In this document: positions 1-64,000 of the stretch, piece after piece
Layout of the letters: each line of letters starts with the position of its first letter
How positions within the stretch are numbered: position 1 is the first letter of the stretch
Source of the DNA: Bacteroidales bacterium
Lineage (GTDB): Bacteria; Bacteroidota; Bacteroidia; Bacteroidales; VadinHA17
Length of the DNA stretch: 64,000 nt
Direction of reading: 5' to 3'
NCBI GenBank assembly: GCA_034004025.1
Contig: JAVEXM010000002.1
Coordinates: forward strand, 38,083 to 102,082
Made by a program: the position numbers and the translations under genes
Notes under the pieces: generated by a model
The model's input: only the letters and a program-made list of their open reading frames with translations
The model's database searches: none
Told to the model about the DNA's origin: nothing

Positions 1-1
1 C

Positions 2-217
2 AAGGGCCAGGTAAATGACGAGCTGATCATCAGAGACCTGACACAACTCTCCGCCAACAGGTTGAAGGCACCGGAAAACTTCAGGATGGCTGAAATCAAG
101 GAGCTGGTGACGCCGCCGAAGAGCAAAAGCCAGGGCAGATACCAGGGCAGGTCACAGGACAAATACCAGGGCAGGTCAGGCAAGCCGGGCAAGAAGAAGC
201 ACAAGAACGGCTATTGA
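2..217 (+). CDS. 3' end of an unidentified protein-coding gene entering from the left window edge (basic Gln/Gly/Arg/Lys-rich tail)
   Basis: Frame is open from the window edge to TGA at 215-217. It translates ...LIIRDLTQLSANRLKAPENF...QGRYQGRSQDKYQGRSGKPGKKKHKNGY*. It is absent from the ORF track because it has no start in the window. Family not recognised. Confidence 0.35.
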   Translation, partial: KGQVNDELIIRDLTQLSANRLKAPENFRMAEIKELVTPPKSKSQGRYQGRSQDKYQGRSGKPGKKKHKNGY

Positions 218-238
218 ATTCATCAAACCACCACGGGC

Positions 239-622
239 ATGACAATCACAAACGTTACCACATATGACGCACCCCTGCCGGGAGGTCACTATTCGCAGGC
301 TGTCGTCGCAGGCAACCTGATCCTCGTCTCCGGTCAGCTGCCGATGGTTCCCCTCACCGGGGAGAAGAACAGAGGCGGGCCGGGCGACCAGACACTGCAG
401 GCGCTCAAAAATGTGCTCAGCATTGTGAAGGCTGCCGGCGGTGATATCACCACCGTAGCCAGGACCACCATCTATACCACGGATGTGAAGCACTGGGAGG
501 AGATCAACAGGGTCTATGCCGATTTTTTCGGCTCCGTGCACCCGGCAAGGTCCATTATCACGGTAGCTGACCTCCATCACGGATTTCTTGTAGAGATAGA
601 AGCAGTGGCATTCGTGAAGTAG
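239..622 (+). CDS. ridA: RidA/YjgF family reactive-intermediate deaminase
   Basis: 127 aa with typical RidA length and motifs (GHYSQAVVAGNLILVSGQLP, TTIYTTD, ARSIITVADL...VEIEA). Confidence 0.9.
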   Translation: MTITNVTTYDAPLPGGHYSQAVVAGNLILVSGQLPMVPLTGEKNRGGPGDQTLQALKNVLSIVKAAGGDITTVARTTIYTTDVKHWEEINRVYADFFGSVHPARSIITVADLHHGFLVEIEAVAFVK

Positions 623-692
623 TTTGCCACTTTGTCAGTTTTTTCATTATGGCCGGCATTTTGCTAAGGAGGCTGTAGTTAATTTTTTTATC

Positions 693-1283
693 ATGGTAAA
701 AAAGAAGAGTCACGAAGAGAGGCATGACGAAGGCATGCATGCAGATGAAACAATAACCAACCAGGCAGCAGCAGATACGGAGACCCCGGGGCAGGCTGCG
801 TCTGCCGGGACGACGGAGTCTGCTGCAGCGAGCACTGCAGAAGAGGAGCTGATGTTAAAACTGACAGAAATGCAGGACAGATACCTCCGGCTGTCAGCTG
901 AATTTGACAACTACAGGAAGCGCACCCTGCGCGAGAAGATTGAGCTCGCTCAGTCCGGCGGCGAGAGGGTGATTGCCAGCCTGCTTCCAATCATCGACGA
1001 CTTTGACAGGGCCATGACCTCAATGCACACCACTGACGACTTCAGGGCGGTGAAAGCGGGGCTGGAGCTGATATACAGCAAGATAAAAGACTTCCTCAGG
1101 CAGAACGGCGTGAAGGAGATCGAGGTCGTCAATGAGCCCTTCAACAGTGACATGCACGAGGCGGTTACCAGTGTCACCGTAGAGGATGAAGCCCTCAGGG
1201 GCAAGATAATAGAGGTCACCCAGAAGGGTTACAGCCTCAATGAGAAGGTGATCCGTTTCCCGAAAGTGGTTGTGGGTGAATAG
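693..1283 (+). CDS. grpE: Nucleotide exchange factor GrpE
   Basis: The LRLSAEFDNYRKRTLREK coiled-coil motif and a C-terminal beta domain are present. I prefer the ATG at 693 (MVKKK...) over the track's upstream start at 624. It sits directly upstream of dnaJ. Confidence 0.9.
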   Translation: MVKKKSHEERHDEGMHADETITNQAAADTETPGQAASAGTTESAAASTAEEELMLKLTEMQDRYLRLSAEFDNYRKRTLREKIELAQSGGERVIASLLPIIDDFDRAMTSMHTTDDFRAVKAGLELIYSKIKDFLRQNGVKEIEVVNEPFNSDMHEAVTSVTVEDEALRGKIIEVTQKGYSLNEKVIRFPKVVVGE

Positions 1284-1305
1284 AAGAATCAGTCATCACT
1301 GAAAG

Positions 1306-2451
1306 ATGTCGAAAAGAGATTATTACGAAGTACTGGGCGTCAGTAAGGGAGCCTCCAAAGATGAGATCAAGAAGGCTTACCGCAAGCAGGCGCTGAAATA
1401 TCATCCTGACAAGAACCCGGGCGACAAGCAGGCCGAGGAAAATTTCAAGGAGGCCGCCGAGGCGTACGAGGTTCTCAGCAACGATGACAAGCGGGCCCGG
1501 TATGACAAGTTCGGGCATGCAGGCATGGGCAACAACATGGGTGGCGGCTTTGGCGGCGGCATGACCATGGAGGATATATTCTCTTCGTTTGGCGACATCT
1601 TCGGCGATGCCTTCGGCGGGGCCTTCGGATCACGGCGCAGCGGCCGTTCACGAGGCGTCAACAAGGGCACAAACCTGAGGCTGAAGGTCAAGCTCACCCT
1701 TGAGGAGTTCGCCCACGGGGCGGAGAAAAGGGTGAAGGTAAACAAGTATGTAACATGCAACACCTGCCATGGTACCGGTGCCGCCTCTGACAGTGATGTG
1801 ACAACCTGCTCTGCCTGCAAGGGAACGGGCCACACTACCAGGGTGATGAACACCATCCTCGGGCAGATGCAGACCAGCGCCCCGTGCAATGTCTGCGGCG
1901 GTGAGGGTAAGGTGATAGCCAAAAAATGCCCGAAGTGCTACGGCGAAGGCATTGTCCAGGCTGAGGAGGTGATACCTCTCTCAATACCTGCCGGGCTGGC
2001 GCCGGGCATGCAACTGTCGGTAAGCGGCAAAGGCAACGCCGCAAGACGCGGCGGCATCAACGGTGACCTGATAGTAGTAATAGAGGAAGAGCCTCACCCC
2101 GAGCTCATACGTGAAGGCAATGACATTATTTATAACCTCTTCATCAGCATTCCCGACGCCATCCTCGGAGCAAATGCCGAGGTGCCGACCATTGAGGGAA
2201 AGGTCAGGATCAAGATCGACCCCGGGACGCAGGGCGGCAAGATACTCAGGCTGAGGGGCAAGGGCCTGCCTGATGTAAACGGGTACGGCAAGGGCGACCT
2301 GCTGGTGAACGTCAACGTATGGATACCCAAAAACCTCACCAGGGAAGAGCAGAAGATAATGGAGGAGTACCGCTCCTCATCCACCTTCACCCCCAGGCCC
2401 GACGCAAACGACAGGGGCTTCTTTGACAGGGTGAAGAACTACTTCTCGTAA
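1306..2451 (+). CDS. dnaJ: Molecular chaperone DnaJ
   Basis: J domain with HPDKNPGD, a G/F-rich linker, and four CxxCxGxG zinc-finger repeats ([32 protein letters not shown]). Confidence 0.97.
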
Positions 2452-2474
2452 CAAATGCCCATGAGGGAACAGAG

Positions 2475-2513
2475 GGTTGATGGCTGACAGAAACAGTGTA
2501 TCAACCTTTTTTT
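2475..2513 (+). terminator. Rho-independent terminator after dnaJ
   Basis: GGTTGAT (2475-2481) pairs with ATCAACC (2500-2506), followed by a T7 run. A TATCTTTG -7-type box at 2515-2522 follows immediately. Confidence 0.6.
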
Positions 2514-2559
2514 ATATCTTTGAAATTCCCGTATCTGCGGGTTAATCGTGGAAAGAACA

Positions 2560-3486
2560 ATGGCATTATTTGAAGCACAAAACGTTACGAAACGCTTTGC
2601 TACCCAGACTGCACTTGACAATGTCAGTATAAGCGTTCCGGAACAGAGCATCTACGGGCTGCTGGGGCCCAACGGTGCCGGTAAGACAACACTGATCCGT
2701 ATCATCAACCAGATCACTGCCCCCGACAGCGGAGCCATCTTCCTCAACGGCCGCCCGATAAGGCCCGATGATGTGCATAACATCGGCTACCTGCCTGAAG
2801 AGCGCGGCCTCTACAAGAAGATGAAGGTTGGAGAACAGGCACTCTACCTGGCTCAGCTAAAGGGCCTCAGCCATGCCGAGGCGATGCGCAGGCTGAAGTA
2901 CTGGTTCAAAAAGATGGAGATAACCGGCTGGTGGGATAAAAAGGTTGAGGAGCTGTCAAAAGGGATGCAGCAGAAGGTACAGTTCATCACCACCGTGCTC
3001 CATGAACCGAAGCTTCTGATCTTTGATGAACCCTTTACCGGCTTTGACCCCATAAACGTCAAGCAGGTAAAGGAAGAGATCCTCTTCCTCCGTGAACGGG
3101 GAGCAACCATCATATTCTCAACCCATAACATGGGCTCGGTGGAAGAACTCTGTGACCACATCACCCTGATCAACAAGGCCAGGACGATACTCGAGGGAAG
3201 CGTGGAGAAGATACGGCGCGACTGGGCTGCAAATGAATTCAACATCATCTTTGACGGGGAGGTGACCCCGGCAGGCAATGGCCACTTCTCCGTTCTGAAC
3301 TCCGTCTTCGAGGCCGGAAAGAGCGCGGTGCGCATCAAAGCCACGGAATCGGGCGACACCAACGAGATCATCAAGGCGATGACCTCCGCCGGTAAGGTTG
3401 TCTCTTTCAACCCCGCCCTGCCATCAATGAACGAGATATTTATCAGGGTTGTGGAAACAAGAAACAGGGAAGCTGCAAAAAACTGA
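2560..3486 (+). CDS. ABC transporter ATP-binding protein (ABC-2/NatA-like)
   Basis: Walker A GPNGAGKTT, signature LSKGMQQK, Walker B LLIFDEP. ATG at 2560 is preferred over the track's GTG at 2548. Confidence 0.9.
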   Translation: MALFEAQNVTKRFATQTALDNVSISVPEQSIYGLLGPNGAGKTTLIRIINQITAPDSGAIFLNGRPIRPDDVHNIGYLPEERGLYKKMKVGEQALYLAQLKGLSHAEAMRRLKYWFKKMEITGWWDKKVEELSKGMQQKVQFITTVLHEPKLLIFDEPFTGFDPINVKQVKEEILFLRERGATIIFSTHNMGSVEELCDHITLINKARTILEGSVEKIRRDWAANEFNIIFDGEVTPAGNGHFSVLNSVFEAGKSAVRIKATESGDTNEIIKAMTSAGKVVSFNPALPSMNEIFIRVVETRNREAAKN

Positions 3487-3489
3487 GCC

Positions 3490-4845
3490 ATGAACAAGAT
3501 ATCACTCATTATCCGCAGGGAATACGTTACCAGGGTTCGCAAGAAGTCGTTCATCATAATGACTCTCCTCACTCCCTTCCTCTTTGCCCTTATCTTCATC
3601 ATCCCCATGCTGGTGATGAGCAACGAGGACAAGAATTTCAAGAAGATTGCAGTCATCGAAGAGGGATCAGACCTCTTTACCAATGTAATTCCTGACACCA
3701 AGGACACCGACTTTGAATATCTCCCGGGTGTGAGGCTGGATGACATAAAGAACAATTTTTCGGAGATGGGCTACTACGGGGTGCTCTATATCTCTCCCCA
3801 GATCGTCACTACCCCTGATGCATTACAGCTGATTTCCAGGAAACAGCCTCCCATAGGCCTCCTGGATCATATCACAGGCTCCCTGGAGAAGGAGATAGAG
3901 AAGCAGAAGCTGCTGGCATACAACATCGAAAACCTCGACGAGATCCTCCGCACCATAAACACCAGCGTCAGGATACAGACCATCAAGATGGATGAGTCGG
4001 GCAGCGCCAGGGAGACCAGCACCGGCATCTCGATGGCACTGGCATATATCGGGGGATTCCTGATGTACATGCTCGTCTTCATGTTTGGCTCAATGGTAAT
4101 GCGCGGTGTCATTGAGGAGAAGACCAACCGTATAGTCGAGGTCATTATCTCATCAGTAAAACCGGTTCAGCTTATGCTTGGCAAGATCATCGGCGTAGCC
4201 CTGGTCGGTCTCACCCAGTTCGCACTCTGGATAGTACTTACCCTGGCCCTGGTGATGGTAGTTAAGTCCAGTTTCCTTCCTGACGGAGCCATGGAACAGA
4301 TGCAGCAGCTGCCACAGAACTTTGCCGGGGCTGATCAGGCGATGGCAGGTGCCGGAACCTCTACCATTTCAGCAGAACAGTTCACCGAGTTCCAGCAGAT
4401 GTTTGCCGGGGCCCTGAACCAGCCCTGGGGTCTGATCATCTTCAGCTTCATCTTCTACTTCCTGACCGGCTATCTCCTATACGCATCGCTTTTTGCAGCC
4501 ATAGGGTCAGCCGTTGACAATGAGACGGAGACGCAGCAATTCATGCTGCCCGTGACCATACCTATCATCCTCGGGCTGATAGTGGCAATGGGCACAATGC
4601 AGAACCCCGAAAGCTCGCTCTCATTCTGGTTTTCAATCATACCCCTCACATCGCCCATTGTCATGATGGCCCGCATACCTTTTGACGTCCCGGCCTGGGA
4701 GATAGTACTGTCAATGGGCCTCATGCTTGTGACAATCGTCGGAGCCGTATGGATGGCAGCGAAGATCTACCGTACCGGGATACTCATGTACGGCAAGAAG
4801 ACATCTTACAAGGAGCTGTGGAAATGGCTGACATACAAAGGATAA
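3490..4845 (+). CDS. ABC-2 family transporter permease (NatB-like, large extracytoplasmic loop after TM1)
   Basis: 451 aa with an N-terminal TM, a roughly 150-aa loop and then five or six TM helices. It starts 4 nt after the ATPase gene. Confidence 0.8.
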   Translation: MNKISLIIRREYVTRVRKKSFIIMTLLTPFLFALIFIIPMLVMSNEDKNFKKIAVIEEGSDLFTNVIPDTKDTDFEYLPGVRLDDIKNNFSEMGYYGVLYISPQIVTTPDALQLISRKQPPIGLLDHITGSLEKEIEKQKLLAYNIENLDEILRTINTSVRIQTIKMDESGSARETSTGISMALAYIGGFLMYMLVFMFGSMVMRGVIEEKTNRIVEVIISSVKPVQLMLGKIIGVALVGLTQFALWIVLTLALVMVVKSSFLPDGAMEQMQQLPQNFAGADQAMAGAGTSTISAEQFTEFQQMFAGALNQPWGLIIFSFIFYFLTGYLLYASLFAAIGSAVDNETETQQFMLPVTIPIILGLIVAMGTMQNPESSLSFWFSIIPLTSPIVMMARIPFDVPAWEIVLSMGLMLVTIVGAVWMAAKIYRTGILMYGKKTSYKELWKWLTYKG

Positions 4846-4857
4846 ACATATACTGAA

Positions 4858-6036
4858 ATGGCAAGGATACTGGTTGTCGACGACGAGAAGTCCATAAGGA
4901 ACACCCTGAAGGATGTACTTGAATATGAGAAGTACGAGGTTGATCTTGCCGAAGAGGGCTCCGCAGGTATAAAAATGTTCTCACAGGAGACCTATGACGT
5001 GGTGCTTTGTGACATTAAGATGGCAAAGATGGATGGTATCGAGGTGCTCCAGAAGATACAGGAGATCTCTGCGGATGTGCCTGTGATAATGATCTCGGGA
5101 CACGGCAACATAGACACGGCTGTGGACTCTATCAAGAAGGGTGCTTTTGACTTCCTTGAGAAGCCGCTTGATCTCAACCGGCTGCTGATAACCATACGCA
5201 ATGCCCTGGAGAGAGGATCGCTGATCAGTCAGACCAAGGTGCTGAAGAAGCAGGTGAGCAAGAGGTTTGAGATTATCGGCGAGTCACCGGCCATCATTGC
5301 TGTCAAGGAGATGATAGACAGGGTGGCGCCCACGGAGGCACGCGTGATCATCACCGGTGCCAACGGTACCGGCAAGGAGCTGGTGGCACACCAGATACAT
5401 GAGAAGAGCAGCCGCTCCAAGGGACCTTTCGTGGAAGTCAACTGTGCCGCCATCCCGTCGGAGCTCATCGAGAGCGAACTGTTCGGCCATGAGAAAGGAT
5501 CATTCACCTCAGCAATCAAACAGCGCATCGGCAAGTTCGAGCAGGCAAGCGGAGGCACCATCTTCCTCGACGAAGTGGGAGACATGAGTCTGGCAGCCCA
5601 GGCCAAGGTCCTCAGGGCACTGCAGGAGAACAAGATCACCCGTGTGGGGTCAGACAAGGATATCCACGTTGATGTAAGGGTAATTGCCGCAACAAACAAG
5701 AATATCAGGGATGAGATCGAACGCAACACCTTCAGGGAGGACCTTTACCACAGGCTGAGCGTCATCCTGATCCATGTCCCTACACTCAATGAGAGAAGCG
5801 ACGACATACCCCTGCTGGCAGAACACTTCAATACCCTCATCTGCGGTGAGTACGGGATGAGCCCGAAGAAGATCACGGCTGACGCCATCAGTGAGTTGCA
5901 GAAGATCTCCTGGACCGGCAATGTAAGGGAGTTCAGAAATGTGCTCGAGAGACTCATCATCCTCTGTCCGGAGGCAATAACAGGCAAGGATGTGATAGCC
6001 TATGCCCATCCTGTCTCAGGCTTCGGTGAGATATGA
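4858..6036 (+). CDS. Sigma-54-dependent response regulator (REC + AAA+ activator domain, no C-terminal HTH)
   Basis: REC domain (VVDDE...DIKM), Walker A GANGTGKE, ELFGHEKGSFTSA loop, GGTIFLDEV, GNVREFRNVLERL. Only about 25 residues follow the AAA+ domain. Confidence 0.85.
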   Translation: MARILVVDDEKSIRNTLKDVLEYEKYEVDLAEEGSAGIKMFSQETYDVVLCDIKMAKMDGIEVLQKIQEISADVPVIMISGHGNIDTAVDSIKKGAFDFLEKPLDLNRLLITIRNALERGSLISQTKVLKKQVSKRFEIIGESPAIIAVKEMIDRVAPTEARVIITGANGTGKELVAHQIHEKSSRSKGPFVEVNCAAIPSELIESELFGHEKGSFTSAIKQRIGKFEQASGGTIFLDEVGDMSLAAQAKVLRALQENKITRVGSDKDIHVDVRVIAATNKNIRDEIERNTFREDLYHRLSVILIHVPTLNERSDDIPLLAEHFNTLICGEYGMSPKKITADAISELQKISWTGNVREFRNVLERLIILCPEAITGKDVIAYAHPVSGFGEI

Positions 6037-8393
6037 AGAGGAGGCCGCCGATAGGGTTCTTTGCCGTGCTGGCTCTCATCCTGGCTATTGTGTCAGGGTG
6101 TGAAGGGAGGGATAAGGAGAGCATTCCCGTCCATTTCAATGACAGCTGGTATTTCATCAGGCAGGACTCTGCCAGCATAGATCAGATCCTGCCGGGCAAT
6201 ATTCCCAACCACAAGTGGGAAGAGGTATCGCTGCCCCATACAGCGTTTACTGAGCCGCTAACGGTAACGGGCAGGCAGTGGACCGGTACCTGCTGGTACA
6301 AAAAGATCTACAGGGCAGAGCGCCGCCAGCGCAATAAACATACCGGTCTTCTCTTTGATGGTGCAATGCATGATGCCATTGTCTACCTCAACGGTGCCGA
6401 GATAACGCGTCACAGCGGAGGGTATCTCCCCTTTTACGTCGATCTTTCCCGCGATCTGCAGTACGGCAAGGAGAACGAGATTCTTGTCAGGCTTGACAAC
6501 AGGGAGAATCCTCACATCCCCCCCGGCAAGCCTCTTGATCAGCTCGATTTCCTGTGGTACAGCGGGCTCTACCGCAATGTGAGCCTCTATGTGACAGACA
6601 GGCTGCACATCACCGCCCCGCCGGAGTCGCATGCCTTTCTTGGCGGCGGCATCATCACCGGGTCACGTGACATTAGCCGTGAGGCAGCCACGATCACCGT
6701 CTCCGTCCAGGTGCGCAATGATGACAACATACCGCGCTCGTTCTGGCTGAAGAATACGCTTCTTGATGCCGCCGGCCTCGAGACCGCCTCTTCACGCTCC
6801 GGCCTTACAGAGCTCGAGCCCGGGCAGAGCATAAGGCTGATGACGAAGATGATTGTGATGCATCCCGCCCTATGGTCGCCTGACAAGCCCTTCCTCTATA
6901 CCCTTGTTACCGATCTGCTGTCAGAAAAGGGAGTGACCGACAGGCGTGAGACGCGTACCGGTATCAGGACTGTAAGGATCACCCCGGAGCAGGGATTGCT
7001 TATCAACGGTGAGCCTGTCACCCCGACCGGCACCAACCGTCATCAGGAGTACCCTTACATCGGCTACGCCCTGTCAGACAACGCGAGCTACCGTGATGCC
7101 TTCAAGATCAAAGAGGCAGGGTTCAATCTCGTACGCTCTTCACATTACCCGCCCTCGCCTGCTTTTCTGGATGCATGCGACGAGATCGGACTGATGGTTA
7201 TTGACGCCATCCCCGGATGGCAGTTCCTGGGAGACTCCCTCTTCCGCCAGGCATCGATATGGAACACGCGCATGATGTGCCGCCGCGACCGCAACCATCC
7301 TTCGGTAATAATGTGGGAGGCCTCGCTTAATGAGACGGTGATGCCGCCGGACTTCCTCACGGCTCTGCACGAGACGGTGAAGGAAGAGCTCCCTTACGGC
7401 AATAACTATACATGCAGCTGGATGGATGCCATCAGTGATATCTTCATACCGGCACGTCAGCATGCCTCCGCACCCGACTGGTGGAAGGGTTACGGCAGGC
7501 AAAAACCGATCTTCATTGCCGAATACGGCGACTGGGAATACTATATGGGTGATGCCGCTCTCAGCCAGGCCGGCGGAGGTGACTCCCTGTCCGCTGCGAC
7601 AAGCTCACGGCAGCCGCGCGGTGCCGGAGACCGCGCCCTGATGCAGCAGGCACGGAACTTCCAGGAGGCACACAATGACAACCTGTACGGACCCTGTTTC
7701 GGCGACGCCAACTGGCTGATGTTCGACTACAACCGGGGATCTGCACCTGATATTGAGACCTCGGGGGTCATGGACATCTTCAGGATCCCGAAGTTCGCCT
7801 ACTGGTTCTACCGCAGCCAGGCGGAGGAGGGTCCCCTCTGTTTCATAGCCCATCATAACCTCCCCACATCAGGCACCACCGTCACGGTGTACAGCAATGC
7901 CGACACGGTGAGACTGTTTCAGAATGACTCGCTGATAGCCGTTCAGGCTCCTGACAGCGATCGTAACTCATTGAACCTGAGACATCCGCCCTTCACCTTC
8001 ACTCTTCCCGCGTATCTTCCCGGCACCATCAGTGCTTCGGCATCAAGAAACGGAACCGAGATAGCCTCTCACAGTGTCGCCACCCCCGGTTCTCCGTCGG
8101 CATTGAGGCTCACGGCCGATTTCAGCAACAAGCCCCTGCAGGCCGACGGTGCCGATGCCGTCTTCGTTTATGCCTCCATCGTTGACTCAGCAGGCAACCC
8201 TGTCCATGACGGCAGCCTGCCGGTGCAGTTCTCGGTAAGAGGTGATGCCGAGCTTATAGGTGACAACCCGGTGATGGCTGAGGCCGGCATAGCATCGATC
8301 CTCCTCAGGGCCGGCACTCATCCCGGAAGGTTGATGATCAGGGCCGCCGCCGAAGGAGTGGCCGTGGCCGAGATAATGACTGAGACGAAGTAA
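6033..8393 (+). CDS. Glycoside hydrolase family 2 lipoprotein (beta-galactosidase/beta-glucuronidase-like)
   Basis: Lipobox LAIVSGC, a GH2 sugar-binding region, the WEASLNE acid/base motif and FIAEYGDWEY nucleophile region. The start ATGA overlaps the upstream stop. Confidence 0.85.
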   Translation: MKRRPPIGFFAVLALILAIVSGCEGRDKESIPVHFNDSWYFIRQDSASIDQILPGNIPNHKWEEVSLPHTAFTEPLTVTGRQWTGTCWYKKIYRAERRQRNKHTGLLFDGAMHDAIVYLNGAEITRHSGGYLPFYVDLSRDLQYGKENEILVRLDNRENPHIPPGKPLDQLDFLWYSGLYRNVSLYVTDRLHITAPPESHAFLGGGIITGSRDISREAATITVSVQVRNDDNIPRSFWLKNTLLDAAGLETASSRSGLTELEPGQSIRLMTKMIVMHPALWSPDKPFLYTLVTDLLSEKGVTDRRETRTGIRTVRITPEQGLLINGEPVTPTGTNRHQEYPYIGYALSDNASYRDAFKIKEAGFNLVRSSHYPPSPAFLDACDEIGLMVIDAIPGWQFLGDSLFRQASIWNTRMMCRRDRNHPSVIMWEASLNETVMPPDFLTALHETVKEELPYGNNYTCSWMDAISDIFIPARQHASAPDWWKGYGRQKPIFIAEYGDWEYYMGDAALSQAGGGDSLSAATSSRQPRGAGDRALMQQARNFQEAHNDNLYGPCFGDANWLMFDYNRGSAPDIETSGVMDIFRIPKFAYWFYRSQAEEGPLCFIAHHNLPTSGTTVTVYSNADTVRLFQNDSLIAVQAPDSDRNSLNLRHPPFTFTLPAYLPGTISASASRNGTEIASHSVATPGSPSALRLTADFSNKPLQADGADAVFVYASIVDSAGNPVHDGSLPVQFSVRGDAELIGDNPVMAEAGIASILLRAGTHPGRLMIRAAAEGVAVAEIMTETK

Positions 8394-8414
8394 GGCAGGA
8401 GAGGAACAGAATCC

Positions 8415-11400
8415 TCAGAACCTGAAGTAGATGAAGGGTTGGACGACATCCGTGCCCACCTTGTAAAGCAGCACTGCAACCACAGCCGCGATCAGGAACT
8501 TGAATACCAGAGGCATCCTGATGAACAGTCCCCGGTAAGCCTCCTTGACGGTCACAGGAAGGAAGTGCATGATATACCCGGAGACAATAAGCACAACCAC
8601 CGGCAGGTATGCCATGAGCACCGTCGCGTAATTTCCCGGGGTGAACGACGAGAAGATCTGTGTCAGCATCACTCCTGCATCATCCATCGTGCCGGCCCTG
8701 AAGAATATCCAGGCAAAGCTGACGAAGTTGAAGGTAAGGAAGATACCCGTTATCTGTGCCACGCGGCTCTTACCCGCAGAGCGGCTGAAGATGCGCATGC
8801 GTATCTTGTCAGCTACCAGCGCTATGCCATGCAGGCCTCCCCAGACCACGAATCGCATGGCCGCACCGTGCCAGAGGCCACCGAGGAGCATGGTGATCAT
8901 CAGGTTGATACCCGTGCGGATGGTACCTTTCCTGTTACCTCCCAGGGGAATGTAGAGGTAATCTTTCAGCCATCTCGACAGCGATATGTGCCATCGCTTC
9001 CAAAAGTCGGTGACACTGGCAGCCTTGTAGGGCGAATTGAAATTCAGCGGCAGCCGGAATCCCATAAGCATCGCCACACCGATCGCTATATCGGTATACC
9101 CCGAGAAGTCACAGTAGATCTGCAGACCGTAACCGTACACCGCCATCAGGTTTTCAAATCCCGAATAGAGCGCCGGCGCGTCAAAAACCCTGTCGACGAA
9201 CCCTGCAGAGATGAAATCCGAGATGAGCATCTTCTTTACAAGTCCCTGCAGTATCAGAAAAAGTCCGTAACCAAACTCATTGCGACTGATTGTATACTCG
9301 CCCTTCATCTGGGGGATGAACTCCGACGCCCTGACTATGGGTCCGGCCACCAGCTGGGGGAAGAAGGTGAGGTAGAATGAGAAATCGACTATATTCCTTT
9401 CCGGGCTCATACGACCCCGGTACACGTCGATACTGTAGCTGAGGGCCTGGAAGGTGAAGAATGAGATGCCCACCGGAAGTATGATTGTGTTGACATCAAA
9501 GGAGGTGCCGAAGAGAGTGTTCGACCACGAAGAAAAAATATCGCGGGCCACAAGCGATGTGTCGAACAGTGAGTTGATGCTTTCGGTGATAAAGCCGGCA
9601 TACTTGAAGTAGCTCAGGAAACCCAGGAGCAGTAATATATTGGTTATCAGCCAGAATCTCTTGCCGGCCTTTCTCCCGGCCCTGGCTGTCATGATGGCGG
9701 TGAACCAGGTCACGATTGTTGTCAGCAGCAGCAGTATGATGAAGAGTCCCCCCACCCGGTAATAGAAGTAAAGGCTCACCAGCAGGAGCCATGTGTGGCA
9801 CATAGCCCTCTTCCTGTGCATGAGTGCAAAGCCGGCCATGACCACCAGGAAGAAGATCCAGAAGCTGAAGGTGGTGAAAATGAATGTCTGTCGCGGGTTG
9901 TAGCTGAGCAGTGACCTGACGGCAGCGGACCAGTCTTTACCGGCGGACACCTCTGACGGGGGGGCATCCTCATCACTCTCTGCCACCGGGGCTCCATCAG
10001 CCTTGTCACCATTCTCTCCGGCAGAGTCGCCGGTCATGGTGGTGCCGGCTGCGGGGTCGCCGGCAGCAGATTCAGCGGCAACACGTCCGCCGGCTGCGGG
10101 GTCGCCGGCAGCAGATTCAGCGGCAACACGTCCGCCGGCTGCGGGGTCGCCGGCAACAGATTCAGCGGCAACATGTCCGCCGGCTGCAATTCCACCTCCG
10201 GCACGGGTGCCAGCACCGGCCTCAGCGCCGCCCCCGGCTTCGGTACCGGTAGCTGCCGGCACTTCACTCCTTGCAGTCAGCAGTTCGGAGTAGATTCTTG
10301 CGGCGATGGTGTCAGCACCTGCGTTGGAGAGGTGGGTGAGGTCACGTGATGCCAGCGGTGGTGCATGGTTTCGCCATTCGAGTATTGATCCGGGACCTCC
10401 CATCGATTCCCAGGCATCCCAGAAGATGGCCCCGCTGCGCGCTGCCGCCTTCTGCTGGGCATCCCTGATGGCCCTGATGTTGGAGAAGCGCCTGATGGTA
10501 TCATTGGTTCTCAGGGCCATGTCAGTGACACCGACGAGTATTACCGGCACCCCTCCCGAAGCCCTCTTCATGTACTCTATCTGCTTGACCAGCCCCTCCT
10601 CATAGTAGTGGTACTCACTCCTGACATTCCTGACCACATTGAGGCCGAACTGCATGAAGATGACATCAGGGGCAAGCCTGGCCACTGCCTTCCCGAATAT
10701 CTCATGGTCTGTCATAACAAACTCAAGCCCGGCGCTGCCGCGCACAGGCACATTGTCAATGATCACGCCGCTCTCGCTCTCGAGGCTGAGGGCATATATA
10801 TCAGGCGAGTTTCGACCCGTGAACTCAACCTCAATGTCAGAGACAGCAGGAAGAGGAACGGCATACTCCATCAGTCCGGCACCCATCTGCAGCATCGCAA
10901 AGTCGACCAGGGCGTTGCCTGACCTGATGCCCACCAGCACCGTGTCAAAATTGTTGCCGTAGAATATCCTCAGCTTCTCGTAGACGGCGACAGAGGGGTC
11001 TGCCCCGGGAACGGGAGTGATCCTCACGGTGGCAAAGGATCGTGAGGCAAGTGAGTCCTTCGGCGGGGTGAACCGGCAGACTGACAGCATCGGGCCAAGA
11101 CTGTTGTGAGGCAACGTGCCGTTACGGTAATCAAGGAGGGTATACCTCTTCCAGTTGGACGACGATTTGACAACAAACGAACGGGTATACATCACCGGCA
11201 TGACGGGAGAGATCAGTCCAGGCCCGGTACCTCTGCCCTCTTTGCGCAACTCGCTGCGCAACAGTGATGTTACACGGTCGCCCTCAAGCTGCGAGTCGCC
11301 GAAGAAGAGCACTCTCACCTGCCTGCCCGCGGCCAGCGAGTCCCTGATAAGGTTACCAGGCCATGGCGGCAAAAGGGAAGCACCGCCTTCAGGGTCTGCT

Positions 11401-11633
11401 TTAACAGCGGCAGATGACAGCTCCTGAATGGAAATGAGTGTATCAGCCACCGGCAGTTCTGCATCCTCCCCTTCTGCCCGAATGCTGTCCGTCAGGTCAT
11501 TGAGGATGGTATCATAAGGTGTTGAATGAAATAGATTATTGCCCTCCCTTTTCAGGTGAATGATCGACAGGCTCAGCAGAAAGAGCGTAACGACCAGCAA
11601 CAGCAGGAAGAGAAATATTCTGCCCGGGCGCAT
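8415..11633 (-). CDS. Fusion protein: N-terminal TM + SGNH/GDSL-like domain + repetitive linker + MBOAT O-acyltransferase (AlgI/DltB/PatA-like)
   Basis: FFGDSQLEG (SGNH block I) and RDLTHLS (block V Asp-x-x-His) lie in the N-terminal half. FWKRWHISLSRWLKDYLYIPLGGNR and GGLWHGA (MBOAT His) plus about 10 TM helices lie in the C-terminal half. Confidence 0.8.
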   Translation of the reverse strand: MRPGRIFLFLLLLVVTLFLLSLSIIHLKREGNNLFHSTPYDTILNDLTDSIRAEGEDAELPVADTLISIQELSSAAVKADPEGGASLLPPWPGNLIRDSLAAGRQVRVLFFGDSQLEGDRVTSLLRSELRKEGRGTGPGLISPVMPVMYTRSFVVKSSSNWKRYTLLDYRNGTLPHNSLGPMLSVCRFTPPKDSLASRSFATVRITPVPGADPSVAVYEKLRIFYGNNFDTVLVGIRSGNALVDFAMLQMGAGLMEYAVPLPAVSDIEVEFTGRNSPDIYALSLESESGVIIDNVPVRGSAGLEFVMTDHEIFGKAVARLAPDVIFMQFGLNVVRNVRSEYHYYEEGLVKQIEYMKRASGGVPVILVGVTDMALRTNDTIRRFSNIRAIRDAQQKAAARSGAIFWDAWESMGGPGSILEWRNHAPPLASRDLTHLSNAGADTIAARIYSELLTARSEVPAATGTEAGGGAEAGAGTRAGGGIAAGGHVAAESVAGDPAAGGRVAAESAAGDPAAGGRVAAESAAGDPAAGTTMTGDSAGENGDKADGAPVAESDEDAPPSEVSAGKDWSAAVRSLLSYNPRQTFIFTTFSFWIFFLVVMAGFALMHRKRAMCHTWLLLVSLYFYYRVGGLFIILLLLTTIVTWFTAIMTARAGRKAGKRFWLITNILLLLGFLSYFKYAGFITESINSLFDTSLVARDIFSSWSNTLFGTSFDVNTIILPVGISFFTFQALSYSIDVYRGRMSPERNIVDFSFYLTFFPQLVAGPIVRASEFIPQMKGEYTISRNEFGYGLFLILQGLVKKMLISDFISAGFVDRVFDAPALYSGFENLMAVYGYGLQIYCDFSGYTDIAIGVAMLMGFRLPLNFNSPYKAASVTDFWKRWHISLSRWLKDYLYIPLGGNRKGTIRTGINLMITMLLGGLWHGAAMRFVVWGGLHGIALVADKIRMRIFSRSAGKSRVAQITGIFLTFNFVSFAWIFFRAGTMDDAGVMLTQIFSSFTPGNYATVLMAYLPVVVLIVSGYIMHFLPVTVKEAYRGLFIRMPLVFKFLIAAVVAVLLYKVGTDVVQPFIYFRF
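10044..10188. repeat. 45-bp in-frame tandem repeat, about 3.2 copies, inside the SGNH-MBOAT linker
   Basis: Units at 10044-10088 and 10089-10133 are identical. Unit 10134-10178 has 2 mismatches, followed by a partial fourth copy. It encodes (AAGGRVAAESAAGDP)n on the minus strand. Confidence 0.95.
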
Positions 11634-11644
11634 AACTTTTCTTG

Positions 11645-13189
11645 TCAGCTTTTTTTCCTGATCCTCAGCTTCTGACCAACCTTTATCCGTGAAGCGTCGG
11701 AGAGGTTATTCAGACTCATTATATCATTGGCGGATACCCCGCTGTATTTTTTTGCAATATCCCAGACAGTATCGCCGTACCTTACAGTATAAACCTCATA
11801 CTCTCCGTTTGCTGCCTCAGGCACAGCTGTTGCCGCCGGAGCCGCTGAGACGCTCTTGCCCTCAATCCTCTGTTTCTCGGCGAAACTCATCGAGTTAACT
11901 TTGCTGTACCGCTCTGCCTTGCCCGGATCGACGTAGACAGCAAGCTTCTGCCCTATCCTGATGGTGTTGCGGTAGATGTTGTTCCAGTATCTCAGCTCTG
12001 ACAGACCCACGTCGTACCACTCAGAGATAAATCCCAGGTTGTCGCCCTCCTTGACCACATAGGTGAGCTTGGTTTTGCCCTTTACATCCGGCGGTATGTA
12101 GACCGACTGCTGAGGTGTTGAGGTCTGGTTCACCCGTGTGAGGTACTGCTCCTTCCTGTAACCGGTGATAGTGTCGGTCAGGGAGATGAACTCACCAAGC
12201 CTGTCCACAGGAAGCATAATGGGATAAGGTTTGCTCTTGCCCGGGACGAGTCCTGTCCGGTACTGAGGATTCATGGCCCTGAGCTCTCCCACCGGCAGGT
12301 CGAGCACAGCAGCTATCTGCTCAAGATGGACATCGTGCGATACCATCACGGTGTCGACTGACAGAGGCATATTTATCTGCACCGGGGTGATGTTGTGGTC
12401 ACTGTAATAATTCATCGCATAGGTGGCAGCCACATATGCCGGTATATATCCGCGGGTCTCACGGGGGAGGCGGTAATATATCTCCCAGTAATCCTTCCTG
12501 TTGCCCGACCGCCTTATGGCTTTGTTCACATTACCCGGACCACAGTTGTAGGCGGCGATGACGAGTATCCAGTCGTTGTATATGCCATAGAGGTCTTTCA
12601 GATACCTGGCGGCGGCATGTGTTGCCTTTACCGGATCACGCCGCTCATCAACGACAGAGTTGATTGTCAGCCCGTACATGCGTCCCGTGCTGTACATGAA
12701 CTGCCACAGTCCCGTGGCGCCTGCACGGCTCACGGCATTGGGATTGAGGGCAGACTCTATGACGGCCATATATTTCAGTTCCACAGGAAGGCCGTAAGAG
12801 TCAAAGATATCCTCTATCATCGGGAAATAGTAATCCTGCAGGCCGAGCATCACCTGGAACCTGTCAAGCTTGCGTCCGGTATAGACATGTATATGGTTCC
12901 TGATGATATTGTTATAGGGAAGGGTAATGACGGAGTTGATCCTGCCGAGACGGTCAATATAGATTGAATCACTGAATTCCGTAATTGAGGAGTCTGGCGG
13001 GGCGATGGCACTCCCGGCGCCAGACATGCGGATAAACCAGTTACTCAGGAGACTGTCGAGGTCACGTTCAATCTGTTCTGTGGAGCCGTCGCCCCGTATT
13101 ATTATGGTGTCATTAACTCCAAAAGCGGAGAGCGGGAGAAGGGTAAGAAGCAGTGCTGATATTATAGTTCTGATATTCATCTTTATCAT
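11645..13189 (-). CDS. Lytic murein transglycosylase with LysM domains (MltD-like)
   Basis: Signal peptide, SLT catalytic region (VIESALNPNAVSRAGATGLWQFM) and C-terminal LysM repeats (YVVKEGDNLGFIS..., YTVRYGDTVWDIAKKY...). Confidence 0.85.
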   Translation of the reverse strand: MIKMNIRTIISALLLTLLPLSAFGVNDTIIIRGDGSTEQIERDLDSLLSNWFIRMSGAGSAIAPPDSSITEFSDSIYIDRLGRINSVITLPYNNIIRNHIHVYTGRKLDRFQVMLGLQDYYFPMIEDIFDSYGLPVELKYMAVIESALNPNAVSRAGATGLWQFMYSTGRMYGLTINSVVDERRDPVKATHAAARYLKDLYGIYNDWILVIAAYNCGPGNVNKAIRRSGNRKDYWEIYYRLPRETRGYIPAYVAATYAMNYYSDHNITPVQINMPLSVDTVMVSHDVHLEQIAAVLDLPVGELRAMNPQYRTGLVPGKSKPYPIMLPVDRLGEFISLTDTITGYRKEQYLTRVNQTSTPQQSVYIPPDVKGKTKLTYVVKEGDNLGFISEWYDVGLSELRYWNNIYRNTIRIGQKLAVYVDPGKAERYSKVNSMSFAEKQRIEGKSVSAAPAATAVPEAANGEYEVYTVRYGDTVWDIAKKYSGVSANDIMSLNNLSDASRIKVGQKLRIRKKS

Positions 13190-13192
13190 TGT

Positions 13193-13816
13193 TTAAAAGG
13201 TCTTTGTAAATGCAAGAGTCACTCCCGGAGCTAACCCTGCAAAGGTTGAGGCCGCCGGGATTATTGTGGCATTAAGGTCGTCACTGACATCATAATCGAA
13301 AAGGCTTGCGTCAACATGTGCATCGATGATAGTGACCAGATACCAGGCCACGATGCCTATGTATGACAGGTCTCGGTATTTGCGGTAATAATCGACTCCG
13401 TTAAGCAGCTGGGTTTTGACCCACGCTTCAGTGGAGGCATTGTAGGTTTCCGGGTGTAGCACCGGATCATACTCGGCAGGGTCAAGTGCTGAGAGCACCC
13501 CGATGTAACTGTCGGTCTCGGGAATAATGTCAGTGAAATCCTGGTATGCACTGATGAGCTTGTTGTAGTTTCCGGTGTTTAAGGTCACGGCATATCCCAG
13601 TGCCCCGAAGCCGGCATATACTATTGGCACCTTCCAGTATTTGCGGTTGTATATCTGTCCCAGTCCCGGCAAAGCTGCTGCATACATGGTTGATCTCACA
13701 GGTTCTATGAGATACTTCTTCTCCTTTCTGACAGTCACAGTGTCCTGCGCCCCTGCACTGCAGGTGGCAACAGATAGGAAAAGAAAAAGGAGTGCTATTT
13801 TGCCGAACAGTTCCAA
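13193..13816 (-). CDS. DUF5683-type membrane protein
   Basis: Signal peptide plus an AALPGLGQIYNRKYWKVPIVYAGFG motif, as I remember for DUF5683. Its position between parB and the transglycosylase is typical of Bacteroidota. Confidence 0.6.
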   Translation of the reverse strand: MELFGKIALLFLFLSVATCSAGAQDTVTVRKEKKYLIEPVRSTMYAAALPGLGQIYNRKYWKVPIVYAGFGALGYAVTLNTGNYNKLISAYQDFTDIIPETDSYIGVLSALDPAEYDPVLHPETYNASTEAWVKTQLLNGVDYYRKYRDLSYIGIVAWYLVTIIDAHVDASLFDYDVSDDLNATIIPAASTFAGLAPGVTLAFTKTF

Positions 13817-13854
13817 GGGGCAAACCGTTTCTGTTTGCCGGCAAATATAACCAT

Positions 13855-14742
13855 TTACCTGTTAAGTTTATCGAGCATTGCGATTATGCGTTCCATCTCA
13901 TCGCTGTCGGAGAATGGGATGGTGATTTTGCCTCTTCCCTTCTCATTGATGCGGAACTGCACCTCTGTACCGAAGAGGCCACTAAGCTGTTTACCAAGCT
14001 CTTCGAACTCAGTGTTGAGTTTCTTCCTCTTCTCGGCTTTGGCCGGGTCCCTGGTGGCTGCGCTCTGGAACTGCCGCACCAGCTCTTCCGTCGCCCTGAC
14101 AGAGAGGTCTTCCCGTATGATGTGATAGTAGATGTCTATCTGTTTTGCGGGGTCTTCTATATTGACGAGTGTCCTGGCGTGTCCCATCGAGAGATTGCCG
14201 TTGCGTATTCCCAGCTGTATCTCTGCCGGCAGGCGTAGCAGCCGCAGGTAGTTGGAGACCGTTGAACGCTGTTTGCCCACCCTGTCGCTGAGCTGTTCCT
14301 GTGTCAGGCTGCACTCCTCTATCAGCCTCTGGTAGGTTATGGCTACCTCGACGGCGTCGAGGTCCTCCCGCTGAATGTTCTCCACCAGGGCCATCTCCAG
14401 CATGGCAGTATCATCAGCCGTACGCACATAGGCCGGCACGTGTGTCAGCCCGGCCATGCGGGCAGCGCGCAGTCTTCTCTCGCCGGCGATGAGCTGGTAA
14501 CGGCCGTCACCGGTCTCCCTGACAGTCAGGGGCACTACTATCCCCACCTGCCGTATTGAAGCTGCCAGCTCCTCGAGTGTCTGGCTGTCAAAGCGGGTTC
14601 GCGGCTGAAAGGGGTTGCCGTCTATGGAGTTGATGTCTATCTGCAGGTTGGCCTCCACCTTCTTCTCAAGTGCCTCTTTTTCAACGCCGTCGATGAGGGC
14701 GCCGAGACCTCTGCCCAACGGGCTCTTCCTGGCTGTATTCAT
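13855..14742 (-). CDS. parB: Chromosome partitioning protein ParB
   Basis: GLGRGLGALI N-terminus, the ParB box (VVPLTVRE...YQLIAGERRLRAA) and VENIQREDL. Confidence 0.95.
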   Translation of the reverse strand: MNTARKSPLGRGLGALIDGVEKEALEKKVEANLQIDINSIDGNPFQPRTRFDSQTLEELAASIRQVGIVVPLTVRETGDGRYQLIAGERRLRAARMAGLTHVPAYVRTADDTAMLEMALVENIQREDLDAVEVAITYQRLIEECSLTQEQLSDRVGKQRSTVSNYLRLLRLPAEIQLGIRNGNLSMGHARTLVNIEDPAKQIDIYYHIIREDLSVRATEELVRQFQSAATRDPAKAEKRKKLNTEFEELGKQLSGLFGTEVQFRINEKGRGKITIPFSDSDEMERIIAMLDKLNR

Positions 14743-14762
14743 AATGCTGCTAAAACGGTTTT

Positions 14763-15545
14763 TTACTGGTTCTTCTGCCTGGCCTCCACACGCTCAAGCA
14801 GCTCGCGGGCCAGACTGAGGTAATTCACGGTACCTCTCGATTCTGCATCGTAGAGTATGGCGGGCTGCCCGTAGCTGGGAGCCTCGGAGAGCTTTACATT
14901 GCGCTGGATGATAGTATTGAAGACCATCTGCTGAAAATGACGCGTCACCTCTTCAACAACCTGGTTGGCAAGGCGCAGGCGCGAGTCGTACATGGTCAGC
15001 AGAAAACCCTCGATCTCAAGGTCAGGATTGAGGTTCGTCTGGATGATCTTGATGGTGTTGAGCAGCTTGCCCAGACCCTCAAGGGCAAAATACTCGCACT
15101 GCACCGGGATGATGACCGAATTGGCGGCGGTGAGGGCATTCACGGTGAGCAGGCCCAGCGACGGTGAACAGTCGATCAGAACGTAATCATAATCGTCAGC
15201 GACACCCGCCAGTACCTTCCTGAGCGTCTTCTCCCTCTCGGGCCTCTCGAGCATCTCTATCTCTGCACCCACCAGGTCAATGTTCGAGGGGATGACAGAG
15301 AGGTTGTCAATGGAGCAGGGCATTACGGCCCCTCGCGGGCTGACACCGTCAATGAGACAGTCATATATGGTAGTCTTAACCTGCTTGATATCGATACCGA
15401 CACCTGAAGTGGCATTAGCCTGGGGGTCGGCATCAACGATCAGCACCTTCTTCTCAAGGGCTGCCAGGCTGGCGGCAAGATTGATCGCCGTGGTTGTTTT
15501 TCCTACCCCTCCCTTCTGATTGGCAAGCGCTATAATCCTTGACAT
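14763..15545 (-). CDS. parA: Chromosome partitioning ATPase ParA/Soj
   Basis: Deviant Walker A NQKGGVGKTTT with typical length, adjacent to parB. Confidence 0.95.
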   Translation of the reverse strand: MSRIIALANQKGGVGKTTTAINLAASLAALEKKVLIVDADPQANATSGVGIDIKQVKTTIYDCLIDGVSPRGAVMPCSIDNLSVIPSNIDLVGAEIEMLERPEREKTLRKVLAGVADDYDYVLIDCSPSLGLLTVNALTAANSVIIPVQCEYFALEGLGKLLNTIKIIQTNLNPDLEIEGFLLTMYDSRLRLANQVVEEVTRHFQQMVFNTIIQRNVKLSEAPSYGQPAILYDAESRGTVNYLSLARELLERVEARQKNQ

Positions 15546-15581
15546 ATGATCCCTTTCTTCCTTAAATTAATGAGCCTCAAA

Positions 15582-15631
15582 TTTACAATTATTGGCCCGC
15601 CGGGAACCCCGGGCAAGTTTGTAATTGTAAA
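15582..15631 (-). terminator. Long imperfect hairpin between the glutaminyl cyclase stop and the parA promoter
   Basis: TTTACAATTA (15582-15591) pairs with TAATTGTAAA (15622-15631), with an inner CCGGG/CCCGG stem. It overlaps a minus-strand TAAATTTG -7 box (15578-15585). Confidence 0.45.
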
Positions 15632-15686
15632 CATTTTCTGCGTGATTATTAACACGTTTTTAACAGCGCCGGGAGCATGTGGAGGA

Positions 15687-16805
15687 TCACCTTTTCTGGG
15701 CAGCGACTGTTATCTCGAAGAGCCTCGGCCAGTATTTGCCAGTGACGAAGATGCGCCTGTTCTCTGCATCCCATGCTATTCCGTTGAGGACATCGGTCTC
15801 ACGTGTCTGTTCCTCACGCGGCAGGATATTGCCCAGCTCAACATAGCCGATCACCTTCCCTGACAGGGGGTCAATGCGTGCAATACGGTCTGTCTGCCAT
15901 ATATTTGCCCATAATTCACCGTCGATCAGCTCCATCTCGTTGAGGTTGTCGACCATCCCTTTGTTATCCCAGACATCAACCGATGACAGCACGTTGAAGT
16001 CAGGGTCGAGGAACCATATCACATTCGTGCCGTCGCTCATGGCGAGTGAATCTCCAATGGTGGCCAGTCCCCATCCCTGGGTCTGGTAATATATCCTGCT
16101 GATCTGTCTGAGGGTCGATTTCTCATATACGAACCCCACCTTGGTAGTCCAGGTGAGCTGGTATATCCGGTCGCCGAGCATGGCCAGCCCCTCGCCGAAG
16201 AGAGAGCCGTCGAGGTTCACCTGACTCACCACCTTGCCTGTCTCTGCCTCTACCTTTCTGAGTGACGACTCTCCCAGCTGGCCGGTGCTCTCATAAAAGA
16301 AGCCGTTGTCATAAACCAGTCCCTGGGTGTAGGCACGACTGTCATGCGGGTAGCTTTTGACAACACGGTAGCGCCAGGTCACAGGCACTATGTCGGAGAG
16401 CATGGTGACAAAGAGCGTCACTGTCTGCTGTTTTGCGGACGGTGAGAAGGCCACGGCCCTCAGTGACACCCTGCCGGGAGACCCGTCTCCTTCCAGCTCA
16501 AGGGTTGCAGGCAGAGCTGTCAGTGTGGCTCTGCGTATGCCGTCAACCCACACCTGTACTGAGTCAATATTGCTCTGTCCCGCTGCGCGGGTCACCGAGA
16601 ATATTATCTTCTCATTGCAGGCGATGGTAGAGTTGTCAGCCGGCGCCAGCACCTCAATGAGTCTCCTGGCAGGCATGGCATCAGGCAGGCTGTCACTCTT
16701 CACGGCTGCCGGCTCTTTCGACTTTCCCGCCGAGCCCGAGCATGATATCACCGATACCAGTATGAGAAGAAAAAGAAAAGCATTCAGGGTATCTCTTTTC
16801 ATCAC
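15687..16805 (-). CDS. Glutaminyl-peptide cyclotransferase (beta-propeller type) lipoprotein with N-terminal extension
   Basis: YPHDSRAYTQGLVYDNGFFYESTGQLGESSLRKVEAETGKV matches bacterial/plant-type glutamine cyclotransferase as I remember it. Lipobox VISCSG. Confidence 0.8.
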   Translation of the reverse strand: MMKRDTLNAFLFLLILVSVISCSGSAGKSKEPAAVKSDSLPDAMPARRLIEVLAPADNSTIACNEKIIFSVTRAAGQSNIDSVQVWVDGIRRATLTALPATLELEGDGSPGRVSLRAVAFSPSAKQQTVTLFVTMLSDIVPVTWRYRVVKSYPHDSRAYTQGLVYDNGFFYESTGQLGESSLRKVEAETGKVVSQVNLDGSLFGEGLAMLGDRIYQLTWTTKVGFVYEKSTLRQISRIYYQTQGWGLATIGDSLAMSDGTNVIWFLDPDFNVLSSVDVWDNKGMVDNLNEMELIDGELWANIWQTDRIARIDPLSGKVIGYVELGNILPREEQTRETDVLNGIAWDAENRRIFVTGKYWPRLFEITVAAQKR

Positions 16806-16812
16806 CTTGACT

Positions 16813-17235
16813 CTATTTTTTTCCGAACAGGCTGAAGCGCCTGGTTTTGATAGCCCGCATGGCCTCCTCCTCCCTCTCTGTCCAGGGATCGATCATATTG
16901 AGCACCTCTCCCCATCCCGGGAAGCCGCCGGCATTCTTGTCATCGATGAAGATATCGACGTTGATCTTGCGAGGGGTATCAGCCGTCCATACCTCTTCAG
17001 GATAATTCTTGTTTACGGCATAGAACTCAATGCCGTTCTGACGGCAGTAGTCAACGGCCTCCTCCAGCTCTCTGCCGGTGCGGAAGGTCCACATTATGAG
17101 CAGCGCTCCTCTCTTCTGCAACTCCTTCAGGGTGATGAATGCAAAGAGCTTCTCCTTACCGATGGCGGGATACTCATGGTCGACGATGGTGCCGTCAAAA
17201 TCGACTGCAATTTTAATATTTGTCAGATCTCTCAT
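16813..17235 (-). CDS. Small capless HAD-like phosphatase family protein
   Basis: Motif I VDFDGTIV and motif IV DIFIDD. 140 aa. Function unknown. Confidence 0.5.
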   Translation of the reverse strand: MRDLTNIKIAVDFDGTIVDHEYPAIGKEKLFAFITLKELQKRGALLIMWTFRTGRELEEAVDYCRQNGIEFYAVNKNYPEEVWTADTPRKINVDIFIDDKNAGGFPGWGEVLNMIDPWTEREEEAMRAIKTRRFSLFGKK

Positions 17236-17307
17236 AATCCGTCAACAAAAATAATCAAATAATAGTTGCCCGGAATATTGTAATTTAGCAGTGCGTCAAT
17301 AAGTATC

Positions 17308-18021
17308 ATGATAAAACAGATTCCCAACACTCTGACACTGCTCAACCTCCTTGCCGGCTTTGCCGCAACAATCTGTTCCATAAAGGGTTATACTGAGTAC
17401 GCGGCATTCTGCATCATGGCCGGCATGCTGCTCGATTTTTCCGACGGATTTGCGGCCAGGCTGCTTAACGCCCATTCACCTATAGGAAAGGACCTCGACA
17501 GCCTGGCTGATGTGGTCACCTTTGGCATTGCTCCGGGGGCTATTCTTTTCAGCATGCTTGTCACTGCCGGCATGGCTACTCTGCCGGCCTTTGCAGTTGC
17601 CGCGCTTATACCTGCAGCGTCGGCGCTGCGGCTGGCAATATTCAACAATGACACCACCCAGTCAAGTTCCTTCAGGGGAATGGCCACCCCGGCAAGCGCC
17701 TTCACCGTCATAGCCTTCGTGCTGGCTGCGGCATACAGTGACAGCAGCATATACGACACGCTGACGACGTCACCCTGGTTTCTCTCTCTCCTCTCCCTCA
17801 CCCTTGCGGTGATGATGCTAATAAAGACGAGGATGTTTTCACTGAAGGTCACCGGCATGGGGTGGAAAGGCAATGAGGAGCGTTACATCTTTGCCGCTGT
17901 CGTCATTCTGCTTCTGCTTCTTCTCAGGGTGGATGCGCTGCCGCTGATCATGGCCGTCTACCTTGCCATCTCATTCATCTCCGCCCTGATCCGCAGGAGG
18001 ACAGTCGCCCCCCCGGCGTAA
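17308..18021 (+). CDS. pssA: CDP-diacylglycerol--serine O-phosphatidyltransferase
   Basis: CDP-alcohol phosphatidyltransferase motif DGFAARLLNAHSPIGKDLDSLADVV in a multi-TM protein. Confidence 0.85.
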   Translation: MIKQIPNTLTLLNLLAGFAATICSIKGYTEYAAFCIMAGMLLDFSDGFAARLLNAHSPIGKDLDSLADVVTFGIAPGAILFSMLVTAGMATLPAFAVAALIPAASALRLAIFNNDTTQSSSFRGMATPASAFTVIAFVLAAAYSDSSIYDTLTTSPWFLSLLSLTLAVMMLIKTRMFSLKVTGMGWKGNEERYIFAAVVILLLLLLRVDALPLIMAVYLAISFISALIRRRTVAPPA

Positions 18022-19095
18022 ACCCTCCATCACCTCCTCCTGGCAACGTATCGACTCCTCGTGGATGAGTCGTATCAGTTTCCCGACGAACTCCCTGTCG
18101 AGCTCTTCGGAGACACCGTGGCTTGTTCTTGTCTGTAGTATCTCGAGCCATCTCTCGAGCTGGAATATGGTTATGTCATTGAGGCATTTGAACTCGCCCA
18201 TCTCCCTGCTTATTCTCATGCGTGATGCCACCAGCTCAATGATCTGATGGTCAATGGAGTCTATCCTGTCCCTCATCTCCCCTAGCCTGTTCCGGAATCC
18301 GGTGTCATCAGATGTGGGGGCCCGGAACACCAGGCTCTCCATCATTTTAATGAAAGAGGGGATGTCGAGCTGTTGCTCTTTGTCGCTCAAAGCGTTTTGC
18401 GGGTCAGGGTGCACCTCCACCATCAATCCTGCCATATTCAGGTCGAGCGCCTTCTGTGCTATACCGGGCACAAGGTCAGCCCTTCCTGTCATGTGGCTGG
18501 GGTCACACAGCACCGGCAGTGAAGGGATGCGACTGCGGAGTTCAATAGCCAGCTCCCATTTGGGTATGTTACGGTAGCGGCTCTTCTCATAGGGAGTGAA
18601 TCCGCGGTGGATAGCCGCAATCTTCTCAATGCCTGCAGCATGGACTCTCTCTATGGCCCCCTGCCACAGTTCCAGGTCGGGACCCAGAGGGTTCTTCACC
18701 AGCACCGGCTGACAGGTACCCCTGAGGGCAGCCACGATCTCGTCAACACTGAAGGGGTTTGATACGGTGCGGGCGCCGAGCCACACCACGTCTATCCCTG
18801 CCTTCATGCAGGCCTCCGCATGCAGCGGGGAGGCCACCTCCACGGCTACGGGCAGCCCGGTCTCCTGTTTCACCGTCCGGAGCCACTCCAGGGCTTTATA
18901 GCCCTCGCCGCCAAAGGAGGAGGGCCTCGACCGAGGTTTCCAGAGCCCGGCCCTAAGGATATGAACCCTGCCAGTGTCCTTCAGGGCCCGTGCCGTCACC
19001 AGAAGCTGCTCCTCACTCTCGGCGCTGCAGGGACCCGCGATTACCAGCGGTGTCTCCCCGAATCCCCATGAACCTATCTCTGCTGCCTCCATCAA
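17971..19095 (-). CDS. Bifunctional 3-deoxy-7-phosphoheptulonate synthase / chorismate mutase type II
   Basis: The N-terminal KDO8P/DAHP-synthase-like TIM barrel region (PLVIAGPCSAESEEQ, DPSH) is followed by a chorismate mutase helical region (RDRIDSIDHQIIELVASRMRIS). The 3' end overlaps pssA by 51 nt (convergent). Confidence 0.8.
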   Translation of the reverse strand: MMEAAEIGSWGFGETPLVIAGPCSAESEEQLLVTARALKDTGRVHILRAGLWKPRSRPSSFGGEGYKALEWLRTVKQETGLPVAVEVASPLHAEACMKAGIDVVWLGARTVSNPFSVDEIVAALRGTCQPVLVKNPLGPDLELWQGAIERVHAAGIEKIAAIHRGFTPYEKSRYRNIPKWELAIELRSRIPSLPVLCDPSHMTGRADLVPGIAQKALDLNMAGLMVEVHPDPQNALSDKEQQLDIPSFIKMMESLVFRAPTSDDTGFRNRLGEMRDRIDSIDHQIIELVASRMRISREMGEFKCLNDITIFQLERWLEILQTRTSHGVSEELDREFVGKLIRLIHEESIRCQEEVMEGLRRGGDCPPADQGGDE

Positions 19096-19133
19096 CTCAC
19101 TCCCGGCCTCTGCCCCTCACTGCTTAACATAGA

Positions 19134-20261
19134 TCAGTACATATGATCATCGCCGGTCATCTCCTCACTGTTAATTCTCTTGCGGTTGATGGAACGCCAG
19201 GCATACCATATGTAAGCCACCACAAAGGGAATTATAAAGGAGACGTACATCATGGTCCTGAGGGTGAACAGGCTCGATGATGCATTCTCCAGCGTCAGCG
19301 AACTCTGCAGGTCGGCAGTGGAGGGATAGAAGGCCGTATCTCCGTAGCCGGCCATGAAGAAGAGAGCCATCACCACCGGTACTGTGCCGAATCCCGCATA
19401 CCATATGGCCTTGTCGGAGTTTTTGAAGAGAGCCAGCCAGAGAGAGACAAGCACCAGTACCACCCCGCCGGCAAAAAATATCAGGGAGAGGGGGTTGGTG
19501 ACAAGGTTATGGAGATAGTGATACTTCACCAGTGTAACCTCGCCTGCCGGTGAGCTCATGAATCCCTTTCCGGTAAGTATGACAGCAACGAATGCGAGGA
19601 AGAAGATAAGAAACGGCACGGCATTCCTTGCCAGGGTCTTTCTTATGCTTACAGCCATCTCCGCATCATCGATGGTGTTTGACAGGTACATCAACCCCAG
19701 CACCCTTGTCAGGAAGAGCACGGCAAATCCAAGCAGCAGGTTGACCGGGTTGATGAGAGCCTCCAGGCCGTGCCATCCCGAGCCCCAGGTGACCCTGTTG
19801 AAGAGGTCGAGGGTGAAGTCCGACCCGGTAAAGAAGGTTGCGACGGCCACCCCTATCAGGAAGGGGCCGACGCTGCCGTTGATGAAGAGGAAGGTGTCAA
19901 AGAGACTGGTGCCGTATACGTTGGCAGGTTTGGAGCGGTACTCGTACGCTACTGCCTGGATGATGAAGCTGAACAGTATGGCCATCCAGACCCAGTATGC
20001 TCCTCCGAAGCTCGTTGCGTAGAAGAGGGGGAACGATGCGAAGAAGGCACCGCCGAAGGTGACGAGGGTGGTGAAGGTGAACTCCCATTTGCGGCCGAGG
20101 GCGTTTACCATCATCTTGCGCTGCATGTCATTACGAGGCAGTGAGAAGATGAACGACTGCCCTCCCTGAACGAACATCAGGAAGACCAGGAGACCGGCGA
20201 GAAGAGATATTATCAGCCACCAGTAACCTTGCAGGAACGCGTGTGTTATCATATATGTCAT
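19134..20261 (-). CDS. cydB: Cytochrome bd ubiquinol/menaquinol oxidase subunit II
   Basis: 375-aa polytopic protein immediately downstream of cydA, with a CydB-like N-terminus (LQGYWWLIISLLAGLLVFLMFVQGGQ). Confidence 0.93.
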   Translation of the reverse strand: MTYMITHAFLQGYWWLIISLLAGLLVFLMFVQGGQSFIFSLPRNDMQRKMMVNALGRKWEFTFTTLVTFGGAFFASFPLFYATSFGGAYWVWMAILFSFIIQAVAYEYRSKPANVYGTSLFDTFLFINGSVGPFLIGVAVATFFTGSDFTLDLFNRVTWGSGWHGLEALINPVNLLLGFAVLFLTRVLGLMYLSNTIDDAEMAVSIRKTLARNAVPFLIFFLAFVAVILTGKGFMSSPAGEVTLVKYHYLHNLVTNPLSLIFFAGGVVLVLVSLWLALFKNSDKAIWYAGFGTVPVVMALFFMAGYGDTAFYPSTADLQSSLTLENASSSLFTLRTMMYVSFIIPFVVAYIWYAWRSINRKRINSEEMTGDDHMY

Positions 20262-20264
20262 GAC

Positions 20265-21830
20265 TTACTCCTCCTTCTGTTTTGGTCCTGTTTTGATCTG
20301 TCTAACCATAATTGAAACCTCTGCTATGAGCAGCGCGGTGAATAGCACTGCAAAGAGCCAGAAGGTTGTCTGCACCGCACCGGTGCTGATGTTCGAGACG
20401 GCAACGTTTACCGGCATCAGGTTCTGTATTATCCATGGCTGACGGCCCATCTCCGTCACCACCCATCCCAGCTCACTGGCAAGGTATGCCAGGGGTATGG
20501 AGAGGAGAGCGAGCCAGAGGAACCATCTGTTTTTCTCAAGGCTTTGACGTCGGTAAAACCAGAGGGCAAGGGCAAAGAGAAGTATAAAGAAGAAGCCCAG
20601 ACCCACCATGACGCGGAAGCTGTAAAAGGTAACCGGCACTGACGGTATCACCTGCCACGGATGTTCAAAATAGCTGTATCCGAAGTACCTGAAGTAATTG
20701 TCAACGAAACCGGGGTCTTCAAACATGGCTGCCAGGGCGGTCATGCTCTCCGTGTCGCCGATCTCCTTTGCCATCTTGTAGTCGGTGAGCACCTGCCTGG
20801 CATAAGTCCCGCGGTTCATCATCTCCTGCACCGAGAGTATGCCCCTTTCGGGGTTGCCGTTCACCAGGTCCTTTATCCCAGGCACATAGCCGCTCCCCTT
20901 GCCTGTTGTCATAATGGAGAGCAGCTTGGGTATCTCTATCTTCAGTTTGACATCATGGACCTTCTTCTCCCCTATTCTCTCCCCGCTGTCAGAGAGGGCA
21001 CCGATAACCGTCAGTCCTGCATCCGTTTTCCCCTCGTAGAGGGCCTCCATGGCGGCGAACTTGACAGGCTGAACCTTTGCCAGGGTGCGGGCCGAGATGT
21101 CGCCGGTGAATGCTACCAGCAGTGATGAGACCAGCCCGAAGATGCCTGCAATAAGGATGCTCTTCGCGGCAAGCATCTGCTCTCTCCTGCGTATCAGGAA
21201 CCAGGCGCTGATGCCAACTACAAACACTGAGGCAAGTACAAAGCCTGAGGTTACGGTGTGGGTGAACTTGTCAATAGCCACAGGGTTGAAGACCACCTCC
21301 CGGAAGCTGTTCATCTCGTTGCGGGCAGTATCGGGATTGAATGCCATGCCGACGGGATTCTCCATCCATGCGTTGGCGATCAGTATCCAGAGTGCCGACA
21401 GGTTGGCGCCTATTGCCACGAGCCAGGTGGATGCCAGGTGAAACTTCTTGCTCACCTTGTTCCACCCGAAGAACATCACAGCAATGAAAGTGGATTCAAG
21501 GAAAAAGGCGAGAATACCCTCAATGGCCAGGGGAGCGCCGAAGATGTCGCCCACGAACCACGAGTAGCTGGACCAGTTGGTTCCGAATTCAAATTCGAGG
21601 ATTATGCCGGTGGCCACTCCTATGGCGAAGTTAATGCCGAAGAGCGTCATCCAGAACTTTGTGATCCTCTTCCACATCTCATCGCCGGTGCGCACATAGA
21701 TGGTCTCCATGAACGCCAGGATAAACGAGAGGCCCAGCGTGAGGGGAACGAAGAGCCAGTGGTACATGGCCGTCAGGGCGAACTGTGCCCTCGACCAGTT
21801 AACGAGTGAGAGATCAAAGTTTTCGATCAT
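20265..21830 (-). CDS. cydA: Cytochrome bd oxidase subunit I
   Basis: FALTAMYHWLFVPLTLG N-terminus, a Q-loop, and the EMGRQPWIIQ motif. Confidence 0.95.
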   Translation of the reverse strand: MIENFDLSLVNWSRAQFALTAMYHWLFVPLTLGLSFILAFMETIYVRTGDEMWKRITKFWMTLFGINFAIGVATGIILEFEFGTNWSSYSWFVGDIFGAPLAIEGILAFFLESTFIAVMFFGWNKVSKKFHLASTWLVAIGANLSALWILIANAWMENPVGMAFNPDTARNEMNSFREVVFNPVAIDKFTHTVTSGFVLASVFVVGISAWFLIRRREQMLAAKSILIAGIFGLVSSLLVAFTGDISARTLAKVQPVKFAAMEALYEGKTDAGLTVIGALSDSGERIGEKKVHDVKLKIEIPKLLSIMTTGKGSGYVPGIKDLVNGNPERGILSVQEMMNRGTYARQVLTDYKMAKEIGDTESMTALAAMFEDPGFVDNYFRYFGYSYFEHPWQVIPSVPVTFYSFRVMVGLGFFFILLFALALWFYRRQSLEKNRWFLWLALLSIPLAYLASELGWVVTEMGRQPWIIQNLMPVNVAVSNISTGAVQTTFWLFAVLFTALLIAEVSIMVRQIKTGPKQKEE

Positions 21831-21834
21831 ATTG

Positions 21835-22062
21835 TCAGCTGTTACCGGTTAGTTGTTCCAGAACATAGTCTCCCCTTTCCCTGTCGGAACTGAAATTTGT
21901 CTTAAGAAAATCAGGGAAAAAGAACAGTTTCAGAATGAGAAACATAATGAAGAGCTTGACGAGGATGATTATCCACACCCTGTTTCCCCACCACGACATG
22001 GTGCGAAACCCGTCATAATAGAAGCGTGCAACTCTGCCCAGGGCGGAAACCAGACGTGCCAT
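21835..22062 (-). CDS. DUF4492-type small membrane protein preceding cydAB
   Basis: FYYDGFRTMS...IIILVKLFIMFLILKLFFFPDFL matches my memory of DUF4492. It sits 4 nt upstream of cydA. Confidence 0.6.
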   Translation of the reverse strand: MARLVSALGRVARFYYDGFRTMSWWGNRVWIIILVKLFIMFLILKLFFFPDFLKTNFSSDRERGDYVLEQLTGNS

Positions 22063-22065
22063 CTC

Positions 22066-23196
22066 TCAGTCAGCCGTTTTTTTTGTCTCTTTTCCCAGGC
22101 CGGTGGTTAGCTTGCGTACCGGCCCGAAGTTATTGAAGAACTCACGTGCGAATACCCTCAGGGCAGTATAGGAGGGTACTGCCACGATCATGCCGGCGAT
22201 GCCGGCAAAGCTGCCCACCGCCAGGATTACCAGGAAGATCTCAATCGGGTGGGCATTGACGCTGCGGGAATAGATCATCGGCTGGATGAGGTTGTTGTCA
22301 ATAGCCTGGGTTGCGGCGATGACTATCACCATGTAGATGAGCAGCAGCCAGATGACAGGATATCCCGCCGTGGTCACTGCTGTTGCCATGCCCATCAGCA
22401 CTGCCACCGATCCTCCCAGCCAGGGGCCCACGTAGGGTATCACGTTGAAGATACCGATGATCAGGCCCATGACCAGCGCCTGCTGGAACGGAAAACCCAC
22501 TATAGTCATGCCGATGGTGATGTTTATCAGCACAATTGAGCACTGGATGATGATGCCAATGAAATACCTTATCAGAAGATGCTTGATAGAGTGAAGGACA
22601 TTCCTGATCCTCTTTTCATACTGGTCGGGCACCATCACCATCACCGTCTCCTTGAACAGCCCCTCATCCTTGAGGAAGAAGAAGGAGAGAAAGGTTATCG
22701 CCACAAATGCTACTACAAACTTGCTTATTACCGTAACAATGTTGCCTGCAAAATCGGTTATTGATGCAGGATTGAGAACGTTGGAGATGGTGTCGACCGC
22801 AATGTCATAAAGCGTTTTGTCTGCCGGCATCTCCTTGTACACTTTCCTTAAAAGGGCATCAAGCTTGTCGATCTGCTCACGGAGTCCCTGTACCAGTGAG
22901 CTGGCGTCAAATCCTGACAGCGCATCTATCTGCTTGGTTATCAAAGGTATGAAAATCACGAAAAAGAGAGCCAGGAGACCGTACAGAAACAGCAGGGTGA
23001 TCAGGGAGCTCAAAGCCTTTGGGAACCTGAACTTCCATATTTTTATCCTGTTCAGAAGATCAACGATCGGGCGCCCCACCAGGGAGATAACACCTGCAGC
23101 CAGTATGTAGACAAAAATGTTCCTGAAATACCAGAAGATATATACCAGCAACGCTATGCCTATAATGATCAGAAAATTACGAAGTGTGGTATTCAT
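22066..23196 (-). CDS. AI-2E family transporter (PerM-like permease)
   Basis: 376 aa with 8 predicted TM helices. The FNVIPYVGPWLG motif is typical of the family. Confidence 0.8.
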   Translation of the reverse strand: MNTTLRNFLIIIGIALLVYIFWYFRNIFVYILAAGVISLVGRPIVDLLNRIKIWKFRFPKALSSLITLLFLYGLLALFFVIFIPLITKQIDALSGFDASSLVQGLREQIDKLDALLRKVYKEMPADKTLYDIAVDTISNVLNPASITDFAGNIVTVISKFVVAFVAITFLSFFFLKDEGLFKETVMVMVPDQYEKRIRNVLHSIKHLLIRYFIGIIIQCSIVLINITIGMTIVGFPFQQALVMGLIIGIFNVIPYVGPWLGGSVAVLMGMATAVTTAGYPVIWLLLIYMVIVIAATQAIDNNLIQPMIYSRSVNAHPIEIFLVILAVGSFAGIAGMIVAVPSYTALRVFAREFFNNFGPVRKLTTGLGKETKKTAD

Positions 23197-23300
23197 AGGC
23201 CATCAGGGTCTGATTGTTAATTCATACGCCGCATGCACCGGGCAAACTCTTCTTCTCAAAATTAAAAAGAATTCCCGGTTATGCAATCATCAGGACTAAA

Positions 23301-23346
23301 ATGCCATTATGTCACCCGGGGCATAGTATTTCATGCCATTGTGTCA
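23301..23346 (+). promoter_or_regulatory. Two direct repeats ATGCCATT(A/G)TGTCA upstream of hsp20 (candidate regulator or alternative-sigma sites)
   Basis: Copies at 23301-23314 and 23333-23346 are spaced 32 bp apart. An inverted partial copy TGATGGCAT lies at 23356-23364. Confidence 0.35.
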
Positions 23347-23428
23347 GGACACGGATGATGGCATGCAGATTGAAATATTGAGGGTGTAAATGTTAATAAT
23401 GTCAAACAAAATAAAAAAGGAGGTTGCT

Positions 23429-23857
23429 ATGTTACCAATGATTACCAGAAGGAACTACAAACCGCTTACGTTGTCGGATTTTTTGAATGAGGATTTCTTC
23501 CCGGCTTTTAACAGGAACACCGGCAGTCTGCCAGCAGTGAACATCAGGGAAGACGAGAAGGCGTTTTATCTTGAGCTTGCTGTTCCGGGCATGGACAAGA
23601 AGGACCTGCACATTGAGGTTAAGGATGATATCCTGACCATTTCATCGGAGCACAAGGAGGAGAAGCAGGAGGAGCTTGACGGGTACAGGCGCAGGGAGTT
23701 CAGCTACAGTTCATTCTGCCGCAGTTTCTATCTGCCTGAGGATGTGAACGGTGAAAAGATCGGTGCCAGCTACAAGGATGGCATTCTGAATGTTGAGATC
23801 CCGAAGCTGGAGGAAGAGAAGAAGAAGGAGAAGATCCGTTCGATCTCGATATCGTAA
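23429..23857 (+). CDS. Hsp20/alpha-crystallin family small heat-shock protein
   Basis: Alpha-crystallin domain (PAVNIREDEKAFYLELAVPGM...GILNVEIPK). I chose the ATG at 23429 because AAGGAGG lies 5 nt upstream. The track's start at 23390 is also possible. Confidence 0.9.
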   Translation: MLPMITRRNYKPLTLSDFLNEDFFPAFNRNTGSLPAVNIREDEKAFYLELAVPGMDKKDLHIEVKDDILTISSEHKEEKQEELDGYRRREFSYSSFCRSFYLPEDVNGEKIGASYKDGILNVEIPKLEEEKKKEKIRSISIS

Positions 23858-23895
23858 ATCGGTTTTTCACAGCCGCAACGTCGGCTGGAAGTAAA

Positions 23896-23937
23896 GTAAA
23901 GAGGGTGCCTCAAACGGGCACCCTCTTTACTTTTTTT
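23896..23937. terminator. Strong hairpin terminator between convergent hsp20 and fprA-like genes
   Basis: A 14-bp perfect stem pairs GTAAAGAGGGTGCC (23896-23909) with GGCACCCTCTTTAC (23917-23930). A T7 run follows on the plus strand. Confidence 0.8.
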
Positions 23938-23951
23938 GGGACAGGGTAATG

Positions 23952-25178
23952 TCAGGCCTCAGCCGTGACAGCCGTGAGTGCGAGTGCAAACCTCTCGCCG
24001 TATTCGATCAGCGGCTTCTCCTTGTTGCTTTCCGGGATGAACTTGTATGCGGCAGGCTCACCGAAGAGTTTCAGCTTCAGGTTTCCGAGCATCTCCGCAA
24101 TCAGCGTCGGAGCTTCGCCGCTCCAGCCGTATGACCCGAATGATCCGGCCAGCTTACCCCTGTCGCGCAGCGGACTCACCATCGCCATAAGCTTATAAAC
24201 AGGCAGCAGGGTGTTCTGGTTGATGGTGGGTGACCCCACAATGATACCGTCAGCTATCGTCAGCCTGGAGTCCATCTCTCCAATGTCAGCACTCTCTATA
24301 TCCATCACCTCCACCTCCACATTCTCCACCGAAGAGGCGCCGCGGGCTATCAGCTCAGCCATCTCCCTGGTATAACCGTAGGCTGAGACGTAGGTGATCA
24401 GGAGCCTCTTCTGCTTTTTTTCGCTTGTCAGCCTCAGGTAGTCCTGTGCGAGAGCCTGGGTTTTGTCCACGGTCTCCCTCCATGTGCTCCGCAGTATCGG
24501 TCCGTGGCCTGTGGCAATCATGGAGATATCAAGGGGCCTGATTTTTTCGATGGCCTTGATCATGAACTTGCTGTACGGCTTCAGGATGACATCAAAATAG
24601 TACCTGAAATCCTCGGAGAAAGCGCCCGTAAGGTCATCAAACATCTCCTCATGACAGTAGTGAGCGCCAAATGAGTCACAGGTAAAGAGTATCCTGTCCT
24701 CCACAAGCCAGGTGTAGATACTGTCAGGCCAATGCAGGTTGGGGGCTGAGATGAATTTCAGTGTCTTGTTGCCCAGGTCCAGGGTGTCACCGTCCTTGAC
24801 GACGAGCGACCTGAACGGCCTGTTGACAATATCAGAGAGGTACCTGATGGCGTTGCCGCTGCCGACAACCACGGCTGACGGTGCCAGGTCAAGCAGCTGA
24901 CGCATTGCGCCTGAATGGTCAGGCTCGGTATGGTCAAGCACGATGTACTCTATCTCCGCCGGGTCAGTAACACTCTTCAGCTTATTGATATATGTCTCGC
25001 TGAACTTCTCCTTGGAGGTCTCGATGACCGTTTTCTTATCAGCATTGATGAAATATGAATTATAGGTCGTGCCGTGCTCCGTGTGCATCACGATGTCAAA
25101 AGTCCTGATGTCGTAGTCAAGCACCCCGATCCATTTTACGTCAGGGGTGAGGTCAATTATTCTGCTGTCTTCTTTCAT
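23952..25178 (-). CDS. FprA-type flavodiiron protein (metallo-beta-lactamase-like + flavodoxin domains)
   Basis: Di-iron motif LDHTEPDHSG and a C-terminal flavodoxin-like domain (LITYVSAYGYTREMA...). 408 aa. Confidence 0.88.
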   Translation of the reverse strand: MKEDSRIIDLTPDVKWIGVLDYDIRTFDIVMHTEHGTTYNSYFINADKKTVIETSKEKFSETYINKLKSVTDPAEIEYIVLDHTEPDHSGAMRQLLDLAPSAVVVGSGNAIRYLSDIVNRPFRSLVVKDGDTLDLGNKTLKFISAPNLHWPDSIYTWLVEDRILFTCDSFGAHYCHEEMFDDLTGAFSEDFRYYFDVILKPYSKFMIKAIEKIRPLDISMIATGHGPILRSTWRETVDKTQALAQDYLRLTSEKKQKRLLITYVSAYGYTREMAELIARGASSVENVEVEVMDIESADIGEMDSRLTIADGIIVGSPTINQNTLLPVYKLMAMVSPLRDRGKLAGSFGSYGWSGEAPTLIAEMLGNLKLKLFGEPAAYKFIPESNKEKPLIEYGERFALALTAVTAEA

Positions 25179-25189
25179 AATGCAATATA

Positions 25190-25861
25190 TTAAACAACCC
25201 TGGCAAGCACAGTCCTGCTGGCCCTTACCTGCCTGAACATCTGCACCTTCGGCTCTGTCTCCGGGGGCAGGAATATATCTACCCGTGACCCGAACTTGAT
25301 GAAGCCGATCTCATCACCCTGCCTTACCTCCTCACCCTTCTTTGAGTAAGTCACTATCCGGCGGGCAAGCGCACCTGCAACCTGTCTTACAAGTATCTCA
25401 GTGCCATTCTCTGATGTAACAACTATTGAGCTTCTTTCGTTCAGCACGGATGACTTGGGGCTCCGGGCATGGAATTTCTTGCCGGGCTGATAGTTGGTGT
25501 AGACTACCGTGCCGGATATAGGATACCTGTTGCTGTGCATGTTGAACGGGGACATGAAGATGGATATCTGCAGCCTGTTATCCTTGAAGTACTCATTTTC
25601 ATAGGTCTCCTCCATAACAACTATCTTGCCGTCAGCCGGTGCGTAGATCAGCAGCGGGTCAGGTTCAACCTGCCTGGCCGGTGTACGGAAGAAGAGCACA
25701 ATAAAGGCCAGCAGTACGACGGATGTTCCAAGCAGCAGATTATGTACCAGCGGCAGTGCGGGCCATATCATCCTTACGGCAACGTTAACCATCAGCAGGA
25801 ATGCAAGGACTGCAAAGATGATTTTGTATCCTTCCCTGTGTATTTTTATCCTTTTTCCCAT
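25190..25861 (-). CDS. psd: Phosphatidylserine decarboxylase proenzyme
   Basis: N-terminal TM helices and a C-terminal FGSRVD self-cleavage (GS) motif. Confidence 0.88.
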   Translation of the reverse strand: MGKRIKIHREGYKIIFAVLAFLLMVNVAVRMIWPALPLVHNLLLGTSVVLLAFIVLFFRTPARQVEPDPLLIYAPADGKIVVMEETYENEYFKDNRLQISIFMSPFNMHSNRYPISGTVVYTNYQPGKKFHARSPKSSVLNERSSIVVTSENGTEILVRQVAGALARRIVTYSKKGEEVRQGDEIGFIKFGSRVDIFLPPETEPKVQMFRQVRASRTVLARVV

Positions 25862-25865
25862 TATC

Positions 25866-26708
25866 TCATCCGATTAAAACCAAATATAGGTAAACCAGCG
25901 GAAACGCCACCACCACGCTGTCAAACCTGTCAAGGAATCCGCCGTGGCCCGGCATTGCCGTGCCGGAGTCCTTCAGCCCCAGGCTCCTCTTAAGCATCGA
26001 TTCCAGCAGGTCACCCACTGTACCTGCCACCGACACAATGAGGGCAATTATGATCCACCCGGCTGTGCCTGCCACGCCGAGCCACCCCGATAACAGTCGT
26101 GCAACGATCAGTGTCAGTACCAGGCCGCCGACAAAACCCTCCCATGACTTCTTCGGGGAGATACGTTCAAAGAGAGGGTGCCTGCCCAGTGTTGAGCCAA
26201 CTAGATAGGCACCGGTATCATTGGTCCAGAGCAGCAGGAAGAAGCCCGTCAGTATAACCGGTGAGTACTCTATCCCTTCCATCTGAATCAGAGGTCCGAT
26301 ACCCGTGTGGTTGAAGGCCAGAAAGGGAAACATGGAGAAGGGTACGGCTGTGTAAAGGATGGAAAAGAAGGTGTGAGCAAGGGAGTCAAAAGGCTTCTCC
26401 TCCTTTCTGAAGAGCTCTGTTGTCATCACTGTCGCTGCCACCGGGATGAGTACAAGAAATCCCTTCACGGGCAGCCAGCCCACTGCTATCAGTGTAGATG
26501 TGAGATAGAGGATAAAGCCGCTGATGATGCCCGTCACCATCTGGGGACGCACACCGGTGTTCCTCACCATGAGATAGTACTCACGCTGTGTGGCGGCTGT
26601 CATCACAGCCCCGACAATGAAGAAGGAGACAGGATGGAGCCACAGCCCGCCGAGAATGAATATAACTATAAAGGCACCGGTAACGGTACGCCTGATAAAA
26701 TTGGTCAC
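25866..26708 (-). CDS. cdsA: Phosphatidate cytidylyltransferase
   Basis: Signature SMLKRSLGLKDSGTAMPGHGGFLDRFDS. Confidence 0.92.
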   Translation of the reverse strand: MTNFIRRTVTGAFIVIFILGGLWLHPVSFFIVGAVMTAATQREYYLMVRNTGVRPQMVTGIISGFILYLTSTLIAVGWLPVKGFLVLIPVAATVMTTELFRKEEKPFDSLAHTFFSILYTAVPFSMFPFLAFNHTGIGPLIQMEGIEYSPVILTGFFLLLWTNDTGAYLVGSTLGRHPLFERISPKKSWEGFVGGLVLTLIVARLLSGWLGVAGTAGWIIIALIVSVAGTVGDLLESMLKRSLGLKDSGTAMPGHGGFLDRFDSVVVAFPLVYLYLVLIG

Positions 26709-26709
26709 C

Positions 26710-26896
26710 TCACAGATCCTTGATTATTTCCTTTGCAAAAAGAACATTATCACGGTGGACAAAGAGCTCTATCTCGCCTATCCTATAGATCCTGTCGCGC
26801 TTGTCAATGGCCACGGCATCGATGCCGCTGTCGAGCAGCCGGTCAACGGCTATCTGGCTTTTTACATCGTCGGTAAAACCGGCTATGACAACCCAC

Positions 26897-26907
<11 letters not shown>
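26710..26907 (-). CDS. Small DUF2007-like protein
   Basis: I take only the last 65 aa (MENEWVVIAGFTDD...) of the 166-aa track ORF as real. Its ATG overlaps the ftsH stop by 11 nt. The upstream part of the ORF lies inside ftsH. Confidence 0.45.
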
Positions 26908-29070
<2,163 letters not shown>

Positions 29071-29071
<1 letters not shown>

Positions 29072-29460
29072 CAGTTACTTTTGTTTTCTGAACTGTCCTC
29101 CAGTAAGGTCATGTGACCATCGGCCCACAATGATTCGAGGTCATAAAACTCCCTGTAGGGCTGCTGAAAAATATGCACCAGTATATCACCGTAATCGAGA
29201 AGAACCCAGATAGAGTTCTCTCTTCCCTCGATATGAAAGGGCTTGATGCCTGTCTCCTTCCTCACCTCATCCTCAACTGACCAGGCAAGTGCGTCCACCT
29301 GCCTTGCGGAGGTGGCATGAGTGATCACAAACCAGTCACAAACCCTGTTTTCAATTTTTCTCAGATCGATAAGCGCCACCTTCTCTCCCTTCTTTTCGAA
29401 CAATCCCTTCACAATGCTTTCAGTGACCCGGGTGGCCTCTTTTCTGGTTTTTCCCATCAA
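29071..29460 (-). CDS. rsfS: Ribosome silencing factor RsfS
   Basis: Iojap/RsfS core (DWFVITHATSARQVDALA...WVLLDYGDILVHIF). Its stop shares one nt with the ftsH ATG. Confidence 0.85.
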
Positions 29461-29628
29461 TAATCTTTTCAGTAATAAACAGTTCCTTTTAACTGGCGCA
29501 AAATTACGAACATTTATCCGTATTTTCGTGCAGCATAACCTCTTTTTACAATTGTAGTGCCAATTTGTTCAGCCTGCGGCGCAACCAGCAGTTGTCGCTG
29601 AAGAGAGGAGCAGAAATAGCTGATCATC

Positions 29629-30369
29629 ATGACAATAGGATCGACAGTCATCCATCATGACAGAGTGTCATCAACAAACAGCGTGGCCTCGGCAATGATG
29701 AGGGAGGAGAAGCCGGAGGAGGGTACCGTCATAACAGCCTCATACCAGGAGAGCGGGCGGGGCCAGGCGGGCAACCGCTGGGAGAGTGAGCCCGGCAAGA
29801 ACCTGCTGATGAGCGTAATACTCTATCCTGAGATGGTGAAGCCGGAAGAGCAGTTTGTGATACTGCAGGCCGTCTCCCTGGCTGTCCGTGACCTTGTCAG
29901 CATATATGCTTCCGACGTGGCTGTCAAGTGGCCCAATGACATTTATGCCGGGAAAGACAAAATTGCAGGTATCCTCATTGAGCACAGCATCATCGGTCAC
30001 AGGCTGGCTGGCAGTGTGGCAGGCATAGGACTGAACGTCAACCAGCGGGTCTTCACGGGCGGTGCCCCCAACCCGGTCTCACTTGCTATGCTGACAGGCA
30101 TCAGTCACGACCTGGCGCGCATCACCCGCGAGCTCACCGCACTGCTCGACAGCCGGTACCGCATGGTCACCGGTGGCGAGTGGTCAGGGCTTGCAGAGGA
30201 GTATCACAGGGCTCTCTTCAGAAGGGGTGGTTGGCACAGTTATACCGACAGCAGAGGTCTCTTCAGGGGCATGATAGAATCGGTCAGGAACGACGGCATG
30301 CTGATGATGCGCCGTGACGATGGCACTGTCAGTGAATACGCCTTCAAAGAGGTCGACTACATCCTCTGA
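29629..30369 (+). CDS. birA: Biotin--[acetyl-CoA-carboxylase] ligase (no N-terminal HTH)
   Basis: GRGQAGNRW motif and KWPNDI. 246 aa. Confidence 0.85.
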   Translation: MTIGSTVIHHDRVSSTNSVASAMMREEKPEEGTVITASYQESGRGQAGNRWESEPGKNLLMSVILYPEMVKPEEQFVILQAVSLAVRDLVSIYASDVAVKWPNDIYAGKDKIAGILIEHSIIGHRLAGSVAGIGLNVNQRVFTGGAPNPVSLAMLTGISHDLARITRELTALLDSRYRMVTGGEWSGLAEEYHRALFRRGGWHSYTDSRGLFRGMIESVRNDGMLMMRRDDGTVSEYAFKEVDYIL

Positions 30370-30790
30370 TCTTGTCGTAGCCACCGTAGCCCTCAATGGC
30401 ATCAATGAGTTTTTCCAGGTAGGCACCGGCTGAGTCACCCAGCAGCATGCGCATCAGTGGGTTCATGTTCAGGCCGGCGGTGACATAGAACGATGATCTG
30501 TTCCTTGAGAGAGGTTCTATCACCACCTGTACCGCTATCCTGCCAGTAAAAAAGGTCTCGGCATTGTAGGTGATCATGGAATGGGGCAGTGCCTCGGTGA
30601 GTGATGCAGACACCTTCCCGGCCTTGTCTGCCCTGAAACTGCACTGGTCTTCCGTGGCCTGCCATTCATCCAAAAAACCGTTGGGAATGACCGATTTGAA
30701 GTTGCGCATGTCGGTCAGGAAAGCATAGAGGTCGTCATCGCCCACCGGCACCTCTCCCTTCCTGCTGCTGTATGATGTCATTGCACTCAT
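30344..30790 (-). CDS. Hypothetical protein (SRPBCC/START-like fold suspected)
   Basis: I prefer the ATG at 30790 (MSAMTSY...) because it directly follows the pyrE stop. No motif recognised. The 3' end overlaps birA by 26 nt. Confidence 0.35.
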   Translation of the reverse strand: MSAMTSYSSRKGEVPVGDDDLYAFLTDMRNFKSVIPNGFLDEWQATEDQCSFRADKAGKVSASLTEALPHSMITYNAETFFTGRIAVQVVIEPLSRNRSSFYVTAGLNMNPLMRMLLGDSAGAYLEKLIDAIEGYGGYDKIRGCSRPL

Positions 30791-31425
30791 CCTTCCCTCC
30801 CCCACTCTGACGGCTCTTTTCTCCACTCCCGGAGGGTCTCCGCATCTTCCCGTGAGATGTATCCCGAGTCCAGGGCCATATCCACCAGGACAGAGTAGTT
30901 ACCCAGGGTGTCGAGCCTGCACCTCTCTGCGGCGAAAGCCTCCTCCGCCTTTCTGAAGCCATAGGTGAAGATGGCAATCATGCCCTCGACAGTGCATCCT
31001 GCCTCGCGCAGTGCCCTGACGGCTCCCAGGCTGCTCCCTCCCGTGGAGATGAGGTCCTCGATCACCACTACCCTCTGGCCCTCCTCGTAATAGCCCTCTA
31101 TCTGGTTGCCGAGGCCATGATCCTTGGCGCCCGACCTGACATAGATGAACGGAAGGCCCAGGGCGTCGGCCACCAGGGCACCGTGTGCTATCGCACCGGT
31201 GGCAACCCCTGCTATCACCCCGGCGTCAGGATAGAGCTGCCGGACCTTTGACACAAAGGCATCCCTGATGAAACTGCGAACCACGGGGAATGAGAGGGTC
31301 TTGCGGTTGTCACAGTAGATGGGTGACCTCCACCCTGAAGCCCAGGTAAAGGGTTTTGCCGGTTGTAATTTAATTGCTTTAATTTGCAGAAGGTATTCTG
31401 CGGTTAGCTTTGCAGTTTCGTCCAT
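30787..31425 (-). CDS. pyrE: Orotate phosphoribosyltransferase
   Basis: PRPP-binding motif VVVIEDLISTGGS. I prefer the start MDETAKLTAEYLL... at 31425. The track's longer ORF runs into the divergent NUDIX gene. Confidence 0.9.
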   Translation of the reverse strand: MDETAKLTAEYLLQIKAIKLQPAKPFTWASGWRSPIYCDNRKTLSFPVVRSFIRDAFVSKVRQLYPDAGVIAGVATGAIAHGALVADALGLPFIYVRSGAKDHGLGNQIEGYYEEGQRVVVIEDLISTGGSSLGAVRALREAGCTVEGMIAIFTYGFRKAEEAFAAERCRLDTLGNYSVLVDMALDSGYISREDAETLREWRKEPSEWGREG

Positions 31426-32043
31426 ATGCTGAGATATAAGGTTTACTTCGACAACAGGGTCATCACCCTCTCCCCCGAGCCCGACCGGGTGCAAAAATAC
31501 ACCCTTTTCCATAAATTCGGTGCCAGGGAGGAGCTGTTTGCCCAAATATCAGAGTTTGCCGTCAATAACGAGATACCATCGCTCAATATTTATTCAACCA
31601 ATATCAACAACCTCTGGAAGGTCTTCTCCTCGTGGTTCACCGTCATCGAGGCTGCCGGCGGCCTGGTGGGGCATCCCTCGGGAAAATATCTTTTCATCAT
31701 GCGTTATGGCAGGTGGGACCTCCCGAAAGGCCATATCGAAGAGGGTGAGACCCCGGAGCAGTGTGCGCTCAGGGAGGTGACAGAAGAGTGCAATATCCGG
31801 GGACACACCATCATGGGAACACTGCCCCCGAGCTACCATACCTATCTCTTCGACGGCAGGCCCTATATGAAGAAGACATGGTGGTTTCGCATGAGCTACA
31901 GCGGGGAGATGATAACCGAGCCGCAGGCCGAGGAGGGCATCACCCATGCCGAGTGGCTTGAACCCAGGGATATCGCCCGCATCAAGGACAACACCTTTCA
32001 GTCGTTGCTGGATCTTCTGAACTACACCCTGAGAATCAGGTGA
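31426..32043 (+). CDS. NUDIX hydrolase
   Basis: Nudix box GHIEEGETPEQCALREVTEECNI. Confidence 0.85.
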   Translation: MLRYKVYFDNRVITLSPEPDRVQKYTLFHKFGAREELFAQISEFAVNNEIPSLNIYSTNINNLWKVFSSWFTVIEAAGGLVGHPSGKYLFIMRYGRWDLPKGHIEEGETPEQCALREVTEECNIRGHTIMGTLPPSYHTYLFDGRPYMKKTWWFRMSYSGEMITEPQAEEGITHAEWLEPRDIARIKDNTFQSLLDLLNYTLRIR

Positions 32044-32520
32044 TCATCTTCCGAGATAGTCGGACAGATTAATGGAGGAGGGGACAAACATCGAAGCATC
32101 GCCCCCGTTCTTGATGATATCGCGCACAATGGTCGAGTTGACGGGAGTATGCTCTGTGCTTGTAAGCAGGAAAACAGTATCTATCTCGGGGGCCATCTTC
32201 CAGTTCATATGGCCCATGGCGCGCTCATACTCGAAATCGGCCGCGGTACGCAGTCCTCTCAGGATATACCTTGCGTTGTGACTGCGGCAGAATTCGACCG
32301 TCAGTCCGCTGAAGCGGGTGATCACCACCCTCTCTTCACCCTCAAAGACCTTTGCTATCATTTTGAGCCTCATCTCAATGCTGAAAAGGTTGTTTTTCTC
32401 AGCATTCTCACCGACAGCAATAATGACCCTGTCAAATAGCGGAAGTGCTCTTCTGACAAGCGCTTCGTGACCTACGGTAAAAGGGTCGAACGAGCCCGGG
32501 AAAACAGCTGTTTTGTTCAT
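32044..32520 (-). CDS. coaD: Phosphopantetheine adenylyltransferase
   Basis: PGSFDPFTVGH nucleotidyltransferase motif. 158 aa. Confidence 0.93.
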   Translation of the reverse strand: MNKTAVFPGSFDPFTVGHEALVRRALPLFDRVIIAVGENAEKNNLFSIEMRLKMIAKVFEGEERVVITRFSGLTVEFCRSHNARYILRGLRTAADFEYERAMGHMNWKMAPEIDTVFLLTSTEHTPVNSTIVRDIIKNGGDASMFVPSSINLSDYLGR

Positions 32521-32536
32521 GATTGCATTTTAACGG

Positions 32537-35005
32537 TTAATCGAAATCAATAGTCCTGGCATCAGCCACCTTCTGCCTTAGCAACACATGTTCAAGCACG
32601 TCCATGATTGTGTCAACGTACCTGAACTTCAGTCCGCGGACGTACTTCACCTTTATCTCTTCCACATCCTTGCGGTTCAGTTCCGAAAGAACTATCTCCC
32701 TTATCCCGGCACGCTTGGCTGCCAGAATCTTTTCCTTTATGCCTCCCACCGGGAGCACCTTGCCGCGCAGTGTGATCTCGCCGGTCATTGCCACATACTT
32801 CTTCACCTTACGCTGGGTAAAGGCGGAGGCAATGGATGCTGCCATGGTGATGCCTGCCGACGGGCCATCCTTGGGGATAGCGCCCTCAGGCACGTGGACA
32901 TGTATGTTCCACTTTTCGGCGAAGGTGTCGGGCAGTGACAGCATGGAGGCGTGGGCCTTCAGGTATTCCAGGGCTATCACCGCCGATTCCTTCATTACAT
33001 CGCCCAGGTTTCCGGTGAGGGTGAGGTTGCCCTTGCCCCTGCTCAGTGAGGTCTCCACAAAGAGTATCTCGCCGCCGGTGGCTGTCCATGCCAGCCCGGT
33101 GACCACGCCGGCCTGGTCATTGCCGTCATAGATATCCCTGAGATATTTGGGAGGACCAAGTATTTCAGCCACCTTCTCAGAGGTTACCGCAGCATCGGGC
33201 TTATCCCCGAAGGCTATCTCCCTGGCCCTGTACCTCACCAGCTTGGCTATACGCTTGTCGAGCTCCCTGACACCCGACTCTCGGGTGTAACGCTGTATCA
33301 ACTCCTCAATGACATCACCGGGGAGCAGGAACTGATCGTTCATGACGCCATGGGCTTCCAGCTGTTTGGGTATGAGATGCCTGACGGCTATCTCCCTCTT
33401 CTCCTCCACCAGGTAACCTGTCAGGGGAATCAGCTCCATCCTGTCGCGCAGGGCGGGACTGATGGTTGAGAGGGTATTGGCAGTTGCAATGAAGAGCACC
33501 TTTGAGAGGTCATACTCAAGTTCAAGGAAGTTATCGTAAAAATGTGTATTCTGCTCAGGGTCAAGCACCTCCAGAAGGGCGGACGAGGGGTCGCCCCTGA
33601 AATCCTGTCCCACCTTGTCTATCTCATCGAGGATGAAGACCGGGTTGGATGATCCGGCACGGCGTATGTTCTGCACCACCCTTCCCGGCATGGCGCCTAT
33701 GTATGTCTTGCGGTGTCCGCGGATCTCGGCCTCATCATGCAGTCCGCCCAGCGACATGCGGGCATACTTGCGGTCCAGGGCCCTGGCAACCGACCTGCCC
33801 AGGGAGGTCTTACCCACCCCCGGAGGTCCGTGAAGGCACAGTATGGGCGACTTGAGATCGCCCTTGAGCTTGAGCACCGCGAGATGTTCAAGTATCCTCT
33901 CCTTCACCTCCTCGAGCCCGTAGTGATCTTCATCAAGCACCCGCTGAGCATTGACGAGGTCGAGATTATCGACTGTATACTCGTTCCACGGCAGCTCCAG
34001 GAGAGTCTGGATATAGTTGACCTGCACAGAGTATTCTGCGGCGGCAGGGTTAAGCCGCGCCAATTTGTCGAGCTCACGGGTGAAGACCTTTGCCACATCC
34101 TCATTCCACTTCTTAGCTTTGCCCCTGGCACGGAAATCCTCCACCTCCTTGTCAACAGGATTGCCTCCCAGCTCGTTCTGTATGGTCTTCATCTGCTGGT
34201 GCAGCAGGAACTCACGCTGCTGCTGGTCTATCTCGTACTTGACCTTCGACTGCAGTTCGTTCTTCAGCTCAAGAAGCTGTATCTCGCGCACGAGATGCTC
34301 AAGCAGCCTCAGCCCGCGGTCACGGAGAGTAGCCGCCTCGAGAAGCCTCTGCTTGTCATTTACGTTTATCTCGGTGTTGGCACAGATATAATTGATGAGG
34401 TAGGTGCTGTTCTCAATGTTCCTGACGGCAAATGAGGCTTCGGAATTGATGTTTGGGTTGAGCTTGACGATCTTCACCGAGAGGTCCTTGAGCGATCCGA
34501 TGATCACCTCGAAATCCTTCTCATCCTCCCCGCCCCTGGCCTCGGGAATAGCCTGTAACTGCACCGTCATGTAGGGTTCGGTACTGACAACGTTCACCAC
34601 CGAGACGCGTCTGCGTCCCTGTATGATGGCCGTGGTGGTACCGTCAGGCATCTCCAGCAGCTTGACAACCTGTCCCAGGGTGCCCACGACGTTGAGGTCC
34701 TTTATCTGCGGGTCCTCCACCTCTGCATCGAGCTGTGCCACAGCTGCAACGAGCTTGTTGCCCCTGTATGCCTCACGCACCAGCTGCACCGACTTTGAGC
34801 GGCCAACGGCTATGGGTATCACCACGCCGGGGAAGAGGACCGTGTTTCGCAGCGGAAGCAGCGGAACAGTACCGGGTATCTCCACATCCTCAAGCTCATG
34901 GTCATCACCATCGGAAAGAATTGGAATTATCTCCCTCCCTTCATCAATCAGCTCGTGAAAGCCTACACCACTCCATTTCCCAAAAGCCTTTTTCTCCATA
35001 GTCAT
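32537..35005 (-). CDS. lon: Endopeptidase La (Lon protease)
   Basis: LON N-domain, Walker [10 protein letters not shown], and the catalytic [12 protein letters not shown]. Confidence 0.97.
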
Positions 35006-35088
35006 TGTAAACGATACAAATTTAGTTAAATTATATCACTCCTGTGCCTGCCACCTTAGGTGCCATGTGATGAGTGTCACCATTGCAA

Positions 35089-35120
35089 CAAAAAAAAGGC
35101 CGCCTTGTTTAAGGCAGCCT
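35089..35120 (-). terminator. Rho-independent terminator after rpmE
   Basis: On the minus strand, AGGCTGCCTT-AAAC-AAGGCGGCCT is followed by a T8 run (plus-strand A-run at 35090-35097). Confidence 0.7.
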
Positions 35121-35140
35121 CCCTGATGTATGAATATCAT

Positions 35141-35407
35141 CTACTTCGACTTCTTGCCCAGATGGTTCTTGTAACGGTTCATGTACTTGTCAACCCTTCC
35201 TGCAGTGTCAACAAGCTTCATCTTGCCGGTATAGAACGGATGAGAGGTATTTGAAATCTCAAGTTTGATGAGCGGATACTCATTGCCGTCCTCCCACTTG
35301 ATGGTATCACGTGACGAAGCTGTTGAACGGGTCATAAAGGAAAACCCGTTTGACATATCCTGAAATACAACCATCCTGTAATTCTTCGGGTGTATACCTT
35401 CTTTCAT
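35141..35407 (-). CDS. rpmE: 50S ribosomal protein L31 (type B, no Zn-ribbon cysteines)
   Basis: [17 protein letters not shown]...HPFYTGK. Confidence 0.9.
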
Positions 35408-35455
35408 CTTATGCTATAGTTTGTTACTGTAAAAAATCCCTTTAAAAGCGGAGTG

Positions 35456-35463
35456 CAAAGATA
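35456..35463 (-). promoter_or_regulatory. Bacteroidota -7 box TATCTTTG for rpmE
   Basis: The minus strand reads TATCTTTGCACTCCG, matching the TAnnTTTG consensus about 50 nt upstream of the ATG. Confidence 0.5.
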
Positions 35464-35505
35464 ATGAACAATAACCAAATTGCAAACAGAGAGTCAAAAA
35501 ATTTT

Positions 35506-36714
35506 TTACTCCTTCGCCCTCGCCTGCCGCTGATCCTGGTTCTCCTTCATCTCATCCTTGTACATGATGAACGGAAGGGATTGATCAATCATGTATCTCA
35601 TTGTAAGGTGGGTCTTTGCCCTTGCGGCACCGAGGGCCTCATAGATGGATATCATCTTTGGATTGAAATCGCCCACCCATGACAGTTCCAGCTCCCTGTA
35701 GAACCGTTTGCGGCGAAAGACGTGAAACAGCTCAAGGAAGATCGGAGACTCGATGCCGCTGTTCTGGTATGACGGATGGACACCGGCAACCAGGGCCCTG
35801 ACGCGGGTCATCTCGTGGGTCATCTTGTACCAGAGGAACCTGATCATGTTCCACAGGTTCAGCCTGCCGTTAAAATGCCTGAGGATCTGGTTGAGGTCGG
35901 GGAAGATAATAAAGAAGGCGACGGGCTTTTCATTGTGATAGGCAAACCATATCAGCTCAGGATCGATGAAAGCTTTGGCCTGCTGCAGGGTGTTGCGAAG
36001 CCGAGCCGGGTCAAGCGGGGTGAAATCCTCCTTGAAAACCTTCCAGGTCTCATTGTAGATCTCCACCATGTCGGCAATGAATTTATCATGTTTACCGTAT
36101 TCAAAATGGCGGTAGCTGTACCCGGGCTTCTTTGCTATCCATTCCGCAATCTTCATGAACCGTTCCGGGAAGACCTCCACGGATGCCACATCCTTGTGAT
36201 AGCTGTACTGCTCGAAATAGGTTTTAAATCCGTACTCTTCAAAGTAGCTCCTGTAATATTCCTTGTTGTATGGCATGCCAAAGCCCGGCTGCATGAAGCC
36301 ATCTGTGAGCAGTCCCCAGTGGTTGTCATTGTCGCCGAAGTTTATCGGACCGTCCATTGCCTTTATGCCTTTGTCAGCCAGCCATTGCCGTGCTGTGTCA
36401 AAGAGCATGAAGGCCGCCTCGCGTGATTCGATGACCTCGAAGAAACCGAGGCCTCCCGTAGGCTGCCTGTTGGCTTTCGAGCGTACCTCGTCGATGAAGG
36501 CCGCCACCCTGCCCAGGGTGTTGCCTTCATCATCGAGCAGCAGCCAGCGTGTGGCGACGCCGTGGCTGAAGGCGTAGTTCTTCTCAGGGTCAAAGACAGC
36601 CTCTATCTCGCTGTCAAGAGGGCATATCCAGTTGGGGTCATCCCTGTAGAGTCTTTTGGGAAAGTTGATGAACTCTCTCTTCTGTGCCTTACTGGCTACT
36701 TCCGCTATTTTCAT
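35506..36714 (-). CDS. GNAT-fold-like protein of unknown function (about 400-aa Bacteroidota family)
   Basis: The N-terminus MKIAEV...REFINFPKRLYRDDPNWICPLD...GRVAAFIDE resembles proteins usually annotated as GNAT family N-acetyltransferase. This is assigned from memory only. Confidence 0.45.
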   Translation of the reverse strand: MKIAEVASKAQKREFINFPKRLYRDDPNWICPLDSEIEAVFDPEKNYAFSHGVATRWLLLDDEGNTLGRVAAFIDEVRSKANRQPTGGLGFFEVIESREAAFMLFDTARQWLADKGIKAMDGPINFGDNDNHWGLLTDGFMQPGFGMPYNKEYYRSYFEEYGFKTYFEQYSYHKDVASVEVFPERFMKIAEWIAKKPGYSYRHFEYGKHDKFIADMVEIYNETWKVFKEDFTPLDPARLRNTLQQAKAFIDPELIWFAYHNEKPVAFFIIFPDLNQILRHFNGRLNLWNMIRFLWYKMTHEMTRVRALVAGVHPSYQNSGIESPIFLELFHVFRRKRFYRELELSWVGDFNPKMISIYEALGAARAKTHLTMRYMIDQSLPFIMYKDEMKENQDQRQARAKE

Positions 36715-36719
36715 CTCTT

Positions 36720-38222
36720 TCAGTAGTTTAGTTTAAACCACGACCTGACCGTCTCCCGCCCTGCGCCATTGTCGTCACGGTGCCTGAACTCGTTTGTCCG
36801 TCTGTTGTAAATGTAGTCTCTGCTCCACTCCGTTCCGTTCTCCCTGATCTCTTCCAGGGCTGCGACAGCCCATTCCAGCTCCCCGGAGGTCATTGTGGGA
36901 TGGAGTGACAGCCGTACCCATCCGGGCTTCTCCGACAGGTCTCCCCTGTTGATCATCTCGGTGATTCGGTGGCTGTGGTCATAGGTCACGTCGAGCAGGA
37001 AGTGTCCGTAGGTACCGGCGCAGGCACATCCGCCCCTGACCTGTATGCCGTACCTGTCGCTCAGCAGCTTTACAACCAGGTTATAATGCAGGTCATCCAT
37101 GTAGAATGATATGGACCCCAGGCGGTGTCTCACCTGCGGCGCCAGTATGTGAAGTCCGGGTATCCCCGAGAGTCCCTCCATGGCCCGTGCCACCAGTTCA
37201 TCCTCCCTGGCTCCGATGTTTGTGGTGCCCATCATCTCCTTCAGCTCCACGGCCAGAGAGGCCCTGATCATCTGCAGAAACCCCGGTGTGCCTCCATCCT
37301 CCCTTGACTCTATGCTGTCAACATACTTGTATTCACCCCACGGGTTGGTCCACTCCACGGTGCCTCCTCCGGGCTGGTCAGGGGCAGATGACCGGTAGAG
37401 CGACTTGTCGAAGATCATTATGCCCGACGAGCCCGGACCGCCCAGAAACTTATGGGGAGATAAGAAGATGGCATCGAGCTTCTCCATGGGGTCATCAGGG
37501 TGCATGTTGATGTCGACGTAAGGCGCTGAGGCCGCGAAGTCAATGAAGCAGAGTCCGCCGTTCTCATGCATGATACGGGCAAGAGTGTGATAGGGAGTGT
37601 AGATCCCCGTAACATTGGAGCAGGCTGAGAAAGAGCCTATCTTGAATTTCCGGTTTTTGTACTTGTCGAGTGCCTTCTGCAGGCTGGCAGGGTCAACGGT
37701 GAGATTTTCTCCCGGCTCTATCATAACCACATCGGCCATTGTCTCATACCAGGATGTCTGGTTGCTGTGATGCTCTATATGTGTAATGAAAACGACGGGA
37801 CACTCGCTCTCCCTGATACACCGTTCCGGCCTGGGATAGTTGCATCCCTTCAGCCCCAGGATCCTCTGGAACTTGTTGATCACAGCCGTCATGCCCGCCC
37901 CTGCGCCTATGAGCACATCATCAGGACCGGCATTGACGTGCTTCTTGATTATCTCCTGGGCGTGGTGATAGGCCCAGGTCATCACTGAGCCCGTCTCGGA
38001 GGTCTCTGTATGGGTATTGGCAACAAATGGCCCGAAGGCATCCGACATCTGTCTCTCTATCGGCCTGTAGAGACGTCCGCTGGCAATCCAGTCGCAATAG
38101 ACGATCTTCTTCATGCCGTAAGGCGTGGCATACTCCTGGTCTATGCCTATGATGTTCCTCCTGAACTCGCTGAAATATTTCTCTAACCGGCTGGTATTGT
38201 CGTGCATCTGAACCAACATCAT
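36720..38222 (-). CDS. Aminotransferase class V-fold PLP-dependent enzyme (cysteine desulfurase/selenocysteine lyase-like)
   Basis: PLP-lysine motif SPHKFLGGPGSSG and the active-site-like GGCACAGTYGH. Confidence 0.8.
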   Translation of the reverse strand: MMLVQMHDNTSRLEKYFSEFRRNIIGIDQEYATPYGMKKIVYCDWIASGRLYRPIERQMSDAFGPFVANTHTETSETGSVMTWAYHHAQEIIKKHVNAGPDDVLIGAGAGMTAVINKFQRILGLKGCNYPRPERCIRESECPVVFITHIEHHSNQTSWYETMADVVMIEPGENLTVDPASLQKALDKYKNRKFKIGSFSACSNVTGIYTPYHTLARIMHENGGLCFIDFAASAPYVDINMHPDDPMEKLDAIFLSPHKFLGGPGSSGIMIFDKSLYRSSAPDQPGGGTVEWTNPWGEYKYVDSIESREDGGTPGFLQMIRASLAVELKEMMGTTNIGAREDELVARAMEGLSGIPGLHILAPQVRHRLGSISFYMDDLHYNLVVKLLSDRYGIQVRGGCACAGTYGHFLLDVTYDHSHRITEMINRGDLSEKPGWVRLSLHPTMTSGELEWAVAALEEIRENGTEWSRDYIYNRRTNEFRHRDDNGAGRETVRSWFKLNY

Positions 38223-38279
38223 TTATATGGCTCAAATATAATTCTTTTTGATATCACTCTTTGGGAGCAGTGTCAGACC

Positions 38280-39626
38280 TTAATGAAGATCGATTATCCG
38301 GTGGTCGATGAGCACGAAGATAAGAATCAGGATCGCCGAGTGTATCAGCCAGCTGACGATGGGGATATATTCCCCCGGAGGAATCTTCATCTTCTTCCAG
38401 ACATACCATATGAGGAACAGCTTCTCCAGCGAGTAGACTATGAATGTTGCCAGCGCCACGCCAACGACGCCGTAGGGTCTTATAAGCATGAGGCTCAGCG
38501 GTATGTTTACTGCCAGCTCCACGGCCGCCGCGATAAGCGTGACCCGTGTCTTCCGGCGTCCGATGACTATTGTCTGCGGAAAAACCAGTCGGGGTATGAT
38601 CAGCAGCAGGTAGATCATGAAGACGTCGGCACTGCGTGTGAACTCCGGGGTAAAGAGGCGGGGGTAGACCCAGCGTGCCACCAGCATTGTAACTATTACA
38701 AGAGGAAAGAGGTATTTTATGAGCCTGTCAGACCTGGCGCGGAGTGTCACCAGTGCCGCCCTCATCCCCTCCCTGGTGCTGAACTGCGGCAGGAGGGCGT
38801 TGCTGAGGCCGTTGGCCAGCAGCAGCACCAGCGGAAACTCCTTGGCGCCGTAGCGATACATGGCGAAGACGCCGGGATCGGCATAGCGTATCGAGATGAT
38901 TATGCCGTCAACATACTGTGCCGAGCCGCTTATCAGAAAAGCCAGTATCAGCGGCATGCCCACCTTCATGTGCTCCTTCATGAAGTCGAACGATATTTCC
39001 GGCAGCGTATACCTTCGCAACAGTATCACCAGCCACACCCATCTGATGCCCGTGATGATGAAGAGACCCCAGACGGCGCTCTGCTCGTCGAACCCGGCCA
39101 GTACCGGCGCAAGCACCAGCAGCAGCTGTAATGAATAGGTATAGATACCATACTGCAGTATACGGTGAGGCCTCTTGTTGAGAAGGTATATGTATTCTAT
39201 CAGTGTGACGGGATTGCTAAACAGGATGTAGAGAAGGAGCATATTCGCGTAGGGTATCTCCGGAGACCTCCCCGGAACGGCCAGGGCGAATTTCATGGGT
39301 ATGCCCAGTGCGAAGACCAGGATGCTGAAAAACAGGATCAGCAGGAAGGCGTTGAAGATCTCGGGCGACTTGCGGCCCTCGGTCTCACCGTCTGTTCTGT
39401 AGGTCCGGTTGCGGCTGTAGAGGGTGAGCAACGACTGTATTATGCCTGTGACCCAGAAAAAGCTGAGAAGGCTGGAGATAAAGAGGAACAGCTCCCAGTT
39501 GCCTATCTGGGCACGCGAGAGGTGACTCTTGGTAAATACTATGCTTATTATGAGGAAGGTGACAAATCTCAGCAGCTGAACAGCCTGCAATCCTGATATG
39601 TTGTCTATGACTTTGAGCCTGGCCAA
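38280..39626 (-). CDS. MOP-superfamily oligosaccharide/polysaccharide flippase (Wzx-like)
   Basis: 448 aa with about 12-14 TM helices and flippase-like topology. No sharper motif recognised. Confidence 0.65.
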   Translation of the reverse strand: MARLKVIDNISGLQAVQLLRFVTFLIISIVFTKSHLSRAQIGNWELFLFISSLLSFFWVTGIIQSLLTLYSRNRTYRTDGETEGRKSPEIFNAFLLILFFSILVFALGIPMKFALAVPGRSPEIPYANMLLLYILFSNPVTLIEYIYLLNKRPHRILQYGIYTYSLQLLLVLAPVLAGFDEQSAVWGLFIITGIRWVWLVILLRRYTLPEISFDFMKEHMKVGMPLILAFLISGSAQYVDGIIISIRYADPGVFAMYRYGAKEFPLVLLLANGLSNALLPQFSTREGMRAALVTLRARSDRLIKYLFPLVIVTMLVARWVYPRLFTPEFTRSADVFMIYLLLIIPRLVFPQTIVIGRRKTRVTLIAAAVELAVNIPLSLMLIRPYGVVGVALATFIVYSLEKLFLIWYVWKKMKIPPGEYIPIVSWLIHSAILILIFVLIDHRIIDLH

Positions 39627-39782
39627 ACTTTCCCTGGTGTTGAAGCAGATTGGGGAAATAGCGGCAAAAAGTGTACCGCATCATTTTCGGGGTTCTAAGA
39701 TACTATTTGCCTGGCACGATAACAAAATTAATACAACTATTTGCGGAATGCATTTTTTGATGTTTCTTTGCACTCCGTAAAC

Positions 39783-39857
39783 GGTGGTTGTAGCTCAGTC
39801 GGTTAGAGCGCCAGATTGTGGATCTGGAGGTCGCCGGTTCGACCCCGGTCTTCCACC
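39783..39857 (+). tRNA. tRNA-His (anticodon GTG) with encoded G-1
   Basis: Manual cloverleaf: G-1, acceptor GTGGTTG, D arm GCTC/GAGC, anticodon arm CCAGA-TTGTGGA-TCTGG, T arm GCCGG-TTCGACC-CCGGT, 3' acceptor CTTCCAC, C73. There are two adjacent U-U mismatches in the acceptor stem. Confidence 0.85.
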
Positions 39858-39870
39858 CATTTCATGAAAG

Positions 39871-39911
39871 ACCGCTCATGGCATGAAGCCATGGGCGGTT
39901 TTCTTTTTTTT
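39871..39911 (+). terminator. Rho-independent terminator after tRNA-His
   Basis: CCGCTCATGGC (39872-39882) pairs with GCCATGGGCGG (39888-39898), followed by a T-rich run. Confidence 0.75.
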
Positions 39912-40133
39912 GAGGCATGAAGCCTGTTTCAGGGTGTACACGGTAACAAATCCGGCATATGATCGTTTAAAAGTATACCGGCTATAGAGAAATGGGGTTG
40001 TCAAATCAGATTTATCATACTTTTGAACTATATGACCCGTTAATTCTCTATAGACATAAACAAATAGTTTTGGCAGATTGTACTGACCAGGCTCCTGCCT
40101 CTGACTGACAATAGGAAAATAAACCGTGAAGAC

Positions 40134-40901
40134 ATGAAAAACAGAGCATTGTTATTGACAGCATTCACCCTTATGCTTACAGCATTCTTCTCCTGTACGC
40201 CGGAAGCAGAAGAGGATCCGGTAGAATTCAGCCTAAATGGCCCCATTGAGGTTTTTCAGACGGAAACCGCTGATTACACTGTGATTCCGGCAGCAGAACA
40301 GCCAGGAACAAGATGGGAGTGGTTCGTGGAAGGTGCGAGCCTGAGCGGTGTAAGTGCAGACACAAGGACTGCGACTGTAAGCTTCCCCAACATGCCTCCC
40401 GAAGACAGTGTCTTCATAGCTGCCACTGCCATTACTTCAGGAGGATCCGTCTCATCTCCAAAGGTGTTAGGGGTGTATGTTGAACCATTCTGCGTACTGG
40501 ACCTTAATGCTTACATCGGTTTATTCTCATGCGACGAGGCAGGCTATGACATCTACCCTGTGACCTTCACCAAACATCCGACGATGGCCAATACCATTGT
40601 GAACGATAACTTCTGGGACTTTGCTGCCGAAGGAGCAGTCGTCTATTATACCCTGTCAGGTGACTTCCTCGAGGAGGTGACTGTCCCCAGGCAGGATTTC
40701 GAGTTTGGCGACGGGTATGTAGGCTGGGTCGAGGGAAGCGGCACATATGACGGGTGCAACAATACTATGTCAATTGAAAATAAAGTATTCTATGAAGGGG
40801 CAGAATACACTATCTATCACAGCTTTGCCCCCGCAACAAAAGGCACAGTATACAATATCACCATAAAAAAGAGCAAGGAATATTTTAACAGGTACAGGTA
40901 G
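40134..40901 (+). CDS. Lipoprotein of unknown function
   Basis: Lipobox LTAFFSC followed by the acidic stretch TPEAEEDP. 255 aa. No family recognised. Confidence 0.6.
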   Translation: MKNRALLLTAFTLMLTAFFSCTPEAEEDPVEFSLNGPIEVFQTETADYTVIPAAEQPGTRWEWFVEGASLSGVSADTRTATVSFPNMPPEDSVFIAATAITSGGSVSSPKVLGVYVEPFCVLDLNAYIGLFSCDEAGYDIYPVTFTKHPTMANTIVNDNFWDFAAEGAVVYYTLSGDFLEEVTVPRQDFEFGDGYVGWVEGSGTYDGCNNTMSIENKVFYEGAEYTIYHSFAPATKGTVYNITIKKSKEYFNRYR

Positions 40902-40904
40902 CAG

Positions 40905-41038
40905 GGGCAATGGCTCCTCTACCCGTATAGAGGTCAGGCAGTATCTGTTCTTCCTGTCCGCTTCAGGCCCGGCCACAGGTCAGGCGACATCAGTTCTTCC
41001 CTTCTGCTCCAGACCTTGAGAGAGGTCCTGCAGTCAGC
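40905..41038 (+). repeat. Degenerate tandem repeat (46-nt period, about 2.3 copies) between convergent gene ends, related to the tRNA-Pro island repeats
   Basis: Units begin at 40931, 40977 and 41023 (AGGTCAGGC...ATC..TTCTTCC...CAG). They are preceded by GGGGCAATGGCTCCTCT, which resembles GGGCAATAGTCTCTCCTCT at 63506. Confidence 0.7.
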
Positions 41039-41049
41039 TGATAAAAGGT

Positions 41050-44000
41050 TTATTTCCGCTCTGCTGAGATCTGACCGTACCTGTACCGTGCTGCAACAGC
41101 TACCGCTACAAGTACTCCCACAGCTATGTAAACAAAGACGGGCACAGGTACCGGGTCACCCCCGGCATAGGAATGGAGTCCCGACAGGTAATAGTTGACA
41201 CCGAAATAGGTCATCAGCACCGAGGATAGTGCAAACAGCGACAGGAGGTTAAAGGTATAGGTCTCCTTCATGCCGGGTATCATGCGCGAGTGTGTCACCA
41301 GCGTATAGACAATGATGGTGATCAGTGACCATGTCTCCTTGGGATCCCAGCCCCAGTAGCGTCCCCACGACTCATTGGCCCAGACAGCCCCCAGGAAAGT
41401 GCCGACAGTCAGGAAATAGAGCCCGAGGGTCAGCGACCTGTAGTTGATGACCGTTATCTCATCAATTACGGAGCTTATCCGTTCGCGGTTGCTGCTGTTG
41501 ACAAACAACATCATTATCAGCACTATCAGTCCCAGTATGGCTCCCAGCCCCAGGAACCCGTAGCTGCCTGTTATGACCGATACATGGAGTGTCAGCCAGT
41601 ACGACTTCAGCACCGGTACCAGGTTGGTGATCTCCGGATCCATGAAACTGAGATGCGCCACCATCAGTGTCAGTCCTGCCAGCACCGCCGTTGCCGCCAG
41701 CGTCAGCAGCGACCTCCGGCTGAAGATCAGACCGGCAAGCAGTGTTACCCACGATATGAACAGCATCGACTCATATCCGTTGCTCATCGGTGAGTGACCC
41801 GAGATGTACCACCTGATGCCAAGCCCCAGCGTGTGAAAAATAAATCCGCCGGCGATAAGTGCAGCCGGTATCTTCAGCAATACCCCCGACTGTTCTCTTC
41901 CCCTGATGATGAAGGTGATGATGACGGTTATCATTATCAGGCCAACGGTGGCATACCACGGGAAGAGCTTCTCAAATATCTTCGCCCTGTAATAGAACAG
42001 CTCCGCCTTCACCTTACCTGATGAAGGAAGCTCATAGCCGGCATGAACCCGCTGGTACTGCTTCAATGCCGAGAGAAAATCGTCAGGGTCAGCCGTGCCT
42101 TTTACGACGCTAGTGACCGACTGCACCCACATGGGTACCACGCTTATCACAAAGAGTGAGTCTTCCATGCCTATCTCATGCCTGGCGGCATCCTGAGCCA
42201 TCCCCCAGTGATCAGTACCGTCTCTCAGTGGGAATATGCGCATGAACTCACCCTTTGACATCATATAGCAAATGTTCACCCGCTCGTCCACCTTTATCAC
42301 CTCCTTGTCGAACCTGCTGCGCTCACTCTCAGCCTTTGCATAGGCCTTCTCAACGTAGGCTGACAACCTGTAACCGCCCCCCTCACCGAAGGTGACGATA
42401 TCGGAAAATGCAGCGCGCTCTCCGCTAAGTCCCAGCATCTGACGGAGCTCCTCATTTGACACCCTGATCAGAGGCACCTGCTGCCAGTGGTAGAAATCCA
42501 GAGAACAGCCAATGAAGACCTGCATTGGTGAGAGGCCGTCAAGGGTGTTCTCCCGTGCCACCTTGCGCAGTATGTCACTGCTCACAGTATAGAGAGGTTT
42601 CGTACGTCCCTTCTGATCCTGCACCAGCACCCCGCCAAAGCTGTCTGCAGCATCTTTGTCCAGCACCAGCTTCTGAGCGCTGACCGGCATCAGGGAGGCA
42701 GCAAGTGCCAGAATTATCACTGCTGCCGGCTTGCGGTATCTGCTGTTCCAGTAGCCGGGCCTCACTGTCCGGAAGAACGACCGCCTGTTCAGCAGGGTAA
42801 GGACGATGAACAGGAACAGTAGTCCGTAGCCGGCATATGTCGTAAGCATGCCTGCCGGGTCATGGTTCACCGACAGCACCGTGCCCATTTCGTCAGGGTC
42901 GTAAGACGACTGATAGAAGCGAAATCCCCGGTATTTAAGAATATGATTCATGTAAATGTCATACTGAAATCGGGTCTCATTTTCAGCATCAGCCAGGGTC
43001 ACCCTGCTTTTGAATCCTGACGGACTGTTTGAGCCGGGATAGCGATCAATCATAAAATCATCAAGGATAAGGCTGAAAGGGAGTTGCTTCATGATGCTGC
43101 CGTAACTTACCTTCACCTTCACGCTGCCCTCATCACCCTGCCATACCGATCCCCCTTGAGCCTCGTCGGTCCACAGGTATATCTTCCGTTCATAACCTGC
43201 TCCTGACAGTGTGCATTCAATGGCTCCCTCGGGACTTTCGCTGACCCTGTCAGGTGCCGGCACCACGGTGCCGTTCATGATAAGTTGCTGAGGCATTATG
43301 CGATAGCCTCCCACGGTGTAGACGGTTCCCTTTGACAGTGGTATCAGCGTGTCGGGAGCAAATATCATGGTTTGCATGTCCTGCATGCTGGTTGAACGGA
43401 TCTCCATGACGGACCTGATAAAGAATGCCGGGCTGTCACTGATCACGCTGATAACGGCATCAGTGTCCAGTCCGATTGACATCTCTCCTATCATGCCTGT
43501 CTCGCCCTGTTGAAGCACAATCATCTGACTGCTGACCATATCAGGGGTGGCAAGGAATGCTGCCACAGGTACTCCGTCGGGCGACTCCTCCACCTCTTTC
43601 ACAGCACCCGGAATGAATCTCTCCATCCTTAGGGTTATCTCTTCATCCCCTGCCTTGAGCATCTTTTTAAAGCGGCCGGCGCGCACCCCTGTCATGTCTA
43701 CGGGTGCAGAGTGGCTGGACAGTACCCTTCCGTCAGGGTCACTCACCTCGAATCTCACTTCATCGCCTGATGACCAGGTCAGAGAGGTGGTCTCTCCCTC
43801 CCTGATGTGCATCATGCCGTCATAGCCTGTATATCTTGTTATTGCTGCCCCGATGACCATCACAATGAAGGCGGCATGGAACAGCATAACCGTCAGTTTT
43901 TCCTTGCGGTAGAGCCTGAATGTTACGATCTGGCCTGCGAGGTTTACAACCAGGAGCAGGAAAAGCAGCTCAAACCAGCGGGCATTGTAGATCAGCGCCC

Positions 44001-44118
44001 TGGCACTGTCGGCACCAAAGTCATTTTCAATGAATGTGGCAACAGCCATCGCAATGGCAAGCACAATGAAAAGTATGCCCATCAATGCGGGCGTAAACAA
44101 AAACCTGATTGTCTTCAT
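41050..44118 (-). CDS. ccsBA: System II cytochrome c biogenesis protein, fused CcsB(ResB)-CcsA(ResC)
   Basis: 1022 aa. ResB-like N-terminus (TM helices plus a large periplasmic loop) and a C-terminal CcsA with the WWD motif WGRYWGWDPKETW. Confidence 0.9.
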   Translation of the reverse strand: MKTIRFLFTPALMGILFIVLAIAMAVATFIENDFGADSARALIYNARWFELLFLLLVVNLAGQIVTFRLYRKEKLTVMLFHAAFIVMVIGAAITRYTGYDGMMHIREGETTSLTWSSGDEVRFEVSDPDGRVLSSHSAPVDMTGVRAGRFKKMLKAGDEEITLRMERFIPGAVKEVEESPDGVPVAAFLATPDMVSSQMIVLQQGETGMIGEMSIGLDTDAVISVISDSPAFFIRSVMEIRSTSMQDMQTMIFAPDTLIPLSKGTVYTVGGYRIMPQQLIMNGTVVPAPDRVSESPEGAIECTLSGAGYERKIYLWTDEAQGGSVWQGDEGSVKVKVSYGSIMKQLPFSLILDDFMIDRYPGSNSPSGFKSRVTLADAENETRFQYDIYMNHILKYRGFRFYQSSYDPDEMGTVLSVNHDPAGMLTTYAGYGLLFLFIVLTLLNRRSFFRTVRPGYWNSRYRKPAAVIILALAASLMPVSAQKLVLDKDAADSFGGVLVQDQKGRTKPLYTVSSDILRKVARENTLDGLSPMQVFIGCSLDFYHWQQVPLIRVSNEELRQMLGLSGERAAFSDIVTFGEGGGYRLSAYVEKAYAKAESERSRFDKEVIKVDERVNICYMMSKGEFMRIFPLRDGTDHWGMAQDAARHEIGMEDSLFVISVVPMWVQSVTSVVKGTADPDDFLSALKQYQRVHAGYELPSSGKVKAELFYYRAKIFEKLFPWYATVGLIMITVIITFIIRGREQSGVLLKIPAALIAGGFIFHTLGLGIRWYISGHSPMSNGYESMLFISWVTLLAGLIFSRRSLLTLAATAVLAGLTLMVAHLSFMDPEITNLVPVLKSYWLTLHVSVITGSYGFLGLGAILGLIVLIMMLFVNSSNRERISSVIDEITVINYRSLTLGLYFLTVGTFLGAVWANESWGRYWGWDPKETWSLITIIVYTLVTHSRMIPGMKETYTFNLLSLFALSSVLMTYFGVNYYLSGLHSYAGGDPVPVPVFVYIAVGVLVAVAVAARYRYGQISAERK

Positions 44119-44139
44119 GAAACTGATTTGTGTGCAAAA

Positions 44140-44835
44140 CTAGCCCTTTTCTGAGATAACGCGCAACTTGTCCTTGTCAAGGATCTTGACTGAGCGAGGC
44201 ATGGCCCTGATGATCTTTTCATTCTCCAGCTCGCCCAGGATCCTGACAACGCTTTCCTTGGCCATATTTGTCATCTCTCCGATCTCCTGACGTGTCAGGA
44301 GCATCTCATAATCATCCGAGTGGAAAACCTCATCCGCAAAGTAAAGAAGTGCTTCAGCCAGTCTGCCATGCATCTTTTTCTGGGTAAGGTTTAAAATCTT
44401 CTGATGCATCCGGAATGCCTTCTCACTCAGATCTTCTATGAACCCAAGGGCAAATCCCGGGTTTCCGGCAATTATCGTACGGATCACGTCAAAACTGATG
44501 AAACAGGCCTGTACATGAGTTATTGCAGCTACTGAATAGCAGTAGCGCGAATTCACATGGACACCCGGGCCGGCCAGTAATGTAGAGTGCTCGGCAAGAT
44601 TGATCAGCAGGTTTCTGCCGGAATAACCCTCCATGTAGACTTTTGCCAGCCCGGAGGTGAGGAAAATGGCATTTGATGACGGGGATCCCTGCTTGATTAT
44701 TATTTCCGAAGGATTAAAACTGGCCTCGTAACGGTTCCTGTTTACCAGTTCAAGCTCCTCCGCTGACAGACCCTTAAAATTGGCCCAGCATCTGTTGCAG
44801 ACCTCACAGCCTGAAATAACATTTTCGCTATACAT
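44140..44835 (-). CDS. Crp/Fnr family transcriptional regulator with N-terminal Cys cluster (FNR-like)
   Basis: cNMP-binding-like beta-roll and C-terminal HTH (ESVVRILGELENEKII). Cysteines at positions 10, 13 and 16 (CEVCNRC), plus 99 and 111. Confidence 0.85.
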   Translation of the reverse strand: MYSENVISGCEVCNRCWANFKGLSAEELELVNRNRYEASFNPSEIIIKQGSPSSNAIFLTSGLAKVYMEGYSGRNLLINLAEHSTLLAGPGVHVNSRYCYSVAAITHVQACFISFDVIRTIIAGNPGFALGFIEDLSEKAFRMHQKILNLTQKKMHGRLAEALLYFADEVFHSDDYEMLLTRQEIGEMTNMAKESVVRILGELENEKIIRAMPRSVKILDKDKLRVISEKG

Positions 44836-44913
44836 CAGGATACATATTAAATTTCAAAGCTAATTACGAACATCATTATTGAGCCATAAATATAACAAAT
44901 ATCATATTTCCCC

Positions 44914-44927
44914 TTGACTTATATCAA
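44914..44927. promoter_or_regulatory. FNR/CRP-type palindromic box TTGACTTATATCAA
   Basis: Matches TTGAT-N4-ATCAA at 9 of 10 specified positions. It lies in the divergent spacer between the regulator and the six-haem gene. Confidence 0.55.
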
Positions 44928-45120
44928 TCCATTGCCTCGTACTTATCAATCTGTTGTGATTGAAATATCAATGGCAAACAGTAAGCACCGATCGAGGGTC
45001 TTGCTAACTTTCAGAACAGAAATTATGAGAGGGACACGCCCTGACCTTAATGTACCGGATAACATAAACAGAATGGCAAAATCCGGGGGTGTCATCATTC
45101 ATGAAAATAAAAATATCCAT

Positions 45121-46182
45121 ATGAAAAGAAATCTTAACCTTATCGCGATCCTGATTGCTGCAGTCATGGTAATGTCTTCCTGTGAGGGTCCCATGGGTCC
45201 GATCGGTGAGGATGGGGAAAAAGGCGACCAGGGAGAACCGGGGACGACGCTTGCCTGTGCCGATTGCCATAACAGCAACAGTCAGATGACAGCCTTCTCT
45301 GCCCAGTGGGCAGAATCGACGCATGCCACAGGAGGGAATGCCGCCTACGCGAACAGAGACGGATGCGTACAGTGTCACACAAGCCAGGGCTTTCTCGAGT
45401 ATGTAGCCGAAGGCTCGGTGGCAGACATCTCCGTACCACAGAATCCGATGCAGATCAACTGCTTCACCTGCCACAAGATCCATGAGACATACTCTTCGGA
45501 TGACTGGGCTCTCACCAAGCCCGGGGCTCAGACACTCGATGTCAAGTATGCAGGTGCCGATGTCGTATGGGATAAAGGTTCGAGCAATCAGTGCGTCTTC
45601 TGCCATCAGTCGCGCAATGTTTCACCTGCTCCTGCAGTTAACGGTACCGACTTTGAAATAACGAACAACCGTATGGGTCCGCACCACGGTCCCAACGCCA
45701 ACCTGATACTTGGAAAAACACCGTTTGAACTGCCAGGAGCCCAGGCTCCGGCAAACAATCCTCACTCCACGGCAAACGGATGTGTTACATGCCACATGTC
45801 AGCCCCATACGGATACCAGGCCGGGGGGCATAACATGGGTGTCTGGTATGACAACCACGGTAGCGAGACAATGCTGAAGACAGGCTGCACGACATGTCAC
45901 TCCAACTCAACCACACTTACAGCAATGATAAACTCATTGACTGATGATATCAGCGACAGGATGGAGGATCTGGAGGCTCAGCTCGTTGCCGCAGGTGTAT
46001 ACAATACCACAACAGAGCTGGCCAATAAGGGAACATTTGCAGCAAATGCGGTACTGGCTTACCTGAACTACAACACTGTAAAGGAAGACCGCAGCAACGG
46101 ACTCCACAATCCCGAATACATCAGGGTACTGCTCGACAATTCGATCGCTGCCATGACAGCCCTGGGATACCCTGCTCCTTAA
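45121..46182 (+). CDS. Six-haem c-type cytochrome lipoprotein with collagen-like Gly-X-Y stalk
   Basis: The ATG at 45121 gives MKRNLNLIAILIAAVMVMSSC (lipobox). GPMGPIGEDGEKGDQGEPG follows, then six CxxCH motifs (CADCH, CVQCH, CFTCH, CVFCH, CVTCH, CTTCH). The track's 5' extension from TTG 44914 has no signal peptide. Confidence 0.8.
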   Translation: MKRNLNLIAILIAAVMVMSSCEGPMGPIGEDGEKGDQGEPGTTLACADCHNSNSQMTAFSAQWAESTHATGGNAAYANRDGCVQCHTSQGFLEYVAEGSVADISVPQNPMQINCFTCHKIHETYSSDDWALTKPGAQTLDVKYAGADVVWDKGSSNQCVFCHQSRNVSPAPAVNGTDFEITNNRMGPHHGPNANLILGKTPFELPGAQAPANNPHSTANGCVTCHMSAPYGYQAGGHNMGVWYDNHGSETMLKTGCTTCHSNSTTLTAMINSLTDDISDRMEDLEAQLVAAGVYNTTTELANKGTFAANAVLAYLNYNTVKEDRSNGLHNPEYIRVLLDNSIAAMTALGYPAP

Positions 46183-46203
46183 GAATAATAACAGAGAAAG
46201 CAC

Positions 46204-46242
46204 AAAAAAAGCTGTTCGCCGATTGGCGGACAGCTTTTTTTT
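46204..46242. terminator. Bidirectional hairpin terminator between convergent cytochrome genes
   Basis: A7-AGCTGTTCGCC-GATT-GGCGGACAGCT-T8. Confidence 0.8.
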
Positions 46243-46256
46243 ATGTCTTACAGGAA

Positions 46257-46673
46257 CTATTTTTTCAGTGATCTCATGTAGTTGACCATATTCCAGATAT
46301 CAGTATCAGGAATCTTTTTGTCGTAAGCAGGCATCTCACCTCTCCCGAATTTGGTCTGGTAGAAAATTTCGCCATCGGTATAGCCCTGGAAAGCGGCACC
46401 CGAGAAATCACCGGGGAATGTTTTGCACATTCTTCCCTTTGGTCCGTCACCGAGGCCTGTCTTTCCGTGACAGGAAGCACAGTTCCTGGCGTATGCCATC
46501 TGGCCGGCTTTGACTGAGGCGGCGTCTGCTGCAACAGGATTGGCCATCTTCTTGTATTCGGCAGGAATTTCCCAGGGTTCTCCCTTTTTCTGCTGTGCAT
46601 TTGCAGTGACTGACATGAAGCCAAATGAAGCTGCCAGGAACATTACTGAAATAATTTTAATTGATCTTTTCAT
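46257..46673 (-). CDS. Periplasmic monohaem class I-type cytochrome c
   Basis: Signal peptide, a single CASCH, and a distal GEMPAY Met-ligand-like motif. 138 aa. Confidence 0.85.
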   Translation of the reverse strand: MKRSIKIISVMFLAASFGFMSVTANAQQKKGEPWEIPAEYKKMANPVAADAASVKAGQMAYARNCASCHGKTGLGDGPKGRMCKTFPGDFSGAAFQGYTDGEIFYQTKFGRGEMPAYDKKIPDTDIWNMVNYMRSLKK

Positions 46674-46699
46674 AAAACGATATTTTAAATTAAACTCTA

Positions 46700-47320
46700 T
46701 TAGTGACTCTCCTGCCAGCCGGTAATAATACTCCTGAAATTGCTCAGGGGAGTCTTACCCATTGTACTGACATAGAGATGAATGAACAGGAATATAACCA
46801 CCAGGAATCCAAGAATGACATGGAACTGGTCCGTGAGAAAAATCCCGCTGAATCCCAGGAATTTCTTCAGTATGAATTCAGGGAACATCAGCGCCCACCC
46901 GGTGATGAAAAGCATGGGTAGGGCGAAATACATCACACCGACGTATGACACCTGCTGCAGTGGGTTGAATTTGCGTTCGCTGCTGACAGGGAATGGCGCC
47001 TCTTCACCTTTGAAGTAGCCGTATGCATAATAGCGTCCCTGTTTCCAGAGCCGCTTCCCCAGGCCCTTCATGCCCAGGAGGTAGTGTTTGCCGTTGGAGG
47101 TGAAGAGATTTCCAAAGAGAAACAGTGTATAGCTTATCGTAAGAAGCACACCGCACACATTATGTATCGAGACCGCCCTCTGGAAATTAACAACAAGTGC
47201 GTTATCCGGGTCTGAATAGAGCATGCTGAACCCCGTCACAATCAGGAAGAGGCACAGGACTGCATTGGTAAGGTGCCAGAGCCGGACCCAGGCGGGATAG
47301 TGGTAAAAATTCTTACTCAT
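46700..47320 (-). CDS. Membrane b-type cytochrome (HydC/FdnI/PhsC-like, four conserved His)
   Basis: Four or five TM helices. His residues occur in RLWHLTN, SIHNVCG and FHVILGFLVVIFLFIHLY. The start overlaps the upstream stop by 8 nt. Confidence 0.7.
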   Translation of the reverse strand: MSKNFYHYPAWVRLWHLTNAVLCLFLIVTGFSMLYSDPDNALVVNFQRAVSIHNVCGVLLTISYTLFLFGNLFTSNGKHYLLGMKGLGKRLWKQGRYYAYGYFKGEEAPFPVSSERKFNPLQQVSYVGVMYFALPMLFITGWALMFPEFILKKFLGFSGIFLTDQFHVILGFLVVIFLFIHLYVSTMGKTPLSNFRSIITGWQESH

Positions 47321-48323
47321 GAACTTGCTCCTTAGGTTTAATAACTATCCTGAAGATGGTGTGCACCAGGGCAAATGCAAGAGTCATGCCAATAATCAGC
47401 AGCCCTGCAAAGGATATCAGCTTACTGCGGTTTGCACCTATCACGTATGAGTCATTCCTGAGCATTACCCCATTGACAAATCCCTTCTCATCGCGACTCT
47501 CCTTTGCGGCATATTTGTACAGTGTCCCCATCAGTATTGAGTTCTGGCTGTGGCAGTCAGTACATCCCCTGACGGCGCTGTCTGCCGGCATGACCTCATG
47601 AGCCACCAGAACGCTGTCATTCATGCGGGTATGGCAGTCAATACATCTCACCGCTTCCAGGTGACGCTCAACATCCGGCAGCCACTCATGCTTGGGAAGC
47701 ACTATCTCAACATTTTCATCGGTGATCAGTCCCATGACATCAGCATTGCTGTGACAACGTAGACACATCTCATTTGACCGGATTATGTATTCCCTGCCTC
47801 CCTGTGTCTGCCGGGCAAGAGGATTATAATAATGCGGGTCATGACACTTCCAGCATGTAATCAGGCCGTCTGTTGCAGTATAGTGAACACTCTTCTGATA
47901 CTCCTCGTCGATCTTCTCAAACCCGTACTGTTCATAGTTCGGATCATAACCGTGACAGTCAATACATCCCCACGATGTTTCAAACCGGGCCTCTATCGAA
48001 TGAGGAAAGATTTTGAAATCCTCTGAATGACAGTCGAGACAACTGAAACTCCAGTGAACTGAGTTATAGAACATCCCCGGTATGACCAGGTTTTGCTCCG
48101 ACATCAGCTGCTTCCGTGTCATCCCCATCAATGTATCAGTAAGGGTGTAAATTAGCTTCCCGTGACACACAAGGCAATTGGTCTCGTTATCTTCGGCATA
48201 GAGGCTCAGTTCAGCTCCCCTTGTAACATGGAGGCTGTCCTGATATTCCGCCCGGGCAATTGCCTGGTGCGAGAAGACGAAGAATATAACTGTCAGACAA
48301 ACAGAATATCTAGTTAAGATCAT
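47313..48323 (-). CDS. Seven-haem c-type cytochrome with C-terminal membrane anchor
   Basis: N-terminal signal and seven CxxCH motifs (CLVCH, CLDCH, CIDCH, CWKCH, CLRCH, CIDCH, CTDCH). C-terminal TM helix LISFAGLLIIGMTLAFALVHTIF. Confidence 0.8.
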   Translation of the reverse strand: MILTRYSVCLTVIFFVFSHQAIARAEYQDSLHVTRGAELSLYAEDNETNCLVCHGKLIYTLTDTLMGMTRKQLMSEQNLVIPGMFYNSVHWSFSCLDCHSEDFKIFPHSIEARFETSWGCIDCHGYDPNYEQYGFEKIDEEYQKSVHYTATDGLITCWKCHDPHYYNPLARQTQGGREYIIRSNEMCLRCHSNADVMGLITDENVEIVLPKHEWLPDVERHLEAVRCIDCHTRMNDSVLVAHEVMPADSAVRGCTDCHSQNSILMGTLYKYAAKESRDEKGFVNGVMLRNDSYVIGANRSKLISFAGLLIIGMTLAFALVHTIFRIVIKPKEQVHE

Positions 48324-48339
48324 TTTTTGCCTGGTTGGA

Positions 48340-49176
48340 TCAGAACCTTACGGTGACGTTAAGACCTATCAGGAAGTTACCGTCACTGATGCTGTTCTGA
48401 TTGTATACAAAATTATACTGTCCAAGTATATCCTTATAGTTGGCGAAGAATATCTGGAATGCATGGGTGGGTGTACCGATCTCCCATCCGAGAGCAAGCT
48501 GAGGCTTCGGATTGAAATCCTCGTTCTCCTGCTTGTTGAACAGCTGATCGTACTCGGCGATAATACTGTGTGAGCCGGCTACATTGTACCTTGCTCCTGC
48601 CGAGATCCCGTAGTGGGCATTTTTGTACCCGATCTCAACGGCATTGAACCATATGAATGTAGGTGCAAGCTGAAGCGAAAACTTCTCACCGAACTGACGT
48701 GCAACCAGTATCTGGCTGAAGTAGGAAAGACGGTGTATCTCCCTCCAGTCGTGTGCCGGCCCGAAAGTATTCTGATTCAGAAGGTTCAAACCAACATCTC
48801 CGTAAAAAGCCAGTGACACCGGAACCGACCCCGAACTGGTCTGCTGCAACAGGGCATACTTCACTGCCACATCCTGGGCCTTGTAGTTTTTTGCAGTACC
48901 GGCACCGATAACCAGCCTGTCTGTGATGGCGTAATTGAGTCCCAGTCTTATGTTGGCCGGAGCCCACAGGCCAAACAGATCATCAAGAGCATTGTTTACC
49001 GTCCCGAACCTGTGATGTATCTCAAACTCGAGCATCCCCTTGAATGGAGTTGTAACCGTCTGGTTATCTATTAATATGCTTGTTTCGAACAGCCTTACCG
49101 GGTAATCTTCGCTCACCTGGCTGAATAGAGGCAGAAAGAGCAGGACGAGAATTACTGATGATAATATCTTTCTCAT
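48340..49176 (-). CDS. Outer-membrane-type beta-barrel protein (DUF5777-like)
   Basis: Signal peptide MRKILSSVILVLLFLPLFSQ, alternating hydrophobic beta-strand pattern, and a C-terminal ...LNVTVRF ending in Phe. The family name is from memory. Confidence 0.6.
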   Translation of the reverse strand: MRKILSSVILVLLFLPLFSQVSEDYPVRLFETSILIDNQTVTTPFKGMLEFEIHHRFGTVNNALDDLFGLWAPANIRLGLNYAITDRLVIGAGTAKNYKAQDVAVKYALLQQTSSGSVPVSLAFYGDVGLNLLNQNTFGPAHDWREIHRLSYFSQILVARQFGEKFSLQLAPTFIWFNAVEIGYKNAHYGISAGARYNVAGSHSIIAEYDQLFNKQENEDFNPKPQLALGWEIGTPTHAFQIFFANYKDILGQYNFVYNQNSISDGNFLIGLNVTVRF

Positions 49177-49202
49177 GTTTATCTTGGTTTAGGTTCTTAA
49201 GG

Positions 49203-49568
49203 TTAGTCCTTTTCGGCTCCCTGGGATGCCCATATTTTTATTACGTCAGGTGCCGGTAACAACAGGGTGTCGACCTGCAGCATCTGTGACCCGAACGCAG
49301 TTATCGATGAATGAATCGAAAGAACCCTGCTGGAGGCCGGGGTGACGGTATCGACATTTGCGATCAGCTTGTCATATGTCCGGTCAACACTCCATGCTCC
49401 GTGACAGCTCTGGCAGAACGGAAAGATGTTCTCCGAGTAGCTGACAACAAGATCCTGAGGTACCTCCGGCTTTGCCCATGCATACTTCTCACATGAAGAC
49501 AGGACCACCAGGCAGGTCATTAGCATTGCTGGCAGCAATAACTTTATAATCCTCTTACTACGCTCCAT
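49203..49568 (-). CDS. Monohaem lipoprotein with PSCyt1-like (planctomycete cytochrome c) domain
   Basis: I prefer the ATG at 49568 (MERSKRIIKLLLPAMLMTCLVVLSSC lipobox). It has NIFPFCQSCHG and a C-terminal IKIWASQGA, resembling the PSCyt1 pattern. The track's 5' extension is unlikely. Confidence 0.6.
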   Translation of the reverse strand: MERSKRIIKLLLPAMLMTCLVVLSSCEKYAWAKPEVPQDLVVSYSENIFPFCQSCHGAWSVDRTYDKLIANVDTVTPASSRVLSIHSSITAFGSQMLQVDTLLLPAPDVIKIWASQGAEKD

Positions 49569-49677
49569 CTTTCTGATATTGTTATTACAATCACAAATAT
49601 ATCGTAATAAGGGGTCTCTTTGTGGGCGACCACAATATATTTGTCTGATATATAGCTGTTTCTTATCAACTGGACAG

Positions 49678-49691
49678 TTGACATTTATCAC
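49678..49691. promoter_or_regulatory. Second FNR/CRP-type box TTGACATTTATCAC upstream of the cytochrome operon
   Basis: Matches TTGAT-N4-ATCAA at 8 of 10 positions and shares the TTGAC half-site with the box at 44914. A minus-strand TATATTTG -7 box lies at 49595-49602. Confidence 0.45.
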
Positions 49692-49752
49692 CGGTCGGAC
49701 TGCTAAATATTATCCTTCGACCAGGCTTGTCAGGGTGAAAACTGCCGGGAGG

Positions 49753-51459
49753 TCAGTTTACCTTGAAAAGACCGAGCTCTTTCTCTTCAAATCCGTTGAT
49801 ATATCCTGATCTCATGCTGTTCTCAGAGATGGCCATGGAGACAAAGAGTTCTGCCGAAGAGGCGCGGACGGCATCGCGCTGTGCATCTTTCAGCAGCAGG
49901 TATCCCATTATGATATTGGCAGCCATCTCCACCATGCGCCGTGCATGGAAATCGGTCAGTTCATTGTTGCCGGCAGCCACTACTTCCGCAACTCTCTTCT
50001 CATAATCGCCTGTCAGGGTGATGAGCATCCTGCGCAGGTGTTCCAGCTCAGGCCTCAGTTCCGTTTTCTCGTACTCCCTCATCTGTGCAAGATATCCGCC
50101 GGTGGTCACGCCCCTGACGGCTGCGACTACCTGCAGCTGGGATGTCCCCTCATAGATGGATGTTATGCGGGCATCGCGGTAGAGTCGTTCCACGGGGAAG
50201 TCCTTTATGAATCCTGCCCCGCCGTGTATCTGAACGGCATCATAGGCAATGCTATTGCACCACTCGCTGCTGATGAGCTTGACCATGGGTGTGTAAATAT
50301 CCGCCAGCCGGGTGTTGGCCTTAAGGTCATCACGTTCCTCCTTCTCCAGCTTGCGCTCTTCGCTGATGAACGACCATGCCTTGTAGATGTCTACAAACCT
50401 TGCTGTCTCATAGAGCAGTGACCTCATTGCCTCTATGCGGACCCTCATGACGGTGAGCATCTCATACACAGGAGGAAACTGGTCTATGGTTTTACCAAAC
50501 TGCTTTCTCTCCGAGGCATATTTCCTTGCCTCCTCATATGCCGCCTGTGCTATGCCCACTGCCTGAGCCCCCACGCCCAGGCGGGCTCCGTTCATCAGTG
50601 ACATGACATACTTTATCAGCCCCATGCGCCTCTCGCCTATCAGCCTTGCAGGAGCATTTCGGAACACCAGTTCGCAGGTAGGCGAACCCTTGATCCCCAT
50701 CTTGTTTTCAATCCTCCGCACCGTCACGGCACCCTCAGCCTTGTCATAGACGAACAGCGACAGTCCGCGTCCGTCAGTGGTGCCCTCTTCCGAGCGGGCC
50801 AGCACCAGTGATATCTCTGCGTCGCCGTTGGTGATGAAGCGCTTGACGCCGTTGAGCATCCATGTGCCCCTGGCTTCATCATAGTGCGCTTTCAGCTGCA
50901 CCGCCTGGAGGTCAGACCCTGCATCAGGCTCCGTCAGATCCATGGCTGCCGTCGCCCCCCTGTTGAAGCGGGGCAGGAACTCATCTTTAAGCTCGTCAGA
51001 GGCAAATTCCAGTATGGTCTCGCCGCAATCCTGCAACCCCCATATGTTGGCGAACCCGGCATCAGCCCGGGAGACCAGCTCTGCGGCCATGACATATGGC
51101 ACCATCGGGAAGTTGAGCCCGTCATACCTGCGCGGAAAGTTCATCCCTATGACACCGGCTTTCGTCAGAGCCTCATGGTTCTCCTGCGTTCCGCGTGCAT
51201 AACGCACCCGTCCGTCAACAACCTCAGGTCCTTCATGGTCAACATCTTCAGCATTGGGGGCAATTACATCGGCACAGATGGCCCCTATTATCTCCAGCAC
51301 CCTCTCATAATTGTCCATGGCATCCTCATAATCGTGAGGGGCATAGTCGTAGTGATCCCTGTCACTGTAATCCATCTCCTTCAGCCTGACGATCTTGCGC
51401 ATCACCGGATGGTTGAGATGGAAACGCAGGTCTCTGTTGTCTGTATAAAAATTTGCCAT
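49753..51459 (-). CDS. Long-form acyl-CoA dehydrogenase
   Basis: 568 aa with ACAD N, middle and C domains (DLTEPDAGSDL, IENKMGIKGSPT, IYEGTSQLQ) plus a C-terminal extension. Adjacent to etfBA. Confidence 0.9.
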   Translation of the reverse strand: MANFYTDNRDLRFHLNHPVMRKIVRLKEMDYSDRDHYDYAPHDYEDAMDNYERVLEIIGAICADVIAPNAEDVDHEGPEVVDGRVRYARGTQENHEALTKAGVIGMNFPRRYDGLNFPMVPYVMAAELVSRADAGFANIWGLQDCGETILEFASDELKDEFLPRFNRGATAAMDLTEPDAGSDLQAVQLKAHYDEARGTWMLNGVKRFITNGDAEISLVLARSEEGTTDGRGLSLFVYDKAEGAVTVRRIENKMGIKGSPTCELVFRNAPARLIGERRMGLIKYVMSLMNGARLGVGAQAVGIAQAAYEEARKYASERKQFGKTIDQFPPVYEMLTVMRVRIEAMRSLLYETARFVDIYKAWSFISEERKLEKEERDDLKANTRLADIYTPMVKLISSEWCNSIAYDAVQIHGGAGFIKDFPVERLYRDARITSIYEGTSQLQVVAAVRGVTTGGYLAQMREYEKTELRPELEHLRRMLITLTGDYEKRVAEVVAAGNNELTDFHARRMVEMAANIIMGYLLLKDAQRDAVRASSAELFVSMAISENSMRSGYINGFEEKELGLFKVN

Positions 51460-51493
51460 CGGAATATCCTTTTGTTACTGTCAGAAAACTCTT

Positions 51494-52540
51494 TTACCTG
51501 GCATTTGCCTTATAGTGCTTAATGAGCTTCGGGATTATCTCTGCCACATCTCCGTTTATCACGTAGTCGGCCATGCTGTTAATGGGCGCCATTGCATCAT
51601 TGTTGATGGCAATGATCTTTCCGCTCTGGCTCATGCCCGCCGTGTGCTGTATCTGTCCTGAGATGCCGCATGCGATGTAGAGCTTCGGCCGCACCGTCAC
51701 CCCTGTCTGCCCCACCTGCCGCTCGTGGCCGGCAAATCCTGCATCCACGGCTGCCCTGGAGGCAGCCACCTCACCCCCGAGGACGGAGGCCAGCTCGTAC
51801 AACATGTTGAAATTCTCCCTTGAGCCCATGCCGTAACCGCCGGAGACGATTATCTGTGCCGACTTGATGTCAACCCTCCGGGCCTCCATATGCCGTTCGA
51901 TTATCTCCACGGCGAGGTCCTCAGGCCTTATGAAGTCAGATACATTTATTCTCTTCAGTTCACCGCGGTAGTTCCTGTTCATGATCTCCTTCTTCATCAC
52001 CCCCTCACGCACCGTGGCCATCTGGGGACGGTGATCGGGATTGATGATTGTGGCAATGATGTTACCCCCGAAGGCGGGTCTGATCTGGTAGAGAAGGTTT
52101 TTGTAGGTGGTGTCTGTCTTTTTGACGTAGTGATCACCTATCTCGAGGCCTGTGCAGTCTGCCGTCAGGCCGCTGTGCAGTGCCGAGGAGACCCTCGGGC
52201 CCAGGTCGCGCCCGGTGGTTGTGGCTCCCATAAGGGCTATCTGCGGCTGCTCCTGCCTGAAGAGGCCGACGATGACAGAGGTATAGGGCATGGTACGGTA
52301 ATGTTCCAGCACCGGGTCATCGGCCAGGTGCACCACATCGGTGCCGTAAGGGAATAGCTCCTTCTCAATGCCCTCAATGCCGCTGCCAAGCACCACTGCC
52401 TCGAGCCTGCAGCCGAGCGTGTTGGCCAGCGACCGGCCTTTGGTCAGCAGTTCGAGACTCACATCGACAGGCTTGCCCTCATCAAGCTCACAAAAGACGA
52501 ATAGACTGTTCACTTTGCGGATATTTTTTCTGTTGATCAA
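51494..52540 (-). CDS. etfA: Electron transfer flavoprotein subunit alpha
   Basis: C-terminal FAD-binding region PKLYIACGISGQIQHTAGM. Confidence 0.9.
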   Translation of the reverse strand: MINRKNIRKVNSLFVFCELDEGKPVDVSLELLTKGRSLANTLGCRLEAVVLGSGIEGIEKELFPYGTDVVHLADDPVLEHYRTMPYTSVIVGLFRQEQPQIALMGATTTGRDLGPRVSSALHSGLTADCTGLEIGDHYVKKTDTTYKNLLYQIRPAFGGNIIATIINPDHRPQMATVREGVMKKEIMNRNYRGELKRINVSDFIRPEDLAVEIIERHMEARRVDIKSAQIIVSGGYGMGSRENFNMLYELASVLGGEVAASRAAVDAGFAGHERQVGQTGVTVRPKLYIACGISGQIQHTAGMSQSGKIIAINNDAMAPINSMADYVINGDVAEIIPKLIKHYKANAR

Positions 52541-53400
52541 CCAATTGTATGACTCTCAAGCAACTCCTTAACGAGGGCTTCAATGTCCCTGTCGGATGAG
52601 GTGAGCTGTTTTGTCTCTTTCGACTGAAGTATGACGTTGTCTATCTCCTTCACCTTGGTGGGTGAACCCGACAGACCCAGCTGCTCCGTGTCAGCACCGA
52701 CAGCCTCTGTCCCCCACTCGGTAATACGCACATTGGGTCTGCTGCCGGCTATGTAGTCGGCGTTCTCAGCCTGCAACTCAGTGTCAGTGCGGGCATATTT
52801 GTACTTCATCACAAGGCGGGCGTTGCGGTAGCGGCATGCGGGGGCGGTACCGTTGACGGTCACCACCAGCGGCAGCGGGGCGGAGAGGGTCTCAACGCCG
52901 CGCTCAAGCCTTCTGCGTACCACCAGTCGCTCATTCTCAAAGTGCATCTCCTCGGCATAGGTCACCTGCGGCCATCCCAGCTTCTCCGCTATCTGCGGCC
53001 CCACCTGTGCAGTGTCACCGTCGATGGCCTGACGCCCCCCGAGGACCAGGTCAGGCGCCAGCCTGCGGATGGCCAGCGTCAGGGCATAGGATGTGGCAAG
53101 CGTGTCAGAGCCTGCAAAAGCCCTGTCGGTCAGCAGTACCCCGTCATCGGCACCGCGGTAGAGACCCTCGCGGATGATCTCGGCTGCACGCCCCGGCCCC
53201 ATGGTAAGAACCGTCACCGTCGTGCCCTCATATTGCTCTTTGATACGCAGAGCCTGCTCCAGCGCATTCAGATCCTCCGGGTTGAAGATGGCGGGCAGGA
53301 CACTCCTGTTGACGGTGCCGTCAGCTTTCATGGCGTCAGGCCCCACATTGCGTGTGTCAGGTACCTGCTTCGCCAGGACAACGATCTTGATTCCTTTCAT
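52537..53400 (-). CDS. etfB: Electron transfer flavoprotein subunit beta
   Basis: MKGIKIVVLAKQVPD N-terminus (ATG at 53400 preferred). 4-nt overlap with etfA. Confidence 0.9.
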   Translation of the reverse strand: MKGIKIVVLAKQVPDTRNVGPDAMKADGTVNRSVLPAIFNPEDLNALEQALRIKEQYEGTTVTVLTMGPGRAAEIIREGLYRGADDGVLLTDRAFAGSDTLATSYALTLAIRRLAPDLVLGGRQAIDGDTAQVGPQIAEKLGWPQVTYAEEMHFENERLVVRRRLERGVETLSAPLPLVVTVNGTAPACRYRNARLVMKYKYARTDTELQAENADYIAGSRPNVRITEWGTEAVGADTEQLGLSGSPTKVKEIDNVILQSKETKQLTSSDRDIEALVKELLESHTIG

Positions 53401-53674
53401 ATCTCGTCTCACTGTTGAAGGGGCAAATATAACAATAAAACCATGCCTGCAAACACCAGCTTGCAGTTTTTGAGAGTCCGTTCGAAAGAGTTAAGCCTTT
53501 TATATGACTGTTATACTGTGCATTATAGAGTTGACCGCGGACTCAGTCCAGGACTGGTCGAACTTGCATGGCCCGTGGTGCAGCCTGATGCTGAAGGATA
53601 TAATTTTACATGAGCATGATTTAAATTATTGAATTAACTTCGCCCGCCGGATAATTGTCCGCATCACCTTCAAA

Positions 53675-54589
53675 ATGAAAGGCAGACCCTACGCAGCCCT
53701 GGTATTGTCAATGATCTTCTGGTCATTCTCATTTGTCTGGTTCAAGATAGCCAACAGGCATTATGACCCGATAACCATTGTATTCATTCGGTTATGCATT
53801 GCCTCACTCTTTCTTTCGGGTTATCTCTGGATAACACAAGGCTTCACGGGTGTCAGGAAGGCCGACCGCAAGTACTTTCTGCTGCTGGCGTTCTTCGAGC
53901 CTTTCCTCTATTTCCTTGGGGAGAGCTTCGGGCTTACCTATGTCTCATCAACAGTGGGCTCGGTGATAATATCCACAATCCCGGTCTTTGCTGTCATCTT
54001 TGCATGGATCATCTACCGTGAGAAGCTCAGGCCCGTCAATTATCTGGGTGTGCTGATCTCTTTTGCCGGGGTGATGATCTTCATCACCAGCAGCGGAGGA
54101 GGTGTGGCAATGAGTATGAAGGGGCTGGCCCTGCTGTTTCTGGCTGTCATTGCGGCGGTGGGATACAATATGGTCCTCCACAGGCTGGCAACGCAGTACA
54201 ATCCGGTCAGTATTGTCAATATCCAGAATACTATAGGCATCATACTGTTCCTGCCTCTCTTCCTGATATTTGATCTCAGGAAGCTGCTCTCCACCGGCAT
54301 TGTTTCAGAAAGTTTCGGCTCCATTGTGTTGCTGGCGATATTTGCCTCAAGCGGTGCATTCGTTCTCTTTGCCTACTCGGTGAGGCACCTGGGCATATCG
54401 CGTGCCAATGTCTTCAGTAACCTCATACCCATATTTACTGCCCTCTTTGCGTTCCTCATCATCGGCGACAGGCTGACGCTCAGAAACGGTGTGGGTATGA
54501 TAATAGTCATCGCGGGACTGTTCCTTTCACAGGCTCAGAAGAGGAAGAGCTCCGCCACCGGGGTCGACCTTGCCGGAAGGAGCGCATAA
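53675..54589 (+). CDS. DMT superfamily (EamA-like) transporter
   Basis: Ten TM helices in two EamA-like halves. Confidence 0.8.
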   Translation: MKGRPYAALVLSMIFWSFSFVWFKIANRHYDPITIVFIRLCIASLFLSGYLWITQGFTGVRKADRKYFLLLAFFEPFLYFLGESFGLTYVSSTVGSVIISTIPVFAVIFAWIIYREKLRPVNYLGVLISFAGVMIFITSSGGGVAMSMKGLALLFLAVIAAVGYNMVLHRLATQYNPVSIVNIQNTIGIILFLPLFLIFDLRKLLSTGIVSESFGSIVLLAIFASSGAFVLFAYSVRHLGISRANVFSNLIPIFTALFAFLIIGDRLTLRNGVGMIIVIAGLFLSQAQKRKSSATGVDLAGRSA

Positions 54590-54732
54590 GGCAACCTGAA
54601 TTAACAATCTGCGCACCGCCTTTCAATAAGAGTTTTATCCTCCCCCGGATAGTCAGGGCACTGGCCCTGCTTTCTGTCATACGATATAAAATAGGTTGAT
54701 TTTATGTATGTTTGTTCTCAATCTGTCAGGAA

Positions 54733-55740
54733 ATGAGGCTACAGGCTCTATCGCTCATTCTGCTAATCACCCTCCTGCCGCTCAGCGGACAGACAGGGGG
54801 TGACAACACCTATGAGTTCCTGAACCTCAGTCACTCAGCCTTTGCCACAGCCACAGGAGGCATCACCGTATCGCGCGACCGTGATGATCTGAGCCTCCCC
54901 TACTGGAACCCGGCCCTCCTTCGCGGGTCGATGCATAATGATGTTTCCCTCAGTTTCTCCACCTGGTTCGCGGGGATAACCTACGGCCACGCCTCCTGGG
55001 CCATGGATACGGAGACCAGGGGAACCTTTGCCGGAGGGGTGAGCTTCATCAGCTACGGACGTTTCACGGAGGCCGATGCTGCCGGGAACATCACCGGCAC
55101 CTTTGCCGCTGCCGAATATGCTTTCAATGCATCGTGGTCGTTTCAGATAGACTCCTCATTCACGGTGGGCATTGCCCTCAAGCCGGTCTTCTCGCACCTT
55201 GAAAGATACTTCTCAGCAGGAGTGTGCACTGACATTGGTGCCACCTGGCACAATGACCGGCTGTTGCTTGAAGCCGGACTGGTGATAAGGAATGCCGGGT
55301 TTCAGATCAGAAGTTACACCGGCCGGGGCGGGGAGCCCCTCCCGCTGGAGATCATTGCCGGGGTGACAAAGAGGCTGGCACACGCCCCCTTCAGCTTCTC
55401 GCTGACGCTCAGGCACCTGGAGAAGCCAGACCTTACCTATGACTATGATCCTGAGGATGAAACCCCGGCCGGCGGATTCGGGGAGAACCTGCTCAGGCAC
55501 GCAATACTGGGCGTGGAGATACTCCCCGCCGACTCCTTTTGGATAGGACTGGGGCTGAACTATGGCCGGAGGGCGGAAATGCGCCTGGAACAGAGAACAG
55601 GAATGTCAGGATTTACGGCAGGATTCGGTTTCCGAACCGGGAGTTTCGATCTGGCTTACGGACGTGAGGCTTTTCACCCTGCCGGTGGCACCAACCACCT
55701 GACCGTGACCCTGAGGCCCGGGCTGATCTTTAAAAAGTGA
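54733..55740 (+). CDS. porQ: Type IX secretion system protein PorQ-like beta-barrel
   Basis: Signal peptide followed by GGDNTYEFLNLSHSAFATATGG, resembling the PorQ N-terminal motif. Position upstream of cmk is as I remember in other Bacteroidota. ATG at 54733 preferred. Confidence 0.6.
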   Translation: MRLQALSLILLITLLPLSGQTGGDNTYEFLNLSHSAFATATGGITVSRDRDDLSLPYWNPALLRGSMHNDVSLSFSTWFAGITYGHASWAMDTETRGTFAGGVSFISYGRFTEADAAGNITGTFAAAEYAFNASWSFQIDSSFTVGIALKPVFSHLERYFSAGVCTDIGATWHNDRLLLEAGLVIRNAGFQIRSYTGRGGEPLPLEIIAGVTKRLAHAPFSFSLTLRHLEKPDLTYDYDPEDETPAGGFGENLLRHAILGVEILPADSFWIGLGLNYGRRAEMRLEQRTGMSGFTAGFGFRTGSFDLAYGREAFHPAGGTNHLTVTLRPGLIFKK

Positions 55741-55788
55741 TACCGGTGAACCTGAATGATCCTGTTTCGTTATAACTTTGCTGCCCGG

Positions 55789-56490
55789 ATGAAAAAGAAG
55801 AAAAAGATCACCATAACCGTTGACGGCTATTCGTCGTGCGGCAAAAGTACCTTCGCCAAAGCCATAGCCTCTGAACTGGATTATCTTTACATTGACTCCG
55901 GCGCCATGTACCGGGCCGTGACCCTCTACTGCCTCCGCCGGGGGCAGGTCTCAGGGGGCGTGGCAGATGACGCCGGCGTCGTCAGCCTGCTTCCGGAGAT
56001 AAGCATCACCTTCCGTCTTAACGAAGAGACAGGATTTAACGAGACCGTGCTTAACGGGGAGAATGTTGAGAGGGAGATACGTGACAGGGCCGTGTCTGAC
56101 AACGTGAGCGCCGTCAGCACCATCCCTGAGGTGAGGACAAAGCTGGTGGAGCTGCAGCGTGAGATCGGGGCCGGCGGAGGAATAGTCATGGACGGGCGCG
56201 ACATAGGCACCGTGGTATTCCCGGAAGCTGAACTGAAGATCTTCATGACCGCAACACCCGGGGTCAGGGCACAGCGCCGCTACCTGGAGCTGCAGGGGAA
56301 AGGGCTGCCGGCTGACTATGCTGCCGTTGAGAAAAATATTAATGAGCGTGACCGGATCGACTCATCACGCGAGGTGAGTCCCCTGCGCAAAGCTGATGAT
56401 GCCGTGGTGCTTGATAACAGCGATATGACACCCGCGGAGCAGATGGTCTGGTTCAGGAAAATCTTTAAGCGGACAATCAATGAAAGTTGA
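55789..56490 (+). CDS. cmk: (d)CMP kinase
   Basis: P-loop DGYSSCGKST and the IDSGAMYR motif. ATG at 55789 preferred. Confidence 0.9.
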   Translation: MKKKKKITITVDGYSSCGKSTFAKAIASELDYLYIDSGAMYRAVTLYCLRRGQVSGGVADDAGVVSLLPEISITFRLNEETGFNETVLNGENVEREIRDRAVSDNVSAVSTIPEVRTKLVELQREIGAGGGIVMDGRDIGTVVFPEAELKIFMTATPGVRAQRRYLELQGKGLPADYAAVEKNINERDRIDSSREVSPLRKADDAVVLDNSDMTPAEQMVWFRKIFKRTINES

Positions 56491-57355
56491 CATAGAAGCC
56501 GGGTCTGGCTTTTGCTTTGGCGTGGAGAACGCCGTGAAAATTGCCGAGGAGGCACTGAGGGAAGGAGAAGATGTATTCTGCCTCGGCGAGATAGTACACA
56601 ATGATATTGAAGTTGACCGCCTCAAGAAGCTCGGGCTGGTCACCATCACATACGATCAGTTTGAGCAGCTGCGCAACTGCAAGGTGCTGGTCAGGGCGCA
56701 CGGCGAGCCCCCCTCCACCTACGAGAAGGCGCGCGAGAACAATATTACCATCATCGATGCCACCTGCCCCATTGTGCACTCAATGCAGGAAAAGATAAAG
56801 AGGGTGCAGAAAGTATCAGGGGAAGAGGACGGGCAGATTGTAATCTTCGGCAAGGAGGGTCATGCCGAAGTGATTGGCCTGCTGGGAGCAGCGGGAGATA
56901 AGGGCATCCTCGTCACAGGGAGGCATGACATAGGGAAGATAGACTTTACACGGCCCGTTTGGCTCTTCGCACAGACAACGCGCAGCAAAACCGAGTATGA
57001 GGTTGTGGCAGAGATAATACGGCTGAAGCTGGAGAAGGAGAGAGAGAAACATCCGGACAACAACCTTAAGGTACACAACACTATATGCCGGCAGGTCTCT
57101 GATCGTGAGCCGCGCCTCAGGGAGTTTTCCCGGAAACATGATGTGATACTGTTCGTCAGCGGCAGGAAGAGCTCGAACGGACGTATGCTTTACGATGTTT
57201 GCAGGAGGGAGAACCTGAAATCCTATTTTATCTCCTCGCCGGCGGAGATAAATCCTGAGTGGCTCAAAGATGCACATAGCGTGGGGATATGCGGTGCCAC
57301 ATCAACCCCCCGGTGGCTTATCCAGGATGTGGCTGGCATCGTTGAGAAGATGTGA
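56480..57355 (+). CDS. ispH: 4-hydroxy-3-methylbut-2-enyl diphosphate reductase
   Basis: GFCFGVENAV, VHN and TCPIV cluster-ligand regions with typical length. 11-nt overlap with cmk. Confidence 0.92.
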   Translation: MKVDIEAGSGFCFGVENAVKIAEEALREGEDVFCLGEIVHNDIEVDRLKKLGLVTITYDQFEQLRNCKVLVRAHGEPPSTYEKARENNITIIDATCPIVHSMQEKIKRVQKVSGEEDGQIVIFGKEGHAEVIGLLGAAGDKGILVTGRHDIGKIDFTRPVWLFAQTTRSKTEYEVVAEIIRLKLEKEREKHPDNNLKVHNTICRQVSDREPRLREFSRKHDVILFVSGRKSSNGRMLYDVCRRENLKSYFISSPAEINPEWLKDAHSVGICGATSTPRWLIQDVAGIVEKM

Positions 57356-57426
57356 CATTGTTGTAACTCTAAATTGTCAATGCACAAAATATTAGTAATT
57401 TCGTATTGTATTAAATCATTTGTTCA

Positions 57427-58407
57427 ATGGGGAAAATTAAGAAGATAGGCGTTCTCACATCAGGTGGTGACGCTCCGGGCATGAATGCAGCCATACGGGC
57501 TGTCACCCGCACTGCCATCTACAACGACATTGAGGTGATAGGCATAAGGCACGGTTATATGGGTATGGTCAACGCCAATTTCAAGCAGCTATATGCACAT
57601 ACTGTTTCGGACACCATACAACGGGGTGGCACCATACTCAAGACTGCACGCTGTGAGGCGTTCAGGACGCCGGAGGGAAGGCAGAAGGCCTATGAGAACC
57701 TCAGGGCAGCAGAGATAGACGGAGTGGTGGTTATTGGCGGTGACGGCTCATTCAAGGGAGCAAGCCTCTTCAATGAAGAGCACAACATACCTTTTGTAGG
57801 TGTCCCGGGAACAATTGACAATGACATCTTCGGTACAGATTATACCATTGGCTATGATACGGCGCTCAACACCGTTGTTGAGGCTGTTGACAAGATCCGT
57901 GATACTGCCAGCTCCATGAGCCGCATGTTCTTTGTGGAGGTTATGGGAGCCGAGGCCGGCCATATTGCTCTGTACAGCGGCATTGCCAGCGGGGCCGAGG
58001 CCATCATCATGCCTGAGATAAAGGGCGAAGCACGTAACATTGCCAGGATGATCGAGACAGGCAACAAGAGAAAGAAATCAAGCAACATCATCATCGTTGC
58101 CGAGGGAGATGAAGAGGGAGGCGCCCTGGCTATCGCCGAGAGACTCAAACCTGAACTCGAAGGTTATGAGGTGAGGGTTGTCATCCTGGGACACCTTCAG
58201 AGGGGAGGATCTCCCTCAGCCCTTGACCGTGTCAATGCCAGCAGGCTGGGCAATGCTGCCGTGGAGGCGCTGCTCGACGGACAGCAGAGCGTGATGGTCG
58301 GGCTGCAGAGCGATGAGATAGTGCTCATTCCGTTCAGGAAAGCGGTGAAACAGCACAAGGGACTCAAACAGCATCTCGTTGACATAATCGACATACTTAA
58401 CGTCTGA
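57427..58407 (+). CDS. pfkA: ATP-dependent 6-phosphofructokinase
   Basis: GVLTSGGDAPGMNAAIR, GGDGS, PGTIDND, MGR-like region. Confidence 0.95.
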   Translation: MGKIKKIGVLTSGGDAPGMNAAIRAVTRTAIYNDIEVIGIRHGYMGMVNANFKQLYAHTVSDTIQRGGTILKTARCEAFRTPEGRQKAYENLRAAEIDGVVVIGGDGSFKGASLFNEEHNIPFVGVPGTIDNDIFGTDYTIGYDTALNTVVEAVDKIRDTASSMSRMFFVEVMGAEAGHIALYSGIASGAEAIIMPEIKGEARNIARMIETGNKRKKSSNIIIVAEGDEEGGALAIAERLKPELEGYEVRVVILGHLQRGGSPSALDRVNASRLGNAAVEALLDGQQSVMVGLQSDEIVLIPFRKAVKQHKGLKQHLVDIIDILNV

Positions 58408-58428
58408 CCAGTGACCGGCAGCAGAGAG

Positions 58429-59541
58429 ATGCAACCATCACGGGTATACTTTACCGATATGCGAAGTACGCCTTCGCTCAACCTTCTGAAAAAGCTTGAG
58501 AAGCTGGTGAAGGCGGCAGGGATCGATGAGATCGATTTCAACCGCAAGATGACCGCCATCAAGATCCATTTCGGCGAGCCGGGCAACCTGGCATACCTCA
58601 GGCCCAACTTCGCTGCCGTCATAGTTAAGATGGTAAAGGCCAGGGGAGGCAAGCCCTTCCTGACCGACTGCAACACACTGTACCACGGTGAGCGTGCCAA
58701 CGCACCCGACCATATCGAGGCGGCATATGTCAACGGTTATAACCCTCTCTCTACAGGGTGTCACGTGATTATCGGCGACGGCATCAAGGGCACTGACCAC
58801 CGGGAGATAGAGGTGAACCTCGATTATACCCGCAGGGCAATGATAGGCACAGCCATAGCTGATGCTGACATTATCATCTCCATGAATCACTTCAAGGGGC
58901 ATGAGCAGACAGGCTTTGGCGGTGCGCTGAAGAACCTGGGTATGGGCTGTGCCTCCGTGGGCGGAAAGCTCTTCCTCCACTCCGGCAATCCCCCAATCAT
59001 CTATAAAAAGAACTGTACCGGATGCAACATATGCGTCATCAACTGCGCCCATGATGCCGTCCATCTGGGGGCTGACAGGAAGGCTCACATAGACAATGAT
59101 AAGTGCACCGGTTGCGGTCAGTGTGTAGCCGTATGCCAGTATGATGCCGCCAGGGTGGTATGGGGTTCAGAGGGAGACATTCTGAGCAAGAAGATTGCAG
59201 AATATACGCTGGCAGTGATAAAGGACAAGCCGTCGCTGCATATCAGTTTCATCATGGATGTCTCGCCCGACTGCGACTGCTGGGGGCATAATGACAGGCC
59301 GCTGATTGATGACATAGGGATAGCCGCCTCAACAGACCCCGTTGCACTTGACAGGGCATGTGCAGACCTGGTAATGGCTGCACCTGCGGCACGGCATTTG
59401 TGGGACGAGAAAACCGGAGATGACCAGAGCGGCGTCGACAAGTTCCGGATGGCACACGGCAACACCGACTGGAACACTGCTCTCGTTCATGCTGAAAAGA
59501 TAAAAGCCGGCTCTTTATCATATAAACTGATACGGATATGA
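58429..59541 (+). CDS. DUF362 domain protein with 2x[4Fe-4S] ferredoxin insert
   Basis: DUF362-like N-terminus (VYFTDMR...IKIHFGE), with CTGCNICVINC and CTGCGQCVAVC motifs. Confidence 0.75.
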   Translation: MQPSRVYFTDMRSTPSLNLLKKLEKLVKAAGIDEIDFNRKMTAIKIHFGEPGNLAYLRPNFAAVIVKMVKARGGKPFLTDCNTLYHGERANAPDHIEAAYVNGYNPLSTGCHVIIGDGIKGTDHREIEVNLDYTRRAMIGTAIADADIIISMNHFKGHEQTGFGGALKNLGMGCASVGGKLFLHSGNPPIIYKKNCTGCNICVINCAHDAVHLGADRKAHIDNDKCTGCGQCVAVCQYDAARVVWGSEGDILSKKIAEYTLAVIKDKPSLHISFIMDVSPDCDCWGHNDRPLIDDIGIAASTDPVALDRACADLVMAAPAARHLWDEKTGDDQSGVDKFRMAHGNTDWNTALVHAEKIKAGSLSYKLIRI

Positions 59542-59924
59542 AAGAACCATCACCGTCGCAACGAATGTCCATCCTGATCGTGGAAGACGACCCGCACAGT
59601 CAGCTTTACTTCACCAAGCTGCTCTCGGGCATGTATGACACCTATGTGGCAGCCTCGGCCAGGGAGGCCTGGGATCTGCTGCACAGCAAGAGCTTCGGTT
59701 TTGTGCTTATGGATATATCCCTGAAGGGTGATGAGGACGGCCTTTCGCTCACCCGTCGTCTGCGAAATGAGGAGGCTTTTGAGAAGCTGCCGATAGTGGC
59801 GGTCACGGCCTATGCTTTCCCCGATGACAAGCGACGGGCCCTTGAGGCCGGTTGTACCGATTATCTGCCCAAGCCTGTCAGCAGCAACGACCTGCATCGT
59901 AAGATAGCAGAGCTGGCTCTTTAA
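59538..59924 (+). CDS. Stand-alone response regulator receiver protein
   Basis: REC domain (ILIVEDD...LMDISL...PIVAVTA...YLPKP) with no output domain. ATGA overlap with the DUF362 gene. Confidence 0.8.
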   Translation: MKEPSPSQRMSILIVEDDPHSQLYFTKLLSGMYDTYVAASAREAWDLLHSKSFGFVLMDISLKGDEDGLSLTRRLRNEEAFEKLPIVAVTAYAFPDDKRRALEAGCTDYLPKPVSSNDLHRKIAELAL

Positions 59925-59958
59925 CATTAAAAAAGTTACGTCAGGATAAAAAAATTAT

Positions 59959-59966
59959 TAATTTTG
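59959..59966 (+). promoter_or_regulatory. Bacteroidota -7 box TAATTTTG upstream of tRNA-Pro
   Basis: Matches TAnnTTTG. It lies about 86 nt upstream of the mature tRNA 5' end. Confidence 0.45.
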
Positions 59967-60051
59967 CGCACCTGAATTATTTCAGGTAAACCTCCTTCGC
60001 ACCCTGCTTCGCTGAAGCCAGGAAGGTCGAAGAAAGCTACGGAGGTTAAAT

Positions 60052-60124
60052 CGGGGTGTAGCGCAGTTGGTAGCGTACTACGTTCGGGACGTAGGGGCCG
60101 GAAGTTCGAGTCTTCTCACCCCGA
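60052..60124 (+). tRNA. tRNA-Pro (anticodon CGG)
   Basis: Manual cloverleaf: CGGGGTG-TA-GCGC-AGTTGGTA-GCGT-A-CTACG-TTCGGGA-CGTAG-GGGCC-GGAAG-TTCGAGT-CTTCT-CACCCCG-A. CCA is not encoded. Confidence 0.92.
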
Positions 60125-60137
60125 CAAGAGAAAAATG

Positions 60138-60169
60138 ACCATCCCCGGGAAACCGGGGGTGGTTTTTTT
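60138..60169 (+). terminator. Rho-independent terminator after tRNA-Pro
   Basis: ACCATCCCCGG-GAAA-CCGGGGGTGGT followed by a T7 run. Confidence 0.8.
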
Positions 60170-60254
60170 ATTGGCCTGAAGCGTCAACAGCTTGCTGTTG
60201 ATAGCGAAGGGACAATAAAAAAGAAGCTTTGAGTGAAACGAAAAGGTCATTTTT

Positions 60255-60425
60255 CTCTTCCGACCGGCCTTATGGAAGTCCGCGAGCCGCCAACTGGCGG
60301 AGAGCAATCTTCTCACCTCTTTCAGTCACCCCAATGGAAGTCCGCCCTGACCTCGCGAAGGGAGCGTCAGGGCAATCTTCTCACTCCCGGGAAAGCGAGC
60401 ATTCTTCTCACCCTCTTTCCAGTTT
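60255..60425 (+). repeat. Cluster A of degenerate 60-65 nt tandem repeats carrying copies of the tRNA-Pro 3'-end core
   Basis: GCAATCTTCTCAC occurs at 60304 and 60372, and TCTTCTCACCC at 60403. (T/A)ATGGAAGTCCGC occurs at 60271 and 60333. TCTTCTCACC(C) is identical to tRNA-Pro 60111-60121. Confidence 0.8.
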
Positions 60426-60497
60426 TGTGCGGCTTTCCGGTCCCTGAAACTATAACTATCTGATATATAGAGAATAGAGTGATTCTGAGTTGTAAAT

Positions 60498-60653
60498 ATG
60501 GGTGTCTCAGCCTATATTTACTGGTTGTTTGTACGGCAGAAAACCAACAGGAGCGGCAGTGTAAGTGTACAGATCGTTCAAAAGAATACAAGTACCACCC
60601 AATCAATTGGGATTAAAAATCATCATGGTAGGGAAACATCGTCTTTGTATTAA
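60498..60653 (+). pseudogene. N-terminal remnant of an IS1634/IS4-like transposase
   Basis: A 51-codon ORF reads MGVSAYIYWLFVRQKTNRSGSVSVQIVQKNTSTTQSIGIK... The VRQKTNRSGSVSVQIVQK part resembles the conserved N-terminus of IS1634-family transposases (from memory). It is truncated by a stop, with no DDE domain downstream. Confidence 0.45.
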
Positions 60654-60692
60654 AAATAGGGTATTGTATCTCCAGTTAAAGCGAAAAGTGTA

Positions 60693-61481
60693 TTATGTTT
60701 TCTCGATAAGATTTTGTTTGACATAATCATAAGCTTCATAGATCTGAAACTCTTCCTCTGGCCGAAGCAAGAACATAGTATCATTGATGAACTCTTCATC
60801 ATTGATTTTTTCCTCTAAGTTGATCAAGAATTGTTTCATGCTTGGACTTCTTCCCACAACAAATTTCATGTATTCGTGATAGCAGGTTATAATGCCAGAA
60901 TGATCAGGCTTCAATTGTATCATTGCCTTGTGTAAATCAAATAGATCCCTTCCTTTTTTACGTTGATATAATGCTCGGAGTTTGGTTCCAAGAAGTTCTT
61001 CAATAAGATACGTCTGAATAATTGCTGAACCAGAATACCATTTGGAACTGACAGAAAATGGCATTTCCCGGTAACCAAAAACTGAGAAATGCTCCCGACA
61101 ATTAATTTCTACTTTCAATCGAAGTGGAACCGGAGAAATGCCTTCCGAGGTAAATCTGAAAAGGAGTGTGTTGTTATTTGCTTTTTGCTTCACCACCGGC
61201 TTGCTGATGAACGCCAGCTTATTCTGAATTCGGGTTATTATTTCCTTGATTGGCCCGCCTTCTTTTTGTACAAGATCAATATCTTCTGAATATCTGGATT
61301 GAGGCTGAAGAAACAGTTTATGGATGGCAGTACCTCCTCTGAATGCAAGTTGACTGGACAGATAGTCATCACTAAAAATTTCGATCAGGGAACGACATAT
61401 TACCAAATCTTGTTCTATCTGCTCATCATTCACCCAGGGTACAATATTGCTCCAGGCGCGAATATCATTAATCGGGATCAT
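60693..61481 (-). CDS. abiEii: AbiEii/AbiGii family nucleotidyltransferase toxin (type IV TA)
   Basis: FRGGTAIHKLF...RYSEDIDL nucleotidyltransferase motifs and LRALYQRKKGRDLFDL. AT-rich gene. Confidence 0.88.
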   Translation of the reverse strand: MIPINDIRAWSNIVPWVNDEQIEQDLVICRSLIEIFSDDYLSSQLAFRGGTAIHKLFLQPQSRYSEDIDLVQKEGGPIKEIITRIQNKLAFISKPVVKQKANNNTLLFRFTSEGISPVPLRLKVEINCREHFSVFGYREMPFSVSSKWYSGSAIIQTYLIEELLGTKLRALYQRKKGRDLFDLHKAMIQLKPDHSGIITCYHEYMKFVVGRSPSMKQFLINLEEKINDEEFINDTMFLLRPEEEFQIYEAYDYVKQNLIEKT

Positions 61482-62296
61482 TCGTCAATATCTATAGAGG
61501 TGTTAATAATGATCTTCCATTTATCATCGACTTCAAATCCCTTCTTTTCTCCACCTGCTTTAAATGGCTGTAAATAGAATCTCCTTTTTTTACTCTGAGA
61601 CACTTCAAGCAGTTTCTGAGCAAGATCTGGCCGGTTTACATACTTTTCGAAGATAATCCCAAGTCTCTGTATGGTCGCAGTAGAAATACTTTCAACTAAA
61701 TCCTTATTGATTTTCTTCGGACTGATTGATTCAACAAGTTCATTAATTACAGTACATACCCTGTTAAGGCCACCAATGCGGTTGTGATAGGAAACCAAAT
61801 CAGCTGCCGTTAATTCAGCTGAAGATACATTGACATAACCAGACTCCGTTTTTCTTTTTTCCACAAGAATCTCAGGAATAGTCCCCTTGGTAAAATAATT
61901 GATCTTAATCCCCTTTTTTCGTGTTGTTAGTTGTTTGGTGGTGGTAACAACAAAAAACTCCTGGGGTTGTTGGTGAGCTGCTCCATGAACTGCGGCAGCA
62001 CTTAGCAATCCAACATAATACGGTTTGCCAATAAAAGACATTAAATCATCAATGAATGTTATTGGGGGAAGTATTCCTCTGGCAGCATATTCCGGTGGCA
62101 CAATTAAATAGAAACCTTTATAGATAGATACAATGCGATTTTTTCTTGTCAATCGGAAGACTGCAAATGTTATTGCCTCTTCCGACTGACCCGGAAATTC
62201 CTTCTTTACCTGCTCCAGACTGAATACATACTTTCCATGGGATTGTTGTTTCTCAATCCAGCTTAGAAGATAGTTCTTGTTTAACGACTGGTCCAT
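61478..62296 (-). CDS. abiEi: AbiEi family antitoxin/transcriptional regulator (type IV TA)
   Basis: 272 aa, directly upstream of abiEii with a 4-nt overlap. The N-terminal wHTH-like region has the size and architecture of AbiEi. Confidence 0.8.
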   Translation of the reverse strand: MDQSLNKNYLLSWIEKQQSHGKYVFSLEQVKKEFPGQSEEAITFAVFRLTRKNRIVSIYKGFYLIVPPEYAARGILPPITFIDDLMSFIGKPYYVGLLSAAAVHGAAHQQPQEFFVVTTTKQLTTRKKGIKINYFTKGTIPEILVEKRKTESGYVNVSSAELTAADLVSYHNRIGGLNRVCTVINELVESISPKKINKDLVESISTATIQRLGIIFEKYVNRPDLAQKLLEVSQSKKRRFYLQPFKAGGEKKGFEVDDKWKIIINTSIDIDE

Positions 62297-62297
62297 G

Positions 62298-62348
62298 GTA
62301 AATTTTTCATAAAATTAGCACAAAATGATAATAATATGAAAAATTTAC
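62298..62348 (-). promoter_or_regulatory. Perfect 14-bp inverted repeat abutting the abiEi start codon (candidate AbiEi operator)
   Basis: GTAAATTTTTCATA (62298-62311) and TATGAAAAATTTAC (62335-62348) are separated by 23 bp. Confidence 0.6.
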
Positions 62349-62512
62349 TACTCTTTTTTTACACCTAATTGTTTATCAATCAATTTCATAATTTGATTTT
62401 TATGAACAACATTGAATAGTAATTTCTTCAAGCAGGCATGCAAAGAATTGTTACCTATTATTCATTTGAATAGAACCTTATTAAAAATTTGTCTGAATAG
62501 GTAGCATACATT

Positions 62513-62575
62513 GGAGCGTCAGGGCAATCTCCGCCCCCTTTGAGCCGCCCCATGGAACTCCGTGGTGCATCAGGA
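62513..62575 (+). repeat. Cluster B: single copy of the island repeat family
   Basis: GGAGCGTCAGGGCAATCTCCGCCCCCTTTGAGCCGCCCCATGGAACTCCGTGG. The first 18 nt equal GGAGCGTCAGGGCAATCT at 60361-60378. Confidence 0.7.
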
Positions 62576-62576
62576 A

Positions 62577-63215
62577 TCAGATTTCATCACCCGGTTTCAG
62601 ATAAAATCCGATTGCATTAAGAGAATCACTCTTACGGTAATACTCAGGGTCAGTCAGTTCTGTATTTTCCAGACGGCTGACTTTTATCATTACACTGCCA
62701 TCCTTCGGCTTCATAACCTGAACTCCTTTTGTTGCCCTGCTTTCCACCGCATTGATCAGGGAGGTGTTGAACAGAACAACCTTTTTAATGCTGCTCATGG
62801 CGACCAGGTCAATATCTTTTTCAATGAGCTCAATGAAGACCAAGCGTGATTCGCTGTTGAAGACATTTCTGAGTTTTTTCCTTGTGTACTCGGTTTTATA
62901 ACTTTCCATGGAGATTTTTCCGACTTTGCCATTTTCAAATGCCACAATCAGAAAACCTTTGTATCTCTTTTCTCCGGTAAGATAGATTGCTCTTTCCTCT
63001 GGCTCAGTGTCAATCTTTTGCAGCGCCTGGAACTTATCCATAAGTTCCTTCTTCTGAACCTTATAAACATTGCTGAGGGAAGTAAAGACAAGAATCTCAC
63101 TTGAGTTTGAATCATCCCCCACCTTTATTGTTGCTGTTCCGGAAGGAGTCGCTCTTGTCACAGGATTCCTTTCCTCCATCTCTATTTTCCTTCGTAAACT
63201 TTCAGGGCTTCGCAT
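62577..63215 (-). CDS. Orphan GyrA/ParC C-terminal (beta-pinwheel) domain-like protein, possibly a gene remnant
   Basis: Repeated blade-like segments are present (ILVFTSLSNVYKV, FLIVAFENGKVGKISMESY, VVLFNTSLINAVESRATKGVQVMKPKDGSVMIKV). There is no topoisomerase catalytic domain. AT-rich gene. Confidence 0.4.
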   Translation of the reverse strand: MRSPESLRRKIEMEERNPVTRATPSGTATIKVGDDSNSSEILVFTSLSNVYKVQKKELMDKFQALQKIDTEPEERAIYLTGEKRYKGFLIVAFENGKVGKISMESYKTEYTRKKLRNVFNSESRLVFIELIEKDIDLVAMSSIKKVVLFNTSLINAVESRATKGVQVMKPKDGSVMIKVSRLENTELTDPEYYRKSDSLNAIGFYLKPGDEI

Positions 63216-63339
63216 TGTAAAAAAGTTTTAATCAGAACCCAAATGTGGCAATTATTTATTTTCGCACTTCAGATTTTATTGATTTCTTCGAATTTACTGT
63301 TCCTAAAGTCCCGGAAAACTGCAAAACTGATCCTGACTC

Positions 63340-63570
63340 TCTGGCCCATGGCAGTTCATAACCCGGCAACCGGGCAAGAGCAATCTTCGCTCCTCTTTCC
63401 ACCGGGTACATTGAAATCCCCGAGCCCAGGTCAGCCGGGCAGGAGCAATCTCGCTCCTCTTTCCTCAGGGAACATTGAAGTCCGCGAGTCCTGGTCAGCC
63501 GGGGTGGGCAATAGTCTCTCCTCTTCAGGTCACCCCCATATAATTACGCGAGCCCCTGAGACCTGATCGG
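63340..63570 (+). repeat. Cluster C: three tandem copies (about 63-65 nt) of the island repeat family
   Basis: Units start near 63378, 63441 and 63506: (A/G)GAGCAATCT..GCTCCTCTTTCC...ACATTGAA(A/G)TCC(C/G)CGAG..C.GGTCAGCCGGG. Confidence 0.8.
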
Positions 63571-63769
63571 TATACTTCTGAAAACGAATGATCGATGGAT
63601 AATAATGAACTTAAAGAGATACATTTGTTAAACCACTTACTGCCATGGGCAAGATTACGCTGTGAGACCAGCTCTGATGTGCCAGGGATTGCCTTCAGGA
63701 GTGTGACAGGGTTATCCGGCCGGAGCAAAAACAATAATTCATGTACCAAATCAGAATATCACGAGATCA

Positions 63770-64000
63770 ATGAAGATAATCAAGGCTGAAGAGATAAAAC
63801 AGCATTATTCAATGAATCAGGCAATTGATGCCATGGCACAGGCATTCTCATCCTTGTCGTCAGGCGAATGCTTCATCCCAATGCGGGTTGTAACCAGGCT
63901 CCCGTCCAATGATTTACTGATGCTTTTTAAGCCGGCTTTTGTTGAAAAGGATAAACAGGTTACCGTTAAATTCATTACACAGCGCGAGAATAGCTCTATC
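63770..64000 (+). CDS. Ornithine cyclodeaminase/mu-crystallin family protein, 5' part (runs off the right window edge)
   Basis: The ATG at 63770 opens MKIIKAEEIKQHYSMNQAIDAMAQAFSSLSSGECFIPMRVV...KPAF..., open to the window end. It is not in the ORF track because no stop is reached. Confidence 0.7.
   Translation, partial: MKIIKAEEIKQHYSMNQAIDAMAQAFSSLSSGECFIPMRVVTRLPSNDLLMLFKPAFVEKDKQVTVKFITQRENSSI

Follow-up and report, generated by a model that had tools for sequence, protein, structure and literature searches.

The gene cluster at positions 41050-49691 of the window (the whole 64,000-nucleotide stretch of Bacteroidales DNA analysed here) is real; it serves anaerobic respiration and is conserved widely among Bacteroidota. 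On balance, it probably encodes an FNR-controlled respiratory branch built around a CbcBA-type cytochrome and ending in the reduction of an extracytoplasmic acceptor. All eight open reading frames of this region were confirmed at their coordinates by a check of the sequence. The gene count, the total of 15 CxxCH motifs (6+1+7+1), the intergenic spacings and the domain assignments given by an earlier sequence-only reading all proved correct in the ORF check and family searches. The minus-strand cytochrome operon is tightly packed, with gaps of 26, 16 and 26 nt and one overlap of 8 nt, and a bidirectional intrinsic terminator (46204..46241; a 17-bp stem between A and T runs) separates it from the convergent gene of the hexahaem lipoprotein.

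The arrangement recurs in 80 species-level Bacteroidota genomes, which is far beyond chance. Among the 58 Bacteroidota loci with enough flanking sequence on both sides of the pair of seven-haem and b-type cytochrome genes, the seven-haem protein is present in 58, the DUF5777 barrel in 57, the Crp/Fnr regulator in 56, a lipoprotein with 5-6 haems and a collagen-like tether in 50 and a monohaem cytochrome c in 48; in 65 of 68 loci the gene immediately upstream of the barrel encodes a small monohaem lipoprotein. Gene order is kept over cytochrome b identities of 50-98%, and in the Bacteroidota relatives the genes often form one co-directional operon. These observations support seven of the eight genes as one functional unit, co-conserved over deep Bacteroidota divergence. 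The remaining gene (41050..44118, minus strand) encodes a fused CcsB(ResB)-CcsA system II cytochrome c haem lyase of 1022 aa, with the Pfam domains ResB and Cytochrom_C_asm and a TIGR03144 score of 192 bits (cutoff 187.6). It adjoins the cluster in only 19 of the 58 loci, namely in close relatives and one other locus, and is a neighbour and no constant member of the unit. Thus the earlier proposal of a single functional unit stands for all genes except that of CcsBA, and conservation of the neighbourhood, which had been suggested as a check, is seen for the barrel, the regulator and the small cytochrome alike. Genes for Etf and acyl-CoA dehydrogenase flank the cluster, a linkage confined to close relatives. 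The cluster occurs in both Labilibaculum species of the genome collection, and its carriers include known Mn(IV) reducers. Outside Bacteroidota, relatives have no barrel set; its place is taken by a multihaem protein of about 720-740 aa. In one relative, NrfC/NrfD-like genes come after the cytochrome b gene.

The inner-membrane core consists of two proteins whose genes overlap by 8 nt. The CbcB-like dihaem cytochrome b (46700..47320, minus strand; 206 aa, four TM helices) belongs to PF01292 (Pfam E 1.2e-23), and its His residues H16, H53, H167 and H181 are invariant in an alignment of 22 homologues; the proposed role of this four-His subunit is that of the menaquinol oxidation site. It resembles the b subunit of thiosulfate reductase, with a match to the NCBIfam PhsC-like family that lies below the cutoff (E 8.9e-51). 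The CbcA-like c-type cytochrome (47313..48323, minus strand; 336 aa) has a signal peptide, seven CxxCH motifs and a C-terminal TM helix bearing a conserved His (LVHTIF). In Magnetococcales, a cytochrome b 40% identical to ours (E 2e-51) adjoins a CbcA-like gene and a sigma54 regulator, and the seven-haem homologue there shares 34% identity (E 2e-54), every haem motif being aligned. The seven-haem family, with 365 representatives, is small and uniform. Of the 150 listed members, 86 have the full length and seven CxxCH motifs, and the TM-helix His is found in 84 of these 86; the long forms are natural fusions to cytochrome b in 24 of 24 cases, which is evidence for a CbcA-CbcB complex.

CbcBA (Cbc5) was genetically characterised in Geobacter sulfurreducens by Joshi, Chan and Bond as a quinol-oxidising cytochrome of metal-respiring Geobacter that works in electron discharge (bioRxiv 10.1101/2021.04.15.440034). 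The architecture described there is the same as that of our pair, and one sentence of the same paper states that homologous cbcBA clusters occur in the Bacteroidetes Prolixibacter, Marinilabiliales and Labilibaculum (bioRxiv 10.1101/2021.04.15.440034). By this statement and by homology through intermediates, the pair is predicted to be a CbcBA-type bc cytochrome. The quinol-oxidising core is therefore already described, and the suggestion that the whole system had escaped description does not hold.

The outer-membrane module has two members. The DUF5777 beta-barrel (48340..49176, minus strand; 278 aa, Pfam E 7e-71) begins with a signal peptide and ends in Phe. Its AF2 model has 12 strands (pLDDT 85), with a conserved N-terminal segment and, by strand-face analysis, a conserved polar lumen face, features that could mean a plugged barrel. 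Foldseek matches are to generic 12-14-strand outer-membrane barrels only (TM about 0.5), the closest being the small substrate channels COG4313, NanC/KdgM family, OmpG and Tsx. The small monohaem lipoprotein (49203..49568, minus strand; 121 aa) has the lipobox LSSC-E, a CQSCH motif and a C-terminal W-x-x-QGA. A Pfam search gave no direct PSCyt1 match, but the family profile aligns to PSCyt1-bearing proteins (hhalign probability 98%, E 1e-13), in agreement with the first assignment; the protein is thus classed by profile as a PSCyt1-like cytochrome and constant partner of the barrel. PSCyt1 cytochromes also flank a second DUF5777 paralogue group, in 24 of the 25 metagenomic loci whose upstream sequence is long enough. 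The pairing of barrel and PSCyt1-type cytochrome is a new finding that holds in both DUF5777 groups examined, and no description of the barrel together with a PSCyt1-like lipoprotein and a collagen-tethered hexahaem lipoprotein was found in the literature searched.

The open reading frame of the hexahaem lipoprotein spans 44914-46182 and gene callers start it at 45001, but alignment of homologues places the likely start at 45121 (MKRNLNL...SSCEGP). The resulting product (45121..46182, plus strand; 353 aa) has the lipobox SSC-EGP, a collagen-like G-x-y linker and six CxxCH motifs, and its family always combines a lipobox, 3-9 GXY triplets and 5-6 haems. The alignment reveals seven further invariant His residues and no CxxCK or other mark of an open catalytic haem. 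Seven additional His for six haems are enough for all-bis-His ligation, which would suit electron transfer rather than catalysis. In fold comparisons of its AF2 model (pLDDT 77), matches are weak throughout (TM 0.3-0.44). The best PDB match is 6qvm, the undecahaem S-layer cytochrome from the cell surface of an iron reducer, and next come octahaem nitrite reductases and NrfA, to which there is also distant sequence similarity. The protein is a candidate terminal or surface cytochrome.

The Crp/Fnr regulator (44140..44835, minus strand; 231 aa, Pfam cNMP_binding and HTH_Crp_2) carries the N-terminal CxxCxxC noted earlier, as Cys10-x2-Cys13-x2-Cys16 (GCEVCNRCW), together with Cys111. Across 64 orthologues, C10, C13 and C111 do not vary, and C16 is restricted to the clade of the window; the protein is likely the Fe-S oxygen or redox sensor of the cluster. 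A candidate FNR box, TTGACTTATATCAA (44914..44927), is located where the promoters of fnr and the hexahaem lipoprotein gene diverge, and TGAyN4rTCA occurs no more than 300 bp upstream of the orthologous gene in 47 of 56 loci. A second FNR-type box, TTGACATTTATCAC on the plus strand (49679..49692), forms part of a conserved palindromic block that heads the minus-strand operon; 27 of 42 loci have the motif at the matching operon head. By chance, about 4 would be expected for either of these sets of loci (background 0.238 sites per kb). Conserved predicted FNR boxes head both transcription units and adjoin the regulator gene. In addition, TATATTTG (49594..49601, minus strand), which precedes the start codon of the small-cytochrome gene by about 25 nt, matches TAnnTTTG, the Bacteroidota -7 promoter consensus known from Bacteroides promoters, and is conserved across 23 aligned orthologous upstream regions.

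In the proposed scheme, menaquinol would be oxidised at the CbcB-like cytochrome b and electrons would pass to the CbcA-like subunit, whose C-terminal helix with the conserved His may pack onto the b subunit. They would then reach a candidate periplasmic carrier, the soluble monohaem class I cytochrome c (46257..46673, minus strand; 138 aa, Sec signal, CASCH, Pfam Cytochrome_CBB3 and Cytochrom_C), which is of CcoP/c6-like type by family matches and in distant loci is encoded between the barrel and seven-haem genes. From there electrons could enter the outer-membrane module of barrel and PSCyt1-like lipoprotein and finally the hexahaem lipoprotein on its collagen-like stalk, which would reduce an acceptor outside the cytoplasm. 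This acceptor would most probably be extracellular or insoluble, for instance Mn(IV)/Fe(III) oxides, humics or a partner cell. The regulator, holding an Fe-S cluster on four Cys, would turn on both transcription units without oxygen through TTGAT-N4-ATCAA-type boxes, and the CcsBA adjoining the cluster in the window lineage would serve maturation. That electrons cross the outer membrane is plausible; this passage, the direction of flow, the carrier order, where the two lipoproteins lie and the acceptor are what we infer. The first reading had allowed either acceptor respiration or electron uptake; discharge is favoured by the CbcBA analogy.

A branch confined to the periplasm is possible, if doubtful. 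The CbcBA-type module would then be a quinol:cytochrome c oxidoreductase feeding a periplasm-facing cytochrome c and lipoproteins, and either the hexahaem protein or an unlinked enzyme (peroxidase, N-oxide reductase, cbb3 oxidase) would reduce a soluble substrate, with the barrel as channel or anchor. The nearest folds of the barrel, the CcoP/c6-like carrier, the distant likeness of the hexahaem protein to nitrite reductases and the NrfC/NrfD-like genes of one relative agree with this, and control by FNR would fit anaerobic or microaerobic respiration of any kind. However, the seven additional His and the lack of an open-haem sign in the hexahaem protein argue against it, as do the Mn(IV) reducers among the carriers; a collagen-like stalk and acidic residues after the lipid-anchored Cys appear to be commoner in surface proteins, and a plain substrate channel would hardly account for a haem lipoprotein that constantly accompanies the barrel in both paralogue groups. 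Electron uptake, in which the barrel-cytochrome pair and the hexahaem protein would oxidise an extracellular donor (Fe(II), a cathode or reduced humics) and the bc module would run toward the quinone pool or a periplasmic sink, is improbable. The small-cytochrome profile matches Geobacter PccH (4rlr, E 6e-5), which is needed for electron uptake from electrodes, and the Fe(II) oxidase FoxE (5mab, E 2e-3), the PccH Pfam is found in 4 of 20 family members, and the barrel pairing recalls the iron oxidase Cyc2, a monohaem cytochrome with a barrel. But these profile matches are weak and lie mainly around the haem-binding motif, a fermentative or anaerobic host lineage is suggested by the adjoining Etf and acyl-CoA dehydrogenase genes, the cluster has no linked terminal oxidase or reductase, and the characterised relative CbcBA works in discharge. 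Finally, coincidental adjacency of the barrel and lipoproteins to an unrelated cytochrome operon, which the restricted linkage of CcsBA and the Etf/acyl-CoA dehydrogenase genes might suggest, is highly improbable, being contradicted by the co-conservation of seven of the eight genes in kept order, the tight spacing with one overlap and the FNR boxes common to both units.

As had been suggested, the respiratory branch proposed here differs from nrfHA, alternative complex III, ttr/phs/psr and Mtr/Pcc systems, and no NrfH/NapC, molybdopterin, Fe-S, copper or flavin subunit reached the family cutoff within the cluster in Pfam and NCBIfam searches. MtrB sheathes a cytochrome, whereas the 12-strand DUF5777 model is too narrow to hold a cytochrome domain and too small for an Mtr-type sheath; any outer-membrane crossing must therefore work differently. 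We know of no outer-membrane conduit as small as 12 strands. The earlier notion of an envelope-spanning system is not supported in the form given. Joined to a CbcBA-type core, the barrel and the lipoprotein cytochromes may carry electrons to the cell surface. Class I cytochromes c of the Cytochrome_CBB3 type are usually high-potential, and such a carrier fits poorly with a low-potential role like that of Geobacter CbcBA. Regulation differs as well: in Geobacter cbcBA adjoins bccR, and homologues in other phyla likewise adjoin a divergent sigma54 response regulator, whereas the Bacteroidota cluster has Fnr in place of the sigma54-type BccR.

All eight genes that the sequence-only reading had placed between 41050 and 49691 are present at those positions in the ORF list of the window. 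The 1022-aa CcsB-CcsA fusion (41050-44118, minus strand) matches ResB (PF05140), Cytochrom_C_asm (PF01578) and TIGR03144, all above cutoff, and joins ResB-like and CcsA domains within one protein, as in the System II haem lyases. Beside it, a 231-aa Crp/Fnr protein (44140-44835, minus strand; N-terminus MYSENVISGCEVCNRCW) carries cNMP_binding (PF00027) and HTH_Crp_2 (PF13545) domains, both above cutoff. The lipoprotein with six CxxCH motifs (MKRNLNL...SSCEGP) lies on the plus strand, and alignment of its homologues puts the real start at 45121. The remaining five genes, all on the minus strand, encode a soluble monohaem cytochrome c (46257-46673; profile matches to Cytochrome_CBB3 and Cytochrom_C), a cytochrome b (46700-47320; PF01292, E 1.2e-23, with a PhsC-like model closest at E 8.9e-51, below cutoff), a seven-CxxCH protein identified from the ORF list, with a signal peptide and a C-terminal hydrophobic helix (47313-48323), a 278-aa barrel (48340-49176; DUF5777, E 7e-71) and a small monohaem lipoprotein, also from the ORF list and homologous to PSCyt1 at the profile level (49203-49568). 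Their spacing, with gaps of 26, 16 and 26 nt and one 8-nt overlap, between the 7-haem and cytochrome b genes, is likewise as first read. The convergent transcription units are separated by a bidirectional terminator with a 17-bp stem (46204-46241). In profile scans, the two multihaem proteins match generic multihaem models only, and no cluster protein reaches the cutoff for NrfH/NapC, NrfA, DmsE, a molybdoenzyme or an Fe-S subunit.

The gene set was followed in relatives by a scan of one genome per species, queried with the cytochrome b alignment, in which more than 580 loci match. The best 80 of these are Bacteroidota bins and isolates throughout, one bin carrying an Alphaproteobacteria label; among them are Labilibaculum euxinus and L. 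manganireducens, with 50% identity in cytochrome b; the best 120 matches listed are also Bacteroidota throughout. Gene presence was scored by comparing the window proteins with six-frame ORFs of the 58 loci reaching at least 7.8 kb upstream of the cytochrome b gene. The 7-haem cytochrome occurs in 58 of 58, the DUF5777 barrel in 57/58, Fnr in 56/58, the hexahaem lipoprotein in 50/58, the monohaem cytochrome c in 48/58, and CcsBA in 19/58. The small cytochrome has diverged too far to be retrieved with a single sequence and was found as the ORF directly upstream of the barrel gene, in 65 of 68 loci. Thus seven of the eight genes form a conserved unit, for which the earlier proposal of one functional unit stands, whereas CcsBA, the eighth member of that proposal, is a lineage-specific neighbour. 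In more distant genomes the order is Fnr, hexahaem lipoprotein, small cytochrome, barrel, cytochrome c, 7-haem protein and cytochrome b, mostly on one strand, and the Bacteroidota-type gene set extends to a more distant clade with an acidic-tailed cytochrome b.

The cluster of the window is flanked by housekeeping genes (MurJ, an aminotransferase, Lon, FtsH, PFK, EtfAB with an acyl-CoA dehydrogenase), its GC content of 0.475-0.485 is slightly below that of the surroundings, and it is without an obvious mobile-element setting; the window DNA was also found in a number of Bacteroidales bins from metagenomes. EtfB, EtfA and a 568-aa acyl-CoA dehydrogenase with an AcylCoA_dehyd_C domain (49753-53412) share the strand of the cytochrome operon and immediately precede it, an adjacency kept in 15/58 loci, close relatives only. 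CcsBA adjoins a 255-aa predicted lipoprotein (40134-40901, MKNRALLLTAFTLMLTAFFSC...), which has a conserved position in close relatives and no family match in the profile scans. Further along, a DUF362 protein that carries a 4Fe-4S dicluster domain as an insertion (58411-59541), adjoining phosphofructokinase, is unrelated to the cytochrome cluster. The segment 60052-64000 opens with tRNA-Pro (60052-60125), after which comes a low-GC stretch (41% versus about 53%) encoding the AbiEii toxin (60693-61481) and AbiEi antitoxin (61478-62296); this suggests an island with the tRNA gene as its integration site. Neighbours of the cluster differ among the related loci. In L005, from a 66%-identity relative, the cluster is followed at 11350-15861 by a protein with a T9SS tail (Por_Secre_tail), a TonB-dependent receptor and HmuY, a haem-uptake set adjoining a haem-hungry operon. 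In another related locus (L073 8642-13923), the genes after that of cytochrome b encode a 4Fe-4S protein with a Tat signal (NrfC/PsrB-like) and then an NrfD/PsrC-type membrane protein, together with a 289-aa protein without family and separate ResB-like and CcsA-like genes, which may represent a second quinol-linked module beside the cluster.

An FNR box, TTGACTTATATCAA, occupies 44914-44927 in the fnr/hexahaem intergenic region; operators of FNR-type regulators take the form TTGAT-N4-ATCAA. The core TGAyN4rTCA is found no more than 300 bp ahead of the hexahaem gene in 47/56 loci. In 42 loci the operon of the small cytochrome and barrel is not directly preceded by the hexahaem gene, and 27 of these have the core at the operon head. 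With a background of 0.238 sites per kb across these loci, about four chance matches are expected per set. The site upstream of the minus-strand operon in the window was missed by a strict TTGA-N6-TCAA search and found by a relaxed core together with alignment of the upstream regions: it lies at 49679-49692, inside a block conserved in the 23 aligned regions, and is followed, about 25 nt before the start codon, by a conserved TATATTTG, which matches the Bacteroidota -7 element. In the regulator itself C10, C13 and C111 are invariant in 64 orthologues, and C16 is present in the window protein and its clade, the fourth Cys differing by clade. This cysteine pattern resembles that of Fe-S FNR proteins and predicts [4Fe-4S] ligation, and anaerobic induction of the cluster by the Fnr-type regulator would be the natural expectation from sequence.

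The nature of the inner-membrane core emerges from the family of the 7-haem protein. Its search against the full library gave 365 representative clusters at E <= 0.001; look-ups of cluster names gave members of Magnetococcales and Telmatospirillum only. Among 150 listed representatives, 86 are full-length with exactly seven CxxCH motifs, and 84 of these have a His in the C-terminal hydrophobic helix (LVHTIF in the window protein); the orthologues in the loci carry seven motifs in 72 of 78 cases. Long forms of about 500-570 aa account for 24 of the 150, and all 24 also match the window cytochrome b and are thus natural fusions of the two subunits. A PF01292 gene stands immediately downstream of the 7-haem gene in every locus examined, Bacteroidota or not, and in the window the b subunit itself retains four invariant His.

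The same arrangement was described by Joshi, Chan and Bond for CbcBA (Cbc5), an inner-membrane bc cytochrome of Geobacter sulfurreducens (bioRxiv 10.1101/2021.04.15.440034). There, the seven-haem CbcA has a C-terminal transmembrane domain with a candidate b-haem His, and the gene immediately downstream encodes CbcB, a 4-TM "thiosulfate reductase-like" dihaem b subunit with three His ligands of its own and one supplied by CbcA; the complex (GSU0593-GSU0594) is a quinone oxidoreductase for low-potential extracellular respiration. The same paper reports CbcA-CbcB fusions in Chloroflexi and notes, in one sentence, CbcBA homologues in Bacteroidetes, including Labilibaculum, and both Labilibaculum species in the genome collection carry the window-type cluster. 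Between the two stands the Magnetococcales pair, of which the c subunit is 34% identical to the window 7-haem protein (E 2e-54), with all haem motifs and the transmembrane His aligned, and the cytochrome b is 40% identical to that of the window (E 2e-51). Ahead of this pair lie the gene of an ankyrin-repeat protein and, divergently oriented, that of a sigma54 response regulator, a setting like that of Geobacter bccR. The gene upstream of its cbcA was considered as a diverged barrel and rejected (hhalign probability 0.1%, with a Pfam Ank match). In four non-Bacteroidota loci (Magnetococcales and three others) the cbcA-like and cbcB-like genes are followed by that of a 715-739-aa multihaem cytochrome (L091 9722-11869; L093 1890-4103; L095 8642-10861; L096 8795-10966), and the barrel, the small and the hexahaem lipoprotein cytochromes and the class I cytochrome c are absent from all four; thus the set of barrel, small cytochrome, hexahaem lipoprotein and Fnr is the mark of the Bacteroidota-type cluster. 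That the core is of the CbcBA type and that the cluster is a single FNR-controlled unit are two statements which we hold, jointly, with good confidence.

The outer-membrane parts have fewer precedents: in a PDB sequence search the barrel, the 7-haem protein and the hexahaem protein are all without a close solved relative. The barrel matches DUF5777 (PF19089) over its full length with 238.7 bits (cutoff 23.1). Its AlphaFold2 model, built on a 41-sequence alignment, has 12 strands in 278 aa (pLDDT 85, pTM 0.81) and a highly conserved, non-helical, well-modelled N-terminal segment at residues 30-48, by which the lumen may be occupied. Strand-parity analysis finds many invariant polar residues on the non-hydrophobic face, e.g. 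E50, R56, N75, R77, D102 and K106, and in the model this face is presumably lumenal.

The partner of this barrel is constant. In 65 of 68 loci, the small-cytochrome ORF, of 120-135 aa, combines a lipobox and a single haem motif with a C-terminal W-x-x-QGA-x-NN. CxxCH is the haem motif of 47 loci; Cx4CH takes its place in 12 and Cx3CH in two, and four further loci have a tandem form with two CxxCH motifs. Among L049, L053, L070 and L078 are variants of both sorts, the tandem duplication of about 210 aa with two CxxCH and two W-x-x-GA modules and the forms with Cx3CH or Cx4CH. Pfam gives weak matches to Cytochrome_CBB3 and PccH, and the family profile weakly matches the hydrazine synthase haem region, PccH and FoxE in the PDB. 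The label "PSCyt1-like" given to this protein earlier was right at the profile level, and a direct match is absent: neither the window protein nor any of 20 family members matches Pfam PSCyt1 (PF07635) at E <= 1. The connection comes through two related loci (L051 830-4481; L073 14075-16568) that hold a second DUF5777 paralogue; its neighbours are a PSCyt1 lipoprotein of three domains (PF07635, E 2e-18), a small lipoprotein resembling PSCyt1, and proteins of the YceI and OB-fold kinds. With both PSCyt1 proteins, the small-cytochrome profile gives an alignment that extends along the entire domain (hhalign 98%, E 1e-13 and 2e-13) and takes in the segment of L051:830-1804 that matches PF07635 at 2e-18. 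A metagenome scan seeded with the two paralogous barrels gave 43 loci (L098-L140), 25 of them with at least 1.5 kb upstream; PSCyt1 cytochromes adjoin the paralogous barrel in 24 of these 25, usually with YceI and OB-fold genes. Thus both examined DUF5777 groups are partnered with PSCyt1-type haem lipoproteins. The paralogous module consists of the three-domain and the small lipoprotein, the OB-fold (tRNA_anti-like) protein, YceI of the polyisoprenoid-binding family, and DUF5777.

Every member of the hexahaem family has a lipobox (C-EGP or C-TKEGP), followed by a collagen-like stretch of 3-9 G-x-y triplets and by 5-6 CxxCH motifs. In the window protein the homologue alignment shows six motifs, all CxxCH with no CxxCK, and seven additional invariant His, enough for bis-His ligation of all haems. 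It scores 35.4 bits against the MtrC/MtrF domain II/IV Pfam model (cutoff 30) and, below the cutoff of 24.1, 21.8 bits (E 1e-4) against Cytochrom_C552; PDB entry 8rv0 matches at E 8e-3. The best fold match of its model (pLDDT 77) is 6qvm, an undecahaem cytochrome from the S-layer of Carboxydothermus ferrireducens, an iron reducer (E 3e-4, TM 0.44). Foldseek matches to octahaem nitrite reductases and NrfA come next, and all matches, 6qvm, 8rv0 and 3sxq included, are weak (TM 0.3-0.44). The predicted architecture of the hexahaem protein, with a lipid anchor, an extended spacer and a haem domain of the electron-transfer type, fits a protein held away from a membrane surface.

The best-supported reading of these observations is an FNR-induced respiratory branch, in which menaquinol would be oxidised by a CbcBA-type complex and electrons would pass to the soluble cytochrome c and from there to the outer-membrane-associated cytochromes and the barrel. 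We consider this mechanism, in full, slightly more probable than its negation, and that electrons actually leave the cell by this route somewhat less than an even proposition. In the main rival reading, the chain goes no further than the periplasm, with the barrel as a channel or an anchor. In the Foldseek comparison with the PDB, the modelled barrel resembles generic small outer-membrane barrels of 12-14 strands only (TM about 0.5), namely the COG4313 channel, FapF, the NanC/KdgM family, OmpG and Tsx, and these channel-like neighbours would suit a periplasmic ending. The distant NrfA-like features of the hexahaem protein point the same way, as does the carrier, a class I cytochrome c; cytochromes of this class are usually high-potential. 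On balance, we regard a periplasmic ending as rather unlikely. Electron uptake instead of discharge, for which the sole evidence is the weak resemblance of the small cytochrome to PccH and FoxE, seems to us improbable. Coincidental adjacency is excluded for the seven genes of the conserved unit.

The FNR-induced branch is partly known and partly new. It had been put forward as a candidate undescribed system; this does not hold for the CbcBA-type core and its presence in Bacteroidetes, which are already known, whereas the seven-gene architecture, the control by Fnr and FNR boxes, and the DUF5777-PSCyt1 pairing in both examined groups appear undescribed in the literature searched. This search found no paper mentioning DUF5777 and, beyond the CbcBA paper, nothing relevant on CbcBA in Bacteroidota; a deep-sea chitin/EET paper contained nothing about Bacteroidota cytochromes.

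Sediments, soils, digesters and guts are rich in Bacteroidota, some of which reduce metals, e.g. Labilibaculum manganireducens. To our knowledge, no defined route for extracellular electron transfer exists in this phylum. The cluster is a concrete and widespread candidate, with more than 580 loci matching its cytochrome b, a known core, a clear Fnr logic and undescribed outer-membrane parts, and the DUF5777-PSCyt1 pairing places two families of unknown function in a functional context for the first time. We tentatively put forward, as a doubtful but specific possibility, that the DUF5777 12-strand barrel and the PSCyt1-type lipoprotein constitute an unrecognised minimal outer-membrane redox module, a split functional analogue of Cyc2 or the porin-cytochromes, which in this cluster would link quinol oxidation by the CbcBA-type complex to reduction by a hexahaem protein at the surface, on a stalk that is collagen-like and possibly trimeric. 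If so, Bacteroidota would have their own route for extracellular electron transfer, and in the paralogous PSCyt1/YceI/DUF5777 module the device would have been put to use a second time. Participation of a 12-strand barrel in electron passage would be a new physical solution to the crossing of the outer membrane; if the barrel takes no part, the cluster still shows how menaquinol could feed periplasmic c-type cytochromes without bc1 or ACIII in many anaerobic Bacteroidota.

Among known systems, nrfHA, ACIII and Psr/Phs/Ttr are rejected on family scores, and these scores, together with the barrel size, agree with the sequence-only reading, which had set the cluster apart from all of these and from Mtr/Pcc. 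The hexahaem protein resembles NrfA, the octahaem nitrite reductases and surface multihaem cytochromes of the OcwA-SmhA type in its C-terminal helical part and last haems, with weak scores, and differs from them in having six haems, no CxxCK, and a lipoprotein form with a collagen-like linker. The mark of catalytic NrfA/ONR/HAO enzymes, a haem with an unusual proximal ligand (CxxCK) or an open distal site, is absent from it to judge by the all-CxxCH motifs and the seven extra invariant His, and its Cytochrom_C552 score is below cutoff.

As in MtrCAB of Shewanella and the OmaB/OmbB/OmcB-type Pcc of Geobacter, the barrel gene adjoins genes for lipoprotein multihaem and periplasmic cytochromes. 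Known conduit barrels of this kind have 20-26 strands; the barrel here has about 12 in the model, lacks sequence relation to the conduit porins, and has a monohaem lipoprotein as its constant partner. By family scores the cluster lacks an insert protein with eight or ten haems such as MtrA/DmsE or OmaB: the best DmsE-family score is 33.6 bits (cutoff 192.2). With 12 strands, a barrel is too small to house a cytochrome domain, and the Mtr/Pcc mechanism is therefore excluded. Cyc2 of iron oxidisers is a fused monohaem cytochrome-porin with a barrel of about 16 strands. The window pair may be likened to it, by description only, as one haem and one outer-membrane barrel forming a minimal unit; in contrast to Cyc2, it has separate genes (no cytochrome-barrel fusion occurs in the 65 loci with both), a PSCyt1-type lipoprotein cytochrome, and 12 strands rather than about 16. 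The PSCyt1/YceI/OB-fold/DUF5777 module shares with the window pair a DUF5777 barrel directly preceded by PSCyt1-type haem lipoproteins, and differs in its YceI and OB-fold genes, its three-domain PSCyt1 protein, and the lack of CbcBA linkage in the loci examined.

The closest relation is to CbcBA, likened here by its published description and through intermediates: a seven-haem c subunit, a transmembrane anchor with a His, a 4-TM dihaem b subunit, a small uniform family that also occurs fused, and a dedicated adjacent regulator with tight transcriptional control. The regulator is of the Fnr type with FNR boxes, in contrast to the sigma54 BccR of the Geobacter operon, and BccR control is a trait of that operon, not of the protein family. 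The b subunit has four invariant His of its own, versus three in CbcB and one from CbcA. Beyond this shared core, the Bacteroidota cluster also encodes the DUF5777 barrel, the PSCyt1-like and the collagen-tethered hexahaem lipoproteins, and the class I cytochrome c.

Follow-up and report, generated by a model that had tools for sequence, protein, structure and literature searches.

The gene at positions 45121-46182 of the window, that is, of the whole stretch of 64,000 nucleotides of Bacteroidales DNA that was analysed, encodes a hexahaem lipoprotein, which is a member of a large, undescribed family found in a conserved electron-transfer gene cluster of uncultured Bacteroidales. The family is marked by its sequence anatomy, its homology to the cytochromes OcwA and OmhA, a collagen-like stalk that is conserved family-wide, linkage to a recurrent set of genes and common regulatory boxes. 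Our tentative reading, to which we give somewhat less than even confidence, is that the protein could be a stalked, anoxia-induced, OcwA-like hexahaem terminal reductase at the outer membrane.

Anatomy and conservation of the hexahaem lipoprotein

The features of the gene are as follows.

45121-46182, forward strand: hexahaem lipoprotein gene, 353 aa
45121-45183, forward: signal peptide II and lipobox with lipid Cys21, read directly from the sequence; C21 is kept in 99% of 140 representatives
45187-45243 (residues 23-41), forward: collagen-like (G-X-Y)6-G tether, from the translation
45256-45270, forward: haem 1, CADCH, corresponding to OcwA haem 4 and ONR haem 3 by collinearity
45364-45378, forward: haem 2, CVQCH(TSQGF), aligned with CLKCHSAEAY of OcwA and thus with OcwA haem 5 and NrfA haem 1, the active-site position
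45460-45474, forward: haem 3, CFTCH(KIH121); CHxxH is common to OcwA and ONR, not NrfA
45592-45606, forward: haem 4, CVFCH(QSR); Q163 and R165 are conserved at the position of CHVEYY in NrfA
45676-45693 (residues 186-191), forward: GPHHGP His-His motif, aligned with GVHH of OmhA
45781-45795, forward: haem 5, CVTCH(M), the counterpart of NrfA haem 4
45886-45900, forward: haem 6, CTTCH, the counterpart of NrfA haem 5; some relatives have CX4CH here
45907-46161, forward: C-terminal three-helix region (AF2 helices 263-291, 308-323 and 331-347; pLDDT 86-99)
46099-46113, forward: GLHNP in the C-terminal helix, aligned with helices of OcwA, OmhA and ONR
46204-46241, unstranded: hairpin with a 17-bp stem and A- and T-run flanks, a bidirectional terminator between the convergent genes

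The protein begins with an n-region, a hydrophobic core and the lipobox MKRNLNLIAILIAAVMVMSS-C21 (ending in VMSSC21). The lipid Cys is followed by E22 and the run GPM GPI GED GEK GDQ GEP G, and the first Cys of the six CxxCH motifs are residues 46, 82, 114, 158, 221 and 256. All 13 Cys of the protein are accounted for by the lipid anchor (1) and the haems (12), and a motif scan found no CxxCK in the protein and none among 269 relatives. An earlier note made from the letters alone had described a product of 353 aa with Cys21-Glu, six G-X-Y triplets, these six CxxCH motifs and no CxxCK, along with GPHHGP and a GLHNP helix at the C-terminus (KEDRSNGLHNPEYIRVLLDNS); the translation bears out every one of these elements. 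Two longer versions, a 422-aa ORF from TTG 44914 and a 393-aa gene call (P0002), were discarded as over-extended, because homologues begin at the MKR... signal peptide.

At least 1170 homologues are found in 90% clusters, and 1232 representatives of a 50% library match the protein at E<=1e-3. In 140 of these 1232 representatives, conservation reaches 96-100% for the lipid Cys, for each of the six haem motifs and for the His residues; given such numerous homologues and conserved motifs, the architecture is not a product of chance. In the same 140 sequences, exactly six His outside the haem motifs are at least 96% conserved, and H188 is kept in 99%, while position 189 is His in 67% and Tyr in 27%. 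The module is present in 297 species-level genomes and in about 18% of the sampled Bacteroidales genera (34/168), and every family member found stems from an uncultured organism.

Relationship to OcwA, OmhA and NrfA

A diverse family profile matched OcwA (6i5b, E 1.5e-15), OmhA (6qvm, E 6.5e-12), NrfA (3ubr, E 1.8e-11) and ONR (8rv0, E 2.4e-8). The best Foldseek match was likewise OcwA (TMq 0.47, prob 1.0), with TvNiR and NrfA next, and the meaningful matches were confined to OcwA, TvNiR, NrfA and MccA. Profile searches and the structural model thereby place the protein in the NrfA/ONR/OcwA superfamily, with OcwA and OmhA as the closest solved relatives. The nearest kin are OcwA and OmhA and not NrfA or HAO. 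The earlier note's comparison of the HNP helix with NrfA and the octahaem enzymes is backed by profile alignments, in which GLHNP has counterparts in ONR/TvNiR (SDGFHNPEQ, SVGFHNPDQ) and in OcwA/OmhA (GVHNY, GIHNT). Furthermore, CxTCHxIH aligns with CQVCHASH.

The last five haem motifs are collinear with those of OcwA of Thermincola potens (6I5B) and OmhA of Carboxydothermus ferrireducens (6QVM), the cell-surface multihaem cytochromes that form clade 3 of PMC9250108. In all three proteins the active-site position has CxxCH instead of CxxCK, a His-His lies before the penultimate haem, the C-terminus forms a bundle of three helices with GxHN and an anchor ties the protein to the cell envelope; profile alignment recovers the NrfA-like C-terminal pentahaem module, the CxxCH active-site haem and the conserved His-His together. 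Haem 5 of OcwA is pentacoordinate, with HH380/381 as a non-bonding pair (PMC6703420). The GPHHGP motif matches HH380/381 as well as the Q-H(catalytic)-P of NrfA by position, and its alignment with a non-bonding His-His over an open haem would explain the absence of CxxCK; the equivalence of H188/H189 is positional for OcwA and rests on the alignment for OmhA. A reading in which all haems are bis-His and an active site is lacking was withdrawn, since the OmhA alignment pairs H188/H189 with the non-bonding distal His-His; six conserved extra His for six haems would also fit an all-bis-His electron-transfer protein equally well.

The hexahaem protein differs from OcwA and OmhA in having six haems as opposed to nine or eleven, in a lipid anchor with a collagen-like tether in a diderm host as opposed to attachment to a Gram-positive wall or S-layer, in the replacement of the second His by Tyr in 27% of relatives and in its operon with an outer-membrane barrel. 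It has a single haem ahead of the pentahaem module and lacks the c554-like N-terminal tetrahaem module with a second pentacoordinate haem; a second HH motif is also absent from the protein. Judged by its sequence, it is best explained as a pruned OcwA-like protein composed of an NrfA-type five-haem module, a C-terminal three-helix bundle and one preceding haem, and the kinship to OcwA and OmhA would account for the haem count of six as five NrfA-type haems plus one.

Likeness to NrfA and ONR extends to the distal His, with H215 aligning with GIH, H237 with TDH and H329 with FHxP, and to the CHM motif and the C-terminal helices. The haem spacing (82/114/158/221/256) parallels that of E. coli NrfA, whose haem positions we take to be about 122/160/209/282/314. 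Unlike NrfA, ONR and TvNiR, the protein has an extra N-terminal haem and a lipid anchor, and the position of the NrfA Ca-site Gln263 is occupied by His188. PF02335 (Cytochrom_C552) scores 21.8 bits (E 1e-4), below its gathering score of 24.1, and NF008339 (NrfA) reaches 15.4 bits against a cut-off of 595. The catalytic Tyr motif CHVEYY and the Ca/His motif K-x-Q-H-P of NrfA are absent from the protein, which has CHQSRN and GPHHGP instead; a canonical NrfHA, whose NrfA carries CHVEYYF and KAQHPDYE, is encoded elsewhere in the same genome. With regard to the octahaem enzymes ONR and HAO, the protein has six motifs, not eight, and aligns in its C-terminal part only. A HMMER alignment of haem 1 with NrfA haem 2 (close-family profile, E 0.82) was rejected; the collinear mapping is preferred because the OcwA alignment and the haem spacing support it. 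A match to PF22113 (MtrC/OmcA; 35.4 bits, gathering score 30) spans residues 36-122 only, the profile match to MtrC (E 2.5e-5) falls on the haem motifs, and no MtrC-family chain is among the best 50 Foldseek matches.

Gene neighbourhood and regulation

The hexahaem gene is flanked by a maturation gene and a regulator gene on one side and by a convergent partner operon on the other.

41050-44118, reverse strand: fused CcsB/ResB-CcsA cytochrome c maturation protein, 1022 aa (PF05140 ResB, PF01578 and TIGR03144 above cut-off)
44140-44835, reverse: Crp/Fnr-family regulator with FNR-like Cys (C10, C13, C16, C111; PF00027, PF13545)
44914-44927, unstranded: FNR/CRP-type box TTGACTTATATCAA, upstream of the hexahaem gene
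46257-46673, reverse: periplasmic monohaem class I cytochrome c (PF13442, PF00034), in 41/48 loci
46700-47320, reverse: dihaem-type cytochrome b (PhsC/HydC-like), CbcB-like (PF01292; NF011582 172.8 bits), in 46/48 loci
47313-48323, reverse: seven-haem cytochrome c with a C-terminal TM helix, CbcA-like (7 CxxCH, multihaem Pfam matches), in 46/48 loci
48340-49176, reverse: DUF5777 outer-membrane beta-barrel (PF19089, E 7e-71), in 45/48 loci
49203-49568, reverse: small lipoprotein with one haem (CQSCH), also recurrent among the loci, whose gene opens the partner operon
49678-49691, unstranded: second FNR-type box GTGATAAATGTCAA (gene strand), about -120 from the partner operon start

The CcsB/ResB-CcsA gene adjoins the hexahaem gene in 41 of the 48 loci with full flanks, and the Crp/Fnr regulator gene in 45 of the 48. 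Where the genes lie on the same strand, as in locus L076, the small monohaem lipoprotein is encoded directly between the hexahaem protein and DUF5777, and in distant loci a single operon comprises hexahaem protein, small lipoprotein, DUF5777, cytochrome c, seven-haem cytochrome c, cytochrome b, ResB and CcsA. About half of the orthologous loci contain in addition an inserted pair of NrfD and an NrfC-like FeS protein. The architecture of the cytochrome b/seven-haem c pair is identical to that of CbcBA of Geobacter, which consists of a dihaem b and a seven-haem c with a C-terminal TM helix and functions as a quinol oxidase for low-potential acceptors (bioRxiv 10.1101/2021.04.15.440034).

A barrel, a cytochrome on the periplasmic side and a lipoprotein cytochrome form a trio that echoes the porin-cytochrome complexes. 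However, a haem wire through the porin, as in MtrAB or OmaB/OmbB, is impossible here with a barrel of about 12-14 strands and one single-haem partner; a role of DUF5777 as an MtrB-like sheath was rejected on barrel size, and no obvious trans-outer-membrane haem chain is encoded. The AF2 model of DUF5777 (pLDDT 85.5, about 12-14 strands) matched NanC/KdgM, OmpG, COG4313, FapF and Tsx in Foldseek. Literature searches for DUF5777, for multihaem EET lipoproteins of Bacteroidales and for OcwA in Bacteroid* returned nothing relevant.

Among 61 orthologues of the regulator, C10 (60/61), C13 and C111 are invariant or nearly so, and 41 have C16. In 62/77 orthologous loci the hexahaem gene is preceded by TTGA-N6-TCAA with conserved spacing (mostly about -128), against a background of 0.023 per 300 bp. 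The strict palindrome is absent upstream of the partner operon, where the one-mismatch form alone is conserved: in the window and in 31/32 orthologous loci, xTGA-N6-TCAA lies between -114 and -126 (background 0.08 per 250 bp). Since FNR-type boxes precede both the gene and the convergent operon and an FNR-like regulator is encoded next to them, induction of the system under anoxia is the best reading of these sites.

Location of the protein and nature of its substrate

The published surface-export signal (LES) of Bacteroidota lipoproteins consists of K-(D/E)2 or Q-A-(D/E)2 directly past the lipid Cys (PMC5080379). The acidic residues of the hexahaem protein, which had been proposed to be such a signal, do not match it, as the Cys is followed by E-G-P-M-G; many relatives have C-T-K-E-G, and C-S-K-D-E occurs only in P0175, a homologue without G-X-Y that retains the small lipoprotein and DUF5777. 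Lacking a canonical LES, the protein would by default face the periplasm. The LES of P0175, a homologue with an SLH domain (P0269) and, indirectly, the linkage to an outer-membrane barrel are hints that the protein may nevertheless be located at the outer membrane or exposed on the surface.

The alternative that we take most seriously, even though we judge it rather unlikely, is that the protein acts on a small soluble substrate as a terminal reductase in the periplasm, into which the stalk would hang the lipoprotein. Its catalytic site would be haem 2 with a pocket of H188, H189, Q163 and R165, its substrate an N or S oxyanion, hydroxylamine, NO, selenite or a metal chelate entering through DUF5777 as a channel, and its electrons would come from menaquinol via the CbcBA-like or NrfCD-like modules. 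In addition to the missing LES, this is suggested by the NrfA active-site position being retained with a conserved polar pocket, by the resemblance of the DUF5777 model to the substrate-specific channels NanC/KdgM, OmpG, Tsx and COG4313, and by the NrfD and NrfC-like pair in about half of the loci, comparable to NrfABCD serving a periplasmic reductase. The genome encodes only about six multihaem ORFs, and OcwA itself reduces nitrite and hydroxylamine in vitro (PMC6703420). However, a canonical NrfHA is already available to the organism, the catalytic Tyr and the CxxCK Lys of NrfA are missing and His188 replaces Gln263, and a rigid collagen stalk, a dedicated barrel and a monohaem lipoprotein are foreign to known periplasmic reductases. 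P0175 with its canonical LES also argues against a periplasmic location, as does the fact that the nearest solved relatives act at the cell surface, where OcwA is a terminal reductase (PMC6703420; PMC9250108).

The collagen-like stalk

Persistence of the G-X-Y run in orthologues had been set beforehand as a test of the stalk. Its presence is upheld in 97% of the family lipoproteins (235/243), whereas the number of triplets varies from 3 to 16. The tether that links the lipid Cys to the first haem Cys is filled by uninterrupted triplets, which begin at +2 from the former in 182 of the 235 and end 1-4 residues before the latter, with Pro at 35% of the X positions. The G-X-Y run is, as judged from the sequences, a hallmark of the family. 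P0205 exceeds the gathering score of PF01391 (Collagen; 35.9 bits, threshold 27.2), and the hexahaem protein of the window is too short for this threshold with its six triplets. In the AF2 monomer, the pLDDT of the stalk is around 30 and that of residues 11-71 below 50.

The run resembles Scl1/2 and BclA in its uninterrupted G-X-Y, Pro at X, charged Y and varying repeat number. In those proteins such a run trimerises into a stalk, on which a globular head is held out from the cell surface. The present run differs from them in length (3-16 triplets versus tens), in starting one residue past a lipidated Cys and in bearing a multihaem cytochrome head. A description of a collagen triple helix as the stalk of a lipid-anchored multihaem cytochrome was not found in the searchable literature. 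From the unbroken register we infer that the run may form a triple helix and the haem domain a trimer.

Alternatively, the run might be a flexible extended spacer without triple helix, the cytochrome being a monomer or a dimer held by its C-terminal helices like NrfA and OcwA, both of which are dimeric (PMC6703420); we regard this as improbable to a slightly greater degree than a periplasmic reductase. For a triple helix that stands on its own, six triplets, and three throughout one clade, are few, hydroxyproline machinery is absent, and about 3% of the lipoprotein members and the SLH variant do without G-X-Y. However, a spacer would not need Gly at every third position, yet the register is unbroken in 235/243 members that span 30-100% sequence identity, the run starts at a fixed offset from the lipid Cys and Pro is enriched at X. 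Moreover, stalk lengths are equal within tandem paralogues at both extremes of the range (16/16 and 3/3 triplets), which is suggestive of a trimeric triple helix. Trimers, as in HAO and MccA, are common in the superfamily and likewise weigh against a mere spacer.

Proposed electron flow

In a stalked reductase at the outer membrane, haem 2 (CVQCH) would occupy the active-site position with an open coordination site, and by homology with OcwA its distal face would be covered by a pocket of H188/H189; the remaining five haems would be bis-His via H68, H121, H215, H237 and H329. The G-X-Y run would form a short triple helix of about 5 nm, which would bundle three lipid anchors and hold the haem-domain trimer at a fixed distance from the membrane. 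Electrons would start from menaquinol and enter the CbcBA-like pair of cytochrome b and seven-haem cytochrome c in the inner membrane, from where the monohaem cytochrome c would pass them to an outer-membrane unit of the DUF5777 barrel, the small monohaem lipoprotein and the stalked hexahaem protein. The final acceptor may lie at or beyond the outer membrane and could be Fe(III) or Mn(IV) phases, humics or shuttles.

A more far-reaching proposal, which we consider speculative and doubtful, is that the hexahaem protein, the small monohaem lipoprotein and the DUF5777 barrel might jointly be a new, minimal electron conduit across the outer membrane in Bacteroidota. The single haem would plug the small barrel and feed a surface-exposed OcwA-like hexahaem trimer held beyond the LPS on a collagen helix, whose length of 3-16 triplets would be adjusted to envelope thickness; a single haem in a small barrel would be a split version of the Cyc2 cytochrome-porin.

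It is quite unlikely, in our opinion, that electrons flow inward, with the hexahaem protein accepting them from Fe(II), a partner cell or reduced humics, outside the cell or in the periplasm, and with the cytochrome c and the b/c module passing them on to the quinone pool or an oxidase. In favour of such a route, the class I cytochrome c is of an oxidase-serving type, and the monohaem lipoprotein with its small barrel recalls Cyc2, the fused cytochrome-porin of iron oxidisers. However, the FNR-type regulator and the conserved boxes point to anaerobic induction, the CbcBA-like module is of a kind known to oxidise quinol for low-potential acceptors, and the closest relatives are reductases. An ordinary nitrite or hydroxylamine enzyme of the NrfA, ONR or HAO type that has six haems by happenstance, as the weak Cytochrom_C552 match (E 1e-4) and the ONR matches in the PDB might suggest, is highly improbable, since membership in these families is contradicted by the sub-threshold PF02335 and NF008339 scores and the motif tests, with CxxCK in 0/269 relatives, a replaced catalytic Tyr motif and a haem count that fits none of them.

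Significance for Bacteroidales

Uncultured Bacteroidales rank with the most abundant fermenters of sediments, wet soils and digesters, and models usually grant them no respiratory electron sinks other than fumarate and nitrite. The hexahaem protein appears to be the terminal protein of a self-contained, FNR-controlled module, and its nearest relatives are the only Gram-positive surface metal reductases of known structure. Pruning of the OcwA/ONR scaffold was proposed in PMC9250108, and the family is a clear-cut case of it in nature. If the triple helix is real, the collagen stalk would be a new way to position redox proteins in the envelope, and if the protein is an extracellular or a novel periplasmic reductase, the roles expected of Bacteroidales in iron, humic and N/S cycling would change.

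A hexahaem relative of OcwA

The hexahaem gene encodes a lipoprotein with an N-terminal type II signal peptide ending at VMSSC21 and six CxxCH motifs at residues 46, 82, 114, 158, 221 and 256; a motif scan of the 353-aa product revealed no CxxCK, and all its Cys residues are accounted for by lipidation (one) and haem binding (twelve). GPHHGP occupies residues 186-191, and the C-terminus reads ...SNGLHNPEYIRVLLDNS. Translation of 45121-46182 showed that an earlier note had placed the ORF, the stalk and the haem motifs correctly. Two longer versions, an ORF beginning at TTG 44914 and the 393-aa database call of the gene (P0002), were rejected as over-extensions, since homologues start with the signal peptide. 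The hairpin behind the gene looks like a bidirectional intrinsic terminator, shared with the convergent cytochrome c gene.

Features of the window and the nrfHA locus of the same genome
44914-44927: TTGA-N6-TCAA box of the hexahaem gene
45121-46182, + strand: hexahaem lipoprotein ORF, 353 aa by translation
45187-45243, + strand: translated G-X-Y run GPM GPI GED GEK GDQ GEP G, directly after E22
46204-46241, intergenic, where the hexahaem and cytochrome c genes converge: perfect 17-bp hairpin with an A-run on one side and a T-run on the other
49678-49691: one-mismatch box of the partner operon
Contig C72, 20703-22746: canonical nrfH-nrfA, motifs CWTCK (active site), CHVEYYF, KAQHPDYE and SFHAP

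Pfam and NCBIfam matches of the protein are generic multihaem entries only. A profile of close homologues found NrfA (3ubr, E 2e-6) and ONR (8rv0, E 9e-5), and a profile of diverse homologues matched the cell-surface multihaem cytochromes OcwA (6i5b, E 1.5e-15) and OmhA (6qvm, E 6.5e-12), NrfA (3ubr, E 1.8e-11), ONR (8rv0, E 2.4e-8) and many further NrfA and TvNiR entries. Mean pLDDT of the AF2 model is 71.6 (86-99 in the C-terminal third, below 50 for residues 11-71); Foldseek ranked OcwA best (TMq 0.47, rmsd 7.2, prob 1.0), with TvNiR, NrfA and MccA next, and returned no meaningful matches beyond these. The C-terminal G(F/I)HNP helix, to which the earlier note had pointed, is confirmed by the alignment of SNGLHNPEY with SDGFHNPEQ of ONR, SVGFHNPDQ of TvNiR, SNGVHNYDL of OcwA and SHGIHNTAL of OmhA.

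The haem motifs are collinear with those of OcwA, ONR, NrfA and the canonical NrfA of the same genome. Haem 2 (CVQCHTSQGF) aligns with CLKCHSAEAY of OcwA, which is OcwA haem 5 and corresponds to the active-site position, haem 1, of NrfA; haem 3 (CFTCHKIH) pairs with CQVCHASH of OcwA and CIHCHDPH of ONR, haem 4 has its counterpart in OcwA CTQCH, and haems 5 (CVTCHM) and 6 align with CVDCHM and CSSCH. The last five motifs are spaced 32/44/63/35, parallel to 38/49/73/32 in E. coli NrfA. Among 140 representatives, exactly six non-motif His residues are at least 96% conserved: H68, H121, H188, H215, H237 and H329. H215, H237 and H329 align with the distal-ligand positions of NrfA (GIH, TDH, FHxP), and H68 with TGHAT of OcwA. 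H121, the second His of CHxxH, is shared with OcwA and ONR but absent from NrfA, which also lacks the extra haem that precedes the active-site haem in the other two; H121 was therefore assigned to haem 1. GPH188H189GP aligns with GVHH of OmhA and also matches Q263-H264 of NrfA. In the same 140 representatives, position 189 is His (67%) or Tyr (27%), and Q163 (95%) and R165 (91%) are conserved after haem 4, where NrfA has its catalytic Tyr. In our reading, the protein would carry five bis-His haems and one active-site-type haem with a putative H188/H189(Y)/Q163/R165 pocket; the sequence alone would also allow H188 to ligate iron. We read the protein as a probable 'pruned OcwA', an NrfA-type pentahaem module plus one haem, a build that would account for what had puzzled the earlier note, six haems and no CxxCK.

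An ordinary NrfA or ONR enzyme is scarcely credible: scores of 21.8 for PF02335 (threshold 24.1) and 15.4 for NF008339 (threshold 595) led us to reject NrfA membership. A role as the organism's nitrite reductase was likewise rejected, as canonical NrfA is encoded with NrfH on a different contig, C72, which equips the organism with a standard enzyme for nitrite ammonification besides the hexahaem cluster. An ORF of 601 aa on contig C159 of the same genome (3841-5646) has four CxxCH in its N-terminal part, which is NapC/NirT-like; its C-terminal part resembles a formylglycine-generating-enzyme/sulfatase-modifying fold, and its tail consists of QQSAVGS repeats.

A large family with a collagen-like tether

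A word-indexed search found at least 1170 homologues, and an exhaustive 50%-cluster library contained 1232 representatives at E<=1e-3, 227 of them at E<=1e-30 and nearly all of these 330-400 aa long. In the databases they go under 'collagen-like protein', 'cytochrome c3 family protein' or 'hypothetical', or bear an automatic NrfA label, and no other names occur; the hexahaem lipoproteins are a real, large and unnamed family. Relatives are encoded in 297 stretches of GTDB species genomes. Nearly all of the best 80 come from MAGs of uncultured Bacteroidales/Bacteroidota, Marinilabiliaceae among them; a contig under the label Neomarinimicrobiota and a short one under Geobacter sp. also belong to this set. 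Even sampling of the window's order placed a relative in 36 of 201 genomes and 34 of 168 genera; the window's own genome (2.97 Mb, 51.7% GC, 91% complete) has one copy. In two metagenomic proteins, P0128 (797 aa) and P0246 (721 aa), the collagen-stalked hexahaem module is fused to a C-terminal extension with seven more CxxCH, preceded in P0128 by an Ig-like Big_7 domain.

Absence of the G-X-Y stretch from orthologues would have told against the stalk proposed in the earlier note, but the stretch is present: at least three uninterrupted triplets separate the lipid Cys from the first haem Cys in 235 of 243 family lipoproteins, which makes the stalk a family hallmark. These runs comprise 3-16 triplets (median 7), begin at +2 (C-E-G) in 182 proteins and at +4 (C-T-K-E-G) in 38, and stop 1-4 residues before the haem Cys, so that the entire tether is G-X-Y. 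Pro fills 35% of the X positions, and Asp and Ala fill 30% and 20% of the Y positions; orthologous stalks differ by whole triplets, and the longest member exceeds the Pfam Collagen threshold. The stalk would probably trimerise, and as a rod of six triplets it would measure ~5 nm. That the run is a mere spacer without a true triple helix, a question separate from the reductase role, is doubtful. Eight lipoproteins lack the run; one, P0175, has C-S-K-D-E-N-E-D-E, matching the K-(D/E)2 of the published Bacteroidota export signal (PMC5080379), and keeps the small lipoprotein and DUF5777 downstream. A non-lipoprotein member, P0269, has an N-terminal SLH domain in place of the tether (PF00395, E 1.8e-10). 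The earlier note had likened the acidic residues behind the lipid Cys to a surface-export signal; C-E-G-P-M of the window's protein does not match the canonical motif, and this argument is unsupported as stated.

Tandem paralogues have equal stalks, 16 and 16 triplets at locus L092, the family extreme, and 3 and 3 at L003, L045 and L060, which fits co-assembly or a common geometric constraint. The paralogues of these pairs (L092 8001-10755; L003 8001-10311; L045; L060) have diverged, and their signal peptides are nearly identical; together with the equal stalks, this points to hetero-oligomers or to 5'-end gene conversion.

Gene neighbourhood and regulation

At the 48 loci whose flanks are complete, the neighbours of the hexahaem gene are a PhsC/HydC-like cytochrome b and a seven-haem cytochrome c that ends in a TM helix (46 each), a DUF5777 barrel and a Crp/Fnr regulator (45 each), and CcsBA and a monohaem cytochrome c (41 each); the small monohaem lipoprotein, which is short and fast-evolving, was detected in 28. 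Distant relatives such as L076 have one same-strand operon of hexahaem, small lipoprotein, DUF5777, cytochrome c, seven-haem c, cytochrome b, ResB and CcsA genes, and the minimal recurrent unit consists of Crp/Fnr, hexahaem(s), small lipoprotein and DUF5777 (L089, L092). About half of the close loci contain an inserted NrfD and NrfC-like pair. Besides the NrfD-like membrane protein and its NrfC-like 4Fe-4S partner, this insert (L001 9627-12798; L005 9584-12781) encodes an unannotated product of ~240-290 aa; it lies between the cytochrome c and cytochrome b genes and is missing from the window's lineage. An acyl-CoA dehydrogenase gene lies directly upstream of the cytochrome operon in 28 of 48 loci (window 49753-53412; loci L007-L062), with EtfA beside it in 14 of 48; this linkage may reflect mere synteny or point to where the electrons come from.

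The predicted DUF5777 model (pLDDT 85.5) is a barrel of ~12-14 strands with a terminal Phe, nearest in structure searches to NanC/KdgM, OmpG, a COG4313 channel, FapF and Tsx; an MtrB-like sheath was therefore rejected in favour of a small channel. The cytochrome b/seven-haem c pair is exactly alike in architecture to Geobacter CbcBA, a quinol oxidase that serves extracellular acceptors of low potential (bioRxiv 10.1101/2021.04.15.440034).

A TTGA-N6-TCAA box lies at a fixed distance upstream of the hexahaem gene in 62 of 77 loci (background 0.023 per 300 bp), and a one-mismatch box at -114 to -126 precedes the partner operon in 31 of 32 (background 0.08). The adjacent Crp/Fnr regulator appears FNR-like by its Cys pattern, with C10 in 60 of 61 orthologues, C13 and C111 in (nearly) all and C16 in 41 of 61. 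The boxes and this regulator suggest that the two convergent units form a single regulon, for which anoxia is the most likely trigger. The box upstream of the hexahaem gene lies at -207 to -220 in L007-L010, the lineage closest to the window, and at ~-128 in all other lineages; the ~80-nt greater distance (window 44914-45120) implies an inserted leader segment.

Proposed role

Our best-supported, though tentative, explanation is that the hexahaem protein would serve at the outer membrane as an OcwA-like terminal reductase, anchored by its lipid, probably trimeric and induced under anaerobic conditions. Electrons would reach it from menaquinol through the CbcBA-like pair and the monohaem cytochromes. 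The main rival, a periplasmic enzyme that reduces a small solute and has DUF5777 for its channel, is somewhat unlikely; it draws on the lack of a canonical export signal, the small size of the barrel and the retained, predicted active-site pocket. Electron flow inward, opposite to the route proposed for the outer-membrane reductase, is highly improbable. The superfamily and the OcwA-type site are already known. The searchable literature holds no description of a pruned hexahaem version in diderm Bacteroidota, of a collagen-like lipid-anchored stalk on such a cytochrome, or of a conserved partnership of the hexahaem protein with DUF5777, a monohaem lipoprotein and a CbcBA-like module.
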